Part shown: one piece after another, positions 1 to 64,000 of the stretch
How positions within the stretch are numbered: position 1 is the stretch's first letter
How the letters are laid out: each line of letters starts with the position of its first letter
Assembly (NCBI RefSeq): GCF_006345805.1
Contig: NC_043002.1
Coordinates: 4,898,001-4,962,000 of the forward strand
DNA from: Octopus sinensis
Lineage: Eukaryota
Length of the DNA: 64,000 nt
Direction of reading: 5' to 3'
Notes under the pieces: model-generated
Databases searched by the model: none
Told to the model about the DNA's origin: nothing
Seen by the model: only the letters and a program-made list of their open reading frames with translations
Translations under genes and position numbers: made by a program

Positions 1-70
1 TAGCAGGATGATTGACCCCACAAAATTCCTGTCTTTGGCATGTCTTGTATGTATTGTTGTTTGACCTTAA

Positions 71-1137
71 CCCTTTCGTTACTATATTTCTGACCAAAAT
101 ACACCCCTTATGTGTTTCAATTAATTTCTAACGTAATCATAAATTTAGTCTGGTTTCATTAAACAACTATAACTTTTTTATTTATCAATATATTAACGTG
201 AATTTTGGAAGATAATTTAATGAAATGTTCTCAACCAATTCTATACTATAATTTTTGTCACAAAGTGACTCTAATTGCAGGTAGATACAGGTAAATTCAA
301 CAAAATATAAAATTATTAAAATTTTGTTCAAACATCGCTATAGAAAATGGGTTATTAGCTAATATTCAATTGGGTATACAACAAAATTTTACGATAGAAT
401 TTGTTATTCTGGGTAACTTTCTGATACCCATAATAATATTTATGGCAAAATAGTCTTAATTTCATTTAAGATTATGGGAAACCACTTTCTTTCGTTTTGT
501 TTACATTTAGCGTAACGGTTCGTTTCCACCGTAATGATTTCAAATAGGCTCATTCGAAAAAGTAAAAAGAAATAGTCTAAGGCTTTACTCTTCTGGGAAA
601 GTCTGTGGCTTGGTCCAGTTTCTTCAGAAAAATCACCGAAAGAAACAGTTTTTGAATTTTCACTCCATTCAGGTGCCAATTCATTTTCTTTATCACTGTC
701 GGAGGTCTCAGATTTACTGTTTTCACTTTCGGAAAATGAAACATCAGATTCATTATCAAATACCACGTGCTTTTTTTTTTCAGTCATAGAGTTACATTTA
801 TGAAGGTCTTCAGTAGAAAATTCTTCAAATTCTGACTCGCTGCTTGATATAATGAAATTCGTATCCATTTTTTGTCAGAATTACAAATTTTGAAAACACA
901 ATAGGAACAAATTTGGGAAAAAAATCTCCCAAAATTCACGGAATTAAAATTACACTTCGATTTTTGTACAAAACTGTAGTTGAACTCTTTAAGAAGTATA
1001 ATACGTGTTTTCACGAATGTACTAAAAAGATTTGCTCTGATATTCTCATTTAAATATAAATAGGTAAATTCGGGCGGTTTTGGGCGGCTTGGTCACATTA
1101 ACCAAAATTTTTTTCGGGCGGTTTGGTAACGAAAGGG
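71..1137 (-). mobile_element. Internally deleted piggyBac DNA transposon
   Basis: TTAA at 67-70 and 1138-1141 flank 12-bp TIRs CCCTTTCGTTAC / GTAACGAAAGGG; encloses a truncated transposase ORF. Confidence 0.9.
440..868 (-). pseudogene. piggyBac (PGBD4-like) transposase N-terminal fragment
   Basis: Acidic Ser-rich N-terminus, then ALDYFFLLF..IITVETNRYA..W....EIK typical of the start of the piggyBac transposase core; no DDD catalytic region. Confidence 0.8.
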
Positions 1138-1169
1138 TTAAGTTCAGTTCTCATCAATGCTGATCTCTG

Positions 1170-4100
1170 TGTCAAAGACATTGCAGCTGTGACCATCCTG
1201 TCATCGTTTAAAGGTGTGGTTTAATGGAAATTTAGCTGCTATTTCTAGCATATCAAGAAACCATGTAGAGGCTTACTTGCTGTCTTGCCTATTCAAAGAC
1301 ATTACATCTGTGACCATCCTGACATCTTTTAAAGGTTTGGTTTAAGATAAATTTGGCTGCTATTTCTAGCATGTCAAGAAACCATGTAGAGGCTTACTTG
1401 TGTCTTGCCTATTCAAAGACATTACATCTGTGACCATCTTGTCATCTTTTAAAGGTTTGGTTTCAGGTTAATTTGGCTGCTCTTTCTAGCATATCAAGAA
1501 ATTTAGCTGCTATTTCTAGCATGTGAATAAACCATGTAGAGGCTTACTTGCCTATTCAAAGACATTACAGTTGTAACCATCCTGTCATATTTTAAAGGTG
1601 TGGTTTAATGGAAATTTAGCTGCTATTTCTAGCATATCAAGAAACCATGTAGAGGCTTACTTGCTGTCTTGCCTATTCAAAGACATTACATCTGTGACCA
1701 TCCTGTCATCCTTTAAATGTTTGGTTTAAGATAAATTTGGCTACTATTTCTAGCATTTAAAGAAACCATGTAGAGGCTTACTTATGTCTTGCCTATTCAA
1801 AGACATTACATCTGTGACCATCCTGTCTTCTTTTAAAGGTTTGGTTTAAGGGTAGTTTCGCTGCTCTTTCTAGCATATCAAGAAACCGTGTAGAGGCTTA
1901 CTTGCTGTCTTGCCTATTCAAAGACGTTACTTCTGTGACTATCTTGTCATCTTTTAAAGGTGTGCTTTAATAGAAATTTAGCTGCTATTTCTAGCATATA
2001 CAGAAACCATGTAGAGGCTTACTTGCTGTCTTGCCTATTCAAAGACATTACATCTGTGACCATCCTGTCATCTTTTTAAGGTGTGGTTTGAGAAAAATTT
2101 GGCTGCTATTTCTAGCATGTCAAGAAACCATGTAGAGGCTTACTTGCTGTCTTGCCTATTCAAAGACATTACATCTGTGACCATCCTGTCATCTTTTAAA
2201 TGTTTGGTTTAAGATAAATTTGGCTGCTATTTCTAGCATTTTAAGAAACCATGTAGAGGCTTACTTGTGTCTTGCTTATTCAAAGACATTACATCTGTGA
2301 CCATCCTGTCATCGTTTAATGGTTTGGTTTAAGGGTAATTTGGCTGCTCTTTCTAGCATGTGAATAAACCATGTAGAGGCTTACTTGCTGTCTTGCCTAT
2401 TCAGAGACATTACAGTTGTGACCATTCTGTCATCCTTTAAATGTGTGGTTTAATGGAAATTTAGCTGCTATATGTAGCATATCAAGAAACCATGTAGAGG
2501 CTTACTTGCTGTCTTGCCTATTCAAAGACATTACATCTGTGACCATCTTGTCATCTTTTAAAGGTGTGCTTTAATGGAAATTTAGCTGCTATTTCTAGCA
2601 TATACAGAAACCATGTAAAGGCTTACTTGTTGTCTTGCCTAATCAAAGACATTACAGTTGTGACCATCCTGTCATCTTTTTAAGGTGTGGTTTAATAGAA
2701 ATTTAGCTGCTATTTCTAGCATATCAAGAAACCATGTAGAGGCTCACTTACTGTCTATTCAAAGACATTACAGCTTTGCCCATCCATTCATCTTTTAAAG
2801 GTTTGGTTTAAGGTTAATTTGGCTGCTCTTTCTAGCATATCGAGAAACCATGTTGAGGCTTTCTTGCTGTCTTGCCTATTCAAAGACATTACTGTTGTGA
2901 CCATCCTCTCATCTTTTAAAGGTGTGGTTTAATGGAAATTTAGCTGCTATTTCTAGCATGTGAATAAACCATGTAGAGGCTTACTTGCTGTCTTGCCCAT
3001 TCAAAGACATTACATCTGTGACCATCCTGTCATCTTTTAAAGGTGTGGTTTAATGGAAATTTAGCTGCTGTTTCTAGCATATACAGAAACCATGTAGAGG
3101 CTTACTTGCTGTCTTGCCCATTCAATGACATTTGTGTTGTGACCATCCTGTCATCTTTTAAAGGTGTGGTTTAATGAAAATTTAGTTGCTATTTCTAGCA
3201 TGTGAATAAACCATGTAGAGGCTTACTTGCTGTCTTGCCTATTTAAAGACATTACAGATGTGACCATCCTGTCATCTTTTTAAGGTGTGCTTTAATGGAA
3301 ATTTAGCTGCTATTTCTAGCATATACAGAAACCATGTAGAAGCTTACTTGCTGTCTTGCCTATTTAAAGACATTACAGATGTGACCATCCTGTCATCTTT
3401 GAAAGGTTTGGTTTAAGATAAATTTAGCTGCTATTTCTAGCATGTCAAGAAACCATGTAGAGGCTTACTTGCTGTCTTGCCTATTCAAAGACATTACAGA
3501 TGTGACCATCCTGTCATCTTTTTAAGGTGTGGTTTAAGATAAATTTGGCTGCTATTTCTAGCATGTCAAGAAATCATGTAGAGGCTTACTTGTGTCTTGC
3601 CTATTCAAAGACATTACTTATGTGACCATCCTGTCATCTTTTAAAGGTTTGGTTTAAGGGTTATTTGGCTGCTATTTCTAACATGTCAAGAAACCATGTA
3701 GAGGCTTACTTGCTGTCTTGCCTATTCATAGACATTGCATCTGTGACCATCCTGTTATCTTTAAAGGTTTGGTTTAAGGGAAATTTGGCTGCTATTTCTA
3801 GCATATAAAGAAACCATGTAGAGGCTTATTTGCTGTCTTGCTAATTCAGAGACATTACAGCTGTCACCATCCTGTTATCTTTTAAAGGTGTGGTTTAAGG
3901 GTAATTTGGCTGCTCTTTCTAGCATATCAAGGAACCATGTAGAGGTTTACTTGATGTCATGCCTATTCAAATACATTGCAGCTGTGACCATCCTGTCATC
4001 TTTTAGAGGATTGGTTTAAGGGTAATTTGACTGCTATTTCTAGCATATCAAGAAACCATGTTGAGGCTTAGTTGCTGTCTTTCCTATTCAAAGACATTGC

Positions 4101-5178
4101 ATCTGTGTCCATCCTGTCATCTTTTGAAGATTTGGTTTAAGGATAATTTGGCTGCTATTTCTAGCATAACAAGAAACCAGGTAGAGGCTTACTTGCTGTC
4201 TTGCCTATTCATAGACATTGCATCTGTGACCATCCTGTTATCTTTAAAGGTTTAGTTTGAGGGAAATTTAGCTGCTATTTCTAGTTCATAAAGGAACCTT
4301 GCAGAGGCATACATGCTGTCATGCCTATTCAAAGACATTACAGCTGTGACCATCCTGTCATCTTTTAAAGGTGTGGTTTATGTGTAATTTGGCTGCTATT
4401 TCTAGCATATCAAGAAACCATGTAGAGGCTTATTTGCTGTCTTGCCCATTCAAAGACATTACTGCTGTGACCATCCTGTCATTTGTTAAAGGTTCGATTT
4501 AAGGGTTATTTGGCTGCTTTTTCTAGCATAAGAAAAAACCATGTAGAGGCTTTCTTGCTGTCTTGCCTATTGAGAGACATTACAGCTGTGACCATTCTGT
4601 CATCTTTTAAAGGTTTGGTTTAAGGGTAATTTGGCTGCTATTTCTAACATATCAAGAAACCATGTAGAGGCTTATTTGCTGTCTTGCCTATTCATAGATA
4701 TTGCATCTGTGACCATCCTGTTATCTTTAAAGGTTTGGTTCAAGGGAAATTTGGCTGCTATTTCTAGTTCATAAAGGAACCTTGCAGAGGCATACATGCT
4801 GTCTTGCCTATTCAAAGACATTACAGCTGTGACCATCCTGTCATCTTTTAAAGGTGTGGTTTATGGGTAATTTGGCTGCTATTTCTAGCATATCAAGAAA
4901 CCATGTAGAGGCTTTTTTGCTGTCTTGCCCATTCAAAGACATTACTGCTGTATCCATCCTGTCATCTTTTAAAGGTTTGGTTTAAGGGTAATTTGGCTGC
5001 TATTTCTAGCGTAAGAAAAAACCATGTAGAATCTTTCTTGCTGTCCTGCCTATTCAGAGACATAACAGCTGTGACCTTCCTGTCATCTTTTAAAGGTTTG
5101 GTTTAAGGGTAATTTGGCTGCTCTTTCTAGCATATCAAGAAACCATGTAGAGGCTTACTTGCTGTCTTGCCTATTCAT
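1170..5178. repeat. Tandem satellite, ~121-bp unit, ~33 copies
   Basis: Unit GCTGCTATTTCTAGCATATCAAGAAACCATGTAGAGGCTTACTTGCTGTCTTGCCTATTCAAAGACATTACATCTGTGACCATCCTGTCATCTTTTAAAGG.. recurs (GCTGC at 1235 and 1356). Confidence 0.95.
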
Positions 5179-5995
5179 ATGTACAGATTGTTGTAGTGTA
5201 ACTCATATTAGCCAATATTACGCAAACTAAACCTGTTTTGGCTATGATCCTTCCATTATCTTTTTAAAATTGTAGGATGTGATTTGAAATTTGGCTGATA
5301 TTTCTGTCGGATTGAGTAACTAGATGAAGTCTCCCTCGTTGGCTCACCTATGAACATGTAATTGTTAAACTGCATGCGATCTCAAATTGTACAGACTAAT
5401 GAGGAAAATAAATTATGAAAATATGACAATTCTGCATTTCTCAAGCGAAAGATGATAAATGCCATCTTTCACTTGGAGAAGTTCACCTAACTTCTTAACA
5501 CTTTCATTGGAACTTATCGTGTGATACACATCTGTGACATCATGGACATATTCCATATGAATGTAGTTATTGTATAAGTTATGGCAGTTCTGAAACAGCT
5601 GTCAAGATCGACTTTACATAATTCCTTTGTTTCATTTTTATTATGTATTCTGTATTTTGTTTTCCATGTAAATGTACCCCTCAAACGTACCTGTATTTAT
5701 CTGGTTTGCTACGTCTATAACCACTTGATAAGAATCATTCTTATAACTGACTTTCTTACCCTTTTCTGTACATCTCTTGGACATATTACCATGAGCATAT
5801 AGTCTGTCAATGTGTCATTTTGGTATATACCTCTGTTTGAACCCTACTCCAGCCTTCCTCCATTCGTCTATGAATTCCTGTTCCTCACATCATAATTATT
5901 CTGCTCAACACTTTGCTTAACCATCTAGATTACTGTCAAATGTGATGCGTACCTATTCACATAGTTTTGAAATAATGGTTTCAAATTTTAGCACA

Positions 5996-6190
5996 ACGCC
6001 AGCAATTTCAGGGGAAGGGCTAAGTCAATTACATCGACCGCAGTGCTCAACTGGTACTTATTTTATCGCCCTCGAAATGATGAAAAGCAAAGTTGACTTT
6101 GGTGGAATTTGAACTCAGAGCATAAAGATGGATGAAATGCCACTAAGCATTTTGCCCAGTGTGCTAATGATTCTGCCAGCTCATTGCTTT
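5996..6190 (-). mobile_element. SINE family N (tRNA head + Deu/Nin-like core), degenerate
   Basis: Reverse complement of GAGTTCAAATTCC..GCCTTTCATCCTTTCGGGGTCGATAAA-type core. Confidence 0.65.
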
Positions 6191-6221
6191 AACAATAATA
6201 ATAACGGTTTCGATTTTTAGC

Positions 6222-6405
6222 ACAAGGTCAGCAATTTTAGGAAGGGGTTAAGTTGATTACATCATCCCTAGTGTTCAGCTGGTGTTTATTTTATCAACCC
6301 CAAAAGGATGAAAAGCAAAGTCCACGTTGGCAGAATTTGAACTCAGAATGTAAAGATGGACAAAATGCCACTATTTTGCCCAGCTTGCTAAGGATTCTGC
6401 CAGTT
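6222..6405 (-). mobile_element. SINE family N, degenerate
   Basis: Same core on the minus strand; inverted relative to 6688-6835. Confidence 0.6.
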
Positions 6406-6687
6406 TTCCATCTTTTAATTTGTAGCCTCAAGATTTCAATGATGTGATTGTTTATTTTCAGAATGGTATTTTTGGGTATGCATGAGAGGCCAAGTGTGGC
6501 CAGTTTGAACTGAAAACAATGTAGAATATTTTGGCTGGATATGGCCAGTTTAAGTGCTAAAGGGTTAACAAGATCATCTCATCTCTGATCCTCCATCTCA
6601 GTTAATGAGTTCCTGAAGCTTCAACACCTTTCTAAAAATAACTACCTTGTCTCCCACCCTCTCAAAAATCCCACCCTCTGGCACAAT

Positions 6688-6835
6688 CCTTAGCAAGCTG
6701 GGCAAAATAGCGGCATTTTGTCCATCTTTACATTCTGAGTTCAAATTCTGCCAAGGTGGACTTTGCCTTTCATCCTTTTGGGGTTAATAAAAGAAGCACC
6801 AGTTGAACACTGGGGGTGATGTAATCAACTTAACT
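6688..6835 (+). mobile_element. SINE family N, partial
   Basis: GAGTTCAAATTCTGCC..GCCTTTCATCCTTTT core. Confidence 0.6.
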
Positions 6836-7061
6836 CTTCTGTCTTGCAAAATTACAAGGCAACCTCATTAGAGCTGATGCCATGGGAGAAAAAAATAAGC
6901 ACCCAGTCCACTCATAAATGGCTAGCATTAGGAAGGCATCCAGCCGTAGAAATCATTCCAAAACTATAACACTGGAGTAAGACAAGGTCCTCAAACCTTT
7001 TGGATCCTGTCAGTCTAGCTGTTATCTGCTACGTTCTTATGTATGTATATATAATAGAGAG

Positions 7062-7454
7062 TGGAGGCGCAATGGCCCAGTGGTTAGGGCAGCGGACTCG
7101 CGGTCATAGGATCGCGGTTTCGATTCCCAGACCGGGCGTTGTGAGTGTTTATTGAGCGAAAACACCTAAAGCTCCATGAGGCTCCAGCAGGGGATGGTGG
7201 TGATCCCTGCTGTACTCTTTCACCACAACTTTCTCTCACTCTTACTTCCTGTTTCTGTTGTACCTGTATTTCAAAGGGCCGGCCTTGTCACTCTCTGTGT
7301 CTTGCTGAATATCCCCAAGAACTACATTAAGGGTACACGTGTCTGTGGAGTGCTCAGCCCCTTACATGTTAATTTCACGAGCAGGCTGTTCCGTTGATTC
7401 GGATCAACCGGAACCCTCGTCGTCGTAACCGACGGAGTGCTTCAAGAAAAAATA
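7062..7454 (+). mobile_element. Full-length tRNA-derived SINE (family D) with TSD
   Basis: A-box TGGCCCAGTGG 7073-7083, B-box GGTTTCGATTCC 7116-7127; TSD ATAATAGAGAG at 7051-7061 and 7455-7465. Confidence 0.85.
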
Positions 7455-7935
7455 ATAATAGAGAGGAGAGGAATTTCACTCAAGTGTACGCTACAAAGTC
7501 ATTAACTATTATACACTGTAGTCCTCCTTTTTAACCAAAACACTTCTGTTACTGAATGAATCAGATTTATTTATTTTTCATTTGAAAAGCAAACAATGAA
7601 TTTTGGTGTAATACTTAACTAGAACATTGGTTTTTAATCTGAGGACCATTTGCTGTTTTCGTTGTTCTTTAGCCTCACATTGTCTCTGATTGAGAACACC
7701 AACGATCAGAAATGTTCCAGTCATGACCATCCATCTTGTCTTTCTTTTCTTTCAGACATGGCCATTAAAAAGCTTGTTTTCCAACCACTTAATTATGGGT
7801 TTAATCCAATTGTGTGACTCCTAAGGCAAATATCTACTACAGCACCCCCAATGCAAACCAAACCTTTGTGAGGGGATTTGGCAGGCAAAAACTGAAAGAT
7901 GCTTGTCATGAATATATATATGTGTATATACATGA

Positions 7936-8163
7936 GTGAGCTAGCAGAATCGTTTGCAATCCGGGTGAAATGCCTAGTGGTATTTTGTCTGCCGCTACGT
8001 TCTGAGTTCAAATTCCACCGAGGTTGACTTTGCCTTTCATCCTTTCGGGGTCGATAAATTAAGTACCAGTTACACACTGGGGTCGATGTGATTGACTTAA
8101 TACCTATGTCTGTCCTTGTTTGTCCCCTCTCTGTTTAGCCCCTTGTGGGTAATAAAGAAATAC
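7936..8163 (+). mobile_element. SINE family N
   Basis: Head GAGCTAGCAGAATCG, B-box GAGTTCAAATTCC, core GCCTTTCATCCTTTCGGGGTCGATAAA. Confidence 0.8.
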
Positions 8164-8404
8164 GTATATATATGTGTGTGTTTGTGTATGTGAGTTGGTA
8201 CCTCCTTGTCTTGATATCACATCAGGCAGTGTCCTTTGTTGCCAGTCTTTTGTGAAAATGCATCTGGCCATGGAGGGGGGGGGATATTACCTTATATAGA
8301 AACAGGCGAGGGTTAGTGGCAGAAAGGACAACTAGTCAAAGAAAATCTGCCTTTAACAATTTCTGTCCAACCTATGTGAGCATGGAAAATTGAACATAAA
8401 AATG

Positions 8405-8489
8405 ATGGTGATGATGTTTTTGGTGGTGGTGGTGAGTGTGAGTGTGTATAAGTGTGTGTATGTGAGAGTGTATATGTGTTTGAGAGTGT

Positions 8490-8526
<37 letters not shown>

Positions 8527-8555
8527 CAGCAGCAGCAGCAGTAGCAGTAGTAGTA
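8405..8555. repeat. Compound microsatellite (GGT)n/(GT)n/(AGT)n/(AGC)n
   Basis: Direct reading. Confidence 0.9.
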
Positions 8556-8637
8556 GAAAGGATATTGGTAAGTATGGGTGAAAACTCCAGACATGTTTTA
8601 GCCTTATCAGATCTCCTTTGCAAAGTGTATATGTTTG

Positions 8638-8899
8638 TTAGTTAGTTAGTTAATTTGGCTCAAAAGCAAATAGCAAGGCCATGTAGGGGGACATGGAGTT
8701 AAGTACAGGGTGGTGTTCATGTAAAGAGTTCAGGCCACTTCAGGTCCAGGGAGGCTTTGAACAAAGCGGTCGTCGGCATCTTCACCATCTCGTCTGGCAG
8801 CTTGTTCCATGGATCCGCAACCCGGACGGAGAAAGCTCCTCTCCTTCGATTGAGATGAAATCGTCGCAGGTAGAGCTTTTCGGAATGACTCCGCAGCCA
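8638..8899 (-). mobile_element. CR1/L2-type LINE 3' fragment
   Basis: Encodes HSEKLYLRRFHLNRRRGAFSVRVADPWNKLPDEMVKMPTTALFKASLD; (TAAC)n tail; same family as 36803-38253. Confidence 0.9.
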
Positions 8900-9311
8900 A
8901 CACACAGCTGTGTTTGTGTGTGTGTGTTTTGAACTCAAAATAGAATGACAGGGATATATTACCACTAGGTATTCTTTGCAATGCTCTAATGACTCATCCA
9001 ATCTGTCACCATTTTTTAAACTAACACAGTTTTTGTATCATCGATTTTGTTTTTTAATGATTTATTCAGGAGGAAGGAGCCTTGTCTAAGGCCTTCACTG
9101 GCTCATTAATATGGCTAAGGTAAGGTTAATTAGCCTAAGTCATACATTATTGTACAATAAACAATACAATGATTCCCTTATCACCAATTTAGTAAATACA
9201 AAGAAAGTTACTCTTTGCAAAGGAGGTCTGATAAGGCTGAAACATGTCTGGAGTTGTCACACATACTCACTAATATCCTTTCTACTAAAAGCACAAGACC
9301 TGAAATTCTGG

Positions 9312-9488
9312 GGACAGGGGCTAGTCGATTACATCTACCTCAGCTTTCAAGTGGTACTTACGTCATCAACCCTGATAGGATGAATGGCAAAGTTGACCAA
9401 AGCAGAATTTGAACTCAGAACGTAATGACAGATGAAACGCCTCTAAGCATCTTGTCTGGAATACTAACAATTCTGCCAGCTCACCACT
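9312..9488 (-). mobile_element. SINE family N, degenerate
   Basis: Reverse-complement core GATGAATGGCAAAGTTGACC..AATTTGAACTCAG. Confidence 0.65.
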
Positions 9489-9489
9489 T

Positions 9490-10103
9490 TCATCATCATC
9501 ATCATCATCATTTAACGTCCGCTTTCCATTCTAGCATGGGTTGGACGCTTTGACTGAGGTCTGGCTGCACCAGGTCCCAGTCTTGATCTGGCAGAGTTTC
9601 TACAGCTGGATGCCTTTCCTAACGCCAACCACTCCGAGAGTATAGTGGGTGCTTTTACGTGCCACCGGCACAAGGGCCAGTTTGGTGGTACTGGCAACGG
9701 CCACGCCCAAATACTTACTGATATCAAAGTAAATTAATATTTGTCAGAATCAGCTTACCATTTCCAGTCAGCCCATCTAACCCATGCCAGCATGGAAAGC
9801 AGATGCTAACTGATGATGATGATGATGATGATGAATGAGCCGATGTTTTCTTTTTGCCATATATGTAATAATAATTTGTAATATATTGTAATATATGTCT
9901 GGCACCTGTGCGGGTGACAAGTAAAAAGCACCCACTACACTCACGGAGTGGTTGGCGTTAAGAAGGGCATCCAGCTGTAGAAACACTGCCAGATCTGACT
10001 AGGCCTGATGAAGCCTTCCGGCTTCACAGACCCCAGTTGAACCGTCCAACCCATGCTAGCATGGAAAACGGACGCTAAACGATGATGATGATGATGATGA
10101 TGA
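9490..10103. mobile_element. Cluster of SINE family C copies ((GAT)n tail), both orientations
   Basis: GGCGTTAGGAAGGGCATCCAGCTGTAGAAA core and CCAACCCATGCTAGCATGGAAA..(GAT)n ends. Confidence 0.8.
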
Positions 10104-10448
10104 TTCTAGTTCTTTGGTACTTTATGTATGATGGCACTAACTTGACTTATTTTTCATGCAGATTGCATCCTTGAATAATTTCTCTGTTTACACACACACA
10201 CACACATACACACACATTCCTCTCTTCTCTTAACATTATTGGAATGGAGTATTTTACTTGAAAAGTTAGGTTTAATTAAATATTTCTCGGATAACATTTC
10301 AGTTCTTGATGATTATTATTGTTGTTATTATTACTGCTGTTTAATGTTCATCCCGCATTGCTACCTAGCATTCTATAACACTGATAGTCTACTTATTCGC
10401 AATGCCTTGAGAAAATTTCAACTCTTCTATTGGAAATTATAATCATAG

Positions 10449-10830
10449 TCGTAGGAGTGGCTCTGTGGTAAGTAGCTTGGTTACCAACCACATGGTTCCG
10501 GGTTCAGTCTCACTGTGTGGCACCTTGGGCAAGTGTCTTCTACTATAGCCTTGGACAGACCAAAGCCTTGTGAGTGGATTTGGTAGACGGAAACTGAAAG
10601 AAGCCCGTCGTATATATGTGTGTGTATGCTTATGTGTCTGTGTTTGTCCCCCCAACATCGCTAGACAACCGATGCTGGTTTGTTTACGTCCCCGTAACTT
10701 AGCGGTTCTGCTTAAGAGACCGATAGAATAAGTACTAGGCTTACAGAGAATAAGCTCTGGGGTCGATCTGCTTGACTAAAGGCGGTGTTCCAGCATGGCC
10801 GCAGTCAAATGACTGAAACAAGTAAAAGAA
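10449..10830 (+). mobile_element. SINE family B (tRNA head, CCTTGGGCAAG CORE/V-like motif), near full length
   Basis: GTAGGAGTGGCTCTGTGG head, GGTTCAGT B-box, 3' end GACTGAAACAAGTAAAAGA. Confidence 0.85.
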
Positions 10831-11304
10831 TATACGAAATGATTCAGAAGTTTGTTTACTTACATGATAAAATGATATTATCTCATTCTTTTTATAAGAT
10901 AACATATTCTTTTATGAGAATAAATTGATATTATCTTATCATATAAAAATTGGTTCTATCATCTTTAATTACAGAAGCCAAAGTAGACTTCATCTCCAAA
11001 TGGTTAAGTGCATTATTGCTTCAGTTCTTGTTGAAATGCTGAAATTATGTTGTGAAGATTAAATTGTGTAGAGTTTTAAACATTCTCAGATTAAGTATCT
11101 CACGGTGTTGAGTTTTATTCCCACACCTTTAGAATTAAAATACAATGTAGCCAAAGTGAAAGTTTGCTCTTTGATTGCTATAAATGAATTAAAGTCTAGT
11201 CATGTACTGGGACTAATTAAGTAAGAAATTGAATATACTCTTCCTTAGTTGTGCCAGTAAAGGATTCTCTGTTTGGAATGCTTGCCCTGATAGAAATAAC
11301 AACT

Positions 11305-11630
11305 ATCATCATCATCATTGTTTAATGTCTGTTTTCAATGCTAGCATGGGTTGGACGGTTCGACCCGGGTCTGGGAAGCCACCAGGCTGCACCAGGCCCC
11401 AATCTCATCTGGCAGTGTTTCTACAGCTGGATGCCCTTCCTTCCTAATGCCAACCACTCCGTGAGTGTAATGTGTTGTTTTTTACGTGCTACCGGCACAG
11501 GTGCCAGGGGAGGCTGTCAAACGGTCACGATCTGTTGGTGCTTTTTATGTGTCACCAGCACGGACGCCAGTCAGGCAGCACTGGCATCAGCCACGTTCGG
11601 ACGGTACTTTTAACGTGCCACCGGTACGGG
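11305..11630 (-). mobile_element. SINE family C
   Basis: (CAT)n followed by the reverse-complement family C body. Confidence 0.8.
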
Positions 11631-11819
11631 TATCTTAAGTACAATTTTCATCAAGTCACATCATGCTGTTTGTTTGGGGTTTTTTTTTTATATATACAAA
11701 AAAAAAAGAGAGGATAAACACATTGAGTAATATGGACTGAAGTATGACTACCACGCTGTCCAAACACATTCATGAAATTGGGCTAGTGTATGAAATTAAA
11801 GCTTATTAAAAACAAAATT

Positions 11820-12281
11820 ATTGCAGTGTGGAAGGTGTTTGTAAGCCATTTAAGAAACACACAAAAACCGTTAGATTCACTTCAACATTTAAATTTAATT
11901 TGTCAAAATGTTTTCATCGCTTTGAGACCGCGACCTGTTCAATGAACAGGTCGCGGTCTCAAAGCGACGAAAATATTTTGACAAATTAAATTTAAATGTT
12001 GACCCCCCCTGGCACCTGTGCAGGTGGCACGTAAAAAGCACCCACTACACTCCTGGAGTAGTTGGCGTTACGAAGGGCATCCAGCTGTAGAAACTCTGCC
12101 AGATCAGACTGGAGCCTGGTGCAGTCCCTGGCTTCCCAGACCCCGGTCGAACCGTCCAACCCGTGCTAGCGCAGAAAACGGACGTTAAACGATGATGATG
12201 ATGATGATGATGATGTTGAAGTGAATCTAACGGTTTTTGTGTGTTTCTTAAATGGCTTACAAACACCTTCCACGCTGCAAT
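11820..12281. repeat. Long palindrome (foldback) interrupted by a SINE
   Basis: Arms 11820-11940 and 11944-12002 + 12214-12281, loop AAT; family C SINE at 12003-12213. Confidence 0.9.
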
Positions 12282-13699
12282 TGTTTTCGTTCCAGCACAC
12301 AATCTCAGATCAAGTCACTCGCTATGCAAGTACATCTCCGTAAAAACAAAATTGCTTGGTTAAAAAAAAAAAGTCAAAGGATTGTCCCCCTTATATAACA
12401 CACAAAAGAAACAGAACAAGACATGACATGTTTTGTGTGTTAAGTTGTCAAATAATCCATAATAACACTTGACAAATAAGGTAACAGGAAACATTATCAC
12501 ATGTACAAAATAAAACAAAGAACGGTGTCAAGAATGCCTGATAACAAAATAATCTGCTCAGCAATGCTACTGATTTAGAAGCCTCCAAAGTGTCTCAAAC
12601 GGCTATTTTTAATATCTGTGCAGTTTTGTTTTTTTTTATCAGATAAACTTGATTTTATTGAAGATATGTTTGTATTTTTTCATTAGTCATGTTGATGAAT
12701 CAACAAATATTTTCTTTAACTAAAACGGGTTTACTCACGCATTATCACGAGCACAGATTAATAATGCTTAAACACTTTTCAAAAAGTGGTGGAGATCTTC
12801 CTATTTTTTGTTTATTTTTTATTATTTACCAGCAAACTACATTACCAATAATAAACAATACATGACTATCATTGCTCTCTTCCCCCCCTCTCTCTCTCTC
12901 TCTCTCCCTAGTTCATGACATTTATTTCTCCTTTTTTACTAGTTTTCTATCTCTACCACTATACCCCTCCATTATTTGGTTTATTCCATTATGCTCTCTC
13001 TCCCTCCCCTCTCTCTTTCTCCCTCTCTCTTTCCCTCTCTTTCTTCCCCTCTCTCTGACCTTGCTTGTCTTGTCTCGAATGAATAGAGGCAGCATAGAAT
13101 AATGATGACTCTTTAGTTTTGCAAGGGACATAGCACCCCCACTAATGCTGGTGCCACAATAAAATGCACCCAATACCCTCTGTAGAGTGATTAGTAAAGA
13201 AATGCAGACAACTTGAAGCCAAGAAGATTATTTTAATCATACCAAAGACAGAACAACATCTCTCATGTTTTTGCCATAATAATATGCATCCAGTTTACTC
13301 TGTAAAGTGTTTAGAATTAGAAAGGACATGCAGCCATCGAAATGATACAAAACAAAATAGAATGTCTGAGCAAGATGTGGTTCTTGACCCATCTAGGCAG
13401 GAAATAGCACCAAATAAGAAGTGATTTAGACTGTGATGGTCAGTCCAGCACACACTAAGATGGGAAGCAGATATAAAATTATGATGATGATGACAATGGC
13501 AATGGCGATGATAGCAATTGTCCACAGCTGTATAAACCTTTTCTTCTCTTATTTGTAACATAGGAATGAACAGCTGGGAAGAATTAATTCCAAGGACCTC
13601 TGCTATTTTTTGTAGTAGAGCTTTCTCAAATGTTTGTGGTCATCGCTAAAGTTTTAGACTTCCAGCTCTGAGATCTTGTCTTCAAATCTTTTGTGTCTT

Positions 13700-13915
13700 T
13701 GTGTCTGTGTTTTGCCTCCCTATCACCACTTGATGACCAGTGCTGGTGTGTTTATGTCCCTGTAACTTAGCGGTTCAGCAAAAGAGACCGATAGAATTAG
13801 CACTAGGCTTTAAAAAATAAGTCCTGGGATCGATTTGTTACACTAAAACCCTTCAAGGTGGTGCTCCAGCATTGCCACAGTCAAATGACTGAAATAAGTA
13901 AAAGAATAAAGAATA
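13700..13915 (+). mobile_element. SINE family B, 3' half
   Basis: CAAAAGAGACCGATAGAAT..GTCAAATGACTGAAA..GTAAAAGA; ends ~45 nt before the exon acceptor. Confidence 0.8.
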
Positions 13916-13962
13916 AAACTTTGTGTATTTATATTTATACATGTATATGTATTCTATTGTAG

Positions 13963-14892
13963 ATCAAACTGGCATCTCTTCTCCACGATGGCTTTCAGAC
14001 AATATCTGCTCTCAGACCACAAGAATACCAAAACTGACTCATGTGACCAATGAAAACAAAGATGAAGATAATGCCTTTCAGGCCATGAACCAATCAGCTA
14101 TGTTCCCTGGCGAGACTTCTTCTAAACCTCATAATAACCAGCCTCAGATAAATTTTTTGCCAAATCCAATTACCAACAATTTTAATAGAAAAACATCATC
14201 ATTAGCATCGTGCTTATCATCTCCTGAAATCCAAATCCAAGAATTTCCATCATCATCTCCTTCAGTTTCTTCATCCCTTCTCAATTTACCCAAAAGACAA
14301 GACAGCTACAGGAACGAGAATGAACTTGCTCCAAATATGACAATTCCACTCCATCATGCCATGGCAGTAGAAGAAAACAATCAAAGAACAATCGATAGGA
14401 TTGAAATTCATTCCTCAGACAATCTAAATTCCTCGTCAGTGAATGGTTTCCAAAAGGCAAACCTAGAAAAAGACTGTATGAATCTCGAGGAAGAAATGAA
14501 TTTAAACTATGATGTCGAGATAAAAGCTGAACCATTTTCGTCTTTTAGCGAAGAAGAAGTTAATCTTCAGAGTAACTGTGCCACTCAGTACGACATATTG
14601 GGGTCTGTGGGGAAAATGAACCAAAATGATGTGAATCAAAGCATTGGTTGTGAAGGTAACATTACTCAGTCTAAAGGAACTATAACGATTGATTTAAATG
14701 GTAAGATTCTTGAGGAGGATACGGATAACATTATGATGTCACAGAAACCACAACTAGGAGAGCAGCAACAGCATCATATGATGCAGCAGCAGCAGCAGTC
14801 GTCAGCTTTGCCGCCAGTAGAGTCTCTTACCGGCAGAATGTTTCTACACCAAATTCCAGTCATCAATCTGCAGAACTGTAACGTAAGGAAAG
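13963..14892 (+). CDS. Internal coding exon of a putative C2H2 zinc-finger transcription factor (low-complexity linker region)
   Basis: 930-nt open frame; acceptor ttctattgtAG at 13961-62 (phase 1); donor AAG|GTAAGG at 14893 (phase 1); psiKxE SUMO-type motif IKAE; polyQ. The ORF beyond 14892 is microsatellite read-through. Confidence 0.75.
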
Positions 14893-15064
14893 GTAAGGAT
14901 TGGAGCTCGGAATGTTCTTGGATGTCTGCATGTTCACTGGCTGTTGATATGGATAGACTGTGTGTGTGTGTGTGTGTGTGTGTGTGCACATGCATGTGTG
15001 TGTGTATGTGCTTGTGTTTGCATATGTTTGTGTGCATGTGTGCGTATGTATGTGTGTATGTACA

Positions 15065-15099
<35 letters not shown>

Positions 15100-15783
15100 T
15101 CTTCTTTTACATGTGTATTGAATACATTACATGTTTTAGTTGACATTTTCCCACCAAGGGGTTTTGTATTTTTGTATGAGCTCATTATAGTTTGTTTGGA
15201 ACAGTAAACAGCAAAGTTCCTAAATCCATTATAAATATTTCTAAACCTTCAAGGCCTCATCTTCAGAATGAAGTGATATTGGTGTGTGTTGTTGCCTCTT
15301 TATAGCTGACAGGGCCCATGTGATGGCTGTTGAATTTTATCTATTAGAGTTATACAGCTAAGTCATCAGCCAGGAATTCTTTTTGTCTGACTGTATATTT
15401 TAACATTGTGTTTAGCTAAAACCATTACTTTTATTTTTAATTATTTGTTTTAGTGGGGAATTCTCTAGAGTATACATGTGCTGTTCACTCATTTTTTCCT
15501 ACATCGTTCTATTTCATGTTAATGTGGCATAGTACACTGCAGTTGTTCCTTGTAAATGCATGGTTAGCTGCCAGGTGAATATCATTTTGGTTTGGCCAAC
15601 ATAACTGCTGGAATCATGAAGTTTACAACTTTCATGTTAGCAATCGGATTTATAAATGATATTAATTATTAGCAGCTCATTAGCAGCTTTACTTGTTTGT
15701 GGTTTGTTTTTAAAATGAAGGTATTTTTTTTATATTTTAGCATCTTAAAATACATATTAGTGTTCATTTATCAATTAGCTTAA

Positions 15784-16003
15784 CCCTTTTGTTACCAACC
15801 TGGCTGAAACCGCTTCTGGCTCTCAGTACAAATGTCTTGTTTTCATAAGTTTTGAATTAAAATCTTCCACCAAACCTTAATCATAATTTATGTTCCTAAT
15901 ACTAGCTGAACGGTAACTATGTTATTTTACTAAATTCTTTGTTATATTTGAAGTAATCGAAAGAAACACAGAGCATATCAAAATAAATACAGTAACAAAA
16001 GGG
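15784..16003. mobile_element. piggyBac-type MITE (220 bp)
   Basis: TTAA at 15780-83 and 16004-07; TIRs CCCTTTTGTTAC / GTAACAAAAGGG. Confidence 0.88.
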
Positions 16004-16334
16004 TTAATGCTTTTTATATTCTGTTTTACAAAGATTTTGATGATGTGTTCATCCATTCTATGATTACATCCATTTTATTAATATGCATTGAAATGATGTA
16101 TTTTATATGTGGTTAGTATATTTTTAATAAGCATAGTATCTGATATATTTGTAGCAGTGTTTCTTCTTGTGTTGTTCTGTTGCTTGGCCTGTCAGTTTGT
16201 TAGAAGGCCTGTGGTTAACTAGTGTTTGTTCAGGAGATTTCGTTATTTAGTGCTTCATTTCTGGAAGAGAATCTAAATGCTTCTTTCTAAGTAAGGATTT
16301 TACCTCTGTCATTTTTTGTTAGTCTAATCAGACA

Positions 16335-16700
16335 CGATCATCATCATTATTGTTTAACATCCGTTTTCCGTGCTAGCACGGGTTGGACAGTTCGACCGGG
16401 GTCTGGGAAGCGAGGAGGCTGCTCCAGGCCCAGTCTGATCTGGCAGTGTTTCTACAGATGGATGCCCTTTCTAACGCCAACCACTCCGAGAGTGTAGTGG
16501 GTGCTTTTTATGTGCCACCGGCACGGAAGCCAGTCAAGGCAGCGCTGGCATCGGCCACGTTTGGATGGTGCATTTTACGTGCCACCGGCACAGGTATCAC
16601 AACTACAATTTCCAATTGATTTTTGATGTTGATGTACTTGACTCAATAGGTCTCCTCAAGCACAGCAGGTCACCCTATATGATATATTTGTTGATTTGTA
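16335..16700 (-). mobile_element. SINE family C
   Basis: Family C core on the minus strand. Confidence 0.75.
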
Positions 16701-16870
16701 TCTGCATGTTTATGCCAAGAAATGGAACATTGTATTGTCAGATTTGATTTCTACTGTTCTGGTTGTTGAATTTTTGTACAGAGTTGTTTTCTAGGTCTTC
16801 TTTTAATTTACCAGCATCTTGCAGTATGGTTATGGCGAGAATAACATCCATATAACTGCTGTATTTACAG

Positions 16871-17286
16871 GTGGCGAGCTGGCAGAAACGTTAGCAAGCC
16901 GGGCGAAATGCGTAGCCATATTTCGTCTGCCGTTACGTTCTGAGTTCAAATTCCGCCGAGGTCGACTTTGACTTTCATCCTTTCGGGGTCGATAAATTAA
17001 GTACCAGTTACGCACTGAGGTCGATATAATCAACTTAATCCGTTTGTCTGTCCTTGTTTGTCCTCTCTGTGTTTAGCCCCTTGTGGGTAGTAAAGAAATA
17101 GGTATTTCGTCTGCCACTATGTTCTGAGTTCAAATTCCGCCGTGGTCGACTTTGCCTTTCATCCTTTCGGGGTCAATAAATTAAGTACCAGTTACTCACT
17201 GGGGTCAATATAATCGACTTAATCCATTTGTCTGTCCTTGTTTGTCTTCTCTATGTTTAGCCCCTTGTGGGTAGTAAAGAAATAAA
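16871..17286 (+). mobile_element. SINE family N with tandem duplication of its 3' three-quarters
   Basis: Full copy 16871-17110, then a repeat of TATTTCGTCTGCC..GTAAAGAAATA to 17286. Confidence 0.85.
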
Positions 17287-17721
17287 TATATTTACAATGC
17301 TTTAGCAGCTTCTTTAAGTATGTTAGCTGGTATGATGAATGGTTTTATCCTTAGGTATTTGTATACATTTTTTAATATAGCTTCTATTGTTTCCGACACT
17401 GAAGTATTGGCAAACAGAATTTCCCCATCTAAGATAGAGATGTTCCCTACACCATTGCTATCTTCAGAGATCTCTTGCAACTCTTCAGATAACTATATAC
17501 TATGCCATTCCATACAAAACTTTACTATGAAGTAAATCCATAGATTTTAGCTGTCACTGCATTTATAATTTCATCATCGTAATTTAACATCCATTTTCCC
17601 TGCTGACATGGGTTTTAAAAGTTAATTAAATGTATTACATTGATTAGACAGTTGTAGATATTTGTCATGTTTATTGTGGACAGTAAAAGAGAGATCATCT
17701 GGGCTCTAGTTTCAAGTGTTA

Positions 17722-19020
17722 AATAATAATAATAATAATAATTGTGTACAGTGCTCAGGTGCACTACAACTCATCTAAAGTGTATATATAATCAGGTGTA
17801 GTTTCGGCGGATTTCGGAAAGCATGAGGGCCTTAAAAGATGCAGTGTCATGGCAGTCAACAACTGACGCAGGCAGTTTATTCCATGCTTCAGCAACTCTG
17901 AGCGTGAAAAAATGTTTCCGAAAGTCATGGGAGCTGTATTGTTTTCTGACTTTGTAGGCATGTCCACGTGTGTTAGACACATGGAGATCAAAAAGGTGTT
18001 CAGTGTTGTTGTTGGTGAGGTGGTTGATAACTTTGTGGGTGTTTACCAAGTCCGTCGCCAAACGCCGGAGCTTCAGTGAATCCATGCCCAGGGAAACAAG
18101 GCGCTCAGAATATGGTAGGTGTCTGATGGAGGGTATGCGTTTGGTTGCACGTCTCTGGACAGATTCCAGGAGGTCAATGTTCTGTGCAAGATAGGGGTTC
18201 CAAACTGATGATGTGAATTCCAAGTGTGGTCGTACCATAGCTGTATACAGTTTTAAATAGATGGCTGGAGAGCGGCTAACAAAAGACCTGCTGAGTGATG
18301 CCAAGACACCCTCGGCCTTCCTGACAATCTTAGAGATATGCTTTGACCAACGCAAATCACTGCTGACAGTGATGCCTAGGTCACGCTCGCAAGAGGATTT
18401 CTTGATATCAGTGTGTGGAGGGAGTATGTGAACGCAGGGTTTTTTCTCCCAAAATGCATGGTGGTACACTTGTCCACAGCCAGTTTCAGTTGCCAGTCTG
18501 TGATCCATTGCTGCATTGTGTCTAGGTCTGATTGCAGGAAAGAGTTGTAGACATCAGGATCTGTCCTCTTGATTTCAAGGTACAGCTTGATGTCGTCTGC
18601 ATATTTCAATACTGTGGCATTCTTTAAATTGGCATCTATGTCGTTAATGTATGCCACAAACAAGAGGGGACCAAGGACAGATCCCTGTGGTACACCCGAT
18701 GACATCTCATATGGTGTAGAGTGCTGTCCTAGAACTGTGACTACCTCCTTTCGGCTGAGGATGAAGGATTTCAACCAGTTAAAAAGGTCATACCCCACAC
18801 CCATTGCAGAGAGTTTCACCATAAGCCTTTTGTGTGGCACAGAGTTGAAAGCCTTAGCAAAGTCAAGGTAGACAACATCCACCCATGAGCCACTGTCAGT
18901 AATCTGAGTAATGTCCTCAAGGAACTCCACAAGCTGGTCACTGCAGCTGGAGTTAGGGACAAATCCATATTGTGAGGGTCGGATGAGACTGTGAGAGCTC
19001 CATTGGTTGTTACATTCCAT
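17722..19020 (-). mobile_element. CR1/L2-type LINE, 5'-truncated, frameshifted RT
   Basis: RT motifs QYGF, YLDFAKAFNSVPH, GVPQGSVLGPLLF, KYADD; C-terminal FFTLRVAEAWNKLP; (TTA)n tail at ~17722-17742. Confidence 0.93.
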
Positions 19021-19262
19021 TGGTACTCATTTAACTTACACTTAACTGAACACTGTCAAAAAGTATTTAAAGCCAGTGTCATTAGGCATAACTTAATTAA
19101 GTGGACTGATTTGAATATTTTATACATTTTTGGCTGTTACTATTAAGTAAATTACTGACCTATCAGCAGTGTTTATTTTTCATTCTAAACTTTACTGTGG
19201 AGTAAATCCATAGATTTTTGATATCATTGTATTTATAAATAAATTAGATTTATTATATATAT

Positions 19263-19580
19263 TAGAGTGGCACCTTGGGCAAGTGTCTTCTACTATAGCC
19301 TCGGGCTGACCAAAGCCTTGTGAGTGGATTTGGCAAACGGAAACTGAAGGAAGCCTGTCGTATATATATATATGTTTGTGTGTCTGTGTTTGTCCCCTCA
19401 ACATCGCTTGACAACCGATGCTGGTGTGTTTACGTCTGCATAACTTAGCGGTTCAGCAAAAGAGACCGATAGAATAAGTACTAGACTTACAAAGAATAAG
19501 TCCTGGGGTCAGTTTGCTCGACTAAAGGCGGTGCTCCAGCGTGGCCGCAGTCAAATGACTGAAACAAGTAAAAGAGTAAA
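19263..19580 (+). mobile_element. SINE family B, 5'-truncated
   Basis: GTGGCACCTTGGGCAAGTGTCTTC..GTAAAAGA. Confidence 0.85.
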
Positions 19581-19934
19581 AGGGAGTCATAAGCATCTTT
19601 CATGTTTATCCAACCTTCCTGTAAGCAGTGAGGCTGTATAGACTCATTGCCAATCACTTTACCTTCCTCTTAACGAACCACTGTGAAATTTATTCAACCC
19701 AACCCTTCAGCATTCAAATTACTCCGTCAAATGTAGTGCTTATTTATTTACATTGCTTTGAATTAATCACGCATTATCTCTTAGCTTTGAGATTTCAGTG
19801 ATGTGCTTGTATTTTTTTAGAATGACATTGTAGGGTAGGTGTGAGAGGCTAGATATCGCCCATTTGAATATAAAACAGGTAGAATATTTGGGCTGGATAT
19901 GGCCAGTTTAAATGCTAAAAGGTTAAAGCTACTC

Positions 19935-20205
19935 TGTTGTGTCTGGGGAGAGTCATTTTCTTTTTGTGCCTTATTTAACACATTCACCGGTAAAATTTCC
20001 ACTTATTTACTTATTTATTTATTGTTCTAAAATTTTTGTTGTATCTTGCAACCTTTTCAATAGTTTTGAGTCAAAACTATTGAAAAGGTTGCAAGACGCA
20101 ACGAAAATTTTAGGAAAATAAAAATAAGAAAAAAGGGGAAATTTTACCGGTGAATGTGTTAAATAAGGCACAAAAAGAAAAGGACTCTCCCTAGACACAA
20201 CAGAA
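19935..20205. repeat. Inverted repeat, ~135-bp arms, 1-nt centre
   Basis: Centre AGTTTTGA-G-TCAAAACT at 20070; family also at 23325-23570 and 55140-55270. Confidence 0.9.
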
Positions 20206-20784
20206 TATGCTTCAACACACGAACTCATATAAAGAATCTTGCAAACTAAATCCAAAAACGAAAGGTTAAAGCTACTGTTAATTAGGTTAATAACAAAATC
20301 AGGTAAACTGATTTCGATATTTTACACGTTTTTGTTTCAGTCTACTCCTTAGTAAAGTTCAGTAAACCCTGTTGATATGTCAGTGATTTATTTAGTAAAA
20401 ATAACTGCCAAAAATATGTCAAATATTCAAATCAATCTGATAACAGTGGCTTTAATTACAATTTGACAGCAGTCAGTTAAGAGATGAATAAGTGAAAACT
20501 GATGTGAGTATATGACATTTGATTCATCTTTAATTGTCCATAAGAGGTTGTATAAATACAACAGATGTTTAAGACTTACAAATGTATTTGATAAATTTGA
20601 TTCATTTATAAATGCAGAGGCAGCTAAAATTTATGAATTCACTCCATAGAAAAGTTTAGTATGAAAAATAAACGCTGCCAACACAGTAATCTACTCACCA
20701 CACCTTTCTTACTGTGTATTTTTGATAATATTGCCTAATTGTTTAGCAATTGTGTGAAAAGTATAATTATTTGAGATATAACTG

Positions 20785-21005
20785 ATCGTGGCCGTTGCCA
20801 GCCTCGCCTGGCACCTGTTACGGTGGTGCGTAAAAAGCACCCACTACACTCACGGAGTGGTTGGCGTTAGGAAGGGCATCCAGCTGTAGAAACATTGCCA
20901 GATCAGACTGGTGCCTGGTGCAGCCTCCTGGCTTCTCAGACCCCGGTCGAACTGTCCAACCCATGCTAGAGTATATACATGGAAAGCGGATGTTAAATGA
21001 TGATT
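20785..21005 (+). mobile_element. SINE family C
   Basis: Family C core. Confidence 0.75.
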
Positions 21006-21474
21006 ATGAGTAGAAGGGGTTTGTTTTGTTTGTACATTTCTGTTTTTAATGTTTTGTCTGTATGTTCTTTGGTTGTGTTGCTTTCGCAGATTCCCATGAC
21101 TCATGTCACCATCTAATTCCATTATTATGAATTTGAATTGGGGGCTGGAGTCATAGTGAATCTTTCATTAAGAGTAGAGTCCACAGTGATCCGTAGGTAG
21201 GAGAGGTGCAGCCGGAGGGTAAATGTCCGAAAGAGAATCCGTAAAGGGTAGATAGAGAGTCCAATGGAGAAGTTCGTGTGTGGTAAGAAATGACAGGATC
21301 AACATCTTTCATCAGCTGATTAAGTAACCATGGAACCATGGATGTGTTGTAGTTATTCTCTTGATAGAGCTTAGTAGCCCTGATTGTCGATCTTCTAAGA
21401 TTCCTCCACTCAGTATCAATGTGAGAAGCACCTTTGGCTCAGTTGAACTCTTCTGCTGCCTCTTCACAATCTAT

Positions 21475-21689
21475 TTCTTTACTACCCACAAGGGGCTAAA
21501 CACAGAAAGGACAGACAAATGGATTAAGTCGACTACATCAACCCCAGTGCATAACTGGTACTTATTTAATCGACCCCGAAAGGATGAAAGGCAAAGTCGA
21601 CCTCGGCAGAATTTGAACTCAGAACGTAGTGGCAGGCGAAATACGGCTAAGCATTTCGCCCGGCGTGCTAACATTTCTGCCAGCTCGCC
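21475..21689 (-). mobile_element. SINE family N with 17-bp TSD
   Basis: TSD GCCTCTTCACAATCTAT at 21458-21474 and 21690-21706. Confidence 0.9.
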
Positions 21690-23002
21690 GCCTCTTCACA
21701 ATCTATCATGTTGCAGTCATGTGACTCTGCTGTATCTCTGGCAGAATGGCTGAACAGGTGCTATACCTTGCCAAAGAACAACCCATGATTATGCAGGGCA
21801 CAGTCGTCACTTCGTGAGGTATTTTCAGAATACCCACAAACCCTATGTACTTGGAAAAATTCTCTTCACTGAAGTGGAAATAAAGAATTCCTATTAGTGT
21901 GCTTCTCACTCTAATTGGATATTATTTATTTCACTTTTGAATAGCAGGTATTATCTTTTGAAATTCTAGTGTTGTGCATATATTGTAGATTGTATACGCA
22001 CATGGGACAATGAATGCCATCGTATATAGTGTCAGTGGTAAAATCCTTTCTAAGAAAGACATTTAGACCCCTCCCCCTGTACAAAAAAAAACACATGCCA
22101 ACTTCATCTCATCTTGAAGATGAAACTATGAAGATCTAGACACATCCATGATGGATTTAGGACTATTGTTTCAAACAAAATGTATGATGTCTGGAAGATG
22201 TGGAAAGAAACCTTGACAAAAATGATAAATATTGAACACAGTTGTGTATACAATACATCTGTTATAAATACACACAACACATACACACACATGTATATAT
22301 ATTTATGTAGTGTTTGGGTAATATTCCATCTAATGAGGTAATGTAATACATATATACACATGCAAAGGACTCGAGTTGACTTACCACCTAAAACTCTGAC
22401 TTGCACCGTGACTAAAACAAAAAGCATTGGTGTTATATCTACCTAGCAATGATTAGCTCTAGGTGGCTTATCATTGAAGAGACACAGGTACAGAAGAAGA
22501 ATGAACATATGAACAGGCAAACAACTGGTATTGGTTTACATTATGGCATTGATATCTCCTAATATAGCAATGGGCATAGTGTCTTGTTTTATATTTGTAT
22601 GTATATATATTTGTTCACAATCATGCCTGACATGGAGGAGGAGAGAAAATAGTAATTCAGTGAAGGAGAAATAGTGAGAGTTATCGCCCTGACTGAGAGG
22701 GAGTGAGAGAAAGTAATAGCAATGAAAGAAAGGAAGGGGTGAAAAAAAATCAGTGTTTCAACTCTGTATGAGTATATGTGTGTATGTGTGTGTGTGTGTA
22801 TACAAGGGAAGTATGTGAATGTTTGTATGTGTGATTATTATGTAACCTTATTTATATATAAAATACTACAATCAGCCATCATTATTGATGCCACGTGGTC
22901 TCAGATAGCCTAAATATAATTGCTGTGTTGTTACAATAGAGTAGACCATAAGAAATAATGAAGTGAAGTGTGCAGGTAGTCTCTTGGTAATATATGCATT
23001 TA

Positions 23003-23170
23003 CCCACTACACTCTCGGAGTGGTTGGCGTTAGGAAGGGCATCCAGCTGTAGAAACTCTGCCAAATCAAGATTGAAGCCTGGTGCAGCCATCTGGTTCGC
23101 CAGCCCAAAGTCAAACCGTCCAACCCATGCTAGCATGGAAAGCGGATAAACGATGATGATGATGATGATG
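23003..23170 (+). mobile_element. SINE family C, 3' part
   Basis: Core plus (GAT)n tail. Confidence 0.8.
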
Positions 23171-23324
23171 TATAAATGCCATAATCATCAGTCCACTTCT
23201 CCATACTATTGTGAGTTGGATGAAACTTTACGATATGTGTGTGTGTGTGTGTGTATTCATGTGTTTTATATGTATAGTTATATAAAGGCATTCAAACATT
23301 AACTGAAAAATCATTAGATTTATT

Positions 23325-23570
23325 CTGTTGTGTCTGGGGAGAGTCATTTTCTTTTTGTGCCTTATTATGTAACACACAGAGTCAAAACTATTGAAAAGGT
23401 TGCAAGACGCAACGGAAATTTTAGGACAATAAAAATAAGAAAAAAGTGGAAATTTTACTGGTGAGTGTGTTACATAATAAGGCACAAAAAGAGAATGACT
23501 CTCCCCAGAAGACAACAGAATATGCTTCAACACACCAACTCATATAAAGAATCTTGCAAACCAAATCCCA
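23325..23570. repeat. Second member of the 19935 inverted-repeat family, shorter inverted arm
   Basis: TTCTGTTGTGTCTGGGGAGAGTCAT.. versus ..ATGACTCTCCCCAGAAGACAACAGAA. Confidence 0.8.
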
Positions 23571-24367
23571 AAACGAAACATTAGATTTATTTTTACAAAG
23601 AAAACTTTAACAATTGTATATGAACATGGTTGTATGGTAAGAAGTTTGTTTCTAAACCACATGGTCCTGGGTTCACTCCCACTATACATCTTCGGCAAGT
23701 GTCTTCTACTGTTGCTTTGGGCCAACCAAAGCTTTGTGAATGGATTTGATAGACAGAAACTGAAAGAAGCCCATTGTATATGTGTATGTGTGTCTATGCT
23801 TGTCTTCCATCACCCCTTGATAAGCAGTGTTGGTTTGCTTACATCCCCATAACCAAGTAGTTTGGCAAAACTGACTGACAAAATTGACTAAAATTCTACA
23901 AGATGGTGCCCCAGCATATATATATAGATATAGATATATAGATATATAGATATATATATATATATAATAATAATAATTATTATAATTATTTGAGGGAATA
24001 TTATTCCTAACTTACAGGGAAAAATTCAATTTAGAAATACTAAATCAAATTTCCCTAAGACAATATACATATATAAAAATTAGGAAAAAAAACACCTTTT
24101 ATCAATTCAAAATGAACAATTAAATTACACCATCTAGAAAATTACATATAATAGAAATATTAATATTAAAATAACAATAAAATCTTTAATATTATTAATA
24201 AGTTTTAAAATATATTCCTATATAGATGGTATAGGAATATCCTTTGAAAGATGAATTCCAAAAGAATGGTTCTATTTTACCTGTAAGTTCCATAACTGAC
24301 GATAATGAGGATAATTTCTCAGAAACATTAGTTATAAATATAATAATAATAATAATAATATATATAT

Positions 24368-24584
24368 ACTCTTTTACTCTTTTAATTGTTTCAGTCATTT
24401 GACTGCTGCCATGCTGGAGCACCACCTTTAGTCGAGCAAATCGACCCCGGGACTTATTCTTTGTAAGCCCAGTACTTATTCTATTGGTCTCTTTTTGCTG
24501 AACCGCAAAGTGATGGGGACATAAACACACCAGCATCGGTTGTCAAGCGATGGTGGGGGGACAAACACAGACACACAAACATAT

Positions 24585-24642
<58 letters not shown>

Positions 24643-24828
24643 TATATATACATATATACATATATATACATATATACGACAGGCTTCTTTTAGTTTCCAT
24701 CTACCAAATCCACTCACAAGGCTTTGGTCGACCCGAGGCTATAGTAGAAGACACTTGCCCAAGATGCCACGCAGTGGGACTGAACCCGGAACCATGTGCT
24801 TGGTAAGCAAGCTACTTACCACACAGCC
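24368..24828 (-). mobile_element. SINE family B with internal (TA)n expansion
   Basis: Reverse-complement family B from the TCTTTTACT tail to the head ACCACACAGCC. Confidence 0.85.
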
Positions 24829-25039
24829 AATATATATATATATATATATAAAATGTTACAGGCACAATCATGGTTGTATGGTTTAAAAGTTTGCTTTACA
24901 GTCACATAGCTTTCAAGATTCTGTCCAACAGTACAACACCTTCAGTATGGGTCTACTATGATAGTTCTCAGTTGACTAATGTTTCATGAGTGCATTTCAT
25001 AAAAGCCATGTACAAGCCCATTGCATGTGTGTGTGTGTG

Positions 25040-25372
25040 CACAATATATATATATATATATAACAGATATATATGTATATAATATATAAGATATATATAT
25101 ATAAGATATGTATATATAATATATAACACATACACATATATATATGATATATTTATAATATATAACATATATATTATATGATATATATATATATATATGT
25201 AATTAATATATATATACATTATATATATATATCATATATAATATATGTATATATATCTTATATAATATATATATATATGCACACACACAGTCATATATAT
25301 AAATATATATATGTATGTATGTATGTATATACTCATATATATATATCATATATCATATATATATATATATGT
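25040..25372. repeat. (TA)n-rich microsatellite upstream of ZnF exon A
   Basis: Direct reading. Confidence 0.9.
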
Positions 25373-25393
25373 AATTCTCTCTATTATTTTCAG

Positions 25394-25740
25394 TGACATC
25401 CACCACAGGACGCAATAAAAAGTCTGTTCCTGCCGTTCTTAGTTCGACCAAACTCTCCAATAATTCAAATAGCAATGCCAGAGGAAAGCTTATCTGCCAG
25501 ACGTGTGGGAAAATTTTCAGATGCCGTTCCTCTTTGTCACGACATAAGTGGCTTCATAGAGAGAAAAGACATCGGTGTTTTGTCTGTAAGAAAGCTTTCC
25601 ATCGCAAAGAACACTTATACCTTCATTTGAAGCGCCATGCGAAGTCTAATGATATCACCTGTCCCATTTGTGCTATGAAAGGCAGTAACCTCCATGCCAT
25701 TGAAGAACACATAAGGCAGTGTCACCAGAATATTTTCTGA
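25394..25740 (+). CDS. Terminal exon A: three C2H2 zinc fingers
   Basis: Acceptor ttattttcAG|TG (phase 1); CQTC..HKWLH, CFVC..HLKRH, CPIC..HIRQCH; TGA 25738-40; AATAAA at ~25842. Confidence 0.85.
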
Positions 25741-25766
25741 ATGGCAAATTTGTAAAGTGTACATAA

Positions 25767-25800
<34 letters not shown>

Positions 25801-26608
25801 AAAAGAGAAAAGCATGTATTTATTCATTATATGTTTGTAAAATAAAATGTAATTGCTTATTTTATTTTCAAACAAGTCTGGATATTTTATTTTATATATT
25901 TTATTGTATTAAAAAAATTAAATTATGAACCATGTATTTGAAGCCTGCGTACTCGTTTCTTTGTTTTCATTGATTAAATGTGTGTCACAGGTGCACCTAA
26001 ATGATAAGAATGTCATTTCAAAATCTGCGATCACCCTCACTCTGCACATCTTGGATAAGAGCCCTTTGTTATAGACTCTACTCGCAAGCCTTGTGAGTAG
26101 ACAGGAACTAGGTAGACACCTTTTAGTTAGCGATCTCCGTGATTTCAAGGTAGTCATTCTAACGAACCTTCAAAGATGGACTCTGCTCAAATCAATTTCG
26201 CTTTAATTTTCTTCATTACGTGACTAATTACTTTATCCAGTATGAACTTACAGTTCGGTGGTGCAATTCATCATGTTTATCAGCGGAAGGAAAAAATTTA
26301 AGCCATAAAAGGGGAAATATAACACAAGTAGTTGAAGTACTCAAACAAGAGTTATCAGAGAAGTAATGATGACAAAACCATGGTGGCAGTGCTATGCCTT
26401 GCCAGGTACCAAAGGTTATTGCAGATAAAATGCGATGTGTGTTTTGAGATAAGTGCACAATAATGCAGATAAACATTTGTAGGCTAAGTTCACGGAGGAG
26501 AGGTGGGATGTCAAGTCACCTGTTGTATTATGGTTGTCATGTTTACCTTTCAGCAAGAGATGTAATGATCAACTTCCATTAACAACTTCATTACTTTAAA
26601 AAATATAT

Positions 26609-26743
26609 GTGTGTGTGTGTGTATGAGATTACACATGTATTATCAATACATGTGTGTGTGTGTATGAGATTATACATATATTATTAATACGTGTGTGTGT
26701 GTGTATGAGATTACACATATATTATTAATACGTGTGTGTGTGT
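26609..26743. repeat. 41-bp minisatellite, three copies
   Basis: GAGATT at 26625, 26666, 26707. Confidence 0.85.
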
Positions 26744-26871
26744 GTAGCCTAACAATCCATAAGTCAGAAAAAATATGTTTGCACTTGTATATTTGTCTAA
26801 GTATTATTAATCCTATTCAGTCACTCTTACCAGTTGATTTTTTTACAGGGTATTGGATATTTCCTCTATAC

Positions 26872-27103
26872 CTATTTCTTTATTGCTCACAAGGGGCTAA
26901 ACACAGAGAGGACAAACAAGGACAGACACACGGATAAAGTTGATTATATCGACCCCAGTGCGTAACTGGTACTTAATTTATCGACCTCAAAAAGATGAAA
27001 GGCAAAGTCAACCTCGGCGGAATTTGAACTCAAAACGTAACGGCAGGTGAAATACAGCTACGCATTTCGCCCAGCATACTAACGTTTCTGCCAGCTTGCC
27101 ACC
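26872..27103 (-). mobile_element. SINE family N
   Basis: Near full-length reverse-complement copy. Confidence 0.8.
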
Positions 27104-27804
27104 TTAATTTTCTCTATACCTGTCATCTCTAAAGGGTATGTGCTGTTAGTTAAACATGCTGTTATTTAATAACCAGTTGTTTAATACGCAGTACAAAGCT
27201 GACTGGAAAGACCAACTGAAATAATAGTGTATACTTTAATTTACACACACACTCACACACACACACACATGTACATGCTTTAATCAGAAAATATTTTCTG
27301 CAAGTGCTAACAAACTCAGAAATTTTAAGCTGTTAGAAGCCTCGACATTAATAAACATTTTCTCAGTGAAGTAAATTAGCATTGGTAGTTAGAGAGCAAT
27401 ACTTACCAAAACTACACAAAGAAGCATAGATGAGAATTCATCACTGTATTCTAAAACTAATATTCTTTATATCCTTGATGTGCCAAAACATACTTGGGTA
27501 AAGTATCTTTCAAGTTTTTCTAAAACGAGGACATATTGAAAATAACTTGTGTTACAGGAATGCTTAGAAAGCCCTGTGTAGAATTTTGAGCAAGCTTTGT
27601 CAAGGAAAGATATTTCAGACTACTAAAATCTCTTAATGGTATTTACCAATAATTAACAAAATGTAGAAGAGAGAAGTGAATTATAATTGGAAAAAAAATA
27701 AATATCATCATCACTTTTCATGATATTCACTACATATCTATATGTTGTATGTGTATGTCTGGGGTTCTGTATAATATACATATACACACATACAAACATA
27801 CATA

Positions 27805-28232
27805 TGTAGTGGATCTTGCAAGCATGAAGTGGATTCGATCCACCATAGCCGAATTTAAATTAACACTGCAACAGAACTTTTTCCACGGTGGAACAAAGGT
27901 TTTTCTGTGACAGCAGTCTGACATTCGCCAAGTGACTAACTGATTTTTGCTTGGGGTGTTCTTGCTTTTATAACTATCTAGGATAGATATATCATTGAGA
28001 ACAATAGATTTAGTTGGTGGTCTTGTTATCTCTATTCTGTTTTTTGGTGAAGTAGAAGAGGTTACAAGGGCCAGGTGGTGAAGACATTATTTCGGCCTAG
28101 CTAAAGGCAATCTGCTGTCACAGAAAAACCATTGTTCCCATTGTTCCACCGTGTTAAAAGTTCTGTTGCAGTGTCAATTTAAATTTGGCTATGGTGGATC
28201 GAATCCACTTCATGCTTGCAAGATCCACTACA
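27805..28232. mobile_element. MITE-like element with ~115-bp imperfect TIRs
   Basis: TGTAGTGGATCTTGCAAGCATGAAGTGGATTCGATCCACCATAGCC.. mirrored at 28111-28232; no clear TSD. Confidence 0.7.
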
Positions 28233-28274
28233 CATTCATTATATATATATATACACACAGACACACAACACACA

Positions 28275-28573
28275 ACTGTCTGGCTTCCGTGCCAGTGGCA
28301 CGTAAAAAGCACCATTTGAGCATGATCGTTACCAGCGTCACCTTACTGGCACATGAGCAAAACATTCGAGCGAGGTTGTTGCCAGTGCCGGTGGCATGTA
28401 AAAGCACCCACTACACTCTCGGAGTGGTTGGCATTAGGAAGGGCATCCAGCTGTAGAAACTCTGTCAGATCAGATTGGAGCCTGATGCAGCCATCTGGTT
28501 CACCAGTCCTCAGTCAAATCGTTTGACCCATGCTAGCATGGAAAGCGGACGTTAAATGATGATGATGATGATG
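28275..28573 (+). mobile_element. SINE family C, long form
   Basis: GTGCCAGTGGCACGTAAAAAGCACC repeats, core and (GAT)n tail. Confidence 0.8.
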
Positions 28574-29385
28574 TTACATACATACAATAGTTACACACAC
28601 ATACATATATAAATCTCTCACAACACAATATGAACTGCTATCTGCTAATTTTCCCTCCTGACAAAGGAAGCCAGTATTATACTGTCTCTATACATCCATT
28701 TATTGGTTCCATATCCATGATTTCTTTCCCATCCCCTATGCTAATTATGAACTTTACAACTATTACATAATTCTCAGCTCCCAGAAACAGCTGTTGAGTT
28801 AGAAGACTATGGATTCTTCCCATAGTCTTCTCTTTTGCTTATACCCCATGTAAAAGTAAATTTATTTGTCAATATATATATAAATATTTATATGCTTATA
28901 TATACATGTTTATCCTGCGAATATGTTTAATTTTTGTATCTTTATATGCCCCTACATATATCTCTATGTGTATATGTATGTATATTTGTATATATTAAGC
29001 CTAATCTTGTTTATCTACATCACTATCTCCATATCACCTCACTTGGATTTCTCTTGTAACCACTCTTTACCCCCAGGGACCTAGACCTTGATTAAGATTT
29101 TAGAGCTTAAGTTCAAATCATTTGAGCACTACGATGTGTTTTCTATATTGAGCATCTCTAAATTTGACCTGTTAACTGTTTACTATATATATATATATAT
29201 ATATAAATTAAATTAGAGTTAAAACCTATTAGAGATAAAGTCTATCACTGCTTGAGTTGCCTAATAGTGGTTTTATCTCTAATTTAATTTATATACTGTG
29301 AAATTTGATTTAATCCTAAATCTAATTTTTCCCTGTAAGTTTGGATATAATCCCTAATATTATTATTATATATATATATATATAT

Positions 29386-30126
29386 ATTATATTAAATTAG
29401 AGATAAAACCACTATTAGGCAAATCATACAATGAAAAACTTAAGCCAATACATAAGATTATTTAATTTATATTATTTAAATATATAACAAAATTATTTAA
29501 AAAATATAATTAATATAACACTACGATCGTTTCATGGCTGTTAATTTCTTTAAATTTTCGTTAGTTTTAACGACTGTCATAACTGGTGAGTTTTTGCATT
29601 TATTTATTTCTCCTAAATTTATATTCTTGACAGGAGCTTGTCAAATTTGTTATGTCAGAATGCTGAGGAAAGTGTCTTCACTCTGTAGTTGTGACTCTTT
29701 ATATTCTAAATTCAAATTTGTTGATGTCACCTTTGACTTTCAATCTTTTAGTGTCAGTAAGATATCTGTAAGATATTTAGAATATAAAGATATAAAGATA
29801 TTTGGAATATAAAGAGTCACAACTACAGAGTGCAAGACACTTTCTTCAGCATTCTGACATAACAAATTTGACAAGCTCCTGTCAAGAATATAAATTTAGG
29901 AGAAATAAATAAATGCAAAAACTCACCAGTTATGACAGTCGTTAAAACTAACGAAAATTTAAAGAAATTAACAGCCATGAAACGATCGTAGTGTTATATT
30001 AATTATATTTTTTTAATAATTTTGTTATATATTTAAATAATATAAATTAAATAATCTTATGTATTGGCTTAAGTTTTTCATTGTATGATTTGCCTAATAG
30101 TGGTTTTATCTCTAATTTAATATAAT
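29386..30126. repeat. Near-perfect inverted repeat, ~325-bp arms, ~90-bp spacer
   Basis: 29386-29710 is the reverse complement of 29801-30126 with few mismatches; flanked by (TA)n. Confidence 0.92.
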
Positions 30127-30202
30127 ATAATATTTTACTATAAAATTGGATTCAATCCTAAATTTGATTTTTCCCTGTAAGTTTGGATTTATTCCCTAAT
30201 AT

Positions 30203-30270
<68 letters not shown>

Positions 30271-30319
30271 ACATACATATATACATAATACATATATATA
30301 TATGTGTCTATATATATAT

Positions 30320-30352
<33 letters not shown>

Positions 30353-30401
30353 TATATGTATGTCTATATATATATGTATGTCTATATTATATATATGTAT
30401 G

Positions 30402-30432
<31 letters not shown>

Positions 30433-30506
30433 TATACCTACATATAGGTATGTATACATATGTATGTATACATACATATATATATAACTTTTTTTATTAT
30501 TTTCAG

Positions 30507-30853
30507 TGACATCCACCACAGGACGCAATAAAAAGTCTGTTCCTGCTGTTCTTAGTTCAAGCAAACTTTCCACCAATTCAAATAACACCAGAGGAAAGTT
30601 TATCTGCCAGACGTGTGGAAAAATTTTCAGATGTCTCTCGTCTTTGTCACGACATAAGTGGCTTCATAGAGAGAAAAGACATCGGTGTTTTGTCTGTAAG
30701 AGAGCTTTCCACCGCAAAGATCACTTATATCTGCATCTAGATCGGCAACATGCAAAGTCTAATGAGATCCCTTGCCCCATATGTGCTATGAAAAGCAACG
30801 ACCTGCATTCTATTTATGAACACATTAGACAATGTCATCAGAATATTTCATGA
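30507..30853 (+). CDS. Terminal exon B: three C2H2 zinc fingers, paralog of exon A
   Basis: Acceptor ttattttcAG|TG (phase 1); ~84% aa identity to exon A by manual count (19 differences in 116 columns); TGA 30851-53; AATAAA at ~30941. Confidence 0.85.
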
Positions 30854-31634
30854 AGAGTTCAAATCGTAAAGTGTACGTGATTTTGTGTATGTGTGAAAAA
30901 AGCGAGGAAAAATGTGTTTTTATTCATTATTCATATGTAAAATAAAATATAATTTTTCATTTTCATTTGAAACAAGTCTGAATATTTTCTGATATTTTTT
31001 ATTACAGTAAAAAATAAATAAATAAATAAAATTATGAAGACATTATTCAAAGTCTACATGTTTGTTTTCTCATTTCCATCTTAATGAGTGATCAAGAAAT
31101 TTGCTCTATAATCAGGTAATTTCTGGTTTGTAATTATTAAATGGCTTGTAATTGTTAAATGGTGGACATAGTCCATTGCCTTTTTTGACACCAGTTCCTG
31201 AACCTTGGATACCTTTAGCAGAGTCCACCCTTTTGTAAACATTTGGGTTAGGTTTCCCAGATTCTCACTCCAGTTTCAGAAACCCTTCAGAAGAGGCCAC
31301 GATTACTGTTTTCCCTTTTATATATGTGTATATAGTACATGTAATGTTTGTTGGAGATGTGTCAGTACTGCTCATAGAATTTATTTTACCATTTTCTAGA
31401 AAATGAAGTTATTAGTCCATTAGTATTCTGAAAGTCTCTGATTATTGACACTTTAACACTTAAACCAACCATATCAGACTCAAATATTTCCATCTGTTCT
31501 ATGTTCGAACCAGCCAGATCCAGCCTCTGACACCTACCCTAAATATAAACAGTTATGACATCGAAATCTCAAAGCTACAAGATATTGCATGATTAATTCA
31601 GAAATAATGTAAATATATAAGCATTACATATGAC

Positions 31635-31955
31635 AGCACAGCTCCCAGTAAGTTCTCCGTGCCGGTGGCACATAAAAGACACCATTCGAGTGTGATCATT
31701 ACCAGCATCTCCTTACTGGCCCCTGTGCCGGTGGCATGTGTAAAAGATTCGAGCGAGGTCGTTGCCAGTGTCGCCTGACTGGTACGTAAAAGCATCCACT
31801 ACACTCTCGGAGTGGTTGGCACTAGGAAGGGCATCCAGCTGTAGAAACTCTGCCAGATCAAGATTGAAGTCTGGTGTAGCCATCTGGTTCGCCATCCCTC
31901 AGTCATTCGTCCAACCCATGCTGGCATGGAAAGCGATGTTGATGATGATGATGAT
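31635..31955 (+). mobile_element. SINE family C, long form
   Basis: Core plus (GAT)n tail. Confidence 0.8.
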
Positions 31956-32255
31956 TTTAAATCCACTTTCCCTGCTGGTAATGGTTGGATAGGTTGTCAT
32001 TGTCCTAGTCAATACTTTTTCTTCTAGATGGGTTGGAGGGATTACATCGCACATGTACATATGTACATTATATTTTTGACTTTGGTTCTGTAGCCGGATC
32101 CCCTTCCTAACATCAACCAGTTTGCAGAGTGTTCTGGGTGTATTCTATCATAGCAATAGCACAACTGACGTTGTAATGTCCTCAACAAGACAAGCCTAAA
32201 AGGTCCTCTCAATCTTACATTTTCTCTTCTTATTCTATGTCCTCTTTATAGAGTA

Positions 32256-32617
32256 CGAGCACTATGACCCGGCAACGCCGGGTCATAGTGCTAGTGCATG
32301 CATATAGAGCTGCGTGCATGTGCACATACACGCGAGTACTGTCCAAATCTCCGACCAATCACATACAGCTAGCTGGATTCAATTGGCGTATCAAGTTTTG
32401 GGCATTTTGATTGGGTTTTGAATAGAAAAAAGTCACTTCTATTGATTTTTTAATGGCTTTGCGGGGTGACTGGGGAAATGTAAAGATGTGCACGACCACC
32501 CTTGGACGGTTTTGAATGATCATAGAAAGTGCAAGCCCTCTAACTGAAAAATTGTGGATTTGTATAAAGGACACACACACAGACAGACAGACATTTTGCC
32601 GTTTATATATAGAGAGA
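32256..32617 (-). mobile_element. Non-autonomous Helitron-like element
   Basis: Minus strand starts A|TCTCTCTATATATAAA and ends with hairpin GCACTATGACCCGGC-GTT-GCCGGGTCATAGTGC plus CTCG|T (variant of CTAG|T). Confidence 0.7.
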
Positions 32618-32999
32618 TATTGAGTACATTTTATCATGGCACCAGCACTAAAAAGGCTGCTCTAAGCTCCACAAGACAAAAGGGTCCTCATTGCTCAACG
32701 TTGTCGCCTTTCTTTTCCAGGTAATATGATGAATAGAATGGGTAGAAAAGAAGGCAATCACGAAAGATGAAATAGGGTGAAATGGAGAAAGAGGTATGAA
32801 TACGCAGGGAAAACTGAATAAGGTCATTGCATGGAATAGGGGAGAGAAGATGAATGAGGATGAGCTGAAGAAAAGGATTAAATATGAAAGGGGAAACAGT
32901 GGCTGGGTTGATAATATAAAAAGAGAGGGAGAATTGGGAGAAACAGTAATGCAGTACTATAATGGTTGCCCATGCAGGAAATCTTCCCTCTTGCTGCCA

Positions 33000-33220
33000 C
33001 CACCATCATCATCATCATCATCATCATCGTTTAACGTCTGCTTTCCATGCTAGCATGGGTTGGACGGTTTGACCGGGGTCTGGGAAGCCAGGGGGCTGCA
33101 TCAGGCTCCAGTCTGATCTGGCAGTGTTTCTACAGCTGGATGCCCTTCCTAACGCCAACCACTCCGTGAGTGTAGTGGGTGCTTTTTATGTGCCAGTCAA
33201 GGCGGCGCTAGCATCAGCCA
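33000..33220 (-). mobile_element. SINE family C
   Basis: (CAT)n plus reverse-complement core. Confidence 0.8.
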
Positions 33221-33535
33221 CCAGTGTTGTCCAAATGAAAGAAAAGGGCTGATACTGCAGGGTATCAAAGGATTGCAGGCAATCTCAGAATGTATATCTT
33301 CAAAAGTCACCTATTTTCTAAATTGGATGAAAATGGCAGAAATTTCACATTTCTAACATTGAAGAAGTTGAAATCTTTTTTATTTCAAGCGATCCAAATA
33401 ATCTTATGAGAATTAATTACTGCCTCTTCTATAACGACTGGGTTGATAACCCTGAAGATAGCAAGAGTAGAAATGATGACATTTTCATTAAAAACTGGAA
33501 AATGTAAATTCAAGCAAATGTTAGTGAACTATATA

Positions 33536-33925
33536 GGCGTAGGAGTGGCTGTGTGGTATGTAGCTCGCTTACCAACCATATAGTTCTGGGTTCAGTCCCA
33601 CTGCGTGGCACTTTGGACAAGTGTCTTCTGCTATAGCCTCGGGCTGACCAAAGCCTTGTAAGTAGATTTGGTAGACGGAAACTGAAAGAAGCCCATTGTA
33701 TATATGTATATATATATATGTGTCTGTGTTTGTCTCCCCAACATCGCATGACAACTGATGCTGGTGTGTTTATGTCCCTGTTACTTAGTTGTTCAGCAAA
33801 AGAGACCGATAGAATAAGTACTAGGCTTACAAAGAATAAATCCTGGGGGCGATTTGCTCGACTAAAAAAGTGGTGCTCCGGCATGGCCACAGTCAAATGA
33901 CTGAAACAAGTAAAAGAGTAAAGAG
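33536..33925 (+). mobile_element. SINE family B, full length
   Basis: GGCGTAGGAGTGGCTGTGTGG head to GTAAAAGA tail. Confidence 0.85.
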
Positions 33926-35004
33926 TATTTAAGCATGTTTGGATGAAATTTTAAAAAAATGAATTCTTTCTAAGTTTGATAAAAATGACCAAGTTTTTTT
34001 TATATTTCAGACATATATATGTATATTTGTTGTGGTTTAACCAAGGTTAATTCTGATCAATCATTCGGTCTATTTATATATTGGGAACTAGATTGTCCAA
34101 TGTGTCTTTTTTCAGATGTGAAGGATATTTGGATGATGTATTTTTCAGGTTGTGTGACCATATACAAGCTCCCTAATTATGCTTGTGTGTTTTATATATA
34201 AATATATATATATATCAATACATAAGTATGATCCATGGATCCAAGTGTAGGAAGTTAGTAAGCTTCAAGCAATTAGCTGGCTAGCATAGAGGACAAAAAG
34301 TGGTCAATATGCAAGAAATATACTTATTAAGATCATAAGGTGCATACTTCTCGTATTGAAGTTAAACGGAATTTCTATAAGCTGATTGTCTCCGTGCAAC
34401 TCAGGATTTAGCAATTCACACCACTAAAAACGTGAATAAAATCCCAAAAAATAAAGAATACAACAGGTAGAATATCCACTACAATCGTTTCATATTTAGC
34501 TGAAGTTTGTTAAGTAAGTAATAATGAAGATAATGCAGCTTAGCTAATCCTCAGGCTGTAGCTACCTCACACAAAGTTTACAATGTTTGTAGGAAGTAAA
34601 CAAATGGGTCTACAAGCTGTCCACTGAAAAAAAATGGCCAATCAAATGGCGGTGCCCCAGCATGGCCACAGCTTAGCTGAAACTGGAAAAATCAAAATCA
34701 AAATCAAATCAAATAAAAAAAACATAAATAAATAACAAGGTGAAAATAAAACATAAAAAATAGAACCAAATGACCAATAAAAAATGTTAGTGCAAAGGAT
34801 GCCTTAGATAGAAATAAAATTCAGGTAATTATAAAATGATTGTAGCCAATATTCTACCTTACACACACACACGCACATAAATATATTAATTAATATTTTG
34901 CATAAGCAACAGAGTTCCGAGAGTTTTGTGCATTGGTACTTATCAGACTAGTTTGGTAAGTGCGAATCTCCCAGACCATGAGTCACTCTGTTGCTTCTGC
35001 TAAA

Positions 35005-35260
35005 TCATCATCATCATCATCATCATTTAACGTCCGCTTTCCATGCTTAGCATGGGTTGGACGATTTGACTGAGGTCTGGCAAACCAGACTCCAATCTGA
35101 TCTGGCAGAGTTTCTACTGCTGGACGCCCTTCCTAATGCCAACCACTCCGAGACTCTGCCAGATGAGATTGGAGCCTGGTGCAGCCATCTGGTTCACCAG
35201 TCCTCAGTCAAAATCGTCCAACCTATGCTAGCATGGAAAGCGGACGCTAAACGATGATAC
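35005..35260. mobile_element. Head-to-head family C SINE fragments
   Basis: Minus-strand 3' part then plus-strand 3' part. Confidence 0.7.
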
Positions 35261-35504
35261 AACATACACACAACACATACATTATAAATATATATATGTG
35301 TGTGTGTATATATATATTTATATATATGTATATAGAATGGGTTTAGTTCACTGGTGATCTAAATGAATAGGTATGCTGAGTAAGTGCTATAGTTGGTCAT
35401 CTGTTAGGTTCCAAGTTCACAGCTGAGGCTGGAACTAGGGATCTGCATTAGGGTTCCTTGTTAGAAGGTATATATTAAAGGAAAAGACAACAAAACCCAT
35501 ATAG

Positions 35505-35552
35505 ATAGATAGATAGAGAGAGAGTGTGTGTGTGAGAGAGAGAGAAATAGAG

Positions 35553-35585
<33 letters not shown>

Positions 35586-36690
35586 CAGACAGACAAACAG
35601 ACAGACAGGCTGGCAAACACAAACAGATAGATGCATACATACATTCATACATACATACACACATACATACATACATACATACACATACATACACACATAC
35701 ATATATACATACATACATATACATACATACAGACAGACATACACACATACAAACATACATACACACATACATACATACATACACACACATACATACATAC
35801 ACACACACACATACATACATACACACACACACATACACACATACATACATAGAGAGAACGAGAGAGAGAGAGAGATGCACTCTTATTCACTCTTTCTTAT
35901 GGCTGATTCCTATGTTGTGTATTCATTTATAATGTACACACACACACACAAACAAGCTCATACCTAGAGATATATACACACATACAAATACAAACATAAG
36001 TGTGTATAAATGTTTACATGTGTGGTTGTAACGAAAGAAGCAATGTGTTTGTGTTTCCGTAATCCATTCCATTGTGACTGGAAGTGAAGTCTCTGCTTTG
36101 TTTCCATGGCTTCTTGAACTGTGTGTGTATGTATATATGTATGTGTGTGTGTGTATGTGTGTACGTAAGTATGTATGAATGTATGTATGTATGTATGTAT
36201 GTGTGTGTATATGTATGTATGTATGTGTGTATGTATGTATGTATGTTTGTATGTGTGTATGTATGTATGTGTGTGTGTATGTATGTGTGTATGTATGTAT
36301 GTATGTATGTATGTGTGTATGTATGTATGTATGTATGTGTGTATGTATGTATGTATGTATGTGTGTGTATGTATGTATGTATGCATGTATGTATGTGTGT
36401 GTATGTATGTGTGTATGTATGTATGTGTGTATGTATGTATGTATGTATGTATGTATGTATGTATGCATGTATGTGTGTGTATGTATGTATGTATGTGTGT
36501 ATGTATGTATGTGTGTATGTATGTATGTATGTATGTATGTTTGTATGTGTGTGTGTATGTATGTATGTATGTGTGTGTGTATGTATGTATGTATGTATGT
36601 ATGTATGCATGCATGTATGTATGTATGTATGTATGTATGTATGTATGTATGTATGTATGAATGTATGTGTGTACGTATGTATGTATGTAT
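35505..36690. repeat. Microsatellite block: (GATA)n/(CATA)n then (TATG)n in opposite orientation
   Basis: Direct reading; source of the spurious HTYI/VCMY ORFs. Confidence 0.95.
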
Positions 36691-36802
36691 AGGGAAGCTT
36701 TATGAAAATAGACAAAAGACGAAGGCAGGTGGAAAACAAACAAACAATTGTATTAGTATGGCGCTCAGGAAATATAAATAAAACAAGTCTTTAACGTTCA
36801 AT

Positions 36803-38253
36803 ATGTCATTGGCGACGGGTGTTATACCTGCAGACTGGAGAACAGCGATAATCTGCCCAATTTTCAAGAAAGGGAGCCGCGAAGACCCGCTTAACTACCG
36901 ACCGGTTTCCCTTACATCAATAATCAGCAAGATGTTCGAAACCATCCTTAAGAAAAGTATGATGCTCCACCTCCTAAACACAGCCTCTATCTCTGATTCC
37001 CAACACGGCTTCGTGCTGAAGAGATCATGCTTGACCAACTTACTAGTAATGGAAGAATTGGTGACGCGCATCCCCGATGATAGTGATGCTGTTGACATCG
37101 TTTTATTGGACTTTGCCAAAGCTTTTGACTCGGTAAACCACCGCCTATTACTTGTCAAGCTTCAAGCATATAGTTTCCATCCGGATATTATACGATGGGT
37201 TGGTGCCTTCCTCTCAGATCGCTCCTTCCAAGTCCAAGTTAATGGTTCGCGGTCCGACGTCTCCAGTGCGTGCAGTGGCATGCCTCAAGGTTCAGTGCTT
37301 GGGCCCTTGTTGTTCTTAGTCTTCATAAATGACTTGCCCGACGACTCACGCAACACACCCTTCTATTTGCCGACGATATCAAACTGGTCGCTCCTCGCAG
37401 TAATATAGAGGATCTTCGTCGATGCCTCCACCAAATTTGGAAGTGGTCTAACGATTGGGACTGTGTCTGAACGTGTCAAAGTGCTGTCATCTGCCTGTTG
37501 GCTCTACTCCTGCAACTCAACTTGATTTCGAGCCGGGTCGTCTGCTGCTGGAGAGGACCGATCAGGTAAAAGACCTGGGTATCTTGGTGGATTCCTCCTT
37601 TTCGCCTTCGGCCCAGTGCGTCCATGCTGCCAATAAAGCACACGGAATTCTGTTCTTGATTCGACGGTCATTCGGAATGCTCACAGCAGCCATATTCCTA
37701 CCACTCTATGTCACGCTGGTGAGACCCATATTGGAGTATGGGATTCAGGCCTCTTCTCCTTATCTCCTCAAAGACATACACCATCTCAAAAGAGTCCAGA
37801 GGCTGGCTACCCGCATGGTTCATGGTCTCAAAAATTTGTCCTACGAAGAAAGGCTGAGGACGCTCGACCTTTATTCTCTTGAAAAACACCGCCGCCGTGG
37901 TGATCTCATTCTCACCCACAACATTATAAGCGGAAAGTGTAACCTCTCGAAAGAGCTGTTCTTCACTCCTGCTCCAGAGCGTCGGCTGCGGGGTCATTCC
38001 GAAAAGCTCTACCTGCGACGATTTCATCTCAATCGAAGGAAAGGAGCTTTCTCCGTCTGGGTTGCGGATCCGTGGAACAAGCTGCCAGACGAGATGGTGA
38101 AGATGCCGACGACCGCTTTGTTCAAAGCCTCCCTGGACCTCAAGTGGCCTGAACTCTTTACATGAACACCACCCTGTACTTAACTCCATGTCCCCCTAAA
38201 TGGCCTTGCTATTTGCTTTTGAGCCAAATTAACTAACTAACTAACTAACTAAC
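36803..38253 (+). mobile_element. CR1/L2-type LINE, 5'-truncated, frameshifted RT
   Basis: PDWRTAIICPIFKKG, NYRPVSLTS, QHGF, LDFAKAFDSV, GMPQGSVLGPLLF; shifted-frame FADD-equivalent near 37370; (TAAC)n tail 38229-38253. Confidence 0.95.
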
Positions 38254-39590
38254 GTTTCAAGCCTACGCTCTTCAACAGAAAGATACACAGAGAAAAAAAA
38301 CACAGAAAGAAGGAGAGAAAAAAATATGCGTGCAGTAACTAACGAATCAACATGGCGATCTGATTTCGGCCAGAAGTCAAAGATCAAACATGAGACGCAA
38401 GAGCGAAATTAGGGGAGATAATAGGGTTGAATGACCTACTCCAACATAAGGGTGTGTGTGTGTGTGTGTGTGTATGAGAGAGTATTAGTGCGCATGAGAG
38501 GTCTGGACGTGTGTATGTATATATGATGTGATGTGTAAAGTCGTGTGGTGTAGTGTGGAGAGAGGAGAAGAGGGGGGAAGAGAAGGGGGATGAAAGAGGG
38601 AGAGGGGGAGAGAGAAGGGGAGTGAGGGAGCAGAGGGAAGGAGGGAGGGAGAAAGAGGGGGAGGAGGAAAGAGGGAGAGGGGGAGAGAGAAGGGGAGTGA
38701 GGGAGCAGAGGGAAGGGGAAGAGGGAAGGAGGGAGGGAGAAAGAGGGAAGAAGGGAGAAAGAGAGAAGAAGGGAAGGGGAGTAGGGGTGAAAGGATGAAG
38801 GACTGAAGAGAAGTAGGGGTCGGGGGGAGGTAGGTGAGGAGGGGTAGGGGAGGTTTAGATGAGGAGGGGGGAGAGTTGAGACCAAATGGCGTATAAGAGC
38901 GAAGAGAGAAGATTAATTCCTGTTCACGGCGCAAACGGGAATCCGGATGGCCTCTGTGTAAGGACTAACCGAACACAGACAGGTGTTGCAAGGAGTGACC
39001 GGTGGAGCGGAAATGGCGTGAGACCGGTGTGTCGTTCGCAAGGTGGATGTCACGAAGGTGTCTGCGAACCGGTCAGCCAAGCGGCGTCCCGTTTGTCCGA
39101 TGTACAAGGAATGGCAGAGAGAGCAAGAGACGCAATAGATAATATTGCTGGAGGTGCAGGTGAAGGAGTTGATGATGCGATAGGGTCGATGATGGGTGCT
39201 AGTGAGGAGGGTGGTGTTGGAGAGGTAAGGGCAAGTGCGGCAACGTGGGCGGGAGCAGGGGACCGAGCCGGGTTGGGAGGTAGGGTCAGGGAAGGAGCTA
39301 TGGACTAAAAGGTCTCGAAGGTTGTGGGCTCGTTTGAAAGAGGGGAGGGGTCGGTTAGTGAAGAGGTGTGAAGTGGACGGGTCGGACTGGAGATGACGGA
39401 AAGCTCGAAGAATGGTGCGTTGGAGAGGTAGGGTCGTGGGGTGGTAAGTGAGGGGAAAAGGGAGGCGGGAGACTACAGGGCGGGTTCGGGGAGAGAGAGC
39501 AGATACACGGTCCACGGACCGTGCTCTGGCAAGGGCGGTGTGGATAGTGGTGAGGGGGTATCCACGTAGGGTGAAGTGGTGAGCTATACG
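38254..39590 (-). mobile_element. Penelope-like element 3' fragment (RT thumb + GIY-YIG endonuclease)
   Basis: FTLRGYP..., CSRPRCRTC zinc knuckle, NIIYCVSCSLCHSLYIGQTGRRLADRF GIY-YIG motif (38886-39589); frameshifted afterwards. Confidence 0.85.
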
Positions 39591-40160
39591 TTGAGACTGA
39601 GTCTCAAAGTCGTGGTCGTCACTACAGAGCCTGTGTGTGTGTATGTTTGTATGTATGTGTCTGTGTATGTATGTGTGTATGTATGTATGTATGTATGTTT
39701 GTATGTATGTATGTGTGTGTATGTATGTATGTATGTGTGAGTGTATGTATATATTAATCTCTTATTGATTTTGGTCTCACAAACTAGATTGTCAACTTCT
39801 AAAGATCCCTTACTCTCTCTTCCTCTCTCTCTCCTCCCTCTTCCCTCCCTCCCTCTCACTCTCTCTCTCTCTCTCCCTCTCTCTCTCTCCTTCCCGATCC
39901 CTTCCTTCTAACTCAATCTCTTATTCATCAGATAAGAGAATAACTGAAAATACAGGAGAAACCGGTGCCAAACAAATGACCAGAATTTGTTGCACCAAAC
40001 AATAAATGGATGCTCTACCAGTTCTGATAATAATATTCCAGCTGTTTAATCTACCCAACTACTTATTTATTGAATTATCGTGCAAGTGGCTGAGTATTCC
40101 ATAGACAGTGGTATCCTAACATAATCATTATTCAGAATCAATATGCTACTGTGTAAAAAA

Positions 40161-40375
40161 AGGGGTTGGACAAAATAATGGAAACACCTTAAAATTTCAA
40201 ACAAATTTATTTTAATATGGGGGAATGGTTGCCTTTGGCAGTAAAAACAGCTTGAATTCTACAAAGTATGGATTCGTATAAAGTTTGAGTTGTTTCCAAG
40301 GAATTTTTGTCCATTCTTCAGCTAAAACAGTCTCCAGTTCTTGTAGTTATGATGGTGGGTGGAGTTAATGGCTGC
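40161..40375. mobile_element. Possible Tc1/mariner terminal fragment
   Basis: AGGGGTTGGACAAAATAATGGAAACACC resembles Tc1-type TIR starts; no partner TIR seen. Confidence 0.4.
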
Positions 40376-40394
40376 AATCATTAATATATATATA

Positions 40395-41358
40395 TAATTA
40401 ATATTATCAAAGGGTTATCGGAAATATTAGACATGTCCATAACCAGTGGCCTAGCATGTAAAAATTTTGTCAATAGACTATATATTATTCATATAAATAC
40501 AGTGTACATTTAAACACATAAGAGGTAGCCATCATAGGACTACATACACGCTAGAGATGACAGTTAAATTCCAAACCACTATTAGAGATAAAAATCGAAG
40601 GGAATGAAAACTAAAAACATTTACCTTCTAACTTCTGGACCAATGGTTTCAGACTTCTTCTGCAAGTACACCTTAGATTAAATATTTATACACGAGGCAA
40701 TCACCTAACAAATTATTTTATTTGCTAAAAAAAGTCTGAAACCATTGGTCCAGGAGTTAGATGGTAAATGTTTTTATTATTCATTCCCTTCGAAATTTTA
40801 TCTCTAATAGTGGTTTGGAATTTAACTGTCCTCTCTAGCGTGTAGGTAGTCCTATGATGGCTACCTCTTATGTGCTTAAATATACACTATATTCATATGA
40901 ATAATATATAGTCTATTGACTAAATTTTTACATGCTAGGCTACTGGTAATGGAAATTTTTTATATTTCCGATTACCCTTTGATAATATTAATTATTGATA
41001 ATTTTTTGGATAATTTTCGAAATGAAAAAGCCAGCATATTTATTTACTGCTGACAGGGAGCTGCGCTTGCACGGTAGATTTGAAAAATTAGAATGTATAA
41101 CCACGGGGCATATTCTGGATTGCATCGTGTATATATATTTAATCTAAGGTGTACCGACTGAAGAAGGCTTCGCCTAGCAAATTATTTTATTTGCTAAAAA
41201 TAGTCTGAAACCATTGGTCCAGGAGTTAGATGGTAAATGTTTTTATTTTTCATTCCCTTCGATTTTTATCTCTAATAGTGGTTTGGAATTTAACTGTCCT
41301 CCCTAGTGTGTATGTAGTCCTATGATGGCTACCTCTTATGTGTTTAAATGTACACTGT
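40395..41358. mobile_element. Inverted-plus-direct triplicated element (pLTR-like), TA-flanked
   Basis: 40395-40656 is inverted relative to 40732-40994; third direct copy at 41135-41358. Confidence 0.75.
41142..41231 (+). ncRNA. Degenerate type I hammerhead ribozyme candidate
   Basis: CTGAAGA 41158-64; stem II AGGCT/AGTCT with TAGCAAAT/ATTTGCTA extension; GAAAC 41207-11; CATTG; GTC 41217-19; distal stem I ATCTAA/TTAGAT; proximal stem I mismatched. Confidence 0.45.
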
Positions 41359-42022
41359 ATATATATACATATATATGGATATATATGTGTGTTATGTATG
41401 AGTTCATCTGAGATAGGCTTTTGTCAGTTACTAAACTGAATTAAATAAAAGATACAAATTCATATTCAGTTTAAATACACATGTAGTTACATGTATGTGC
41501 TTGTGCGTAAGTATGTATGTCATAGAGGCAAGCATGGTTGACCAGTCAAAACGATTGTTCCATAATTGTGAGGTTCAAGGTTTGATTTCACTTTGTAGCA
41601 TCATTATTAGGTGTCTTATATCATAGCTTTGGATCAATGCAATATTTAAGATTGAAGCCAGCATTGGATCCATTGTCATATCTGTGTTGATATCAAATTC
41701 TTTGAAAGTTTGGTGTGTGTGTGTGTGTGTGTGTAAATAGACGCAAGGTTGTAAACTTTTATATACTTATTTTGTATTAACATTCAAATATTATGTAGTT
41801 TAATATAAGATACCAACATACAGAATTTAAAATGTATTTAGATGTATGTATATGATACATATAAAATACAAAACCACATCAAAAATCCAAACCCAAAATC
41901 TAGAGCAAAAAATGGAAAAAGCGGAACAAGGAAAGAAGAAGAAAGAAAAAAGGGAAACAAAAAAAGAAAGAAAAAGGAAAAAAACATCAATCCAACACAA
42001 AGTGCCTCATTTGGTCACAAAC

Positions 42023-42250
42023 TTATTTCTTTACTACCCACAAGGGGCTAAACACAGAAGGGACAAACAAGGACAGACAAATGGTTTAAGTCGATTATAT
42101 CGACCCCAGTGCATAACTGGTACTTATTCAATCGACCCCGAAAGGATGAAAGGCAAAGTCAACCTCGGCAGAATTTGAACTCAGAATGTAACGGCAGACA
42201 AAATACCACCAAGTATTTCGCCCGGTGTGCAAACGTTTCTGCCTGCTTAC
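42023..42250 (-). mobile_element. SINE family N
   Basis: Near full-length reverse-complement copy. Confidence 0.8.
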
Positions 42251-42319
42251 TGCCTGACAAGGTTCAACGGAACCTCCTGAAGCAGTCCAACACACTTGTG
42301 GCATTACCACAGGTGATGG

Positions 42320-43795
42320 CGAAGATAAGGCATTGGAACAGCCAAGTACCTTTACAGGCATCACCTGACATCTCGGTAAGGTAAGTCACCAACAATGTCA
42401 AGAACTTCACAGATAGCAGCCGAACCCCCACCAAACGTCTCTAATGCCACAGGCTGGAAGAGATGGTCCACTGACAGGTCCTGATACTTAAAGATTTTGT
42501 TCTGTTCAGCAATGGAAGCAGTGACCCCCCCCCCCCATTCACCACAGCATCCAAGATGTGGTGCGGAGAAATAGAGTCTTAGACTGTGATGTCCCAGTTG
42601 AGACACCTATTTCTTACCTAGGGATAAATGGTAAGGCCATCTGGCCTCTTCCCATCACTTCTGGATAATTCTGCTGGCTCCAGAACTGAAGAGATATCAA
42701 CCTGCGCCAGGGCTCGCTTAATGATTAAGTTTAGCTTGGTGTAACAAGCAAAACCACCAGCATTTAGGTGGCAAGACAAACCATGAAGACCCGTGGAGTT
42801 AAGGGGCCTACCACAGCAACATTTCAGTCTCTGATAGATGTTGGCTCCCACTCTGAGTGTGATAGAGATGCAGAGCTCATCTAGATTGAGTAGACCACCA
42901 ATGTTGGCTGCAGGCAGGGCATCAACCCAGTCACCCCAAGAATTTTACTCTAGCAGAAAGTAGGCAACATCTTGGAAATTGATTAGATTGATCAAGAAGT
43001 TGAAAGTGGCACCTCAGTGCATATTGTCCCATATTCTCTGCCTTTGTCTATCTTCAAATGTAACAGGAACTAACAAACTCAGCTCTCTCCACTGTAAGAG
43101 AGCTTTATTCAACTTCCTGTTGGAGGAGAAGATGTTGCCTTCTAAAGGGGAGTAAGCATGGATGGAAGAAAGAAAAGAGGGAAGAAACAGAGACGAGCAC
43201 TTATGTAGACCTAGGTCCCCAAACCATTTGGGTAAAGCCTGGTCACAGGACTTTGGAGAGAGTCTGACATTTGAGTTGAAAAGATGACATTTGAGTTAGA
43301 AAGGTGACAAGAATCTATAAGAGGGACTAACTCTGAGAAAATACAATAACTAAGAAATCATCAAGTAATTCCTAAGTTTAAAAAGCCTTGGTGGGGGTCA
43401 ATTATCTCAAGGCTTTTTAAAAGTTTGTCATCTTGAATTGAAAGATGGAGTTGAAATCTCAGTCAGTAACTGGGGCTCCAAGAGAGCAGCATAGTGATGG
43501 AGGAGGAACTGCAAGTTAGGGGAAAGAGTCTGTAAACAGGTTTACAGTCTGCTGATGTGAAGCTGGATAGTTGAGGAGCCAGAGCTCGCATTTGGAACTG
43601 TTGACACTAAGGCTCCTATGACCAAGTTCCTGAATCATCGTCCTTGCAGTTGCAAGGACTTTGTCAGGAGGGAACCCCAAACAAGCAACATCAAGATACC
43701 AGACATTCAAGTCCAGGCCAGCTTCCATCTTAGTAACATTATTAATACCCAATGCAAATAGAGCAGGTCTAAATGGGTCACCCTGTTGGACAGCA
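42320..43795 (-). mobile_element. Decayed CRE-clade (restriction-like endonuclease) non-LTR retrotransposon
   Basis: VQQGDP..PALF, VWYLD RT motifs; C-x-CG..GLHGLSC zinc knuckle; DGKRPDGLT; KIFKY..FQPVALETFG. Confidence 0.75.
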
Positions 43796-43797
43796 GA

Positions 43798-44302
43798 GGC
43801 ATCATCATTATCATTGTTGGACCGTGGTCGAGACAATGGAATTTACTATGTTACATCAGACCTCACGGTCCATCATAGCATCATGGAGGTCCAGTTGCTG
43901 GATACCTGTATCCCTGGAGATTACGTCAGGGTAGGAGAGTGTGCACCCTCTGGTATCGCGAGCAGATGGCTTCCAGAGGAGAAGAGTAGAAATTACCTCG
44001 TTTTCAGCTCTATAACAATGTCCAGCAAACTGGACTCTTCTATCTTTCACAAGAGATGACACAGGTGGTAGTTTCCCATATATTTGTACTTTGGTTGGAT
44101 GACGCTTCCACAAGAGATTTTGAGCTCTCATAAGGAGGCGAGTGTAAGTTCCATCCAACCGCCTCTCAAGCTTCTTTGATAACATCCAGGTTTCTGAGCC
44201 ATATAGTAGAATTGGTTTGACTGTGACTTTGAAGATTTTAAGGCAGATGAGATGAGATTGTGACCAAAGGAGAGGTAGGAGGGCTCCCAGTAAGCTTACC
44301 AA
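43798..44302 (-). mobile_element. RTE-clade LINE 3' fragment
   Basis: PILLYGSETW..RRVQFAGHCYR; (GAT)n tail. Confidence 0.85.
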
Positions 44303-44665
44303 ACAAAATGATAGAGCTGTGGGCCATTCTCCTTTACAGCAGTGTGGATGAATCCCAAGGATTAGTCCAGACGTTTACATCAGTCGAAGAAGTTGACTGA
44401 TACTCACCATTTTGGCAGCTTAGAGGTAAATGGCAATGTTTACCTGAGTGCTGTTTGAACTTAAAACTTAGATAAGCACAGACACACATGCTTGTGAGTG
44501 AGTGTGTGTGTGCATGTACATGTGTGTGTGTGTGTGTGTGAATGTAAACGATAGGTACTTTTCTATCATTGACAACTATTTTTTTAACTAAAGGATTAGT
44601 AAATAAACTATCAATTTTATATATACATATTTATACATTTAAATGGTATGTGTATCTGTGTGTGC

Positions 44666-44701
<36 letters not shown>

Positions 44702-44715
44702 GTATATACTTTTTT

Positions 44716-45118
44716 TTTTTACTTTTTACTTGTTTCAGTCATTTGACTGTGGTCATGCTGGAGCACCACCTTTTAGTCGTGCAAATCGACCCCAGGACTT
44801 ATTCTTTGTAAGCCTAGTACTTATTCTATCAGTCTCTTTTGCTGAACCGCTAAGTTACGGGGACGTAAACACACCAGCATCGGTTGTCAAGCGATGTTGG
44901 GGTGACAAATGCAGACACACAAACATAGACACACACACACACACATATATATACATATACACGACGGGCTTCTTTCAGTTTCCATCTACCAAATCCACTC
45001 ACAAGGCTTTGGTCGGCCTGAGGCAATAGTAGAAGACACTTGCCCAAGGTGCCACGCAATGGGACTGACCCCGGAACCATGTGGTTGGTTAGCAAGCTAC
45101 TTACCACACACCCACTCC
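44716..45118 (-). mobile_element. SINE family B, full length
   Basis: Reverse-complement head to tail. Confidence 0.85.
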
Positions 45119-45336
<218 letters not shown>

Positions 45337-45879
45337 GACAAACATGACATGGGAATTCAGCCGGGGCATCGGCCCAGGCCCTGGAGCCCTAAGGGCGGGT
45401 CCAGGCATTCAAGAAGGGTCCTTCTGAATATTTGACAAGAGGTGGAGAGGCCCCACCCGCTTCCAGGATAAAGACCAACGACAACTCCTACCTACTCAGA
45501 AAAAAATTCCCTTTCTCGTATATATTATATATAATCGTACTTCGATACGGTTATGATGTAACTTTGGAGACGGTTGCCGTCCGCCTGGTCCGAGAAGGCT
45601 TATGGCGAGAGACACTTAAGTATTACCATCCAGTTTTTTTTTTTAGTATTATTACTTAAGAGAATAGTGAACCGTTGTCAATCTTTTCCAATTTGTATTT
45701 ATATTTTTTTATTATTATTTAGTTTGTTTTTGCTTAAGATGTTAAAATATGGTTTGAGGGAGATTTGACGATGATCGTGATTGTGACAATGTGACTGAGA
45801 GAGGCAAAAAGTAAAGAAAATGAGAGAGTAAAAGAAAGAGAGAGAGAGAGAGAGAGATTGAGTGACAGACAGGGACTTG

Positions 45880-46060
45880 TGTAATTGGACAGGAATGACG
45901 TCAAAATTTAAAAATAAACCACGATTGCACCACATCCGTGTTAGTATTTTTATACTTTAGATCTTATAAGGACCGCCGAAGGTAACACGCGTCTTTACGT
46001 TTTCTCCACGTTTTTCATTATTATTTTCTTATTATTTTGGCTATTTCGATCTAATTGGAT
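45880..46060. promoter_or_regulatory. Candidate promoter/enhancer: CRE + C/EBP site + inverted CCAAT boxes
   Basis: TGACGTCA 45896-45903; ATTGCACCA 45924-45932 (T[TG]NNGNAAT on the minus strand); ATTGG at 45884 and 46054; locally CpG-richer unique sequence. Confidence 0.45.
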
Positions 46061-46303
46061 TAGCATTTTAGCAATATTGATTAATGACACATAACTTCAC
46101 CCGCCTCGAAAAAGAAAACTTTTTTTTTTCGTATTGTTATTGAATTTACCGATGTTTCCAAACACTTGAAATTATATTCTTCGTTCAGTCGCTCATATAT
46201 TTTCCTCATTTTCCTTCTCTTTCATGCCATTTAGTCCATACTCCGTTTATTTGATGTAGTAATTCTAAATTGTCATTTCAAAAAAAAAAAAAAAAGATCA
46301 CCA

Positions 46304-46366
<63 letters not shown>

Positions 46367-46394
46367 GTATGTATGTATATGTTTGGAGATAATC

Positions 46395-46758
46395 GGATGA
46401 ATGAAAAATTTATTTGTGTGTTAAAAAATGTTGAAAAATTTCTTTTTAAAACATTACAATGTAAATAAATTTATTATAAGTTGTAAAGCTCGAAAAGAAT
46501 TTAAAAGAAAAAAATACATATGCTTCTGTGTTATTCCCTAGTTAAATAGAAATCAAATATTTGGTCATGATTTTTTGTAGCATTTAACCAAATGCTTAGA
46601 ATTTCTAATTAATTAGGGGATAACACAGAAACATGTAGGTAGTTTCTTTTTAATTCTTTTTGAGCTTTACAACTTATGATCAATTTATTTGTATTGTAAT
46701 GTTTTAAAAAGAAAATTTTCATCAGTTTTTAACATACAAATAATTTTTTCATACATCC
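46395..46758. repeat. Imperfect inverted repeat, ~155-bp arms (MITE-like)
   Basis: ..GTTGTAAAGCTCGAAAAGAATT.. versus ..AATTCTTTTTGAGCTTTACAAC.. Confidence 0.8.
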
Positions 46759-47734
46759 AGTTCTCTCCATTTTCTTAACTTCAATATTAAAAATATATAT
46801 ATAATTACAATAATCCCTTACATATACATGATCCCTAAGGAGATTATAACTCCCTCGAATTGGCTATATATATATATATATATCTATATATATATATATA
46901 TATTTATATTTGAGCATGTGGTCACGGTTGTTAGAGCGTTTAATGATCAGATCAGACCCTAACTATGGGTGTGTGTATTTATTTTGTGAATATGTTTTGT
47001 TAACCATTTCTGAGAAATATAGAAACATATGCAGTTTTTTTTTTTATTCTCTTGTTTATTTAACCACCGAAATCACTAACCCGCCCCCCAGCCTCCTGAT
47101 CGACATCTAATTTCGTCTAAAACCTATGTTAGTTGTTCCTCAAAGGCTTAAATTAATGGAACGGTGTCATTAACCAGATCGCAAGTGCGCGACGAATTTC
47201 TTTTGACGCATTTCAAGTCCTCACAGAAAGTGGAAGTGGGTGTGATTGTTGTTATGGCTTTTCCACGCTGTCCTTCTAAACAGCTTCTACACACGATCCC
47301 TCAAGCAAGTTGTGTAAAAAAGTACAACTCCAGAATAATATAGATAATAATCGTTTGGTCTTAAGTACATTTATTTCTTGTTTCACCACCCACTTTTTTG
47401 CTGTTGTCACTGCCCGCATCGTCATGCGAAAACCGGCCAACTTACTGTTGTGTATATTGTACAGTTGCAGAACGGGGGCATTTTATCCTGCCGCCGTTCT
47501 TTATAAGCTGTCCCGTGCGTGAAGAACTACACACACACATACACTCGCACACACACACACTCGCACACATACACTCGCACACACACACACTCGCACACAC
47601 ACACACGAATTATTGGCTGTGAAGCAACATAAGTAACTGAAATGTTCCAAAACATTTGTTCAAGCCTAAATTTCACAAATTCTTTTTTGCCTGAAACCTG
47701 GTTTTTGGGTCACTTATATAGCTTCACAGTTTAT

Positions 47735-47750
47735 ACACACACACACACAC

Positions 47751-47782
<32 letters not shown>

Positions 47783-47799
47783 GTATGTATATATATATG

Positions 47800-47860
<61 letters not shown>

Positions 47861-47921
47861 GTATATATGTATGTATGTATATATGTATATATGTATGTAT
47901 ATATGTATGTATGTATGTATG

Positions 47922-47955
<34 letters not shown>

Positions 47956-47969
47956 TGTATATATGTATG

Positions 47970-48000
<31 letters not shown>

Positions 48001-48118
48001 ATATGTATGTATATATGTATGTATGTATATATGTATGTATATATATATATGTATGTATATATATATGTATGTATATATATGTATATATATATGTACACAT
48101 ATGTATATATATTGTATG

Positions 48119-48151
<33 letters not shown>

Positions 48152-48456
48152 ATATGTATGTATGTATGTATATATGTATGTATATATGTATGTATATATG
48201 TATGTATGTATGTATGTAGTATGTATGTATGTATTATGTATGTATATATGTATGTATGTATGTATGTATGTAGTATGTATGTATGTATGTATATATGTAT
48301 GTATGTATGTATATATGTATGTATGTATATATATATGTATGTATATATATATGTATGTATGTATATATATATGTATATATATATGTATATATATATGTAC
48401 ACATATGTATATATATGTACACATATGTATATATGTACACATATGTATATATATGT

Positions 48457-48528
<72 letters not shown>

Positions 48529-48563
48529 TGTATATATATGTACACACATATGTATATATATGT

Positions 48564-48654
<91 letters not shown>

Positions 48655-48685
48655 TATATGTATATATATGTGTGTGTGTATGAGT
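47735..48685. repeat. ~950-bp compound (TA)n/(TATG)n/(CA)n microsatellite
   Basis: Direct reading. Confidence 0.95.
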
Positions 48686-48694
48686 ATATATGTG

Positions 48695-48860
48695 CCGGAG
48701 ACACGTAAAAAGCACCCACTACACTCTCGGAGTGGTTGGCGTTAGGAAGGGCATCAACCTGTAGTAACCCTGCCAGATGAGATTGGGGCCTGGTGCAGCC
48801 TGGTGGTTTCCCAGACCTCAGTCGAACCGTCCAACCCATGCCAGCATGGAAAACGGACGT
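48695..48860 (+). mobile_element. SINE family C, 3' part
   Basis: Core sequence. Confidence 0.75.
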
Positions 48861-48982
48861 TTCGTAAAATACTTTTCTATTCCTGGGCGTTATACTAATA
48901 CATCTGTTTGTCTTGTACACCACCTGTCTTCGTCTTTTATTATTTTTTTTCGTAAACTCCCCCCCTATATATATATATATAT

Positions 48983-49155
48983 ATATAAAATATTATTAGA
49001 GACAAAACCACTATTTTGCAAAACAAACAAGGAAAGACTTAATCAATACATAAAATTTTAATAAATATTGACTATTATTAAAATTTTATGTATTGATTAA
49101 GTCTTTCCTTGTTTGTTTTGCAAAATAGTGGTTTTGTCTCTAATAATATTTTATA
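48983..49155. repeat. Inverted repeat of the TA-flanked CCACTATT/AATAGTGG family
   Basis: ~80-bp arms; ends shared with 29386-30126. Confidence 0.85.
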
Positions 49156-49234
49156 ATATTTTACTATAAAATCGATTTAATCCTAAATCTGATTTTTTCC
49201 CTGTAAATTTGGATTTATTCCCTAATTATTATAT

Positions 49235-49267
<33 letters not shown>

Positions 49268-50032
49268 TAATATATATATATATATATATTCACATATATA
49301 CATACACACGCATGTATAATGCGCACCCACGCGTAATTCATAATCTAATTTGCATGGAGTTTTTTTTCCCCTTCTGACGTAGATATTACAAAACCGTGTT
49401 AATTGCGTTGTACGAAACATCATGTCGCTACTGTTATATCTTAGATTCATCTCCCACCGGAGCCGAGTTGGCCTTTCATCGATAAATACGTACGGTATTG
49501 ATTATATCGACTATACCATATATTCTTATGCAACAAATTGCTTGTGTGTCGACACGATGCCAATGTCCATAGAGAAGAGGCGGGAGATGTTTAAGGCCTT
49601 AACGAACCTTATAACATCATCTTGCTTTCAACACAAAATCAAATGGTGAGATATCGAGTTAAAGAAATGTGTTGTCTGGTTTTTATTAGTACCCGTGTAC
49701 CAACCTACAAACACCGACCTATTTCTCTATTATTACGTCACTTGAGAACATAGATTACGAAAGTGGGTGTGCTATCGGCATTCTCTAGCCAGTTGACCCG
49801 GTTTCGATTCTTGGTTGGACTTGTTTGACTTCGCGTTGTTTAATGCCTTTTGGAAAAGGCAATGTTTGTGATGGTTAAATAGGTGTTCATTAGTTGGACC
49901 ATATTCGTAAAAAGAAAAAAAAATCAGCCCCATATTACATCATAAAGATCGCAGCAGTTGTTTAATCTTATTTTGACTGAACAGACATGATCGAAAATAT
50001 ATATACATATGTGTGTGTGTATATATATATAT

Positions 50033-50140
50033 ATAATAACAAAGGGTAAAATTAATTAACTAGTATTCAATAATTTCGCCAAGTAGAAATCGAAATTATT
50101 GATTACTAGTTAATTAATTAATTTTACCCTTTGTTATTAT
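50033..50140. repeat. Short inverted repeat
   Basis: ATAATAACAAAGGGTAAAATTAATTAACTAGTA.. versus ..TACTAGTTAATTAATTAATTTTACCCTTTGTTATTAT. Confidence 0.85.
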
Positions 50141-50179
50141 ATGTGTGTGTGTGCCGGAGACACGTAAAAAGCATCCACT

Positions 50180-51160
50180 ACACTCTGACCGAAAATCTGG
50201 CTGCTATTTATAGCAGGTCAAGCAATCTCATAATCTTCGTCAGGGTTGTTGTTTGATTATAGGTTGAGTTGTCCTTATTATCCCAGACATTCTAACCGTG
50301 ACCATCCTGCCTTTTCAGACATATTTCAGACTACATCATCCACAATTGCATCTTTTTTTTTCAGATGATCGTAAAGTATGATCAGAGAGATGTAGTTTTT
50401 GTTTTTGTTTATAGTTTATTTTGCCAGCCATCGCTATTGTTTAACCCTAGGTCAGCCCTAATGAAACAGACTTCCAACCAAAGACGTTCCAATGGTGATC
50501 GTCCCCGTTTTTTATTCAGACTGTGCTTTCCAGAAATGACGTTGGCTTCTTTATTATTTTTTTTGCTCGAAAGTCTGTAGGGTGTACTTTGGGAGAGATT
50601 TGATTATTATTTCTAGCATACTGAGCTGCCGTATGAAAGCCTTCTTGATAGCATGTGTCAAAAGTGCTGTGATGATGATGATGATGATGATTATAAAGAT
50701 TGTGTAGATTACTGAATATGGTGAATTTAAAGATTTCAAACTGGATTGACATAAGGCAGATTGAGGCAGTGACCTGTTATCTATCTTGACACTTCTGGTG
50801 TTGCAGATCTATGAATCAAATGCATTCCAGCCATGACCATCGTGCCTTTTTATATATACCATGCACTACATTGTCAAACGTGTTCTTTATTTAAAGTGGT
50901 AAGATGTGATTGAGCGAATTCAACTGTTATTTCTAGCAAGTGAAGTAACCACAAAGTAGTTTCTTTGTTGGCTTCACTCTATCTCTAGGTCAATCTTGAT
51001 CTCAAGTAGATCTATGATGAAAGCCTTTCCAGTTGTGACCATCTCATCTTTTTGGTTTGTGCTGGGAACACAGGACTACATTATCCAGCATACTTTTTTT
51101 AAGATGGTATGGTGTGATTTGAGGGAACTTGGCTGTTATTTCTGCATGGAAGCTCTCTCA
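50180..51160 (+). repeat. Degenerate copies of the dispersed repeat related to the 121-bp satellite
   Basis: TGGCTGCTATTT..AGCA, GTGACCATCC and GGTGTGATTTGAGGGA motifs recur. Confidence 0.6.
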
Positions 51161-51502
51161 TTGAACTGAGTAACGAGCAGTTAAGCTCTTGGCAAATTGT
51201 TTTCTTGGTTCAGCAGCAATTTTGGATAAGAGATAGGATCAGTGCCAATCAAATAATTATTGGTAATATCATTGAAACAAATAGAAGCAATACAGGACAG
51301 CAGCAACTTTTTAGTCTTGCCCCCCTCCCCCCCAAAAAAACACTGCACATCTATCTCGGTCTGATAGCATGATAAAATGCACCCAGTCCATGATATAGAG
51401 CGATTAGTGTTAAGAGGGTTATTCAAACTAAAACCATGTGAAAAATAACAATGAAAATCAGGATAGAATTGGCTGGTATTTCTCTGTTGATGTGCATACC
51501 AT

Positions 51503-51862
51503 ATCATCATCATCATTGTTCGACCGTGGTCGAGACAATGGAATTTACTATGTTACACCAGACTTCACGGGCCATCATAGCATTACGGAGGTCCTGTTGC
51601 TAGATGCCTGTATCCCTGGAGATTACATTAGGGTAGGAGAATTATCAAAGAAGCTTGAGAGGCGGTCGGATGGAACTTACACTCGCCTCCTTATGAGAGC
51701 TCAAAATCTCTCGTGGAAGCGTCATCCAACCAAAGTACAAATATATGGGAAATTACCACTTGTATCATCTCTTGTGAAAGGTAGAAGAGTCCAGTTTGCT
51801 GGACATTGTTGTAGAGCTGAAAACGAGGTAATTCTCCTCTGGAAGCCATCTGCTCGCATACC
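51503..51862. mobile_element. RTE LINE copy with 5' inversion
   Basis: 51503-51640 matches the minus-strand 3' end of 43798-44302; 51641-51862 matches the adjoining upstream part in the opposite orientation. Confidence 0.85.
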
Positions 51863-52426
51863 GTATACCGAAGGATGGTTAGTAGTGACAAGATACTAGA
51901 AGACTTGTCCAAATCATACCAGCATGAAAAAAACAGATGAACTTATATTGGTTTAATAAGCTATGATTTAAAAAAGTAATTACCTTTGTGCCTTTGATAT
52001 GAGGTTTGTTTAATCATAGGCTGACAAATTGATTTGGTTTTTATGGGAAAGGAAAATGGTGTATTAGGTGTATGAATATCACAACTTCCCTTTCGTTATG
52101 ATGACTTTATGCTTTGTCAAAATAAAAAGAAAACAAAAAAAATTTTTAGCACTGTTGTAAATTTTAATTTAATTAATTTATTTTTTTCTCTTCAGGGCAG
52201 GGGAAGACAAGTGTTGCACTGGGCACTTGTGTCTAAGCCTTGTTGTTTAGGGCAACAGTTGGCTGTCTGTTTGGATCAGGTTAGCTAACATCAGTTAGTC
52301 ACCAGATACAACAGTCTGAACGACCCCTTCAGGTACAAAGGAACAAAAGTGAAACAAGAAGGAAGCAAAATAGCTGCAAGTAATACTTTTGTTATTGACG
52401 AGACGGAACCATTTACCGATTTAATC

Positions 52427-52600
52427 ATGCAGTCACAAGACAATACTCATCTTGAATGCCAAGACCAATCCACGGATCTTCAAACTGACGTTGTTGATGA
52501 TATATTCCAGATATTTGATACCTCCCCAACAGCCAAAACCCCAGTGATTGACACATCTTATTTAACCACGTACGGTATCGAAGATGAATGGCCTATTTAA
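52427..52600 (+). other. 57-aa upstream ORF overlapping the bZIP start codon out of frame
   Basis: ATG 52427 with A at -3; TAA 52598-52600 lies 5 nt before the donor; inside exon 52196-52605 (acceptor ctcttcAG, donor GAG|GTAAGT). Confidence 0.65.
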
Positions 52601-52605
52601 CAGAG
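52584..52605 (+). CDS. bZIP gene, first coding segment (MNGLFNR-G, phase 1)
   Basis: ATG with A at -3; upstream in-frame stop at 52545-47; donor GTAAGT at 52606. Confidence 0.65.
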
Positions 52606-52754
52606 GTAAGTGTAACCTATCGAAATTGCTTGAGATGATCGACTCCTCTCGTTTGGAGTTACTTTTTTTTTTTTTTTAACATATTGTTGACAGACAAATT
52701 GATTGATTAATTGCTACAATTTATAAAGCCGTTTTATACAATTTATAAAGCCAG

Positions 52755-53015
52755 TGCCGCCTGACTGGCGTCCGTGTTGGTGACACGTAAAAGCACCAAC
52801 CGATTGTGGCCGTTTGCCAGCCTGCTCTGGCCCCTCTGCCGGTGGCACGTAAAAAACACCCACTACACATTAGGAAGGGCATCCAGCTGTAGAAACACTG
52901 CCAAATCAGACTAGAGCCTGGTGCAGCCTCCATGGCTTACCAGACCCCGGTTAAACCGTCCAACCCATGCTAGCATGGAAAACGGACGTTAAACGATGAT
53001 GATGATGATGATGAT
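52755..53015 (+). mobile_element. SINE family C (intronic)
   Basis: Core plus (GAT)n tail. Confidence 0.8.
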
Positions 53016-53235
53016 TTTATTCTGTTACTAGTTCCAATCATTGGACTCACAACTGTGAGATCCCTAGTGATATCTTCAATAAATTTACACTTGGGCATGG
53101 GATGCCCTGCAATGCTTTATACCCATGCTTAAATGTGGCACTGATTGGACTGCAGTCAAATTGGATCACCATCATCAAGAGTTTAGTTGGTCAGATCAAC
53201 CTCAGTTCTTATTTCAGTCTTATACTTAGTTTATT

Positions 53236-53390
53236 AAAATATATGTGTGGTAAGTAACTTGCTTCCCAATCAAATGGTTCCAGGTTCGTTCCCACTGCAT
53301 GACACCTTGGGCAACTGTCTTCTACTATAGCCTTGAGCTGACCAAAGCCTTGTGAGTGGATTTGGTAGACGGAAACTGAAAGAAGCCTGT

Positions 53391-53427
<37 letters not shown>

Positions 53428-53645
53428 GTGTGATATGTTTGTGTGTCTGTGTTTGTCCCTCAACCATCGCTTGACAACCGATGTTGGTGTGTTTACATCC
53501 CCACAATATAGTGGTTCAGCAAAAGAGACCGATAGAATAAGTACTAGGCTTACAAAGAATAAGTCCTGGGGTTGATTTGTTTGACTAAAAGGCGGTGCTC
53601 CAACATGACCGCAGTCAAACAACTGAAACAAGTAAAAGAGTAAAA
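53236..53645 (+). mobile_element. SINE family B (intronic)
   Basis: Head to GTAAAAGA tail. Confidence 0.8.
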
Positions 53646-53916
53646 TGAGTAAACTGCTAAGATATGGGATGTGGTTGTAAGCATAAGCATACATGCCCTC
53701 TCACTCACACACACACACACGACAAACCTCAGCATATTTTCCGTCTCCAAATTCCATCCACAAAATATTGGTCTACATGAATCTGTAGTTGAAGACACTT
53801 GCATAAAGTGCTTAGAACTGGTATCAATTCCATGCTTAGAAAGAAAGCTTGATAATCACACACCCAAGCCTGTGCCTATTTTTGTTCATGTTTTATGTGT
53901 TTTTTTCCCTCACCAG

Positions 53917-54047
53917 GCTCAAGCCCAAATACGAAACTCAGATCTTTTGATGTTGAAGAGAATCTCTTAACGGAACAATTCCCTTCAGACCTGGACAGTT
54001 TGTTACTTTCAAATGACATATCCAACCTCCTTCTACCACTGGATGCA
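53917..54047 (+). CDS. bZIP gene, middle exon (131 nt, phase 1 to phase 0)
   Basis: Acceptor ttttttccctcaccAG; donor GCA|GTAAGT at 54048; acidic/Leu-rich DVEENLLTEQFPSDLDSLLL; phases join both neighbours in frame. Confidence 0.7.
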
Positions 54048-56219
54048 GTAAGTGAGAAAAATTTATTTAAACCCTTCATGTTGGGGGAGATTACATATAT
54101 GTTAGTGATTTGGTAATCGTTTGGAGTTGATAAGAAGTTTCTTGTAATTATGAGAAGCAATTTGTTGTTCATTTGCAAAATTAAAGATCATTTTTAAATC
54201 TGTGTTAGAAAATCATACAAAAAAGTTTCATTTACTTTTATAAAAATACCAGTTATCATCATCAGGACCAGCTGATAAACATCCCTTAAAACACAGCCTA
54301 CTGTCAGAGACAAAAAAGGGAAACACATTGGATAGCATAGCCTCAGATACACATTAACTGCGAAAAAGCAAAAAATATGGAATGGTTGTGGCTGAAGTGT
54401 CTTTCATCATTACATTATGCTTCCTTCTTTTTAAGCAAAATGCCATGATTTGGGTGAAATTTTGTTCTTATTTCTAGAATAGTGAGAACTGCATAAATCT
54501 ACTGTGTTATATGTATTATGAGATTATTGCACACAGTGCTCAGGTGCTTTTCTTTTTAATTATCTCTGGATGTGTGTGTTGGGCTGTAATATAGAATGTT
54601 ACATATAGGTAATATTGTTGTGAAAGCAATCAACTTCAACTGGTGTGTCATTTCATGTCAACACCAGAGCCCCATGGTTGGGCAGGGATTTGAGCTCTAC
54701 TGCACTATGCTAGCCCCTTGTATCAGGCACTGGTCAGCAGTGGGTCAAATTGACTCTGATACTAAAAGAGTACTCTAGTTTACTGGCCCTACAAGACATT
54801 AGAGGCAAATTTATCCTTCGCATAATTTGAACTCAAAATGTAAAGAGACAGAACAAATACTGCAAGCCATTTTATCTGCGGTGCTAACGAGTCTTCCAAT
54901 CAACCATCCTCATTGGCTCAATATATTTTCTGTTGATATGGCTGGTGAATGCTGACAGTTTGCTCATATTAAAAAAAAGTATTATGGTGAGTGCCTAGAC
55001 TACAGTTGAGAGAATATATATGTTTGAGCCTCCGCAACTAAAGGATAAAATAATTTTTAAAAGTATTGACAAGAGATCATCAGTCACAACTTCCTTAACT
55101 AAAAGGTGAAATAATTTTTAAAAATAGTTATATAAAATAATTCTATTGTGTCTGGTGAGTGTGTTACATAATAAGGCACTAAAAGAAAATGACTCTCCCC
55201 AGACACAATAGAATATGCTTCAACACACGAACTCATATAAAGAATCTTGCAAACCAAATCCAAAAACGAAATATAAAATAAGTTGTTAACAATAAAAGAT
55301 AGATCTAGGATATTGGATTTTAAGGTGAACACAAAGTATTTTATCTGATTCCTTTCTTACTTTACCATTCACCATTCTTCTAAGGCAAAGTTATTATTGA
55401 GTAGAAAAGGTATCTTGTTTTACAGTTAAAGAAACAGAATCCAAAAAAAACTAATGAAAACCTGTTTTGGCAAAAATTGCATTTATTGGTAGATAAGTAA
55501 AATTACTTCAGGTTTTATACTGTTGTGAGGTGAAGTTTCTAATATTTTGATCAAAGTTTTTCTTATGATGTAGAAGCAGAATTTTTTTGTTGGTTAGAGA
55601 ATGTGCACCTTAAAAACATATGGTATTTAATATCCCTGACCCTCTGAGATCAAATCTTGCCTGGGTTTTACTTTACTTCTCATTACTCTGAGCTTGAGAC
55701 AATGAGTACCAGTCAACTGCCGGGGATTGGTTTAATCCTCTCCACTCTCCTATTAGAACTTGTGGCCTTGAGTCAACGTATGGAATATTCAGCTTTGAGA
55801 AATAAGCAAACACATTTTTTGTACCTTTTGTTTAGTTTGTATTCTTTGTGACCTAATTTCATTGAATAGGTTATAAATAGACATGAGGAAATAGCTTTGA
55901 CGATTTTCTATAACAGAAGACTTGTTCATTGCTGTGATTGCAAAGTCACGTAATGCTATGTGTGCACATCTATAGTATTTTACAAGTGGTTTTTTATGAA
56001 CAAACTTGTGAGTGTCAAATACTATTATATTTTTACTCTTACTGATTTCAGTTACCTGACTGTGGCACTAGATATATTTTCCACTCTATCTGTGACGTCA
56101 TCATCAGCTTTCCATTTTTCCAAACTGACATGGCATCATCATAGCCTGATATTTTCCATGCCATCCAACACACACATCAGTAGAGAAACTGGCCAACTTT
56201 GTTGTTGCATATTTCTTAT

Positions 56220-56355
56220 AGGGCATCCAGCCGTAGAAACACTGCCAGATCAGACTGGGCCTGATGCAGCCTTCTGGCTTCACAGACCCCAGTTGAACCG
56301 TCCAACCCATGCTAGCATGGAAAGCGGATGCTAAATGATGATAATGATGATGATG
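56220..56355 (+). mobile_element. SINE family C, 3' part (intronic)
   Basis: Core plus (GAT)n tail. Confidence 0.75.
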
Positions 56356-56814
56356 TATCCCTGATTACCTGTTATTCTTGTAACTGAACTAGAGCCTTCG
56401 TTTGCAGCCCTTATTTTAAGCTACTGCCCTCTCATTTAGGTAACCTGCAATGCAATTTGTGGAGTGCATGTCTTATTTGAATGTTGTCATGGTTTCTGGG
56501 ACCAGAAGCCCTTCCACTCAACAACCATTTCACAGCATGTATTTTGTGCACTGACTCTAGAGAACTTGTCCAATGTAACCAGACAAAAGAGTCTCCACTA
56601 TTTTGTATCAGTTGTTACTCGAAGGTGCTACCTTCCTAGAGTATTATCATGTGATGCAGTATGCAAAGTCTGTGTCTTGTTGGTATGTATTTTTTTGGAT
56701 GAATCAGTTATAATGAAAATAACATTCCTTATTTTATTTTTTATAATTTTTAAGGACATCTTTATCATTCTTTAATATCAATCAAAATATTGTCTTTTTT
56801 ATATTTTTTTGTAG

Positions 56815-57801
56815 GATTCCTCCCAAAAGTATTTGGATGAGAATATTACACAAGGTGTAGGTTCTACAGAAACTTCTTTTGATTCGGATCTCCTACTTGA
56901 TTCGCAAAAATCTCTCTTGGAATCAGAGCCGCTGTACGAGCATTACTCTGAATTAGATAAGATGCTGGAAATTTTGTCACCTCTAGATGATCAAAAGGTG
57001 GAGTTTTACCAGGAGACAGACCAGAAGCCGAATAATTTACCAATGACAGACCAGAAACTGAGTGATATGTCTGAAATTGACCCTCTCCTAGAAATTTACT
57101 CTGAGCCACTTGATGGTTATATTGCTTTCCCTGATGCAGAAGAAAAGCTGAAAATTGACCCAACAGTAGATGAGAAACCAAGTCTTTATACAGAGCTAAA
57201 TCAGAATATAGAGACTTGCCCTGCGATAGATCAGAATTCAAAGACTTATCCTGCAACAAATGAAATTCTTGAGGTTTTTCCTGAACAAGGTAAGAAGCAA
57301 ATTACCTCAACCCATCAAAACTCACAAAAAGTATGCCTGAATCAGATGCCTGAGAATAAAGTTACATTTAAGAGGCAGAGCTACACTCAGCCTCATGCAT
57401 TATTACTGAATAACAGTCATGTAGTAGGTATATCGTCATCATCATCATCATCATCATCCACAACAACACCTGTTGAAGACCACGAATGTAGTACTAGTAA
57501 AAAGCTTCGTCTAGCAGGTGAAATCTCCGATACAGCCCAGACATCTGTAAGCAATAGACAAATGACAACATCATCTCTCACGGCTGGTGAAATGTCTGCA
57601 ATTGAGAAATATAATGAGAGGAGAAGACGAAATAATATAGCATCACGCAAATCGAGAGAGAATCGTAAGAAAAAGAATCAAAATGATTTGGTGGAACTGG
57701 AAGAACTTGGGATGATAAATGAAAATCTGAAGCTGAAAGTCAAAGATCTTGAGGAATGTTTGGAAAAGACAAAAGCAGAATTAGTAAAGGCTTTGATGTA
57801 A
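56815..57801 (+). CDS. bZIP transcription factor terminal exon (C/EBP-PAR related, BmCbz-like); full protein ~379 aa
   Basis: Acceptor tttttttgtAG|GAT (phase 0); basic region KYNERRRRNNIASRKSRENRKKK plus zipper L..L..L; stop TAA 57799-57801. Confidence 0.88.
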   Translation, partial: DSSQKYLDENITQGVGSTETSFDSDLLLDSQKSLLESEPLYEHYSELDKMLEILSPLDDQKVEFYQETDQKPNNLPMTDQKLSDMSEIDPLLEIYSEPLDGYIAFPDAEEKLKIDPTVDEKPSLYTELNQNIETCPAIDQNSKTYPATNEILEVFPEQGKKQITSTHQNSQKVCLNQMPENKVTFKRQSYTQPHALLLNNSHVVGISSSSSSSSSTTTPVEDHECSTSKKLRLAGEISDTAQTSVSNRQMTTSSLTAGEMSAIEKYNERRRRNNIASRKSRENRKKKNQNDLVELEELGMINENLKLKVKDLEECLEKTKAELVKALM

Positions 57802-58049
57802 ATATCTGGAAGGACTCGAGAGTAAATAATGATTTTATTTACTAAAACATTGCTCATGTTTTAGATAGACTGACTGTTTCTGTGTATCAGTTGGGAGAAG
57901 GTTAAACATCATAAATTTTTATTTCTTTCATTTAACTATGTAAGAATTTGATATCATGTTATTATTACCGATTGCATTCTAGTGCTTCTACAAAAATTGT
58001 GACCATCATGACTAATGCACCTATAAAATATTTATGTTACCCCAAAGCA

Positions 58050-58255
58050 GTGAACTGGCAGAGTTGTTAGCATGTCGGGCAAAATGCTTAGCGGCAGTTC
58101 ATCCAGCTTCACGTTCTGAGTTCAAATTCTACTGAGGTCGACTTTACCTTTCATCCTTTCGGGGTCGATAAAATAAGTACCAGTTGAACACTGGGGTTGA
58201 TGTCATCAACTTACCCCTTCCCCCAAAATTACAGGCCTTGTACCAAAATTCGAAA
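58050..58255 (+). mobile_element. SINE family N in the probable bZIP 3' UTR
   Basis: Head GAACTGGCAGAG, B-box and core. Confidence 0.8.
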
Positions 58256-59384
58256 CTAAAATTTATGTCACTGGAGTAAGTGGCCTGTAACATCATTTTG
58301 TGTAATTTTTTCAATTCTGTTTTTGACATTTTTTTTTTTTTTTACTTTATTTTAACTTTAAATACGAAATAATTATAACAAATAAGACAGCTCCAATTTT
58401 GAGAAATTATAATTATAAATTTATATAATTTCAGGAGAGAGTTAAAGATGGTGTAAAAGGATTTAAATTTTAAATTTAACTTCATATATTAGGCTGAAAA
58501 TTTTAGTAATTACATAATTTATTGTAATGTAACCCTATAAAGTTGACCAGAACTTTATTTATTTATTTATCGTTTGAGTCACTAGCATTTAAAATTAATT
58601 TAATTTCAACATAAAATAAGCTCTAGAAAAGAGTGTAATCTTATTTTTGAAAAATCAATGATTAGCTGCACACATGTTTAAATAAGTTAAAAAACAGTGT
58701 TGAATATTCAAAATTATAACCGTAAATCTTTCTTTAGAATCTTGTATTTGCATTTCTTCTCTTCTAATGACCATAAAAAGGTGCATAAGGAATATTATAA
58801 ACAAATTTTGGGAACTCAAAGAAAGACGTTAAAAACATCTAGGTCTGCTGTGATGTAGCTACAATTTTAAAGGTCAACAATTGACCATTAGATATGGATT
58901 TAACAATTGACCATTAGATATGGATTTTAACTGCTGATTGTTAAATTGCTTATTTTCTGAACTTCAGCTTTTATACCTTTTATTCTTTTATACATTTCAG
59001 CCCTATGGCTGTGGCAATGCTGGAGCATTTTTTAATTTTATTTTTTTTCTTCTTCAGTTAACCATCCCCTCCAACTTCATGAGAATTTAAGAATAAATTC
59101 TTTCAATTTATCAAAGTTGGTAGTAAGAACTGTTACTTCAGTGACTAGTTCTTTGTTGATGCCATTTTTATGAGCTTTTTTTTTAAAACCAATTCCATTA
59201 TATTCATGAGATAAATATTTAAGAAAAAGACTACCTTTTCAAAATTCTAATCATTAAAGTAAAAAAAAAGAAAAAAACTTGTGAAGGAAATGTTTTCTTC
59301 TGAATATTAAAGAAAATCTGCAATATGTTTGTTACTTTTAATATGAAATATTTCTTGTTATCCTTTAATATGGATGAGGGCAGT

Positions 59385-59600
59385 GAACTCGCAAAATCAT
59401 TAGAGCAACAGAAAACAAAAAATGATTTGTGATATTTGTCCCACTCTTTATATTCTGAGTTCAAATTTCGCCATGGTAAACTTTGCCTTTCATCCTTTTG
59501 GAGTTGATAAAGTACTGATAAAACCAGTAATATACTGAGGTCAATATATATATTTGACCAACTCACTCCTTTTAAAATTGTTGGCCTTGTGCCTAAACCA
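59385..59600 (+). mobile_element. SINE family N, degenerate
   Basis: GAGTTCAAATTTCGCC..GCCTTTCATCCTTTT. Confidence 0.65.
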
Positions 59601-60739
59601 GAAGCAATTATCCTTTGATATGGGTGCAATTTTTTTTCATTTAAGAAATTCTTTCACTTTCCATCACATTTACACACAAACGATAATTCCAGAACGCACG
59701 ACATAACACACACACACACTCTGTTTGAATTATTGCCAAGAAACTCTTTCACCTAGAGAGTAAAATACATCTTTCACTATCTGTATACAAAATGAATTTA
59801 ATTCTTATTTATTAATTGAACTCATTCTTTATCAAAGACATCTAATTGACACATTAGCACTGCTGCATTTCCAAAGACTGGAAGAACCTGGAACTCTTGT
59901 TCTTTATTCCCGGTTATAATCTGTTATAATTCCTTCCAGTTATTGTTATTTTTGAATTTTTTTTTTAAACTTGAACTTGGATAAAACTTTTTTTTGTTTC
60001 ATTTATATTTTGTACCAGAATATATGAAAGACATTCTGAGTGGCGTCAATTATCTGAAACAAAACTATATTTATTGATTTAGAAATTGTATGATAAGCAA
60101 CTGAGTTACTAAGGCGACAAAGAAAAAAATTCTTTGGTTTGAAAGAGTTCACAATATTAAAAGATGAAGCTGATGATTCCATCCAAAGAAAACCAAAAAA
60201 AAATTCTACAAAATATTTTCTCCGTTTTTTGGAGGACTTTTGTAAATAATTGAAAAAAAAAAATTAAAAATTAAAAAGTACTTGTTTATATTGGTTGGGG
60301 ATGAAATTTTAATTTAAAACAAAAAAACACTAACTACCTGATTAAGTTTTATATTTTTCATTACTTAAGTCTTTCTGAATTTTTAATTATTTAAAATTTT
60401 AGTTCTGATTATTTACATTTTAGATTAAGGTTAACCAAAATACTGTCAGATTAAAAATAATCTAAAATAGTGATGATGACAATAATAATAATAATAATAA
60501 CAAAATTATGAATTTTTTTCATTCAATTTAAATTGCAAAGTCTTTACTTTAAAATGAATACATTTAATGCAAATTACAAGTTGGGGTCCTTTGACTGGGC
60601 ACAGTCAAGATAGTAGCAATACAAATAAAGTTAACAGTTTAAAATTCTGACTGATAGAAATTTATTATTCTGTATTTAGTATTTCTGTTTTGAGATAAAA
60701 ATGTTGGAAATAATATCAGTTATATGATACTGTTTACAC

Positions 60740-60772
<33 letters not shown>

Positions 60773-61039
60773 TTAAAATAAATTTTTTTCAAGTAAGTTT
60801 TGTTTGTTGTATTTTTATTCTTCCATCATTCTTATCGTAATTTTATTTACTTTTTTTTTTCCAGTTACAGTTCACATATTTATAACTAGATATGTGAATT
60901 AAATTTGGGATAAATTAAAAATAAAAAGAACAAATTCAAGTCATGGCTGTGTATTTAAGAAATTTGTTTTGCAACCACGTGATTTTGGTTTCAATCTCAG
61001 GTTGCAGTACTTTGGTCAAGCACCTTCTCGGGGAAGAAG

Positions 61040-62640
61040 AGTCTTCCTAGTGTGGACCCAGTTATCAAAGTTGACAGCAAAATGATAGATAAAGCAATTT
61101 AAGCATATGAAGACAAAGAAAGCCCCTGATCCATCAAGAATTACTACCAAGATGCTTAAAATATCTGGTGGAGTGGGACACAGCTTAATCACCTGTATAA
61201 TCAGATTGTCCAGGAAGGTATCATACCTAATGACTGGTATTGAAGTATTATAGTCAACTGCTACAAAGGAAAGTTACAGAACAGATCGTAGCTCAACTAA
61301 TTATGAAAGAATTAGCCTGAATGAGATGCAGTTTAGTTTTGTGCCATAGAGAGGTACTGCTGATGCTACCATTCTTTGTAAGACAACTGTTGGGGAAGCA
61401 TTTAACCAAAAATAAACCTCTGTACTTGACATTTGTCAACTTTGAGAAAGTCTTTGACAAGGTCCCTTGCTCTCTCATCTCATAGTTACTATGGAAGCTA
61501 GAGATAGATGAATGGTTGGTGAGAGCTGTCCAAGCCATGTACAGGTGTGCAGTAAGATGAGTAGAGCAATGAATTTACTTAAGCAGGTAAGGAGTTCATC
61601 AGGGCTCAGTTCTCAGCCCCATCATATTTATCATAGTCCTCTAAGTCATGATGGAAGAGTTTAAGACTGGTTGCCTACGGAAGCTTCTCTATGCTGAAGA
61701 CCTTATTCTTAAAGCTGAATCTATAGTGGAATTTATTGATTTAGAAATTGTATAATAAGCAACTGAGTTACTAAAGCAACCAAGAAAAAAATTATTTGGT
61801 TTGAAAGAGTTCACAATATTAAAAAAATGAAGCTGATGATTCCATCCAAAGAAATAATGCCAAAGCAGACAATTTCAGATGTGGAAGCAGAGCCTGGAAC
61901 CAAAGGGCTTTAGAGTTAACTTAGTGAAGACCAAAGTCTTAGTAAGTAGGAAAACTGACAAATTGCTAATCCTTTCAGGAAAATGGTTTTGCTCGATGTG
62001 TAGAAAAAGGTGTAAGAAGAAATTCTATACAATGTACCAGTGCAAGCTATGGACAGATTAGAGGTACAGTGGGAGGCTAAAAGAGAAAATAGTGTATGTG
62101 GCACATGTGGAAGAAGAGTAAATACTAAGAACACACCAGAACTAGGTTTTCTTATATGCTTTAGGGAGTCTTTAGAGGTAGTAGATAGCTTGTGATACCT
62201 GGGTGACCTAATTAGCCCGGGAGGAAGGTGCTCTGAAAGTAGTTGCTAGAATAAGAACTGGCTAGAGAAAGTGCAGAGAACTATTACCTCTTCTGGCAAT
62301 AAAGGGAGTCTCTGAGTGAAATGTGAGTTGTGAATACAGAAGACATGTAAAGGCTTGGAAAAATGAAGAATATGAGAAAATGTAATGTATTAAAAGAAGA
62401 ATTGGCATAAAATGTATCCGAAGCAGTGGAGAAGCGAGAAAACTGCACTGGTATGGTCATGTGATGTGTATCAATGAGGACAGCTGCTTAAAGAAGTGCG
62501 AAATGTGGATGGAGACCATGGAAGAGGAAAATTGTGGAACAAAGTGGTGAGAAATAACCTTCAGATGCTGAACATCCGAGAAGAGATGACAAAGAATTGA
62601 AGTGATTGGAAATTTTCTGTGCTTGGGTAGACATTCCACC
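61040..62640 (+). mobile_element. Heavily decayed RTE-clade LINE
   Basis: Broken RT motifs (TFVNFEKVFDKVP, GVHQGSVLSP-like, LLYAED, WKQSLEPKGFRVNLVKTKVL); many stops and frameshifts. Confidence 0.7.
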
Positions 62641-62899
62641 CAAGTAAAACTGAGCTCCTAAAAGGCATTCATTTACGTCTGTGTCTTTGCACACCATCTG
62701 TCTTTGACAAAATTCTCCTCAAGAACCCTTCTTCCTTCACCCATGTTCACCACACACTGCATTCCTCTCTTCTCTTGCAAACTTACCTGCTCACTCACCC
62801 TATCCAATCCTCTTTATCACTTTATATACTACCACACCATGTAACTTAAAGGTTTGTCTTAACACATCCTCACCATCTTGTCTTTCTCTCCTTTTCTCT

Positions 62900-63290
62900 C
62901 TCTTTTTTTCAAATGGAATAGCAATATATCTCCGCCACAGCAAGACTTCTTTTACAGTTGCACAAATCAGAGATCTACAGGAAAAAGTGCAATAGATCAG
63001 CCAACCATCTCGAGCAGGTGACAAAAAAGGCAGCGCTTGAATTCGAACAGTGCATAGCAACCAACCCTCACAGCAAAGTGTTCTGGAAGTATGTGCACTC
63101 AAAGCAGAGACCTCACTCTCCAGTTGGTCCCCTTCGCAATCCCCACACAGGGCAGATTACTGGCAATCCCAAAGAATGTGCAGAAATCATTGCTGGATGC
63201 TATGCAGGCATCTTTACTGTCAAAGATCAAAATGTTCCATCTTCATCACCCCTGACACCGGACTCTATAACTACTATGAAATTTACACCA
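62900..63290 (+). mobile_element. CR1-type LINE ORF2 internal fragment (endonuclease-RT linker)
   Basis: NPHSKVFWKYVHSKQR..VGPL....G......KECAEII...YAGIFT. Confidence 0.7.
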
Positions 63291-63344
63291 GCAATGCTAC
63301 ATTATTATTATTATCATATACTAACCTTTCATCACCTGGCACAA

Positions 63345-63920
63345 AGCCACATCATCATCATCGTTTAACGTCCGTTTTCCGCGCTAGCACGGGTTGGACG
63401 GTTCGACCGGGGTCTGGGAAGCCAGGGCTGCACCAGGCTCCAGTCTGATATGGCAGAGTTTCTACAGCTAGATGCCCTTCCTAATGCCAACCACTCCGCG
63501 AGTGTAGTGGGTGCTTTTTACATGCCACCTGCACAGGTGCCAGGGGGGGGGTCTGGCATCGGCCACGATCGGTTGGAGCTTTTAACGTGCCACCAGCACG
63601 GGAGCCAGCCAAGGCAGCGCTGGCAACGGCCACGTTCGGATGGTGCGTTTTATGTGCCACCGGCACAGAAGCCAGTCGGGGCGGCGCTGGCATCTCAGTT
63701 ATTCCCCCACCTCCCAGTTGAGGGTTCTTGTGTTGCAAGTTACTTGGTGACCTTGTTGGGGTGATGGGGGGCCACATAAAAAGTACCCTGTAAAATGGTT
63801 AGTGTTAGGAAGGGAATCCAGCCAAAGCAAACAGTAGAGCTTGGTACAGTCATCAAGCTTGCCAGCTCCTATCAAACAGTCCGACCCATGCCAGCATGGA
63901 AGGCAGATGTTAAATGATGC
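63345..63920. mobile_element. Family C SINE copies in both orientations
   Basis: (CAT)n plus minus-strand core at 63345-63690; plus-strand degenerate copy at 63775-63920. Confidence 0.75.
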
Positions 63921-64000
63921 TGGCTACAGGCACAGATGTGACTCCAGATGTGACAGATGTGGCTATAAGTACAGACATGACTGCATGATTAAGAAGTTTG

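What the first reader, a model, noticed from the sequence alone, without database searches (positions are those of the whole stretch)
13963..31090. Candidate switchable DNA-binding domain: one upstream exon, two duplicated alternative terminal zinc-finger exons
Seen: the exon ending AAG|GTAAGG at 14892 is phase 1. Two paralogous exons 5.1 kb apart (25394, 30507) both begin ttattttcAG|TG (phase 1) and have no ATG of their own. Each encodes 3 C2H2 fingers and has its own stop, a homologous 3' UTR and an AATAAA. Either junction reads ..[16 protein letters not shown].. in frame. Established: Drosophila BTB-ZF genes (lola, broad, fruitless) diversify DNA binding through mutually exclusive 3' zinc-finger exons, and coleoids have large C2H2 expansions. 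Inference: a convergent or homologous cassette system in a cephalopod-like genome. No BTB exon is visible in the window.
Basis: partly seen in the sequence, partly recalled or inferred. Interest (0 to 1): 0.78.

Follow-up and report, generated by a model that had tools for sequence, protein, structure and literature searches.

The report
Octopus zinc-finger gene, two alternative last exons
This is an octopus transcription-factor gene that can end in either of two duplicated three-zinc-finger exons; public gene models already record both forms, so it is a tidy but ordinary case of alternative last exons.

Summary
The window is Octopus sinensis LOC115213480. Exon 13963-14892 ends in a phase-1 donor. 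Joined to exon A (25394-25740) it translates exactly to residues 47-471 of RefSeq isoform X1 (XP_029638332). Joined to exon B (30507-30853) it gives isoform X2 (XP_029638333). The same pair is annotated in O. bimaculoides and O. vulgaris, so the core claim is already public.

The gene has three coding exons. The first encodes a 46-residue, probably helical motif. It has no BTB domain and lies about 0.2-0.35 kb upstream of the window.

The family occurs across molluscs. Haliotis and a second cephalopod lineage show a single zinc-finger exon. Argonauta has both A- and B-type exons, so the duplication predates the Octopus/Argonauta split.

Both exons are under purifying selection (dN/dS 0-0.16). 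B is the derived copy, with 15 fixed differences. The largest group lies in finger 3, with others in fingers 1-2 and the pre-finger region.

The best reading is an alternative-last-exon pair born by tandem exon duplication, with splice-site choice coupled to polyadenylation. It is not a lola/fruitless/broad-type BTB-ZF array. I saw no RNA reads. Interest is low to moderate.

The parts
13963..14892 (+). Coding exon 2 ('M'). It is 930 nt and encodes a low-complexity, probably disordered 310-residue middle region. The acceptor is tattgtAG| and the donor is AAG|GTAAGG, phase 1.
   Evidence: Identical to residues 47-356 of XP_029638332 and XP_029638333. Orthologous exons lie at L002 25924-26844 and L001 10293-11309.
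14893..25393 (+). Intron 2 as used for isoform X1 (M to A), 10.5 kb. It is full of microsatellites, SINE-like repeats and a reverse-transcriptase fragment.
25394..25740 (+). Terminal exon A, coding part. It has the ancestral-type three C2H2 fingers (finger motifs from first Cys to last His at 25495-25557, 25576-25638 and 25660-25725) and stop TGA at 25738-25740.
   Evidence: It gives RefSeq isoform X1 (P0007). It is 100% identical in protein to O. bimaculoides exon A.
25741..25925 (+). 3' UTR of exon A, extent approximate. AATAAA at 25841-25846 and ATTAAA at 25908 and 25917.
   Evidence: The cleavage site was not determined.
30507..30853 (+). Terminal exon B, coding part. It is the derived paralogue with three C2H2 fingers (finger motifs from first Cys to last His at 30605-30667, 30686-30751 and 30773-30838). 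Finger 2 has H-x4-H after a one-codon insertion. Stop TGA at 30851-30853.
   Evidence: It gives RefSeq isoform X2 (P0001). Orthologues lie at L002 36332-36679 and L001 20308-20655.
30854..31035 (+). 3' UTR of exon B, extent approximate. AATAAA at 30941-30946, homologous to the A site, and an (AATA)n run at 31013-31030.
25165..25916 (+). Duplicated block, copy 1: intron flank, exon A and proximal UTR.
   Evidence: Self-BLAST. 25165-25781 matches 30271-30895 at 81.8%, and 25815-25916 matches 30915-31014 at 79%.
30271..31014 (+). Duplicated block, copy 2: intron flank, exon B and proximal UTR.
1..13962 (+). Most of intron 1. The first coding exon (46 residues, MSGDLMGMKENF...HGCMIL) is not in the window. 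By collinearity with O. bimaculoides it lies about 200-340 bp upstream of base 1.
   Evidence: tblastn finds no N-exon in the window. Window 25-66 aligns to L002 10363-10408, and the N exon is at L002 10001-10138.

Best explanation
The region is the 3' two-thirds of one protein-coding gene, Octopus sinensis LOC115213480. The gene belongs to a mollusc-wide family of small transcription-factor-like proteins. Each member has a 46-residue N-terminal helical motif, a long disordered middle and three C-terminal C2H2 fingers.

In an ancestor of Octopus and Argonauta the last exon was duplicated in tandem, together with about 0.2 kb of intron and the proximal 3' UTR. The gene now has two alternative last exons.

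The phase-1 donor at 14892 is joined either to the proximal acceptor at 25394 or to the distal acceptor at 30507. In the first case the transcript is cleaved and polyadenylated after exon A, giving isoform X1. In the second case the A acceptor and A poly(A) site are skipped, giving isoform X2. This is the classic competition between splicing and polyadenylation that governs alternative last exons.

The two proteins differ only in the last 115 residues. A keeps the ancestral finger sequence. B carries derived changes that have stayed fixed since before the Octopus/Argonauta split:
- finger 1, helix position +1: R>L
- finger 2: K>R, and +2 E>D
- finger 2 zinc ligands: H-x3-H becomes H-x4-H, with K>D
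- finger 3: -1 N/T>D, +3 A/V>S, +5 E>Y

The likely consequence is two versions of the same factor with modestly different DNA-binding preference or affinity.

Shown here: exon structure, exact match to the annotated isoforms, age of the duplication, purifying selection, and which copy is derived.

Inferred: that both junctions are used in vivo (rests on RefSeq models and on selection, since I saw no reads), the splicing/polyadenylation competition, and any difference in DNA binding.
For: - Exact identity of M+A and M+B translations to XP_029638332 and XP_029638333.
- The same isoform pair is annotated in O. bimaculoides (XP_014788088 / XP_052824697, and UniProt A0A0L8FP94 / A0A0L8FQ36) and in O. 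vulgaris (CAI9724980 / CAI9724978).
- Both exons are present, intact and carry a polypyrimidine-CAG|T acceptor in O. sinensis, O. bimaculoides and Argonauta hians.
- Purifying selection on both. O. sinensis versus O. bimaculoides: A dN/dS 0 (dS 0.12), B 0.06. Octopus versus Argonauta: A 0.155-0.165, B 0.114-0.140.
- Fifteen columns separate all A from all B. For most of them, including R>L, K>R, E>D, the one-codon insertion and E>Y, the outgroups carry the A state, so B is derived and its changes are old.
- Haliotis has the same three-exon structure with a single finger exon and no second copy in the 10 kb downstream.
- A second cephalopod lineage shows one C-terminus in about 30 spliced transcript contigs, and one finger exon in a genomic contig.
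- No N- or M-type exon and no other C2H2 motif lies between or after A and B in the window.
- An in-frame stop lies 21 nt upstream of each exon.
- AATAAA lies at homologous positions after both stops and is conserved in O. bimaculoides.
Against: - No RNA-seq, Iso-Seq or 3'-end data could be inspected here. Use of each junction rests on third-party gene models, and some names in the O. vulgaris set look transferred by homology.
- The transcript assemblies reachable through the tools contained no Octopus contig spanning either junction.
- The supplements of the one Iso-Seq paper checked did not mention the locus.
- Base-contact residues -1, 2, 3 and 6 are identical in finger 1 and differ only E>D in finger 2. 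A real change of specificity is therefore not assured, and the isoforms could be largely redundant.
- Argonauta exon A has no AATAAA or ATTAAA within 1.3 kb of its stop, so the poly(A) arrangement is not uniformly conserved.
Confidence: 0.85

Rival explanations
1. Exon B is a conserved-looking but unused duplicate (a pseudo-exon). On this view the X2 isoforms are homology-driven predictions and only M>A is made.
For: No reads were seen here. Gnomon can build models partly from protein similarity. Argonauta's B-type exon is not represented by any protein returned.
Against: - B has stayed intact in three species across a divergence with dS of about 0.7-0.9. It keeps an open frame, a stop, a conserved acceptor and dN/dS of 0.06-0.14.
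- Its derived residues are themselves conserved between Octopus and Argonauta.
- An unused exon would have decayed.
- Both isoforms were present in the first O. bimaculoides NCBI annotation (XP_014788088 and XP_014788090); UniProt also lists both (A0A0L8FP94, A0A0L8FQ36).
Confidence: 0.06
2. A and B belong to separate transcription units. On this view B is the last exon of a partial gene duplicate with its own promoter and upstream exon(s).
For: A has its own stop and poly(A) signal, so a transcript could end there and a new one could start downstream.
Against: - The 4.8 kb between A and B holds no copy of the N or M exon and no other finger motif.
- B has no ATG, and an in-frame stop lies 21 nt upstream.
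- The duplicated block is only about 750 bp.
- The phase-1 acceptor is preserved in all three species and matches the M donor.
Confidence: 0.03
3. Both isoforms are made but are functionally equivalent in DNA binding. On this view the pair is kept for regulatory reasons, such as different 3' UTRs, stability, localisation or dosage, and not as a switch of the DNA-binding domain.
For: - The proteins are 85% identical.
- Canonical contact residues of fingers 1-2 are almost unchanged.
- The 3' UTRs differ beyond the first ~180 nt.
- Alternative last exons commonly act through their UTRs (general knowledge).
Against: - The B-specific substitutions have been fixed for the whole octopod history sampled. 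The largest group lies in finger 3 and the residue before it, with others in finger 2 and its zinc-ligand spacing and in finger 1: H-x3-H>H-x4-H, and finger 3 at -1, +3 and +5.
- The dS pattern suggests gene conversion homogenised the 5' half of the exon. Fingers 2-3 were kept distinct, as expected if the protein difference is selected (small samples).
Confidence: 0.3

Closest known systems
Drosophila BTB-ZF loci lola, fruitless and broad (and mod(mdg4)), which have alternative 3' exons encoding different zinc fingers
   Same: Common 5' coding exons are joined to one of several 3' exons. Each 3' exon encodes its own C2H2 fingers, stop codon and poly(A) site. The output is a set of transcription-factor isoforms that differ only in the DNA-binding end.
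   Different: - There is no BTB/POZ domain. The N-terminus is a 46-residue motif found in molluscs.
- There are only two alternatives, against 4 to about 20-30.
- The alternatives are recent-looking paralogues, 85% identical, rather than divergent finger pairs.
- Each has three fingers.
- No sign or need of trans-splicing.
- The systems are not homologous. At most this is a loose functional parallel.
Alternative last exons created by tandem exon duplication. This is a general class. One studied 3' variable region is Drosophila PGRP-LC (PMC6191721, from its abstract, seen).
   Same: - A shared donor.
- Duplicated homologous 3' exons in the same phase.
- Choice between a proximal and a distal terminal exon.
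   Different: No competing RNA pairings or other regulatory elements were identified here. Apart from the exons, BLAST conservation between Octopus and Argonauta is confined to about 35-60 nt upstream of each acceptor.
Mollusc orthologues of the same gene. They carry inconsistent automatic names: Haliotis rubra 'A-agglutinin anchorage subunit-like', Mytilus 'early growth response factor homolog 1-like', Argopecten 'specificity protein transcription factor 3-like' and Potamilus KAK3597046.
   Same: - The same N-terminal motif (QPWILSHF.MWLDLK[VI]AEYKV).
- The same C-terminal three-finger block, with the short H-(G/R)EK(R/K)-x-x-C linker.
- In Haliotis, the same three-coding-exon structure.
   Different: Haliotis has a single terminal finger exon. 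The other species were not examined at the DNA level.
Coleoid C2H2 zinc-finger gene expansion (from general knowledge of the O. bimaculoides genome paper; not tested here)
   Same: A C2H2 protein in an octopus genome.
   Different: This gene has three fingers and orthologues across molluscs. Within the loci examined it is not a lineage-specific many-finger tandem array.

Membership tests
BTB-ZF alternative-finger loci (lola / fruitless / broad type) | N-terminal BTB/POZ domain in the common exons | tested here: not met
   A Pfam scan of the full-length isoform (P0007, 471 aa) and of the Haliotis and second-cephalopod orthologues gives no BTB hit. The first exon encodes only 46 residues.
BTB-ZF alternative-finger loci (lola / fruitless / broad type) | Several alternative 3' exons, each with its own C2H2 fingers, stop and poly(A) signal | tested here: met
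   There are two such exons at 25394-25740 and 30507-30853, each followed by AATAAA. There are only two. No third copy exists in the window or in L001 or L002.
Alternative last exons from tandem exon duplication | Homologous terminal exons in tandem, in the same phase, sharing one upstream donor | tested here: met
   They share 85% aa and 86% nt identity in the coding part. Both have ttattttcAG|TG acceptors compatible with the phase-1 donor at 14892. The duplicated block is about 750 bp.
Alternative last exons from tandem exon duplication | Both junctions present in mature mRNA | not testable with these tools
   No read data are reachable. Indirect support comes from RefSeq isoforms X1 and X2 in two species plus the O. 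vulgaris annotation, and from purifying selection on both exons.
Alternative last exons from tandem exon duplication | Separate cleavage/polyadenylation site after each exon | tested here: inconclusive
   AATAAA lies 88-101 nt after each stop at homologous positions and is conserved in O. bimaculoides. The hexamer occurs about once per kb by chance. It is absent for 1.3 kb after Argonauta exon A. No 3'-end data are available.
Classical C2H2 zinc fingers | C-x2-C-x12-H-x3-5-H spacing with sequence similarity to known fingers | tested here: met
   There are three motifs per exon. phmmer against PDB finds ZNF568 at E=1e-22, and also Aart and ZBTB20. Pfam zf-C2H2 scores 24.8 bits for exon A alone, just under the 25.2 cutoff, and 29.2 bits for the Haliotis orthologue. 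Finger 3 is atypical: it is H-x4-H and lacks the usual aromatic residue.
Mutually exclusive exons in the strict sense (internal cassette clusters) | Alternative exons are internal and flanked by a common downstream exon | tested here: not met
   Both exons end in stop codons, and no strong consensus donor was found within either coding exon or its proximal 3' UTR (GT[AG]AG matches lack the flanking consensus). They are terminal.
Coleoid lineage-specific C2H2 expansion | Many-finger genes in lineage-specific tandem clusters without orthologues outside cephalopods | tested here: not met
   There are three fingers only. Orthologues with the same N-terminal motif exist in gastropods and bivalves.

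The most novel reading that the evidence does not exclude
Octopods may have kept a minimal, BTB-less analogue of the insect alternative-finger system since before the Octopus/Argonauta split. One mollusc-specific transcription factor would have two terminal exons giving genuinely different DNA-binding specificities, differing in finger 2 ligand spacing and the finger 3 recognition helix. Gene conversion would keep the splice acceptor, pre-finger region, finger 1 and proximal UTR alike, while selection holds fingers 2-3 apart. The isoform choice would be tissue- or stage-specific.
Probability: 0.3. Interest if true: 0.4.

Novelty: already known. Interest (0 to 1): 0.2.

Why it matters
The finding matters little beyond this gene. 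It is a clean example of a transcription factor acquiring a second, slightly different DNA-binding end through tandem duplication of its last exon.

Three points here appear not to be in the annotation or literature I could search:
- The duplication predates the Octopus/Argonauta split, and a B-type exon that matches no protein returned here exists in Argonauta.
- B is the derived copy, with conserved changes in fingers 2-3.
- The flanks look homogenised by gene conversion.

If the two finger sets bind different sites, the gene would be a convenient small model for how isoform-specific DNA binding evolves. It would also be a candidate for tissue-specific regulation in octopods. The function of the whole mollusc family is unknown, and its automatic names (MSN2-, RPH1-, Sp3-, EGR-like) are inconsistent and should not be trusted.

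Tried and rejected
- BTB hypothesis. Pfam on the M exon, both terminal exons and three full-length family members gave no BTB hit. Rejected.
- Search for the first coding exon inside the window by tblastn found nothing. Collinearity places it just upstream of base 1.
- Profile search with the junction-plus-finger alignment A1. It returned only distant finger ORFs and, oddly, not the known orthologues. It gave no transcript evidence.
- Search with the N-terminal 64 residues. It gave three short hits only, so the range of the N-terminal motif outside molluscs remains unknown.
- Exhaustive HMMER profile search. It was swamped by poly-zinc-finger proteins. Only P0002, P0006, P0061, P0164 and P0045 are full-architecture relatives, and all are molluscs.
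- AlphaFold on a 5-sequence alignment. Mean pLDDT was 37. The N-terminus was predicted as two helices at pLDDT 53-66. This was too weak for a fold search, so none was run.
- Literature. No paper mentions either LOC identifier. The supplements of the O. vulgaris Iso-Seq paper held as text do not mention the locus. General searches found nothing on this gene.
- Rfam and tRNA scans of the window found nothing.
- Independent duplications in Octopus and Argonauta. I rejected this because 15 A/B-diagnostic columns, including a one-codon insertion, are shared by B exons of both lineages.
- Docking/selector RNA pairings of the PGRP-LC or Dscam type. I considered these but did not test them. The introns are dominated by microsatellites and SINE-like repeats, and no intronic block away from the acceptors is conserved with Argonauta.


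Full report
**1. What is in the sequence**

Window 13963-14892 is an open frame of 309 codons plus split codons. It is preceded by ...ctattgtAG| and ends ...AGG AAA G|GTAAGG, a phase-1 donor.

The 18-mer TTATTTTCAGTGACATCC occurs exactly twice, so two exons begin at 25394 and 30507. With the G carried over from the donor, each reads [10 protein letters not shown]... for 115 residues. Each ends in TGA, at 25738-25740 and 30851-30853.

An in-frame stop lies 21 nt upstream of each exon, and neither has an initiator ATG. Each exon contains three C-x2-C-x12-H-x3/4-H motifs. These six are the only such motifs in any frame of the 64-kb window.

Self-BLAST shows the duplicated block is short: about 25165-25916 versus 30271-31014 at 79-82% identity. 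It covers some intron flank, the exon and about 180 nt of 3' UTR. AATAAA sits at homologous positions, 25841 and 30941.

**2. What it is**

A protein search with M+A returned Octopus sinensis 'uncharacterized protein LOC115213480 isoform X2'. Its 90% cluster holds these members:
- isoform X1 of the same gene
- isoforms X1 and X2 of O. bimaculoides LOC106882044
- three O. vulgaris proteins

The window's M+A translation is identical to residues 47-471 of XP_029638332 (X1). M+B is identical to residues 47-471 of XP_029638333 (X2).

The window is therefore O. sinensis, and the proposed gene model already exists in RefSeq. O. vulgaris differs at NENDLAPN, where the window has NENELAPN.

The gene has three coding exons:
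- N: 46 residues, MSGDLMGMKENFTSMVQKVQPWILSHFMMWLDLKVAEYKVHGCMIL
- M: the middle exon described above
- A or B: the terminal finger exon

N is not in the window. Window 25-66 aligns to O. bimaculoides L002 10363-10408, and the N exon sits at L002 10001-10138. N should therefore lie about 200-340 bp upstream of window base 1.

No BTB/POZ or any other Pfam domain is found outside the fingers. A low-confidence AlphaFold model (mean pLDDT 37) predicts N as two helices and M as disordered.

**3. Relatives and age of the duplication**

Orthologous loci were fetched for O. bimaculoides (L002) and Argonauta hians (L001).

| Locus | N exon | M exon | A exon | B exon |
|---|---|---|---|---|
| L002 (O. 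bimaculoides) | 10001 | 25924-26844 | 32515-32862 | 36332-36679 |
| L001 (Argonauta hians) | 10001 | 10293-11309 | 15104-15451 | 20308-20655 |

Both loci have N, M and two terminal exons in the same order. In Argonauta the second exon matches no protein returned by my searches. It is nonetheless intact, with a ...tcgtttcAG|TG acceptor and a stop.

Haliotis rubra (L004) has the same N/M/finger architecture. It has only one finger exon and nothing similar in the next 10 kb.

A second, unnamed cephalopod lineage is about 34% identical overall. It shows a single C-terminus in about 30 spliced transcript contigs. It also shows a single finger exon in a genomic contig, L005, although only 3.8 kb downstream could be inspected.

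Full-architecture relatives also exist in Argopecten, Mytilus and Potamilus. The family is therefore mollusc-wide. The duplication arose after the split from that second cephalopod lineage and before the Octopus/Argonauta split.

**4. Selection and direction of change**

| Comparison | Exon A dN/dS | Exon B dN/dS |
|---|---|---|
| O. sinensis vs O. bimaculoides | 0 (dS 0.12) | 0.06 (dS 0.18) |
| Octopus vs Argonauta | 0.155-0.165 | 0.114-0.140 |

A versus B within Octopus gives about 0.14-0.15. Both exons are under purifying selection.

Fifteen alignment columns separate all A from all B exons. For most of them, including those listed here, the outgroups (second cephalopod, Haliotis, Argopecten, Potamilus) carry the A state; a few columns (19, 27, 29, 99, 100) are ambiguous. 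B is therefore the derived copy. Its changes are:
- finger 1, helix +1: R>L
- finger 2: K>R, and +2 E>D
- finger 2 zinc ligands: H-LKR-H becomes H-LDRQ/H-H, a one-codon insertion giving H-x4-H
- T/S>P just before finger 3
- finger 3: GSN>SND (position -1 N/T>D), +3 A/V>S, +5 E>Y

The canonical contact positions -1, 2, 3 and 6 are unchanged in finger 1. In finger 2 they differ only by E>D. They differ at -1 and +3 in finger 3. The assignment of helix positions follows the standard Zif268 numbering, which is established knowledge and was not tested here.

In Argonauta B the Cys of ..RQCH is Tyr. The fourth zinc ligand of finger 3 is therefore the His, giving H-x4-H.

**5. An evolutionary wrinkle**

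Within Octopus, synonymous divergence between A and B is low in the first 60 codons (0.08-0.39) and high in fingers 2-3 (0.65-1.9).

The A and B 3' UTRs align with each other within Octopus, but not with their Argonauta orthologues.

Overall dS(A,B) in Octopus is 0.45-0.6. That is lower than dS between Octopus and Argonauta A exons, 0.68-0.74.

The simplest reading is gene conversion that homogenised the flanks and the 5' part in the Octopus lineage, while the isoform-specific residues in fingers 2-3 were retained. The segments are short, so this is an inference and not a demonstrated result.

**6. Mechanism**

The anatomy is that of alternative last exons:
- one donor
- two acceptors of similar strength (pyrimidine fraction 0.73 for both)
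- a stop and a putative poly(A) signal after each exon

Use of A requires pairing 14892 with 25394 and cleavage after A. Use of B requires skipping the A acceptor and reading through the A poly(A) site. This step is inferred from general knowledge of such genes.

No regulatory element was identified. Outside the exons, BLAST conservation between Octopus and Argonauta is limited to about 35-60 nt upstream of each acceptor.

**7. Comparison with known systems**

The parallel with lola, fruitless and broad is functional at most. The differences are:
- no BTB domain
- only two alternatives
- the alternatives are 85% identical

The gene is also not part of the coleoid C2H2 expansion. It fits the general, well-known class of tandem exon duplication producing alternative terminal exons.

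The O. vulgaris transcriptome study reports no major departure of octopus from other invertebrates in alternative splicing or polyadenylation (PMC9699675).

**8. Limits**

- I could not inspect reads, so transcription of both junctions rests on public gene models and on selection.
- The species identities of P0004 and L005 are unknown.
- The range of the N-terminal motif outside molluscs is unknown.

**9. Verdict**

The object is already annotated in public databases. The evolutionary details are new but modest. Interest is about 0.2.

Noticed in passing
window 1172-5177: A 121-bp satellite in 33 tandem copies, with a higher-order period of 483 bp and 84-89% matches. It lies inside intron 1 of the gene. 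O. bimaculoides has about one copy at the homologous place (L002 10442-10565), next to an assembly gap.
   Followed up: partly
window 67-1140: An insertion relative to O. bimaculoides. It carries a minus-strand ORF at 440-868 (142 aa, acidic and Ser-rich) with no Pfam match. It is probably a fragment of a mobile element.
   Followed up: partly
window 56833-57801 (+): An intronless-looking 322-residue ORF with a C-terminal bZIP_2 domain (E=8e-7, residues 258-307). It is a separate C/EBP-like bZIP gene about 26 kb downstream of exon B.
   Followed up: partly
window 17792-19020 (-) and 36803-38165 (+): Reverse-transcriptase (RVT_1) ORF fragments of non-LTR retrotransposons. One lies inside intron 2 and one lies downstream of the gene.
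   Followed up: partly
window 24366-24850 and at least 8 other sites (e.g. 10458-10829, 19267-19582, 33546-33928, 44717-45136, 53244-53651); also 26868-27107 and its copies: Two families of short interspersed repeats at 80-92% identity, in both orientations, scattered through the introns and flanks.
   Followed up: no
L001 20308-20655 (Argonauta hians, BAAFZT010000004.1): An intact B-type terminal exon 5.2 kb downstream of the annotated last exon. No Argonauta protein containing it was returned, so it appears unannotated.
   Followed up: yes
L001 10139-10292 versus window / L002 intron 1: Intron 1 is 154 bp in Argonauta but about 14-16 kb in O. sinensis and O. bimaculoides. Intron 2 to exon A is 3.8 kb in Argonauta, 5.7 kb in O. 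bimaculoides and 10.5 kb in O. sinensis. This is repeat-driven intron growth in Octopus.
   Followed up: partly
window 25394-25570 vs 30507-30680, and the 3' UTRs 25741-25916 vs 30854-31014: Mosaic similarity between the paralogous exons. The 5' part and UTR are more alike than fingers 2-3, and more alike than the Octopus-Argonauta orthologues. This suggests gene conversion in the Octopus lineage.
   Followed up: partly
window 14955-15095: Long (TG)n/(TGTA)n and (GA)n microsatellites begin about 60 nt after the exon-M donor. They create spurious long ORFs on both strands.
   Followed up: no

What the first reader, a model, noticed from the sequence alone, without database searches (positions are those of the whole stretch)
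52196..52605. ATF4-like overlapping uORF on a non-ATF4 bZIP gene
Seen: the first ATG of exon 52196-52605 (52427, A at -3) opens a 57-aa ORF that stops at 52600, past the bZIP start (52584) and out of frame. Two short nested uORFs (52456-52488, 52497-52547) also occur. All other frames are closed upstream, so the bZIP must start in this exon. Established: ATF4 and ATF5 use an overlapping inhibitory uORF that is bypassed on eIF2alpha phosphorylation. Inference: this C/EBP-PAR/BmCbz-like factor is translationally induced by the integrated stress response. The short permissive uORF1 of that model would have to lie in an unidentified first exon.
Basis: partly seen in the sequence, partly recalled or inferred. 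Interest (0 to 1): 0.72.

Follow-up and report, generated by a model that had tools for sequence, protein, structure and literature searches.

The report
Conserved upstream ORF gating a bZIP
An octopus transcription-factor mRNA begins with a conserved 57-codon reading frame that ends 17 bases inside the factor's own frame, and dozens of invertebrate relatives share the layout, which looks less like the stress gene ATF4 than like a possible ribosomal frameshift switch.

Summary
Exon 52196-52605 has its first ATG at 52427. That ATG opens a 57-codon ORF that stops at 52600, 17 nt past the annotated bZIP start (52584), and the bZIP frame is +1 relative to it. A spliced RNA contig from a related octopod confirms the exon borders.

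The ORF is not incidental. Its start, frame, stop and overlap are kept in four octopod lineages. It evolves as coding sequence (dN/dS 0.2-0.3; third positions saturated; Fisher p 8e-9).

The gene belongs to a broad invertebrate C/EBP-PAR-like bZIP family. In 26 lineages a homologous ORF1 (motifs LDELV..LDI and TTF..ED.WPI) ends at the same site, NTT-stop-C, with the bZIP frame at +1.

The ATF4 logic is poorly supported:
- There is no short uORF1, because ORF1's AUG is the first AUG of the mRNA.
- The peptide is conserved.
- The main-frame AUG is not conserved, and several relatives have none although coding starts right after the ORF1 stop.

Most likely ORF1 gates bZIP synthesis at its stop codon. 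A +1 frameshift (as in antizyme, prfB and zip-2) is the leading route into the bZIP frame, and octopods also have the AUG 17 nt upstream of the ORF1 stop. Stress induction is untested.

The parts
45940..45981 (+). Probable non-coding first exon. The 3' end is firm and the 5' end is only estimated. It ends GGACCGCCGAAG|gtaaca.
   Evidence: The last 11 nt match the 5' end of spliced RNA contig L001 at 10 of 11 positions. The block and its donor are conserved in Argonauta, L003 1056-1266. There is no ATG between 45898 and 45981.
45873..45939 (+). Promoter-like conserved block: ATTGG (inverted CCAAT), TGACGTCA (45896-45903), TTTAAAAATAA, GATTGCACCACATCCGTGTT.
   Evidence: Conserved between octopus and Argonauta although the flanks are not. 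The function is inferred from the motifs only.
52196..52605 (+).
   Evidence: Splice sites. Junctions confirmed by RNA contig L001. Conservation starts exactly at the acceptor in Argonauta.
52196..52426 (+). AUG-free 5' leader. Its first ~135 nt are unusually conserved and contain two small hairpins.
   Evidence: 0 ATG against 4.5 expected. 77% identity to Argonauta against 54-56% in neighbouring segments. Hairpins kept but no compensatory changes. Fold z-scores are only -1.2 and -2.4. The open frame 52289-52426 shows no codon periodicity.
52427..52600 (+). ORF1 (the 'overlapping uORF'): 57 codons, MQSQDNTHLECQDQSTDLQTDVVDDIFQIFDTSPTAKTPVIDTSYLTTYGIEDEWPI*.
   Evidence: It is the first AUG of the mRNA. 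dN/dS is 0.18-0.31 in frame against 0.6-2 in the other frames. Octopus-Argonauta identity by codon position is 0.76/0.80/0.43, Fisher p = 7.6e-9. Argonauta indels are +3, +12 and -3 nt. Homologous ORF1 is present in 26 lineages.
52589..52601 (+). Conserved termination / candidate +1 shift site TGG CCT ATT TAA C (W-P-I-stop-C). In the +1 frame it reads GGC CTA TTT AAC (G-L-F-N).
   Evidence: TGG-C(C/A)T-NTT-stop is present in 26 lineages with TAA, TGA or TAG. The base after the stop is C in 25 of 26, against a 54% codon-usage baseline (24% in the octopod contig L001).
52584..52605 (+). Annotated start of the bZIP ORF (ATG AAT GGC CTA TTT AAC AGA G; MNGLFNR, phase 1 at the donor).
   Evidence: The same 22-nt first coding segment is annotated in O. 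vulgaris, O. bimaculoides and Argonauta. This AUG is replaced by ATA, ACA, ACC, ACG or ATC in many relatives.
52575..52576 (+). Weak alternative donor GT (ACG|GTATCG). It would join ORF1 codons 1-49 in frame to exon 53917.
   Evidence: It is not used in RNA contig L001 or in NCBI isoforms X1 and X2. The GT is absent (GGA) in several relatives.
52456..52547 (+). Two nested short ORFs (52456-52488 and 52497-52547). Incidental.
   Evidence: Their ATGs are not conserved in L001 and/or Argonauta.
53917..54047 (+). Coding exon 3 (131 nt, enters in phase 1 and leaves in phase 0).
   Evidence: Splice sites. RNA contig L001. Same structure in three annotated orthologues.
56815..57801 (+). Last coding exon through the stop codon. 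The bZIP domain (residues 315-364) lies at about 57604-57753.

Best explanation
The mRNA of this C/EBP-PAR-like bZIP gene carries two reading frames in series.

ORF1 (52427-52600) starts at the first AUG of the transcript, in a good context. Essentially every scanning ribosome therefore translates it. It encodes a conserved acidic peptide with an LDELV..LDI-like motif (octopus VDDIFQIFDT) and a C-terminal TTF..ED.WPI motif. It ends at a conserved site, NUU-stop-C, which is a weak termination context. The bZIP frame is +1 relative to ORF1 and becomes coding exactly at that stop.

By default ribosomes terminate there. The bZIP protein is then not made, and the mRNA should also be sensitive to nonsense-mediated decay, because the stop lies 136 nt upstream of the last exon junction.

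The factor is made only by ribosomes that change frame. My leading proposal is a +1 shift at AUU-UAA-C. This resembles CUU-UGA-C of bacterial prfB, UCC-UGA-U of antizyme, and the oORF-to-mORF shift proposed for C. elegans zip-2. The product would be an ORF1-bZIP fusion, so ORF1 would be the factor's N-terminal domain. In octopods a second route exists: the AUG 17 nt upstream of the ORF1 stop (52584), reached by leaky scanning.

Shown here: the anatomy, the splicing, peptide-level selection on ORF1, family-wide conservation of the site and of the frame relation, and the absence of a main-frame AUG in several relatives.

Inferred: that termination is slow, that frameshifting occurs, and that the ratio between termination and frameshifting is regulated.
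For: 1. ORF1 is coding and old.
- dN/dS and codon periodicity support coding.
- Homologous ORF1 occurs in squid-like RNA contigs, in the gastropod Gigantopelta, and in many unnamed marine transcripts.

2. ORF1's AUG is the first AUG in 17 of 18 RNA contigs, with a purine at -3 in 13 of 14.

3. The main-frame AUG is not conserved.
- There is none upstream in Gigantopelta, L006, L022, L025, L027, L024 or L034.
- In L022 and L025 the 70-79 codons after the ORF1 stop have no AUG but are coding: pS 0.16, pN 0.05, p = 0.014; indels of 12, 3 and 12 nt; the first 33 nt differ only at main-frame third positions.
- In Gigantopelta the main frame runs open across the intron from GLFNEGLAGDD to the annotated internal start.

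4. The site is NUU-stop-C with any of the three stops. C follows the stop in 25 of 26 lineages, at a site that is synonymous in the main frame and lies outside ORF1.

5. ORF1 has two conserved motifs separated by a variable linker, as a protein domain would.

6. Precedents on related bZIP factors.
- zip-2: an overlapping oORF with the mORF in +1, and a proposed +1 shift (PMC11831180).
- Xrp1: uORF2 overlaps the main ORF, is inhibitory, and is homologous to the N-terminus of the main ORF in other Drosophila species (PMC8514241, PMC13268129).
Against: - No trans-frame protein, ribosome profile or reporter data exist.
- Cellular +1 frameshifting is very rare in animals.
- Octopods do have an AUG in the bZIP frame with A at -3. 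Where ORF1 has a codon pair that allows it (xAT-Gxx), about 5 independent clades keep the AUG against 1 that does not. This suggests the AUG is used.
- No family member with ORF1 fused in frame was found.
- No conserved 3' stimulatory RNA structure was found in octopods.
- Relatives without an AUG could use unseen alternative first exons or non-AUG starts.
Confidence: 0.45

Rival explanations
1. Purely inhibitory conserved-peptide uORF, of the CHOP or plant bZIP11 type. ORF1's nascent peptide and its weak stop stall the ribosome at termination, which blocks scanning and triggers mRNA decay. The bZIP is made only from its own AUG (52584 in octopods, other AUGs elsewhere). This happens when ribosomes skip the ORF1 AUG, for instance when eIF2alpha is phosphorylated, or when a metabolite relieves the stall. 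There is no frameshift.
For: - Peptide-level selection on ORF1.
- The strongest conservation is at the C-terminus and the stop context.
- The main-frame AUG 17 nt upstream of the ORF1 stop is kept in octopods and in about 4 other clades.
- NCBI models start there.
- CHOP, Xrp1 and plant S1-bZIP leaders are precedents.
Against: - It does not explain relatives with no main-frame AUG whose coding sequence begins right after the ORF1 stop.
- It does not explain the N-terminal LDELV motif, which lies far from the peptidyl-transferase centre.
- ORF1's AUG has a good context, and two more AUGs lie before 52584, so leaky scanning should be poor.
Confidence: 0.33
2. One reading: ATF4/ATF5-type delayed reinitiation. 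A short permissive uORF1 lies upstream, the long uORF overlapping the main AUG acts as the inhibitory uORF2, and the bZIP is induced when ternary complex is scarce.
For: An out-of-frame overlap of the main AUG is present in octopods. Its size (57 codons) is similar to what I recall for ATF4 uORF2.
Against: - There is no AUG in the 231-nt leader or in the likely first exon, in octopus or in Argonauta.
- 17 of 18 related transcripts have no AUG 5' of ORF1.
- The overlap is lost in many relatives while the peptide is kept.
- The protein is not an ATF4 orthologue.
Confidence: 0.07
3. ORF1 is an alternative N-terminal coding exon. A minor isoform uses the weak donor at 52575 (or an equivalent in other species) and joins ORF1 codons 1-49 in frame to exon 53917. 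Selection on the peptide would then come from that isoform.
For: The GT at 52575 gives the right phase and is present in all four octopod lineages.
Against: - The donor is weak (GTATCG) and lies 31 nt before a perfect one.
- It is not used in RNA contig L001 or in NCBI isoforms X1 and X2.
- The GT is missing (GGA) in Gigantopelta, L010, L022 and L025.
- It would drop the most conserved ORF1 residues (IEDEWPI).
Confidence: 0.05
4. Termination-reinitiation. After finishing ORF1 the 40S subunit stays on the mRNA and restarts at a nearby AUG, 17 nt upstream in octopods or 7-25 nt downstream in others. bZIP synthesis would then be coupled to ORF1 translation.
For: Main-frame AUGs cluster near the ORF1 stop in many lineages: -17, +7, +16, +19, +22, +25. 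The sequence just 5' of the stop is conserved.
Against: - L022, L025 and L034 have no AUG within about 180 nt of the stop.
- ORF1 is long for reinitiation.
- No rRNA-complementary tethering motif was looked for or found.
Confidence: 0.07

Closest known systems
ATF4 / ATF5 5' leaders (vertebrates; Drosophila crc)
   Same: A bZIP stress factor whose main AUG is overlapped out of frame by an upstream ORF of roughly 55-60 codons. That ORF diverts ribosomes in unstressed cells.
   Different: There is no short uORF1. ORF1's peptide is under strong purifying selection. The overlap itself is not conserved among relatives. The protein is C/EBP-PAR-like and not ATF4.
C. elegans zip-2 oORF/mORF (Kniazeva and Ruvkun 2025, PMC11831180)
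   Same: A bZIP factor with a conserved upstream overlapping ORF that is translated by default. The DNA-binding ORF lies in the +1 frame. The proposed activation is a +1 frameshift that gives a fusion protein, and there is AUG competition as well.
   Different: In zip-2 the overlap is 121 codons and no defined shift site is proposed. Here the overlap is 17 nt or none, and there is a discrete conserved NUU-stop-C site. Homology between the two genes was not tested.
Drosophila Xrp1 long isoforms (PMC8514241, PMC13268129)
   Same: A non-ATF4 bZIP induced in the integrated stress response. Its uORF2 overlaps the main ORF in another frame and represses it. The uORF2 peptide is conserved and corresponds to the N-terminus of the main ORF in other species. 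An insect AT-hook bZIP (P0012) ranks high in the profile search.
   Different: Xrp1 uORF2 is 288 codons and is preceded by a uORF1. Xrp1 has an AT-hook. No ORF1-like WPI-stop site was found at the firefly locus. Orthology is unproven.
Antizyme (OAZ) and bacterial prfB +1 programmed frameshifting
   Same: ORF1 ends at a stop codon in a poor termination context, and ORF2 lies in +1 and (in many family members) lacks its own AUG. The shift codon plus stop, NUU-UGA-C, matches the prfB form CUU-UGA-C; L014 has exactly CUU-UGA-C. Nascent-peptide stimulators are known for fungal antizyme (PMC4505036).
   Different: No experimental evidence exists here. No 3' pseudoknot was found. Octopods keep an AUG in ORF2. 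The regulator, if any, is unknown.
CHOP/DDIT3 uORF and plant S1-group bZIP (bZIP11) conserved-peptide uORFs
   Same: bZIP mRNAs repressed by a uORF whose encoded peptide matters (peptide-dependent stalling).
   Different: Those uORFs do not share their stop codon with the first codons of the main frame. The main ORFs there always have their own AUG.

Membership tests
ATF4-type delayed-reinitiation leader | Short 5'-proximal permissive uORF1 upstream of the inhibitory uORF | tested here: not met
   There is no ATG in 52196-52426 or in the likely exon 1 (45898-45981), and the same holds in Argonauta. There are 0 upstream ATGs in 17 of 18 related RNA contigs. The exact transcription start is not known.
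ATF4-type delayed-reinitiation leader | Last uORF overlaps the main AUG out of frame | tested here: met
   52427-52600 against ATG 52584, a 17-nt overlap kept in four octopod lineages. It is not kept in many family relatives.
ATF4-type delayed-reinitiation leader | Main-ORF translation rises when eIF2alpha is phosphorylated | not testable with these tools
   Needs reporters or ribosome profiling under stress.
ATF4/ATF5 orthologue | ATF4-type basic region and sequence similarity to ATF4 | tested here: not met
   The basic region is RRRRNNIASRKSRENRKKK. PDB hits are C/EBP beta and alpha, then NFIL3, with no ATF4 chain at E <= 1.
C/EBP-PAR-like bZIP (Pfam bZIP_2) | bZIP_2 domain above the gathering score | tested here: met
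   PF07716, 29.1 bits against a cut-off of 22.3. The only named relative is 'cell death specification protein 2-like' from Gigantopelta.
Conserved-peptide uORF (CPuORF) | AUG-initiated ORF in the 5' leader whose amino-acid sequence is under purifying selection | tested here: met
Conserved-peptide uORF (CPuORF) | Peptide-dependent ribosome arrest that represses the main ORF | not testable with these tools
   Needs toeprinting or reporters with frameshifted or synonymous ORF1 variants.
Programmed +1 frameshift gene (antizyme / prfB type) | ORF1 ends at a stop and ORF2 continues in the +1 frame from that point | tested here: met
   All 26 lineages.
Programmed +1 frameshift gene (antizyme / prfB type) | ORF2 has no initiation codon of its own | tested here: inconclusive
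   Met in Gigantopelta, L006, L022, L025, L027, L024 and L034. Not met in octopods, L011, L013-16, L014 and L029, which have an AUG 17 nt upstream of the ORF1 stop.
Programmed +1 frameshift gene (antizyme / prfB type) | Conserved shift site with a slowly decoded A-site codon | tested here: met
   TGG-CCT-NTT-(TAA/TGA/TAG)-C. C follows the stop in 25 of 26 lineages, against a 54% baseline.
Programmed +1 frameshift gene (antizyme / prfB type) | Coding constraint switches from frame 0 to frame +1 at the site | tested here: met
   Upstream substitutions fall on ORF1 third positions. Downstream in L022/L025 all 3 substitutions fall on main-frame third positions and indels are in frame. The numbers are small.
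Programmed +1 frameshift gene (antizyme / prfB type) | A trans-frame protein is made | not testable with these tools
   Needs mass spectrometry, tagged reporters or ribosome profiling.

The most novel reading that the evidence does not exclude
This octopus gene is a member of a widespread invertebrate bZIP family whose full-length protein is made only by a programmed +1 ribosomal frameshift at a conserved NUU-stop-C site at the end of ORF1. After antizyme, that would be a second broadly conserved cellular +1 recoding system in animals. It may be the same logic as C. elegans zip-2 and Drosophila Xrp1: a transcription factor whose synthesis directly reads out the state of translation termination and elongation.
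Probability: 0.4. Interest if true: 0.92.

Novelty: new variant of a known kind. Interest (0 to 1): 0.8.

Why it matters
Overlapping upstream ORFs on stress bZIP factors (ATF4, ATF5, CHOP, Xrp1, zip-2) are central to how cells turn damage to translation into transcription. This case shows such an arrangement conserved from octopods to a gastropod and many unnamed marine animals. It has a discrete, sequence-defined site that can be moved into reporters.

If the site is a +1 frameshift signal, three things follow:
- It gives the recoding field a new, simple metazoan model.
- It supports the recent zip-2 proposal with an independent family.
- It means current annotations of these genes (start at MNGLFN in octopus, an internal Met in Gigantopelta) miss the N-terminal domain.

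If the site is only an inhibitory conserved-peptide uORF, it is still, as far as the searched literature shows, the first one described in cephalopods and molluscs, and it marks a candidate stress-inducible factor.

Tried and rejected
- uORF1 in the first exon. I located the exon. It has no ATG downstream of the TATA-like box. The ATG at 45895 lies inside the CRE-like site, and in Argonauta the ATG is shifted and followed at once by a stop.
- ORF1 starting upstream of 52427. The frame is open from 52289 in all octopods, but it shows no codon periodicity, so I rejected this.
- Nested uORFs 52456 and 52497. They are not conserved.
- A-to-I editing of the TAA. It would only extend ORF1 into exon 3, where its frame stops after 11 codons (read). 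The same stop is kept far outside cephalopods.
- Alternative donors inside ORF1. Only the GT at 52575 has the right phase. It is weak, unused in the data at hand, and not conserved across the family.
- Known RNA families. Rfam gave nothing in the exons, only sub-threshold microRNA-like hits in TA/CA repeats.
- Leader structure. The hairpins are kept but there is no compensatory change and the z-scores are weak.
- 3' stimulatory structure after the site. There is no convincing conserved fold.
- Homologues of the ORF1 peptide as a stand-alone protein. There are none beyond the same loci, and ORF1 has no Pfam hit.
- A family member with ORF1 fused in frame to the bZIP. None was found among 186 proteins and 95 loci.
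- Firefly AT-hook bZIP (P0012, L095). It has EKWPY in frame near its N-terminus but no WPI-stop site. Homology to ORF1 could not be established.
- First attempt at the representative search. I repeated it with database proteins.
Full report
**1. The observation**

The window is octopus DNA. The gene product is identical by eye to Octopus sinensis XP_029637651.1 (P0008, 'uncharacterized protein LOC115212945 isoform X1') and 98% identical to the O. vulgaris copy.

Its ATGs are these:
- 52427: 57 codons, TAA at 52598-52600.
- 52456: 10 codons.
- 52497: 16 codons.
- 52584: the bZIP start.

I found the downstream exons at 53917-54047 and 56815-57801. With them ATG 52584 opens a 379-aa protein. The bZIP frame has stops at 52545 and 52563, so it cannot start further upstream in this exon.

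A spliced RNA-seq contig from a related octopod (L001, run SRR3401912) has exactly these junctions. It also has a 57-codon ORF ending 17 nt inside the main ORF.

**2. The gene**

The protein has a C-terminal Pfam bZIP_2 domain. Its nearest solved relatives are C/EBP beta and alpha, then NFIL3. ATF4 does not appear. The three-exon structure and the MNGLFN start are annotated alike in O. vulgaris, O. bimaculoides and Argonauta hians.

**3. The first exon and the missing uORF1**

The 5' end of RNA contig L001 diverges from the genome exactly at the 52196 acceptor. Its first 11 nt (GACCGCCTAAG) match window 45971-45981 (GACCGCCGAAG|gtaaca).

That spot sits in the only block upstream that is conserved with Argonauta. 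The block holds an inverted CCAAT, TGACGTCA, a TATA-like TTTAAAAATAA, a C/EBP-like GATTGCAC, and then the donor. No ATG lies between the TGACGTCA site and the donor in either lineage. None lies in the 231 nt of exon 2 before 52427, where 4.5 are expected (P = 0.008).

The ORF at 52427 is therefore the first AUG of the mRNA. The short uORF1 that the ATF4 model needs is not there.

**4. The upstream ORF is coding sequence**

Its ATG, frame, TAA and 17-nt overlap are kept in O. sinensis/vulgaris, O. bimaculoides, the L001 species and Argonauta. The Argonauta indels inside it are +3, +12 and -3 nt.

The numbers that support coding are these:
- Nei-Gojobori dN/dS is 0.18-0.31 in its own frame, against 0.6-2.0 in the two other frames.
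- dN/dS is 0.34-0.72 for the bZIP protein itself.
- Octopus-Argonauta identity is 0.76, 0.80 and 0.43 at codon positions 1, 2 and 3 (Fisher p = 7.6e-9).

The open frame that extends upstream of the ATG (from 52289) shows no such periodicity. The two nested ATGs are not conserved. The peptide has no homologue outside these loci.

**5. The family**

A profile search of 1.8 billion representatives and a word-indexed search placed the octopod proteins in a broad family. Most members are unnamed invertebrate bZIPs. The one named member is 'cell death specification protein 2-like' from the gastropod Gigantopelta aegis.

Family motifs in the main frame are GLF(D/N) near the N-terminus, F.DLSNFL, DH.DY..K.KR.R, and the basic region KY.ERR.KNNIASRRSRE.RKQKF.

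I fetched RNA contigs and genomic loci for many members. Every one that reaches far enough 5' carries an upstream ORF of 53-83 codons. The shared features are these:
- It is homologous to the octopus ORF. The consensus is P..LDELV..LDI, then a variable linker, then TTF..ED.WPI. Octopus VDDIFQIFDTSP aligns with LDELVDLLDIPG.
- It ends at TGG-C(C/A)T-NTT-stop in 26 distinct lineages.
- All three stop codons occur (13 TAA, 12 TGA, 1 TAG).
- The bZIP frame is always +1.
- The stop lies inside the main-frame codons TTT-AAC, TTT-GAC or TTT-AGC of GLF(N/D/S).
- The base after the stop is C in 25 of 26 lineages. That position is synonymous in the main frame and lies outside ORF1. The C-ending share of Asp and Asn codons elsewhere in these ORFs is 54%, and 24% in the octopod contig. 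The binomial p is 5e-6 taken naively and 1.4e-3 if only 15 lineages are counted as independent.
- In octopus and Gigantopelta the intron follows 5 nt after the stop.

**6. What is not conserved: the main AUG**

An AUG 17 nt upstream of the ORF1 stop (M-S/N-G-L-F) exists in octopods, L011, L013/15/16, L014 and L029. Elsewhere that codon is ATA, ACA, ACC, ACG, ATC, AAC or CCC.

Gigantopelta, L006, L022, L025, L027, L024 and L034 have no AUG anywhere in the open main frame upstream of the stop.

The main frame is nevertheless coding from the stop onward:
- In L022 against L025, the 70-79 codons before the first AUG have pS 0.16 and pN 0.05 (p = 0.014).
- Their indels are 12, 3 and 12 nt.
- The first 33 nt differ at three sites, all of them main-frame third positions.
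- In Gigantopelta the frame runs open across the intron, from GLFNEGLAGDD (which matches the family pattern) to the internal Met that NCBI annotated as the start.
- L018, L024 and L028 share a conserved (K)..(R/Q)TDW stretch upstream of the first downstream AUG of L024 and L028.

ORF1's AUG is the first AUG in 17 of 18 RNA contigs and has a purine at -3 in 13 of 14.

**7. Mechanism**

The shown facts fit a two-frame cassette. ORF1 is translated by default. The conserved features are its peptide, its stop site and the +1 relation to the bZIP frame.

The ATF4 scheme explains few of these features. It needs a uORF1 and treats the overlap with the main AUG as the key element.

I consider a +1 frameshift at NUU-stop-C the best single explanation for how ribosomes enter the bZIP frame across the family. 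The reasons are these:
- It explains the members with no AUG.
- It explains the domain-like conservation of ORF1, which would then be the N-terminal acidic domain of the factor.
- It explains the selection for a weak stop context.
- The site has the same form as CUU-UGA-C of prfB. L014 has exactly CUU-UGA-C, and L013 and L021 have UUU-UGA-C.

Two studied bZIP factors offer precedents:
- In C. elegans zip-2, an upstream overlapping ORF is translated by default, the bZIP ORF is +1 relative to it, and a +1 shift under elongation stress is proposed (PMC11831180).
- In Drosophila Xrp1, uORF2 overlaps and represses the main ORF and corresponds to the N-terminus of the main ORF in other species (PMC8514241 and PMC13268129).

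Frameshifting is inferred, not shown. The main counter-evidence is the AUG 17 nt upstream of the ORF1 stop. Where ORF1's codons allow it (xAT-Gxx), about five clades keep the AUG against one that does not. In octopods, initiation at 52584 by leaky scanning is therefore probably real as well. It should be inefficient, because three AUGs precede it.

The second-best model is a purely inhibitory conserved-peptide uORF that stalls at termination. This would be CHOP-like, and it may well respond to the integrated stress response. From established rules, the ORF1 stop lies 136 nt before the last exon junction, so terminating ribosomes should mark the mRNA for nonsense-mediated decay. This is inference.

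**8. Other rivals**

A weak donor at 52575 would fuse ORF1 codons 1-49 in frame to exon 3. It is not used in L001 or in the NCBI isoforms, and its GT is missing in several relatives.

Termination-reinitiation fits the clustering of AUGs near the stop. It does not fit the lineages with no nearby AUG.

No in-frame fused member exists in the material fetched. No Rfam family and no conserved 3' structure were found.

**9. Novelty**

Full-text searches found nothing on uORFs in cephalopods, nothing on this family, and no paper linking zip-2 and Xrp1. The general kind, an overlapping upstream ORF gating a stress bZIP, is known. The particular cassette, its breadth and its discrete prfB-like site appear to be undescribed.

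I rate it a new variant of a known kind. There is a substantial chance (about 0.4) that it is a new conserved animal +1 recoding system.

**10. Limits**

- The taxa of most related contigs are unknown (metatranscriptomes and anonymous runs).
- Lineage independence is only roughly estimated.
- Several tests rest on few substitutions.
- The transcription start is inferred.
- No expression, stress or protein data were available.

Noticed in passing
window 45873-45981: Promoter-like block conserved with Argonauta: inverted CCAAT, a perfect CRE palindrome TGACGTCA (TGACATCA in Argonauta), TATA-like TTTAAAAATAA, and a C/EBP-like GATTGCAC(C/A)ACATCC. This suggests a CREB/ATF- or C/EBP-driven immediate-early style gene.
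   Followed up: partly
window 52196-52330: The first ~135 nt of the leader are more conserved with Argonauta (77%) than neighbouring non-coding sequence (54-56%). They hold two kept hairpins (ACAAGUGUU/GGCACUUGU and CUAAC/GUUAG). There is no covariation and the z-scores are weak. The element is not seen in the Gigantopelta leader. Function unknown.
   Followed up: partly
window 57016-57057: A direct repeat GACAGACCAGAA, with copies 30 nt apart, brackets the 10 residues (KPNNLPMTDQ) missing in NCBI isoform X2 and in O. bimaculoides. This looks like a 30-nt tandem duplication or indel and not a true splice isoform.
   Followed up: partly
window 51438-51899: A 153-codon open frame just upstream of the exon (…RVQFAGHCCRAENEVILLW…) looks like the C-terminal remnant of a retrotransposon ORF. 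It is absent at the orthologous place in O. bimaculoides, where the alignment jumps from 51504 to 51856.
   Followed up: no
window 52740-52995, 48746-48870, 56230-56335, 63369-63760: Repeated SINE-like element. Its translation repeatedly gives ...[11 protein letters not shown]..., and it has many copies in both orientations in the window and in the octopus loci.
   Followed up: no
window 47633-48742 (also 45100-45340 and 46290-46390): Long TA/CA-rich microsatellite tracts. They produce dozens of sub-threshold Rfam microRNA-like matches (mir-297, mir-466 and others), all far below gathering scores. These are artefacts of low complexity.
   Followed up: yes
L094 8872-9080 and 9903-10000 (Gigantopelta aegis CM027800.1): The NCBI model for 'cell death specification protein 2-like' starts at an internal Met (MWGLDD). 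The conserved ORF1 exon and 34 further in-frame codons upstream are left out of the CDS, probably because the frame has no AUG.
   Followed up: yes
L010 80-760: In one squid-like relative the bZIP frame is open, with ATGs at 80 and 92, through the whole ORF1 overlap. This could give a 226-aa product. The upstream part reads as out-of-frame nonsense, and the feature is not shared by L006.
   Followed up: partly
L095 14100-14260 (firefly Abscondita terminalis): An AT-hook bZIP (Xrp1-like architecture), high in the profile search, has ...SREKWPYSLL... in frame near its N-terminus. This faintly recalls the ORF1 end ...EDKWPI*. The predicted protein also looks like a threefold mis-assembled repeat.
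   Followed up: partly
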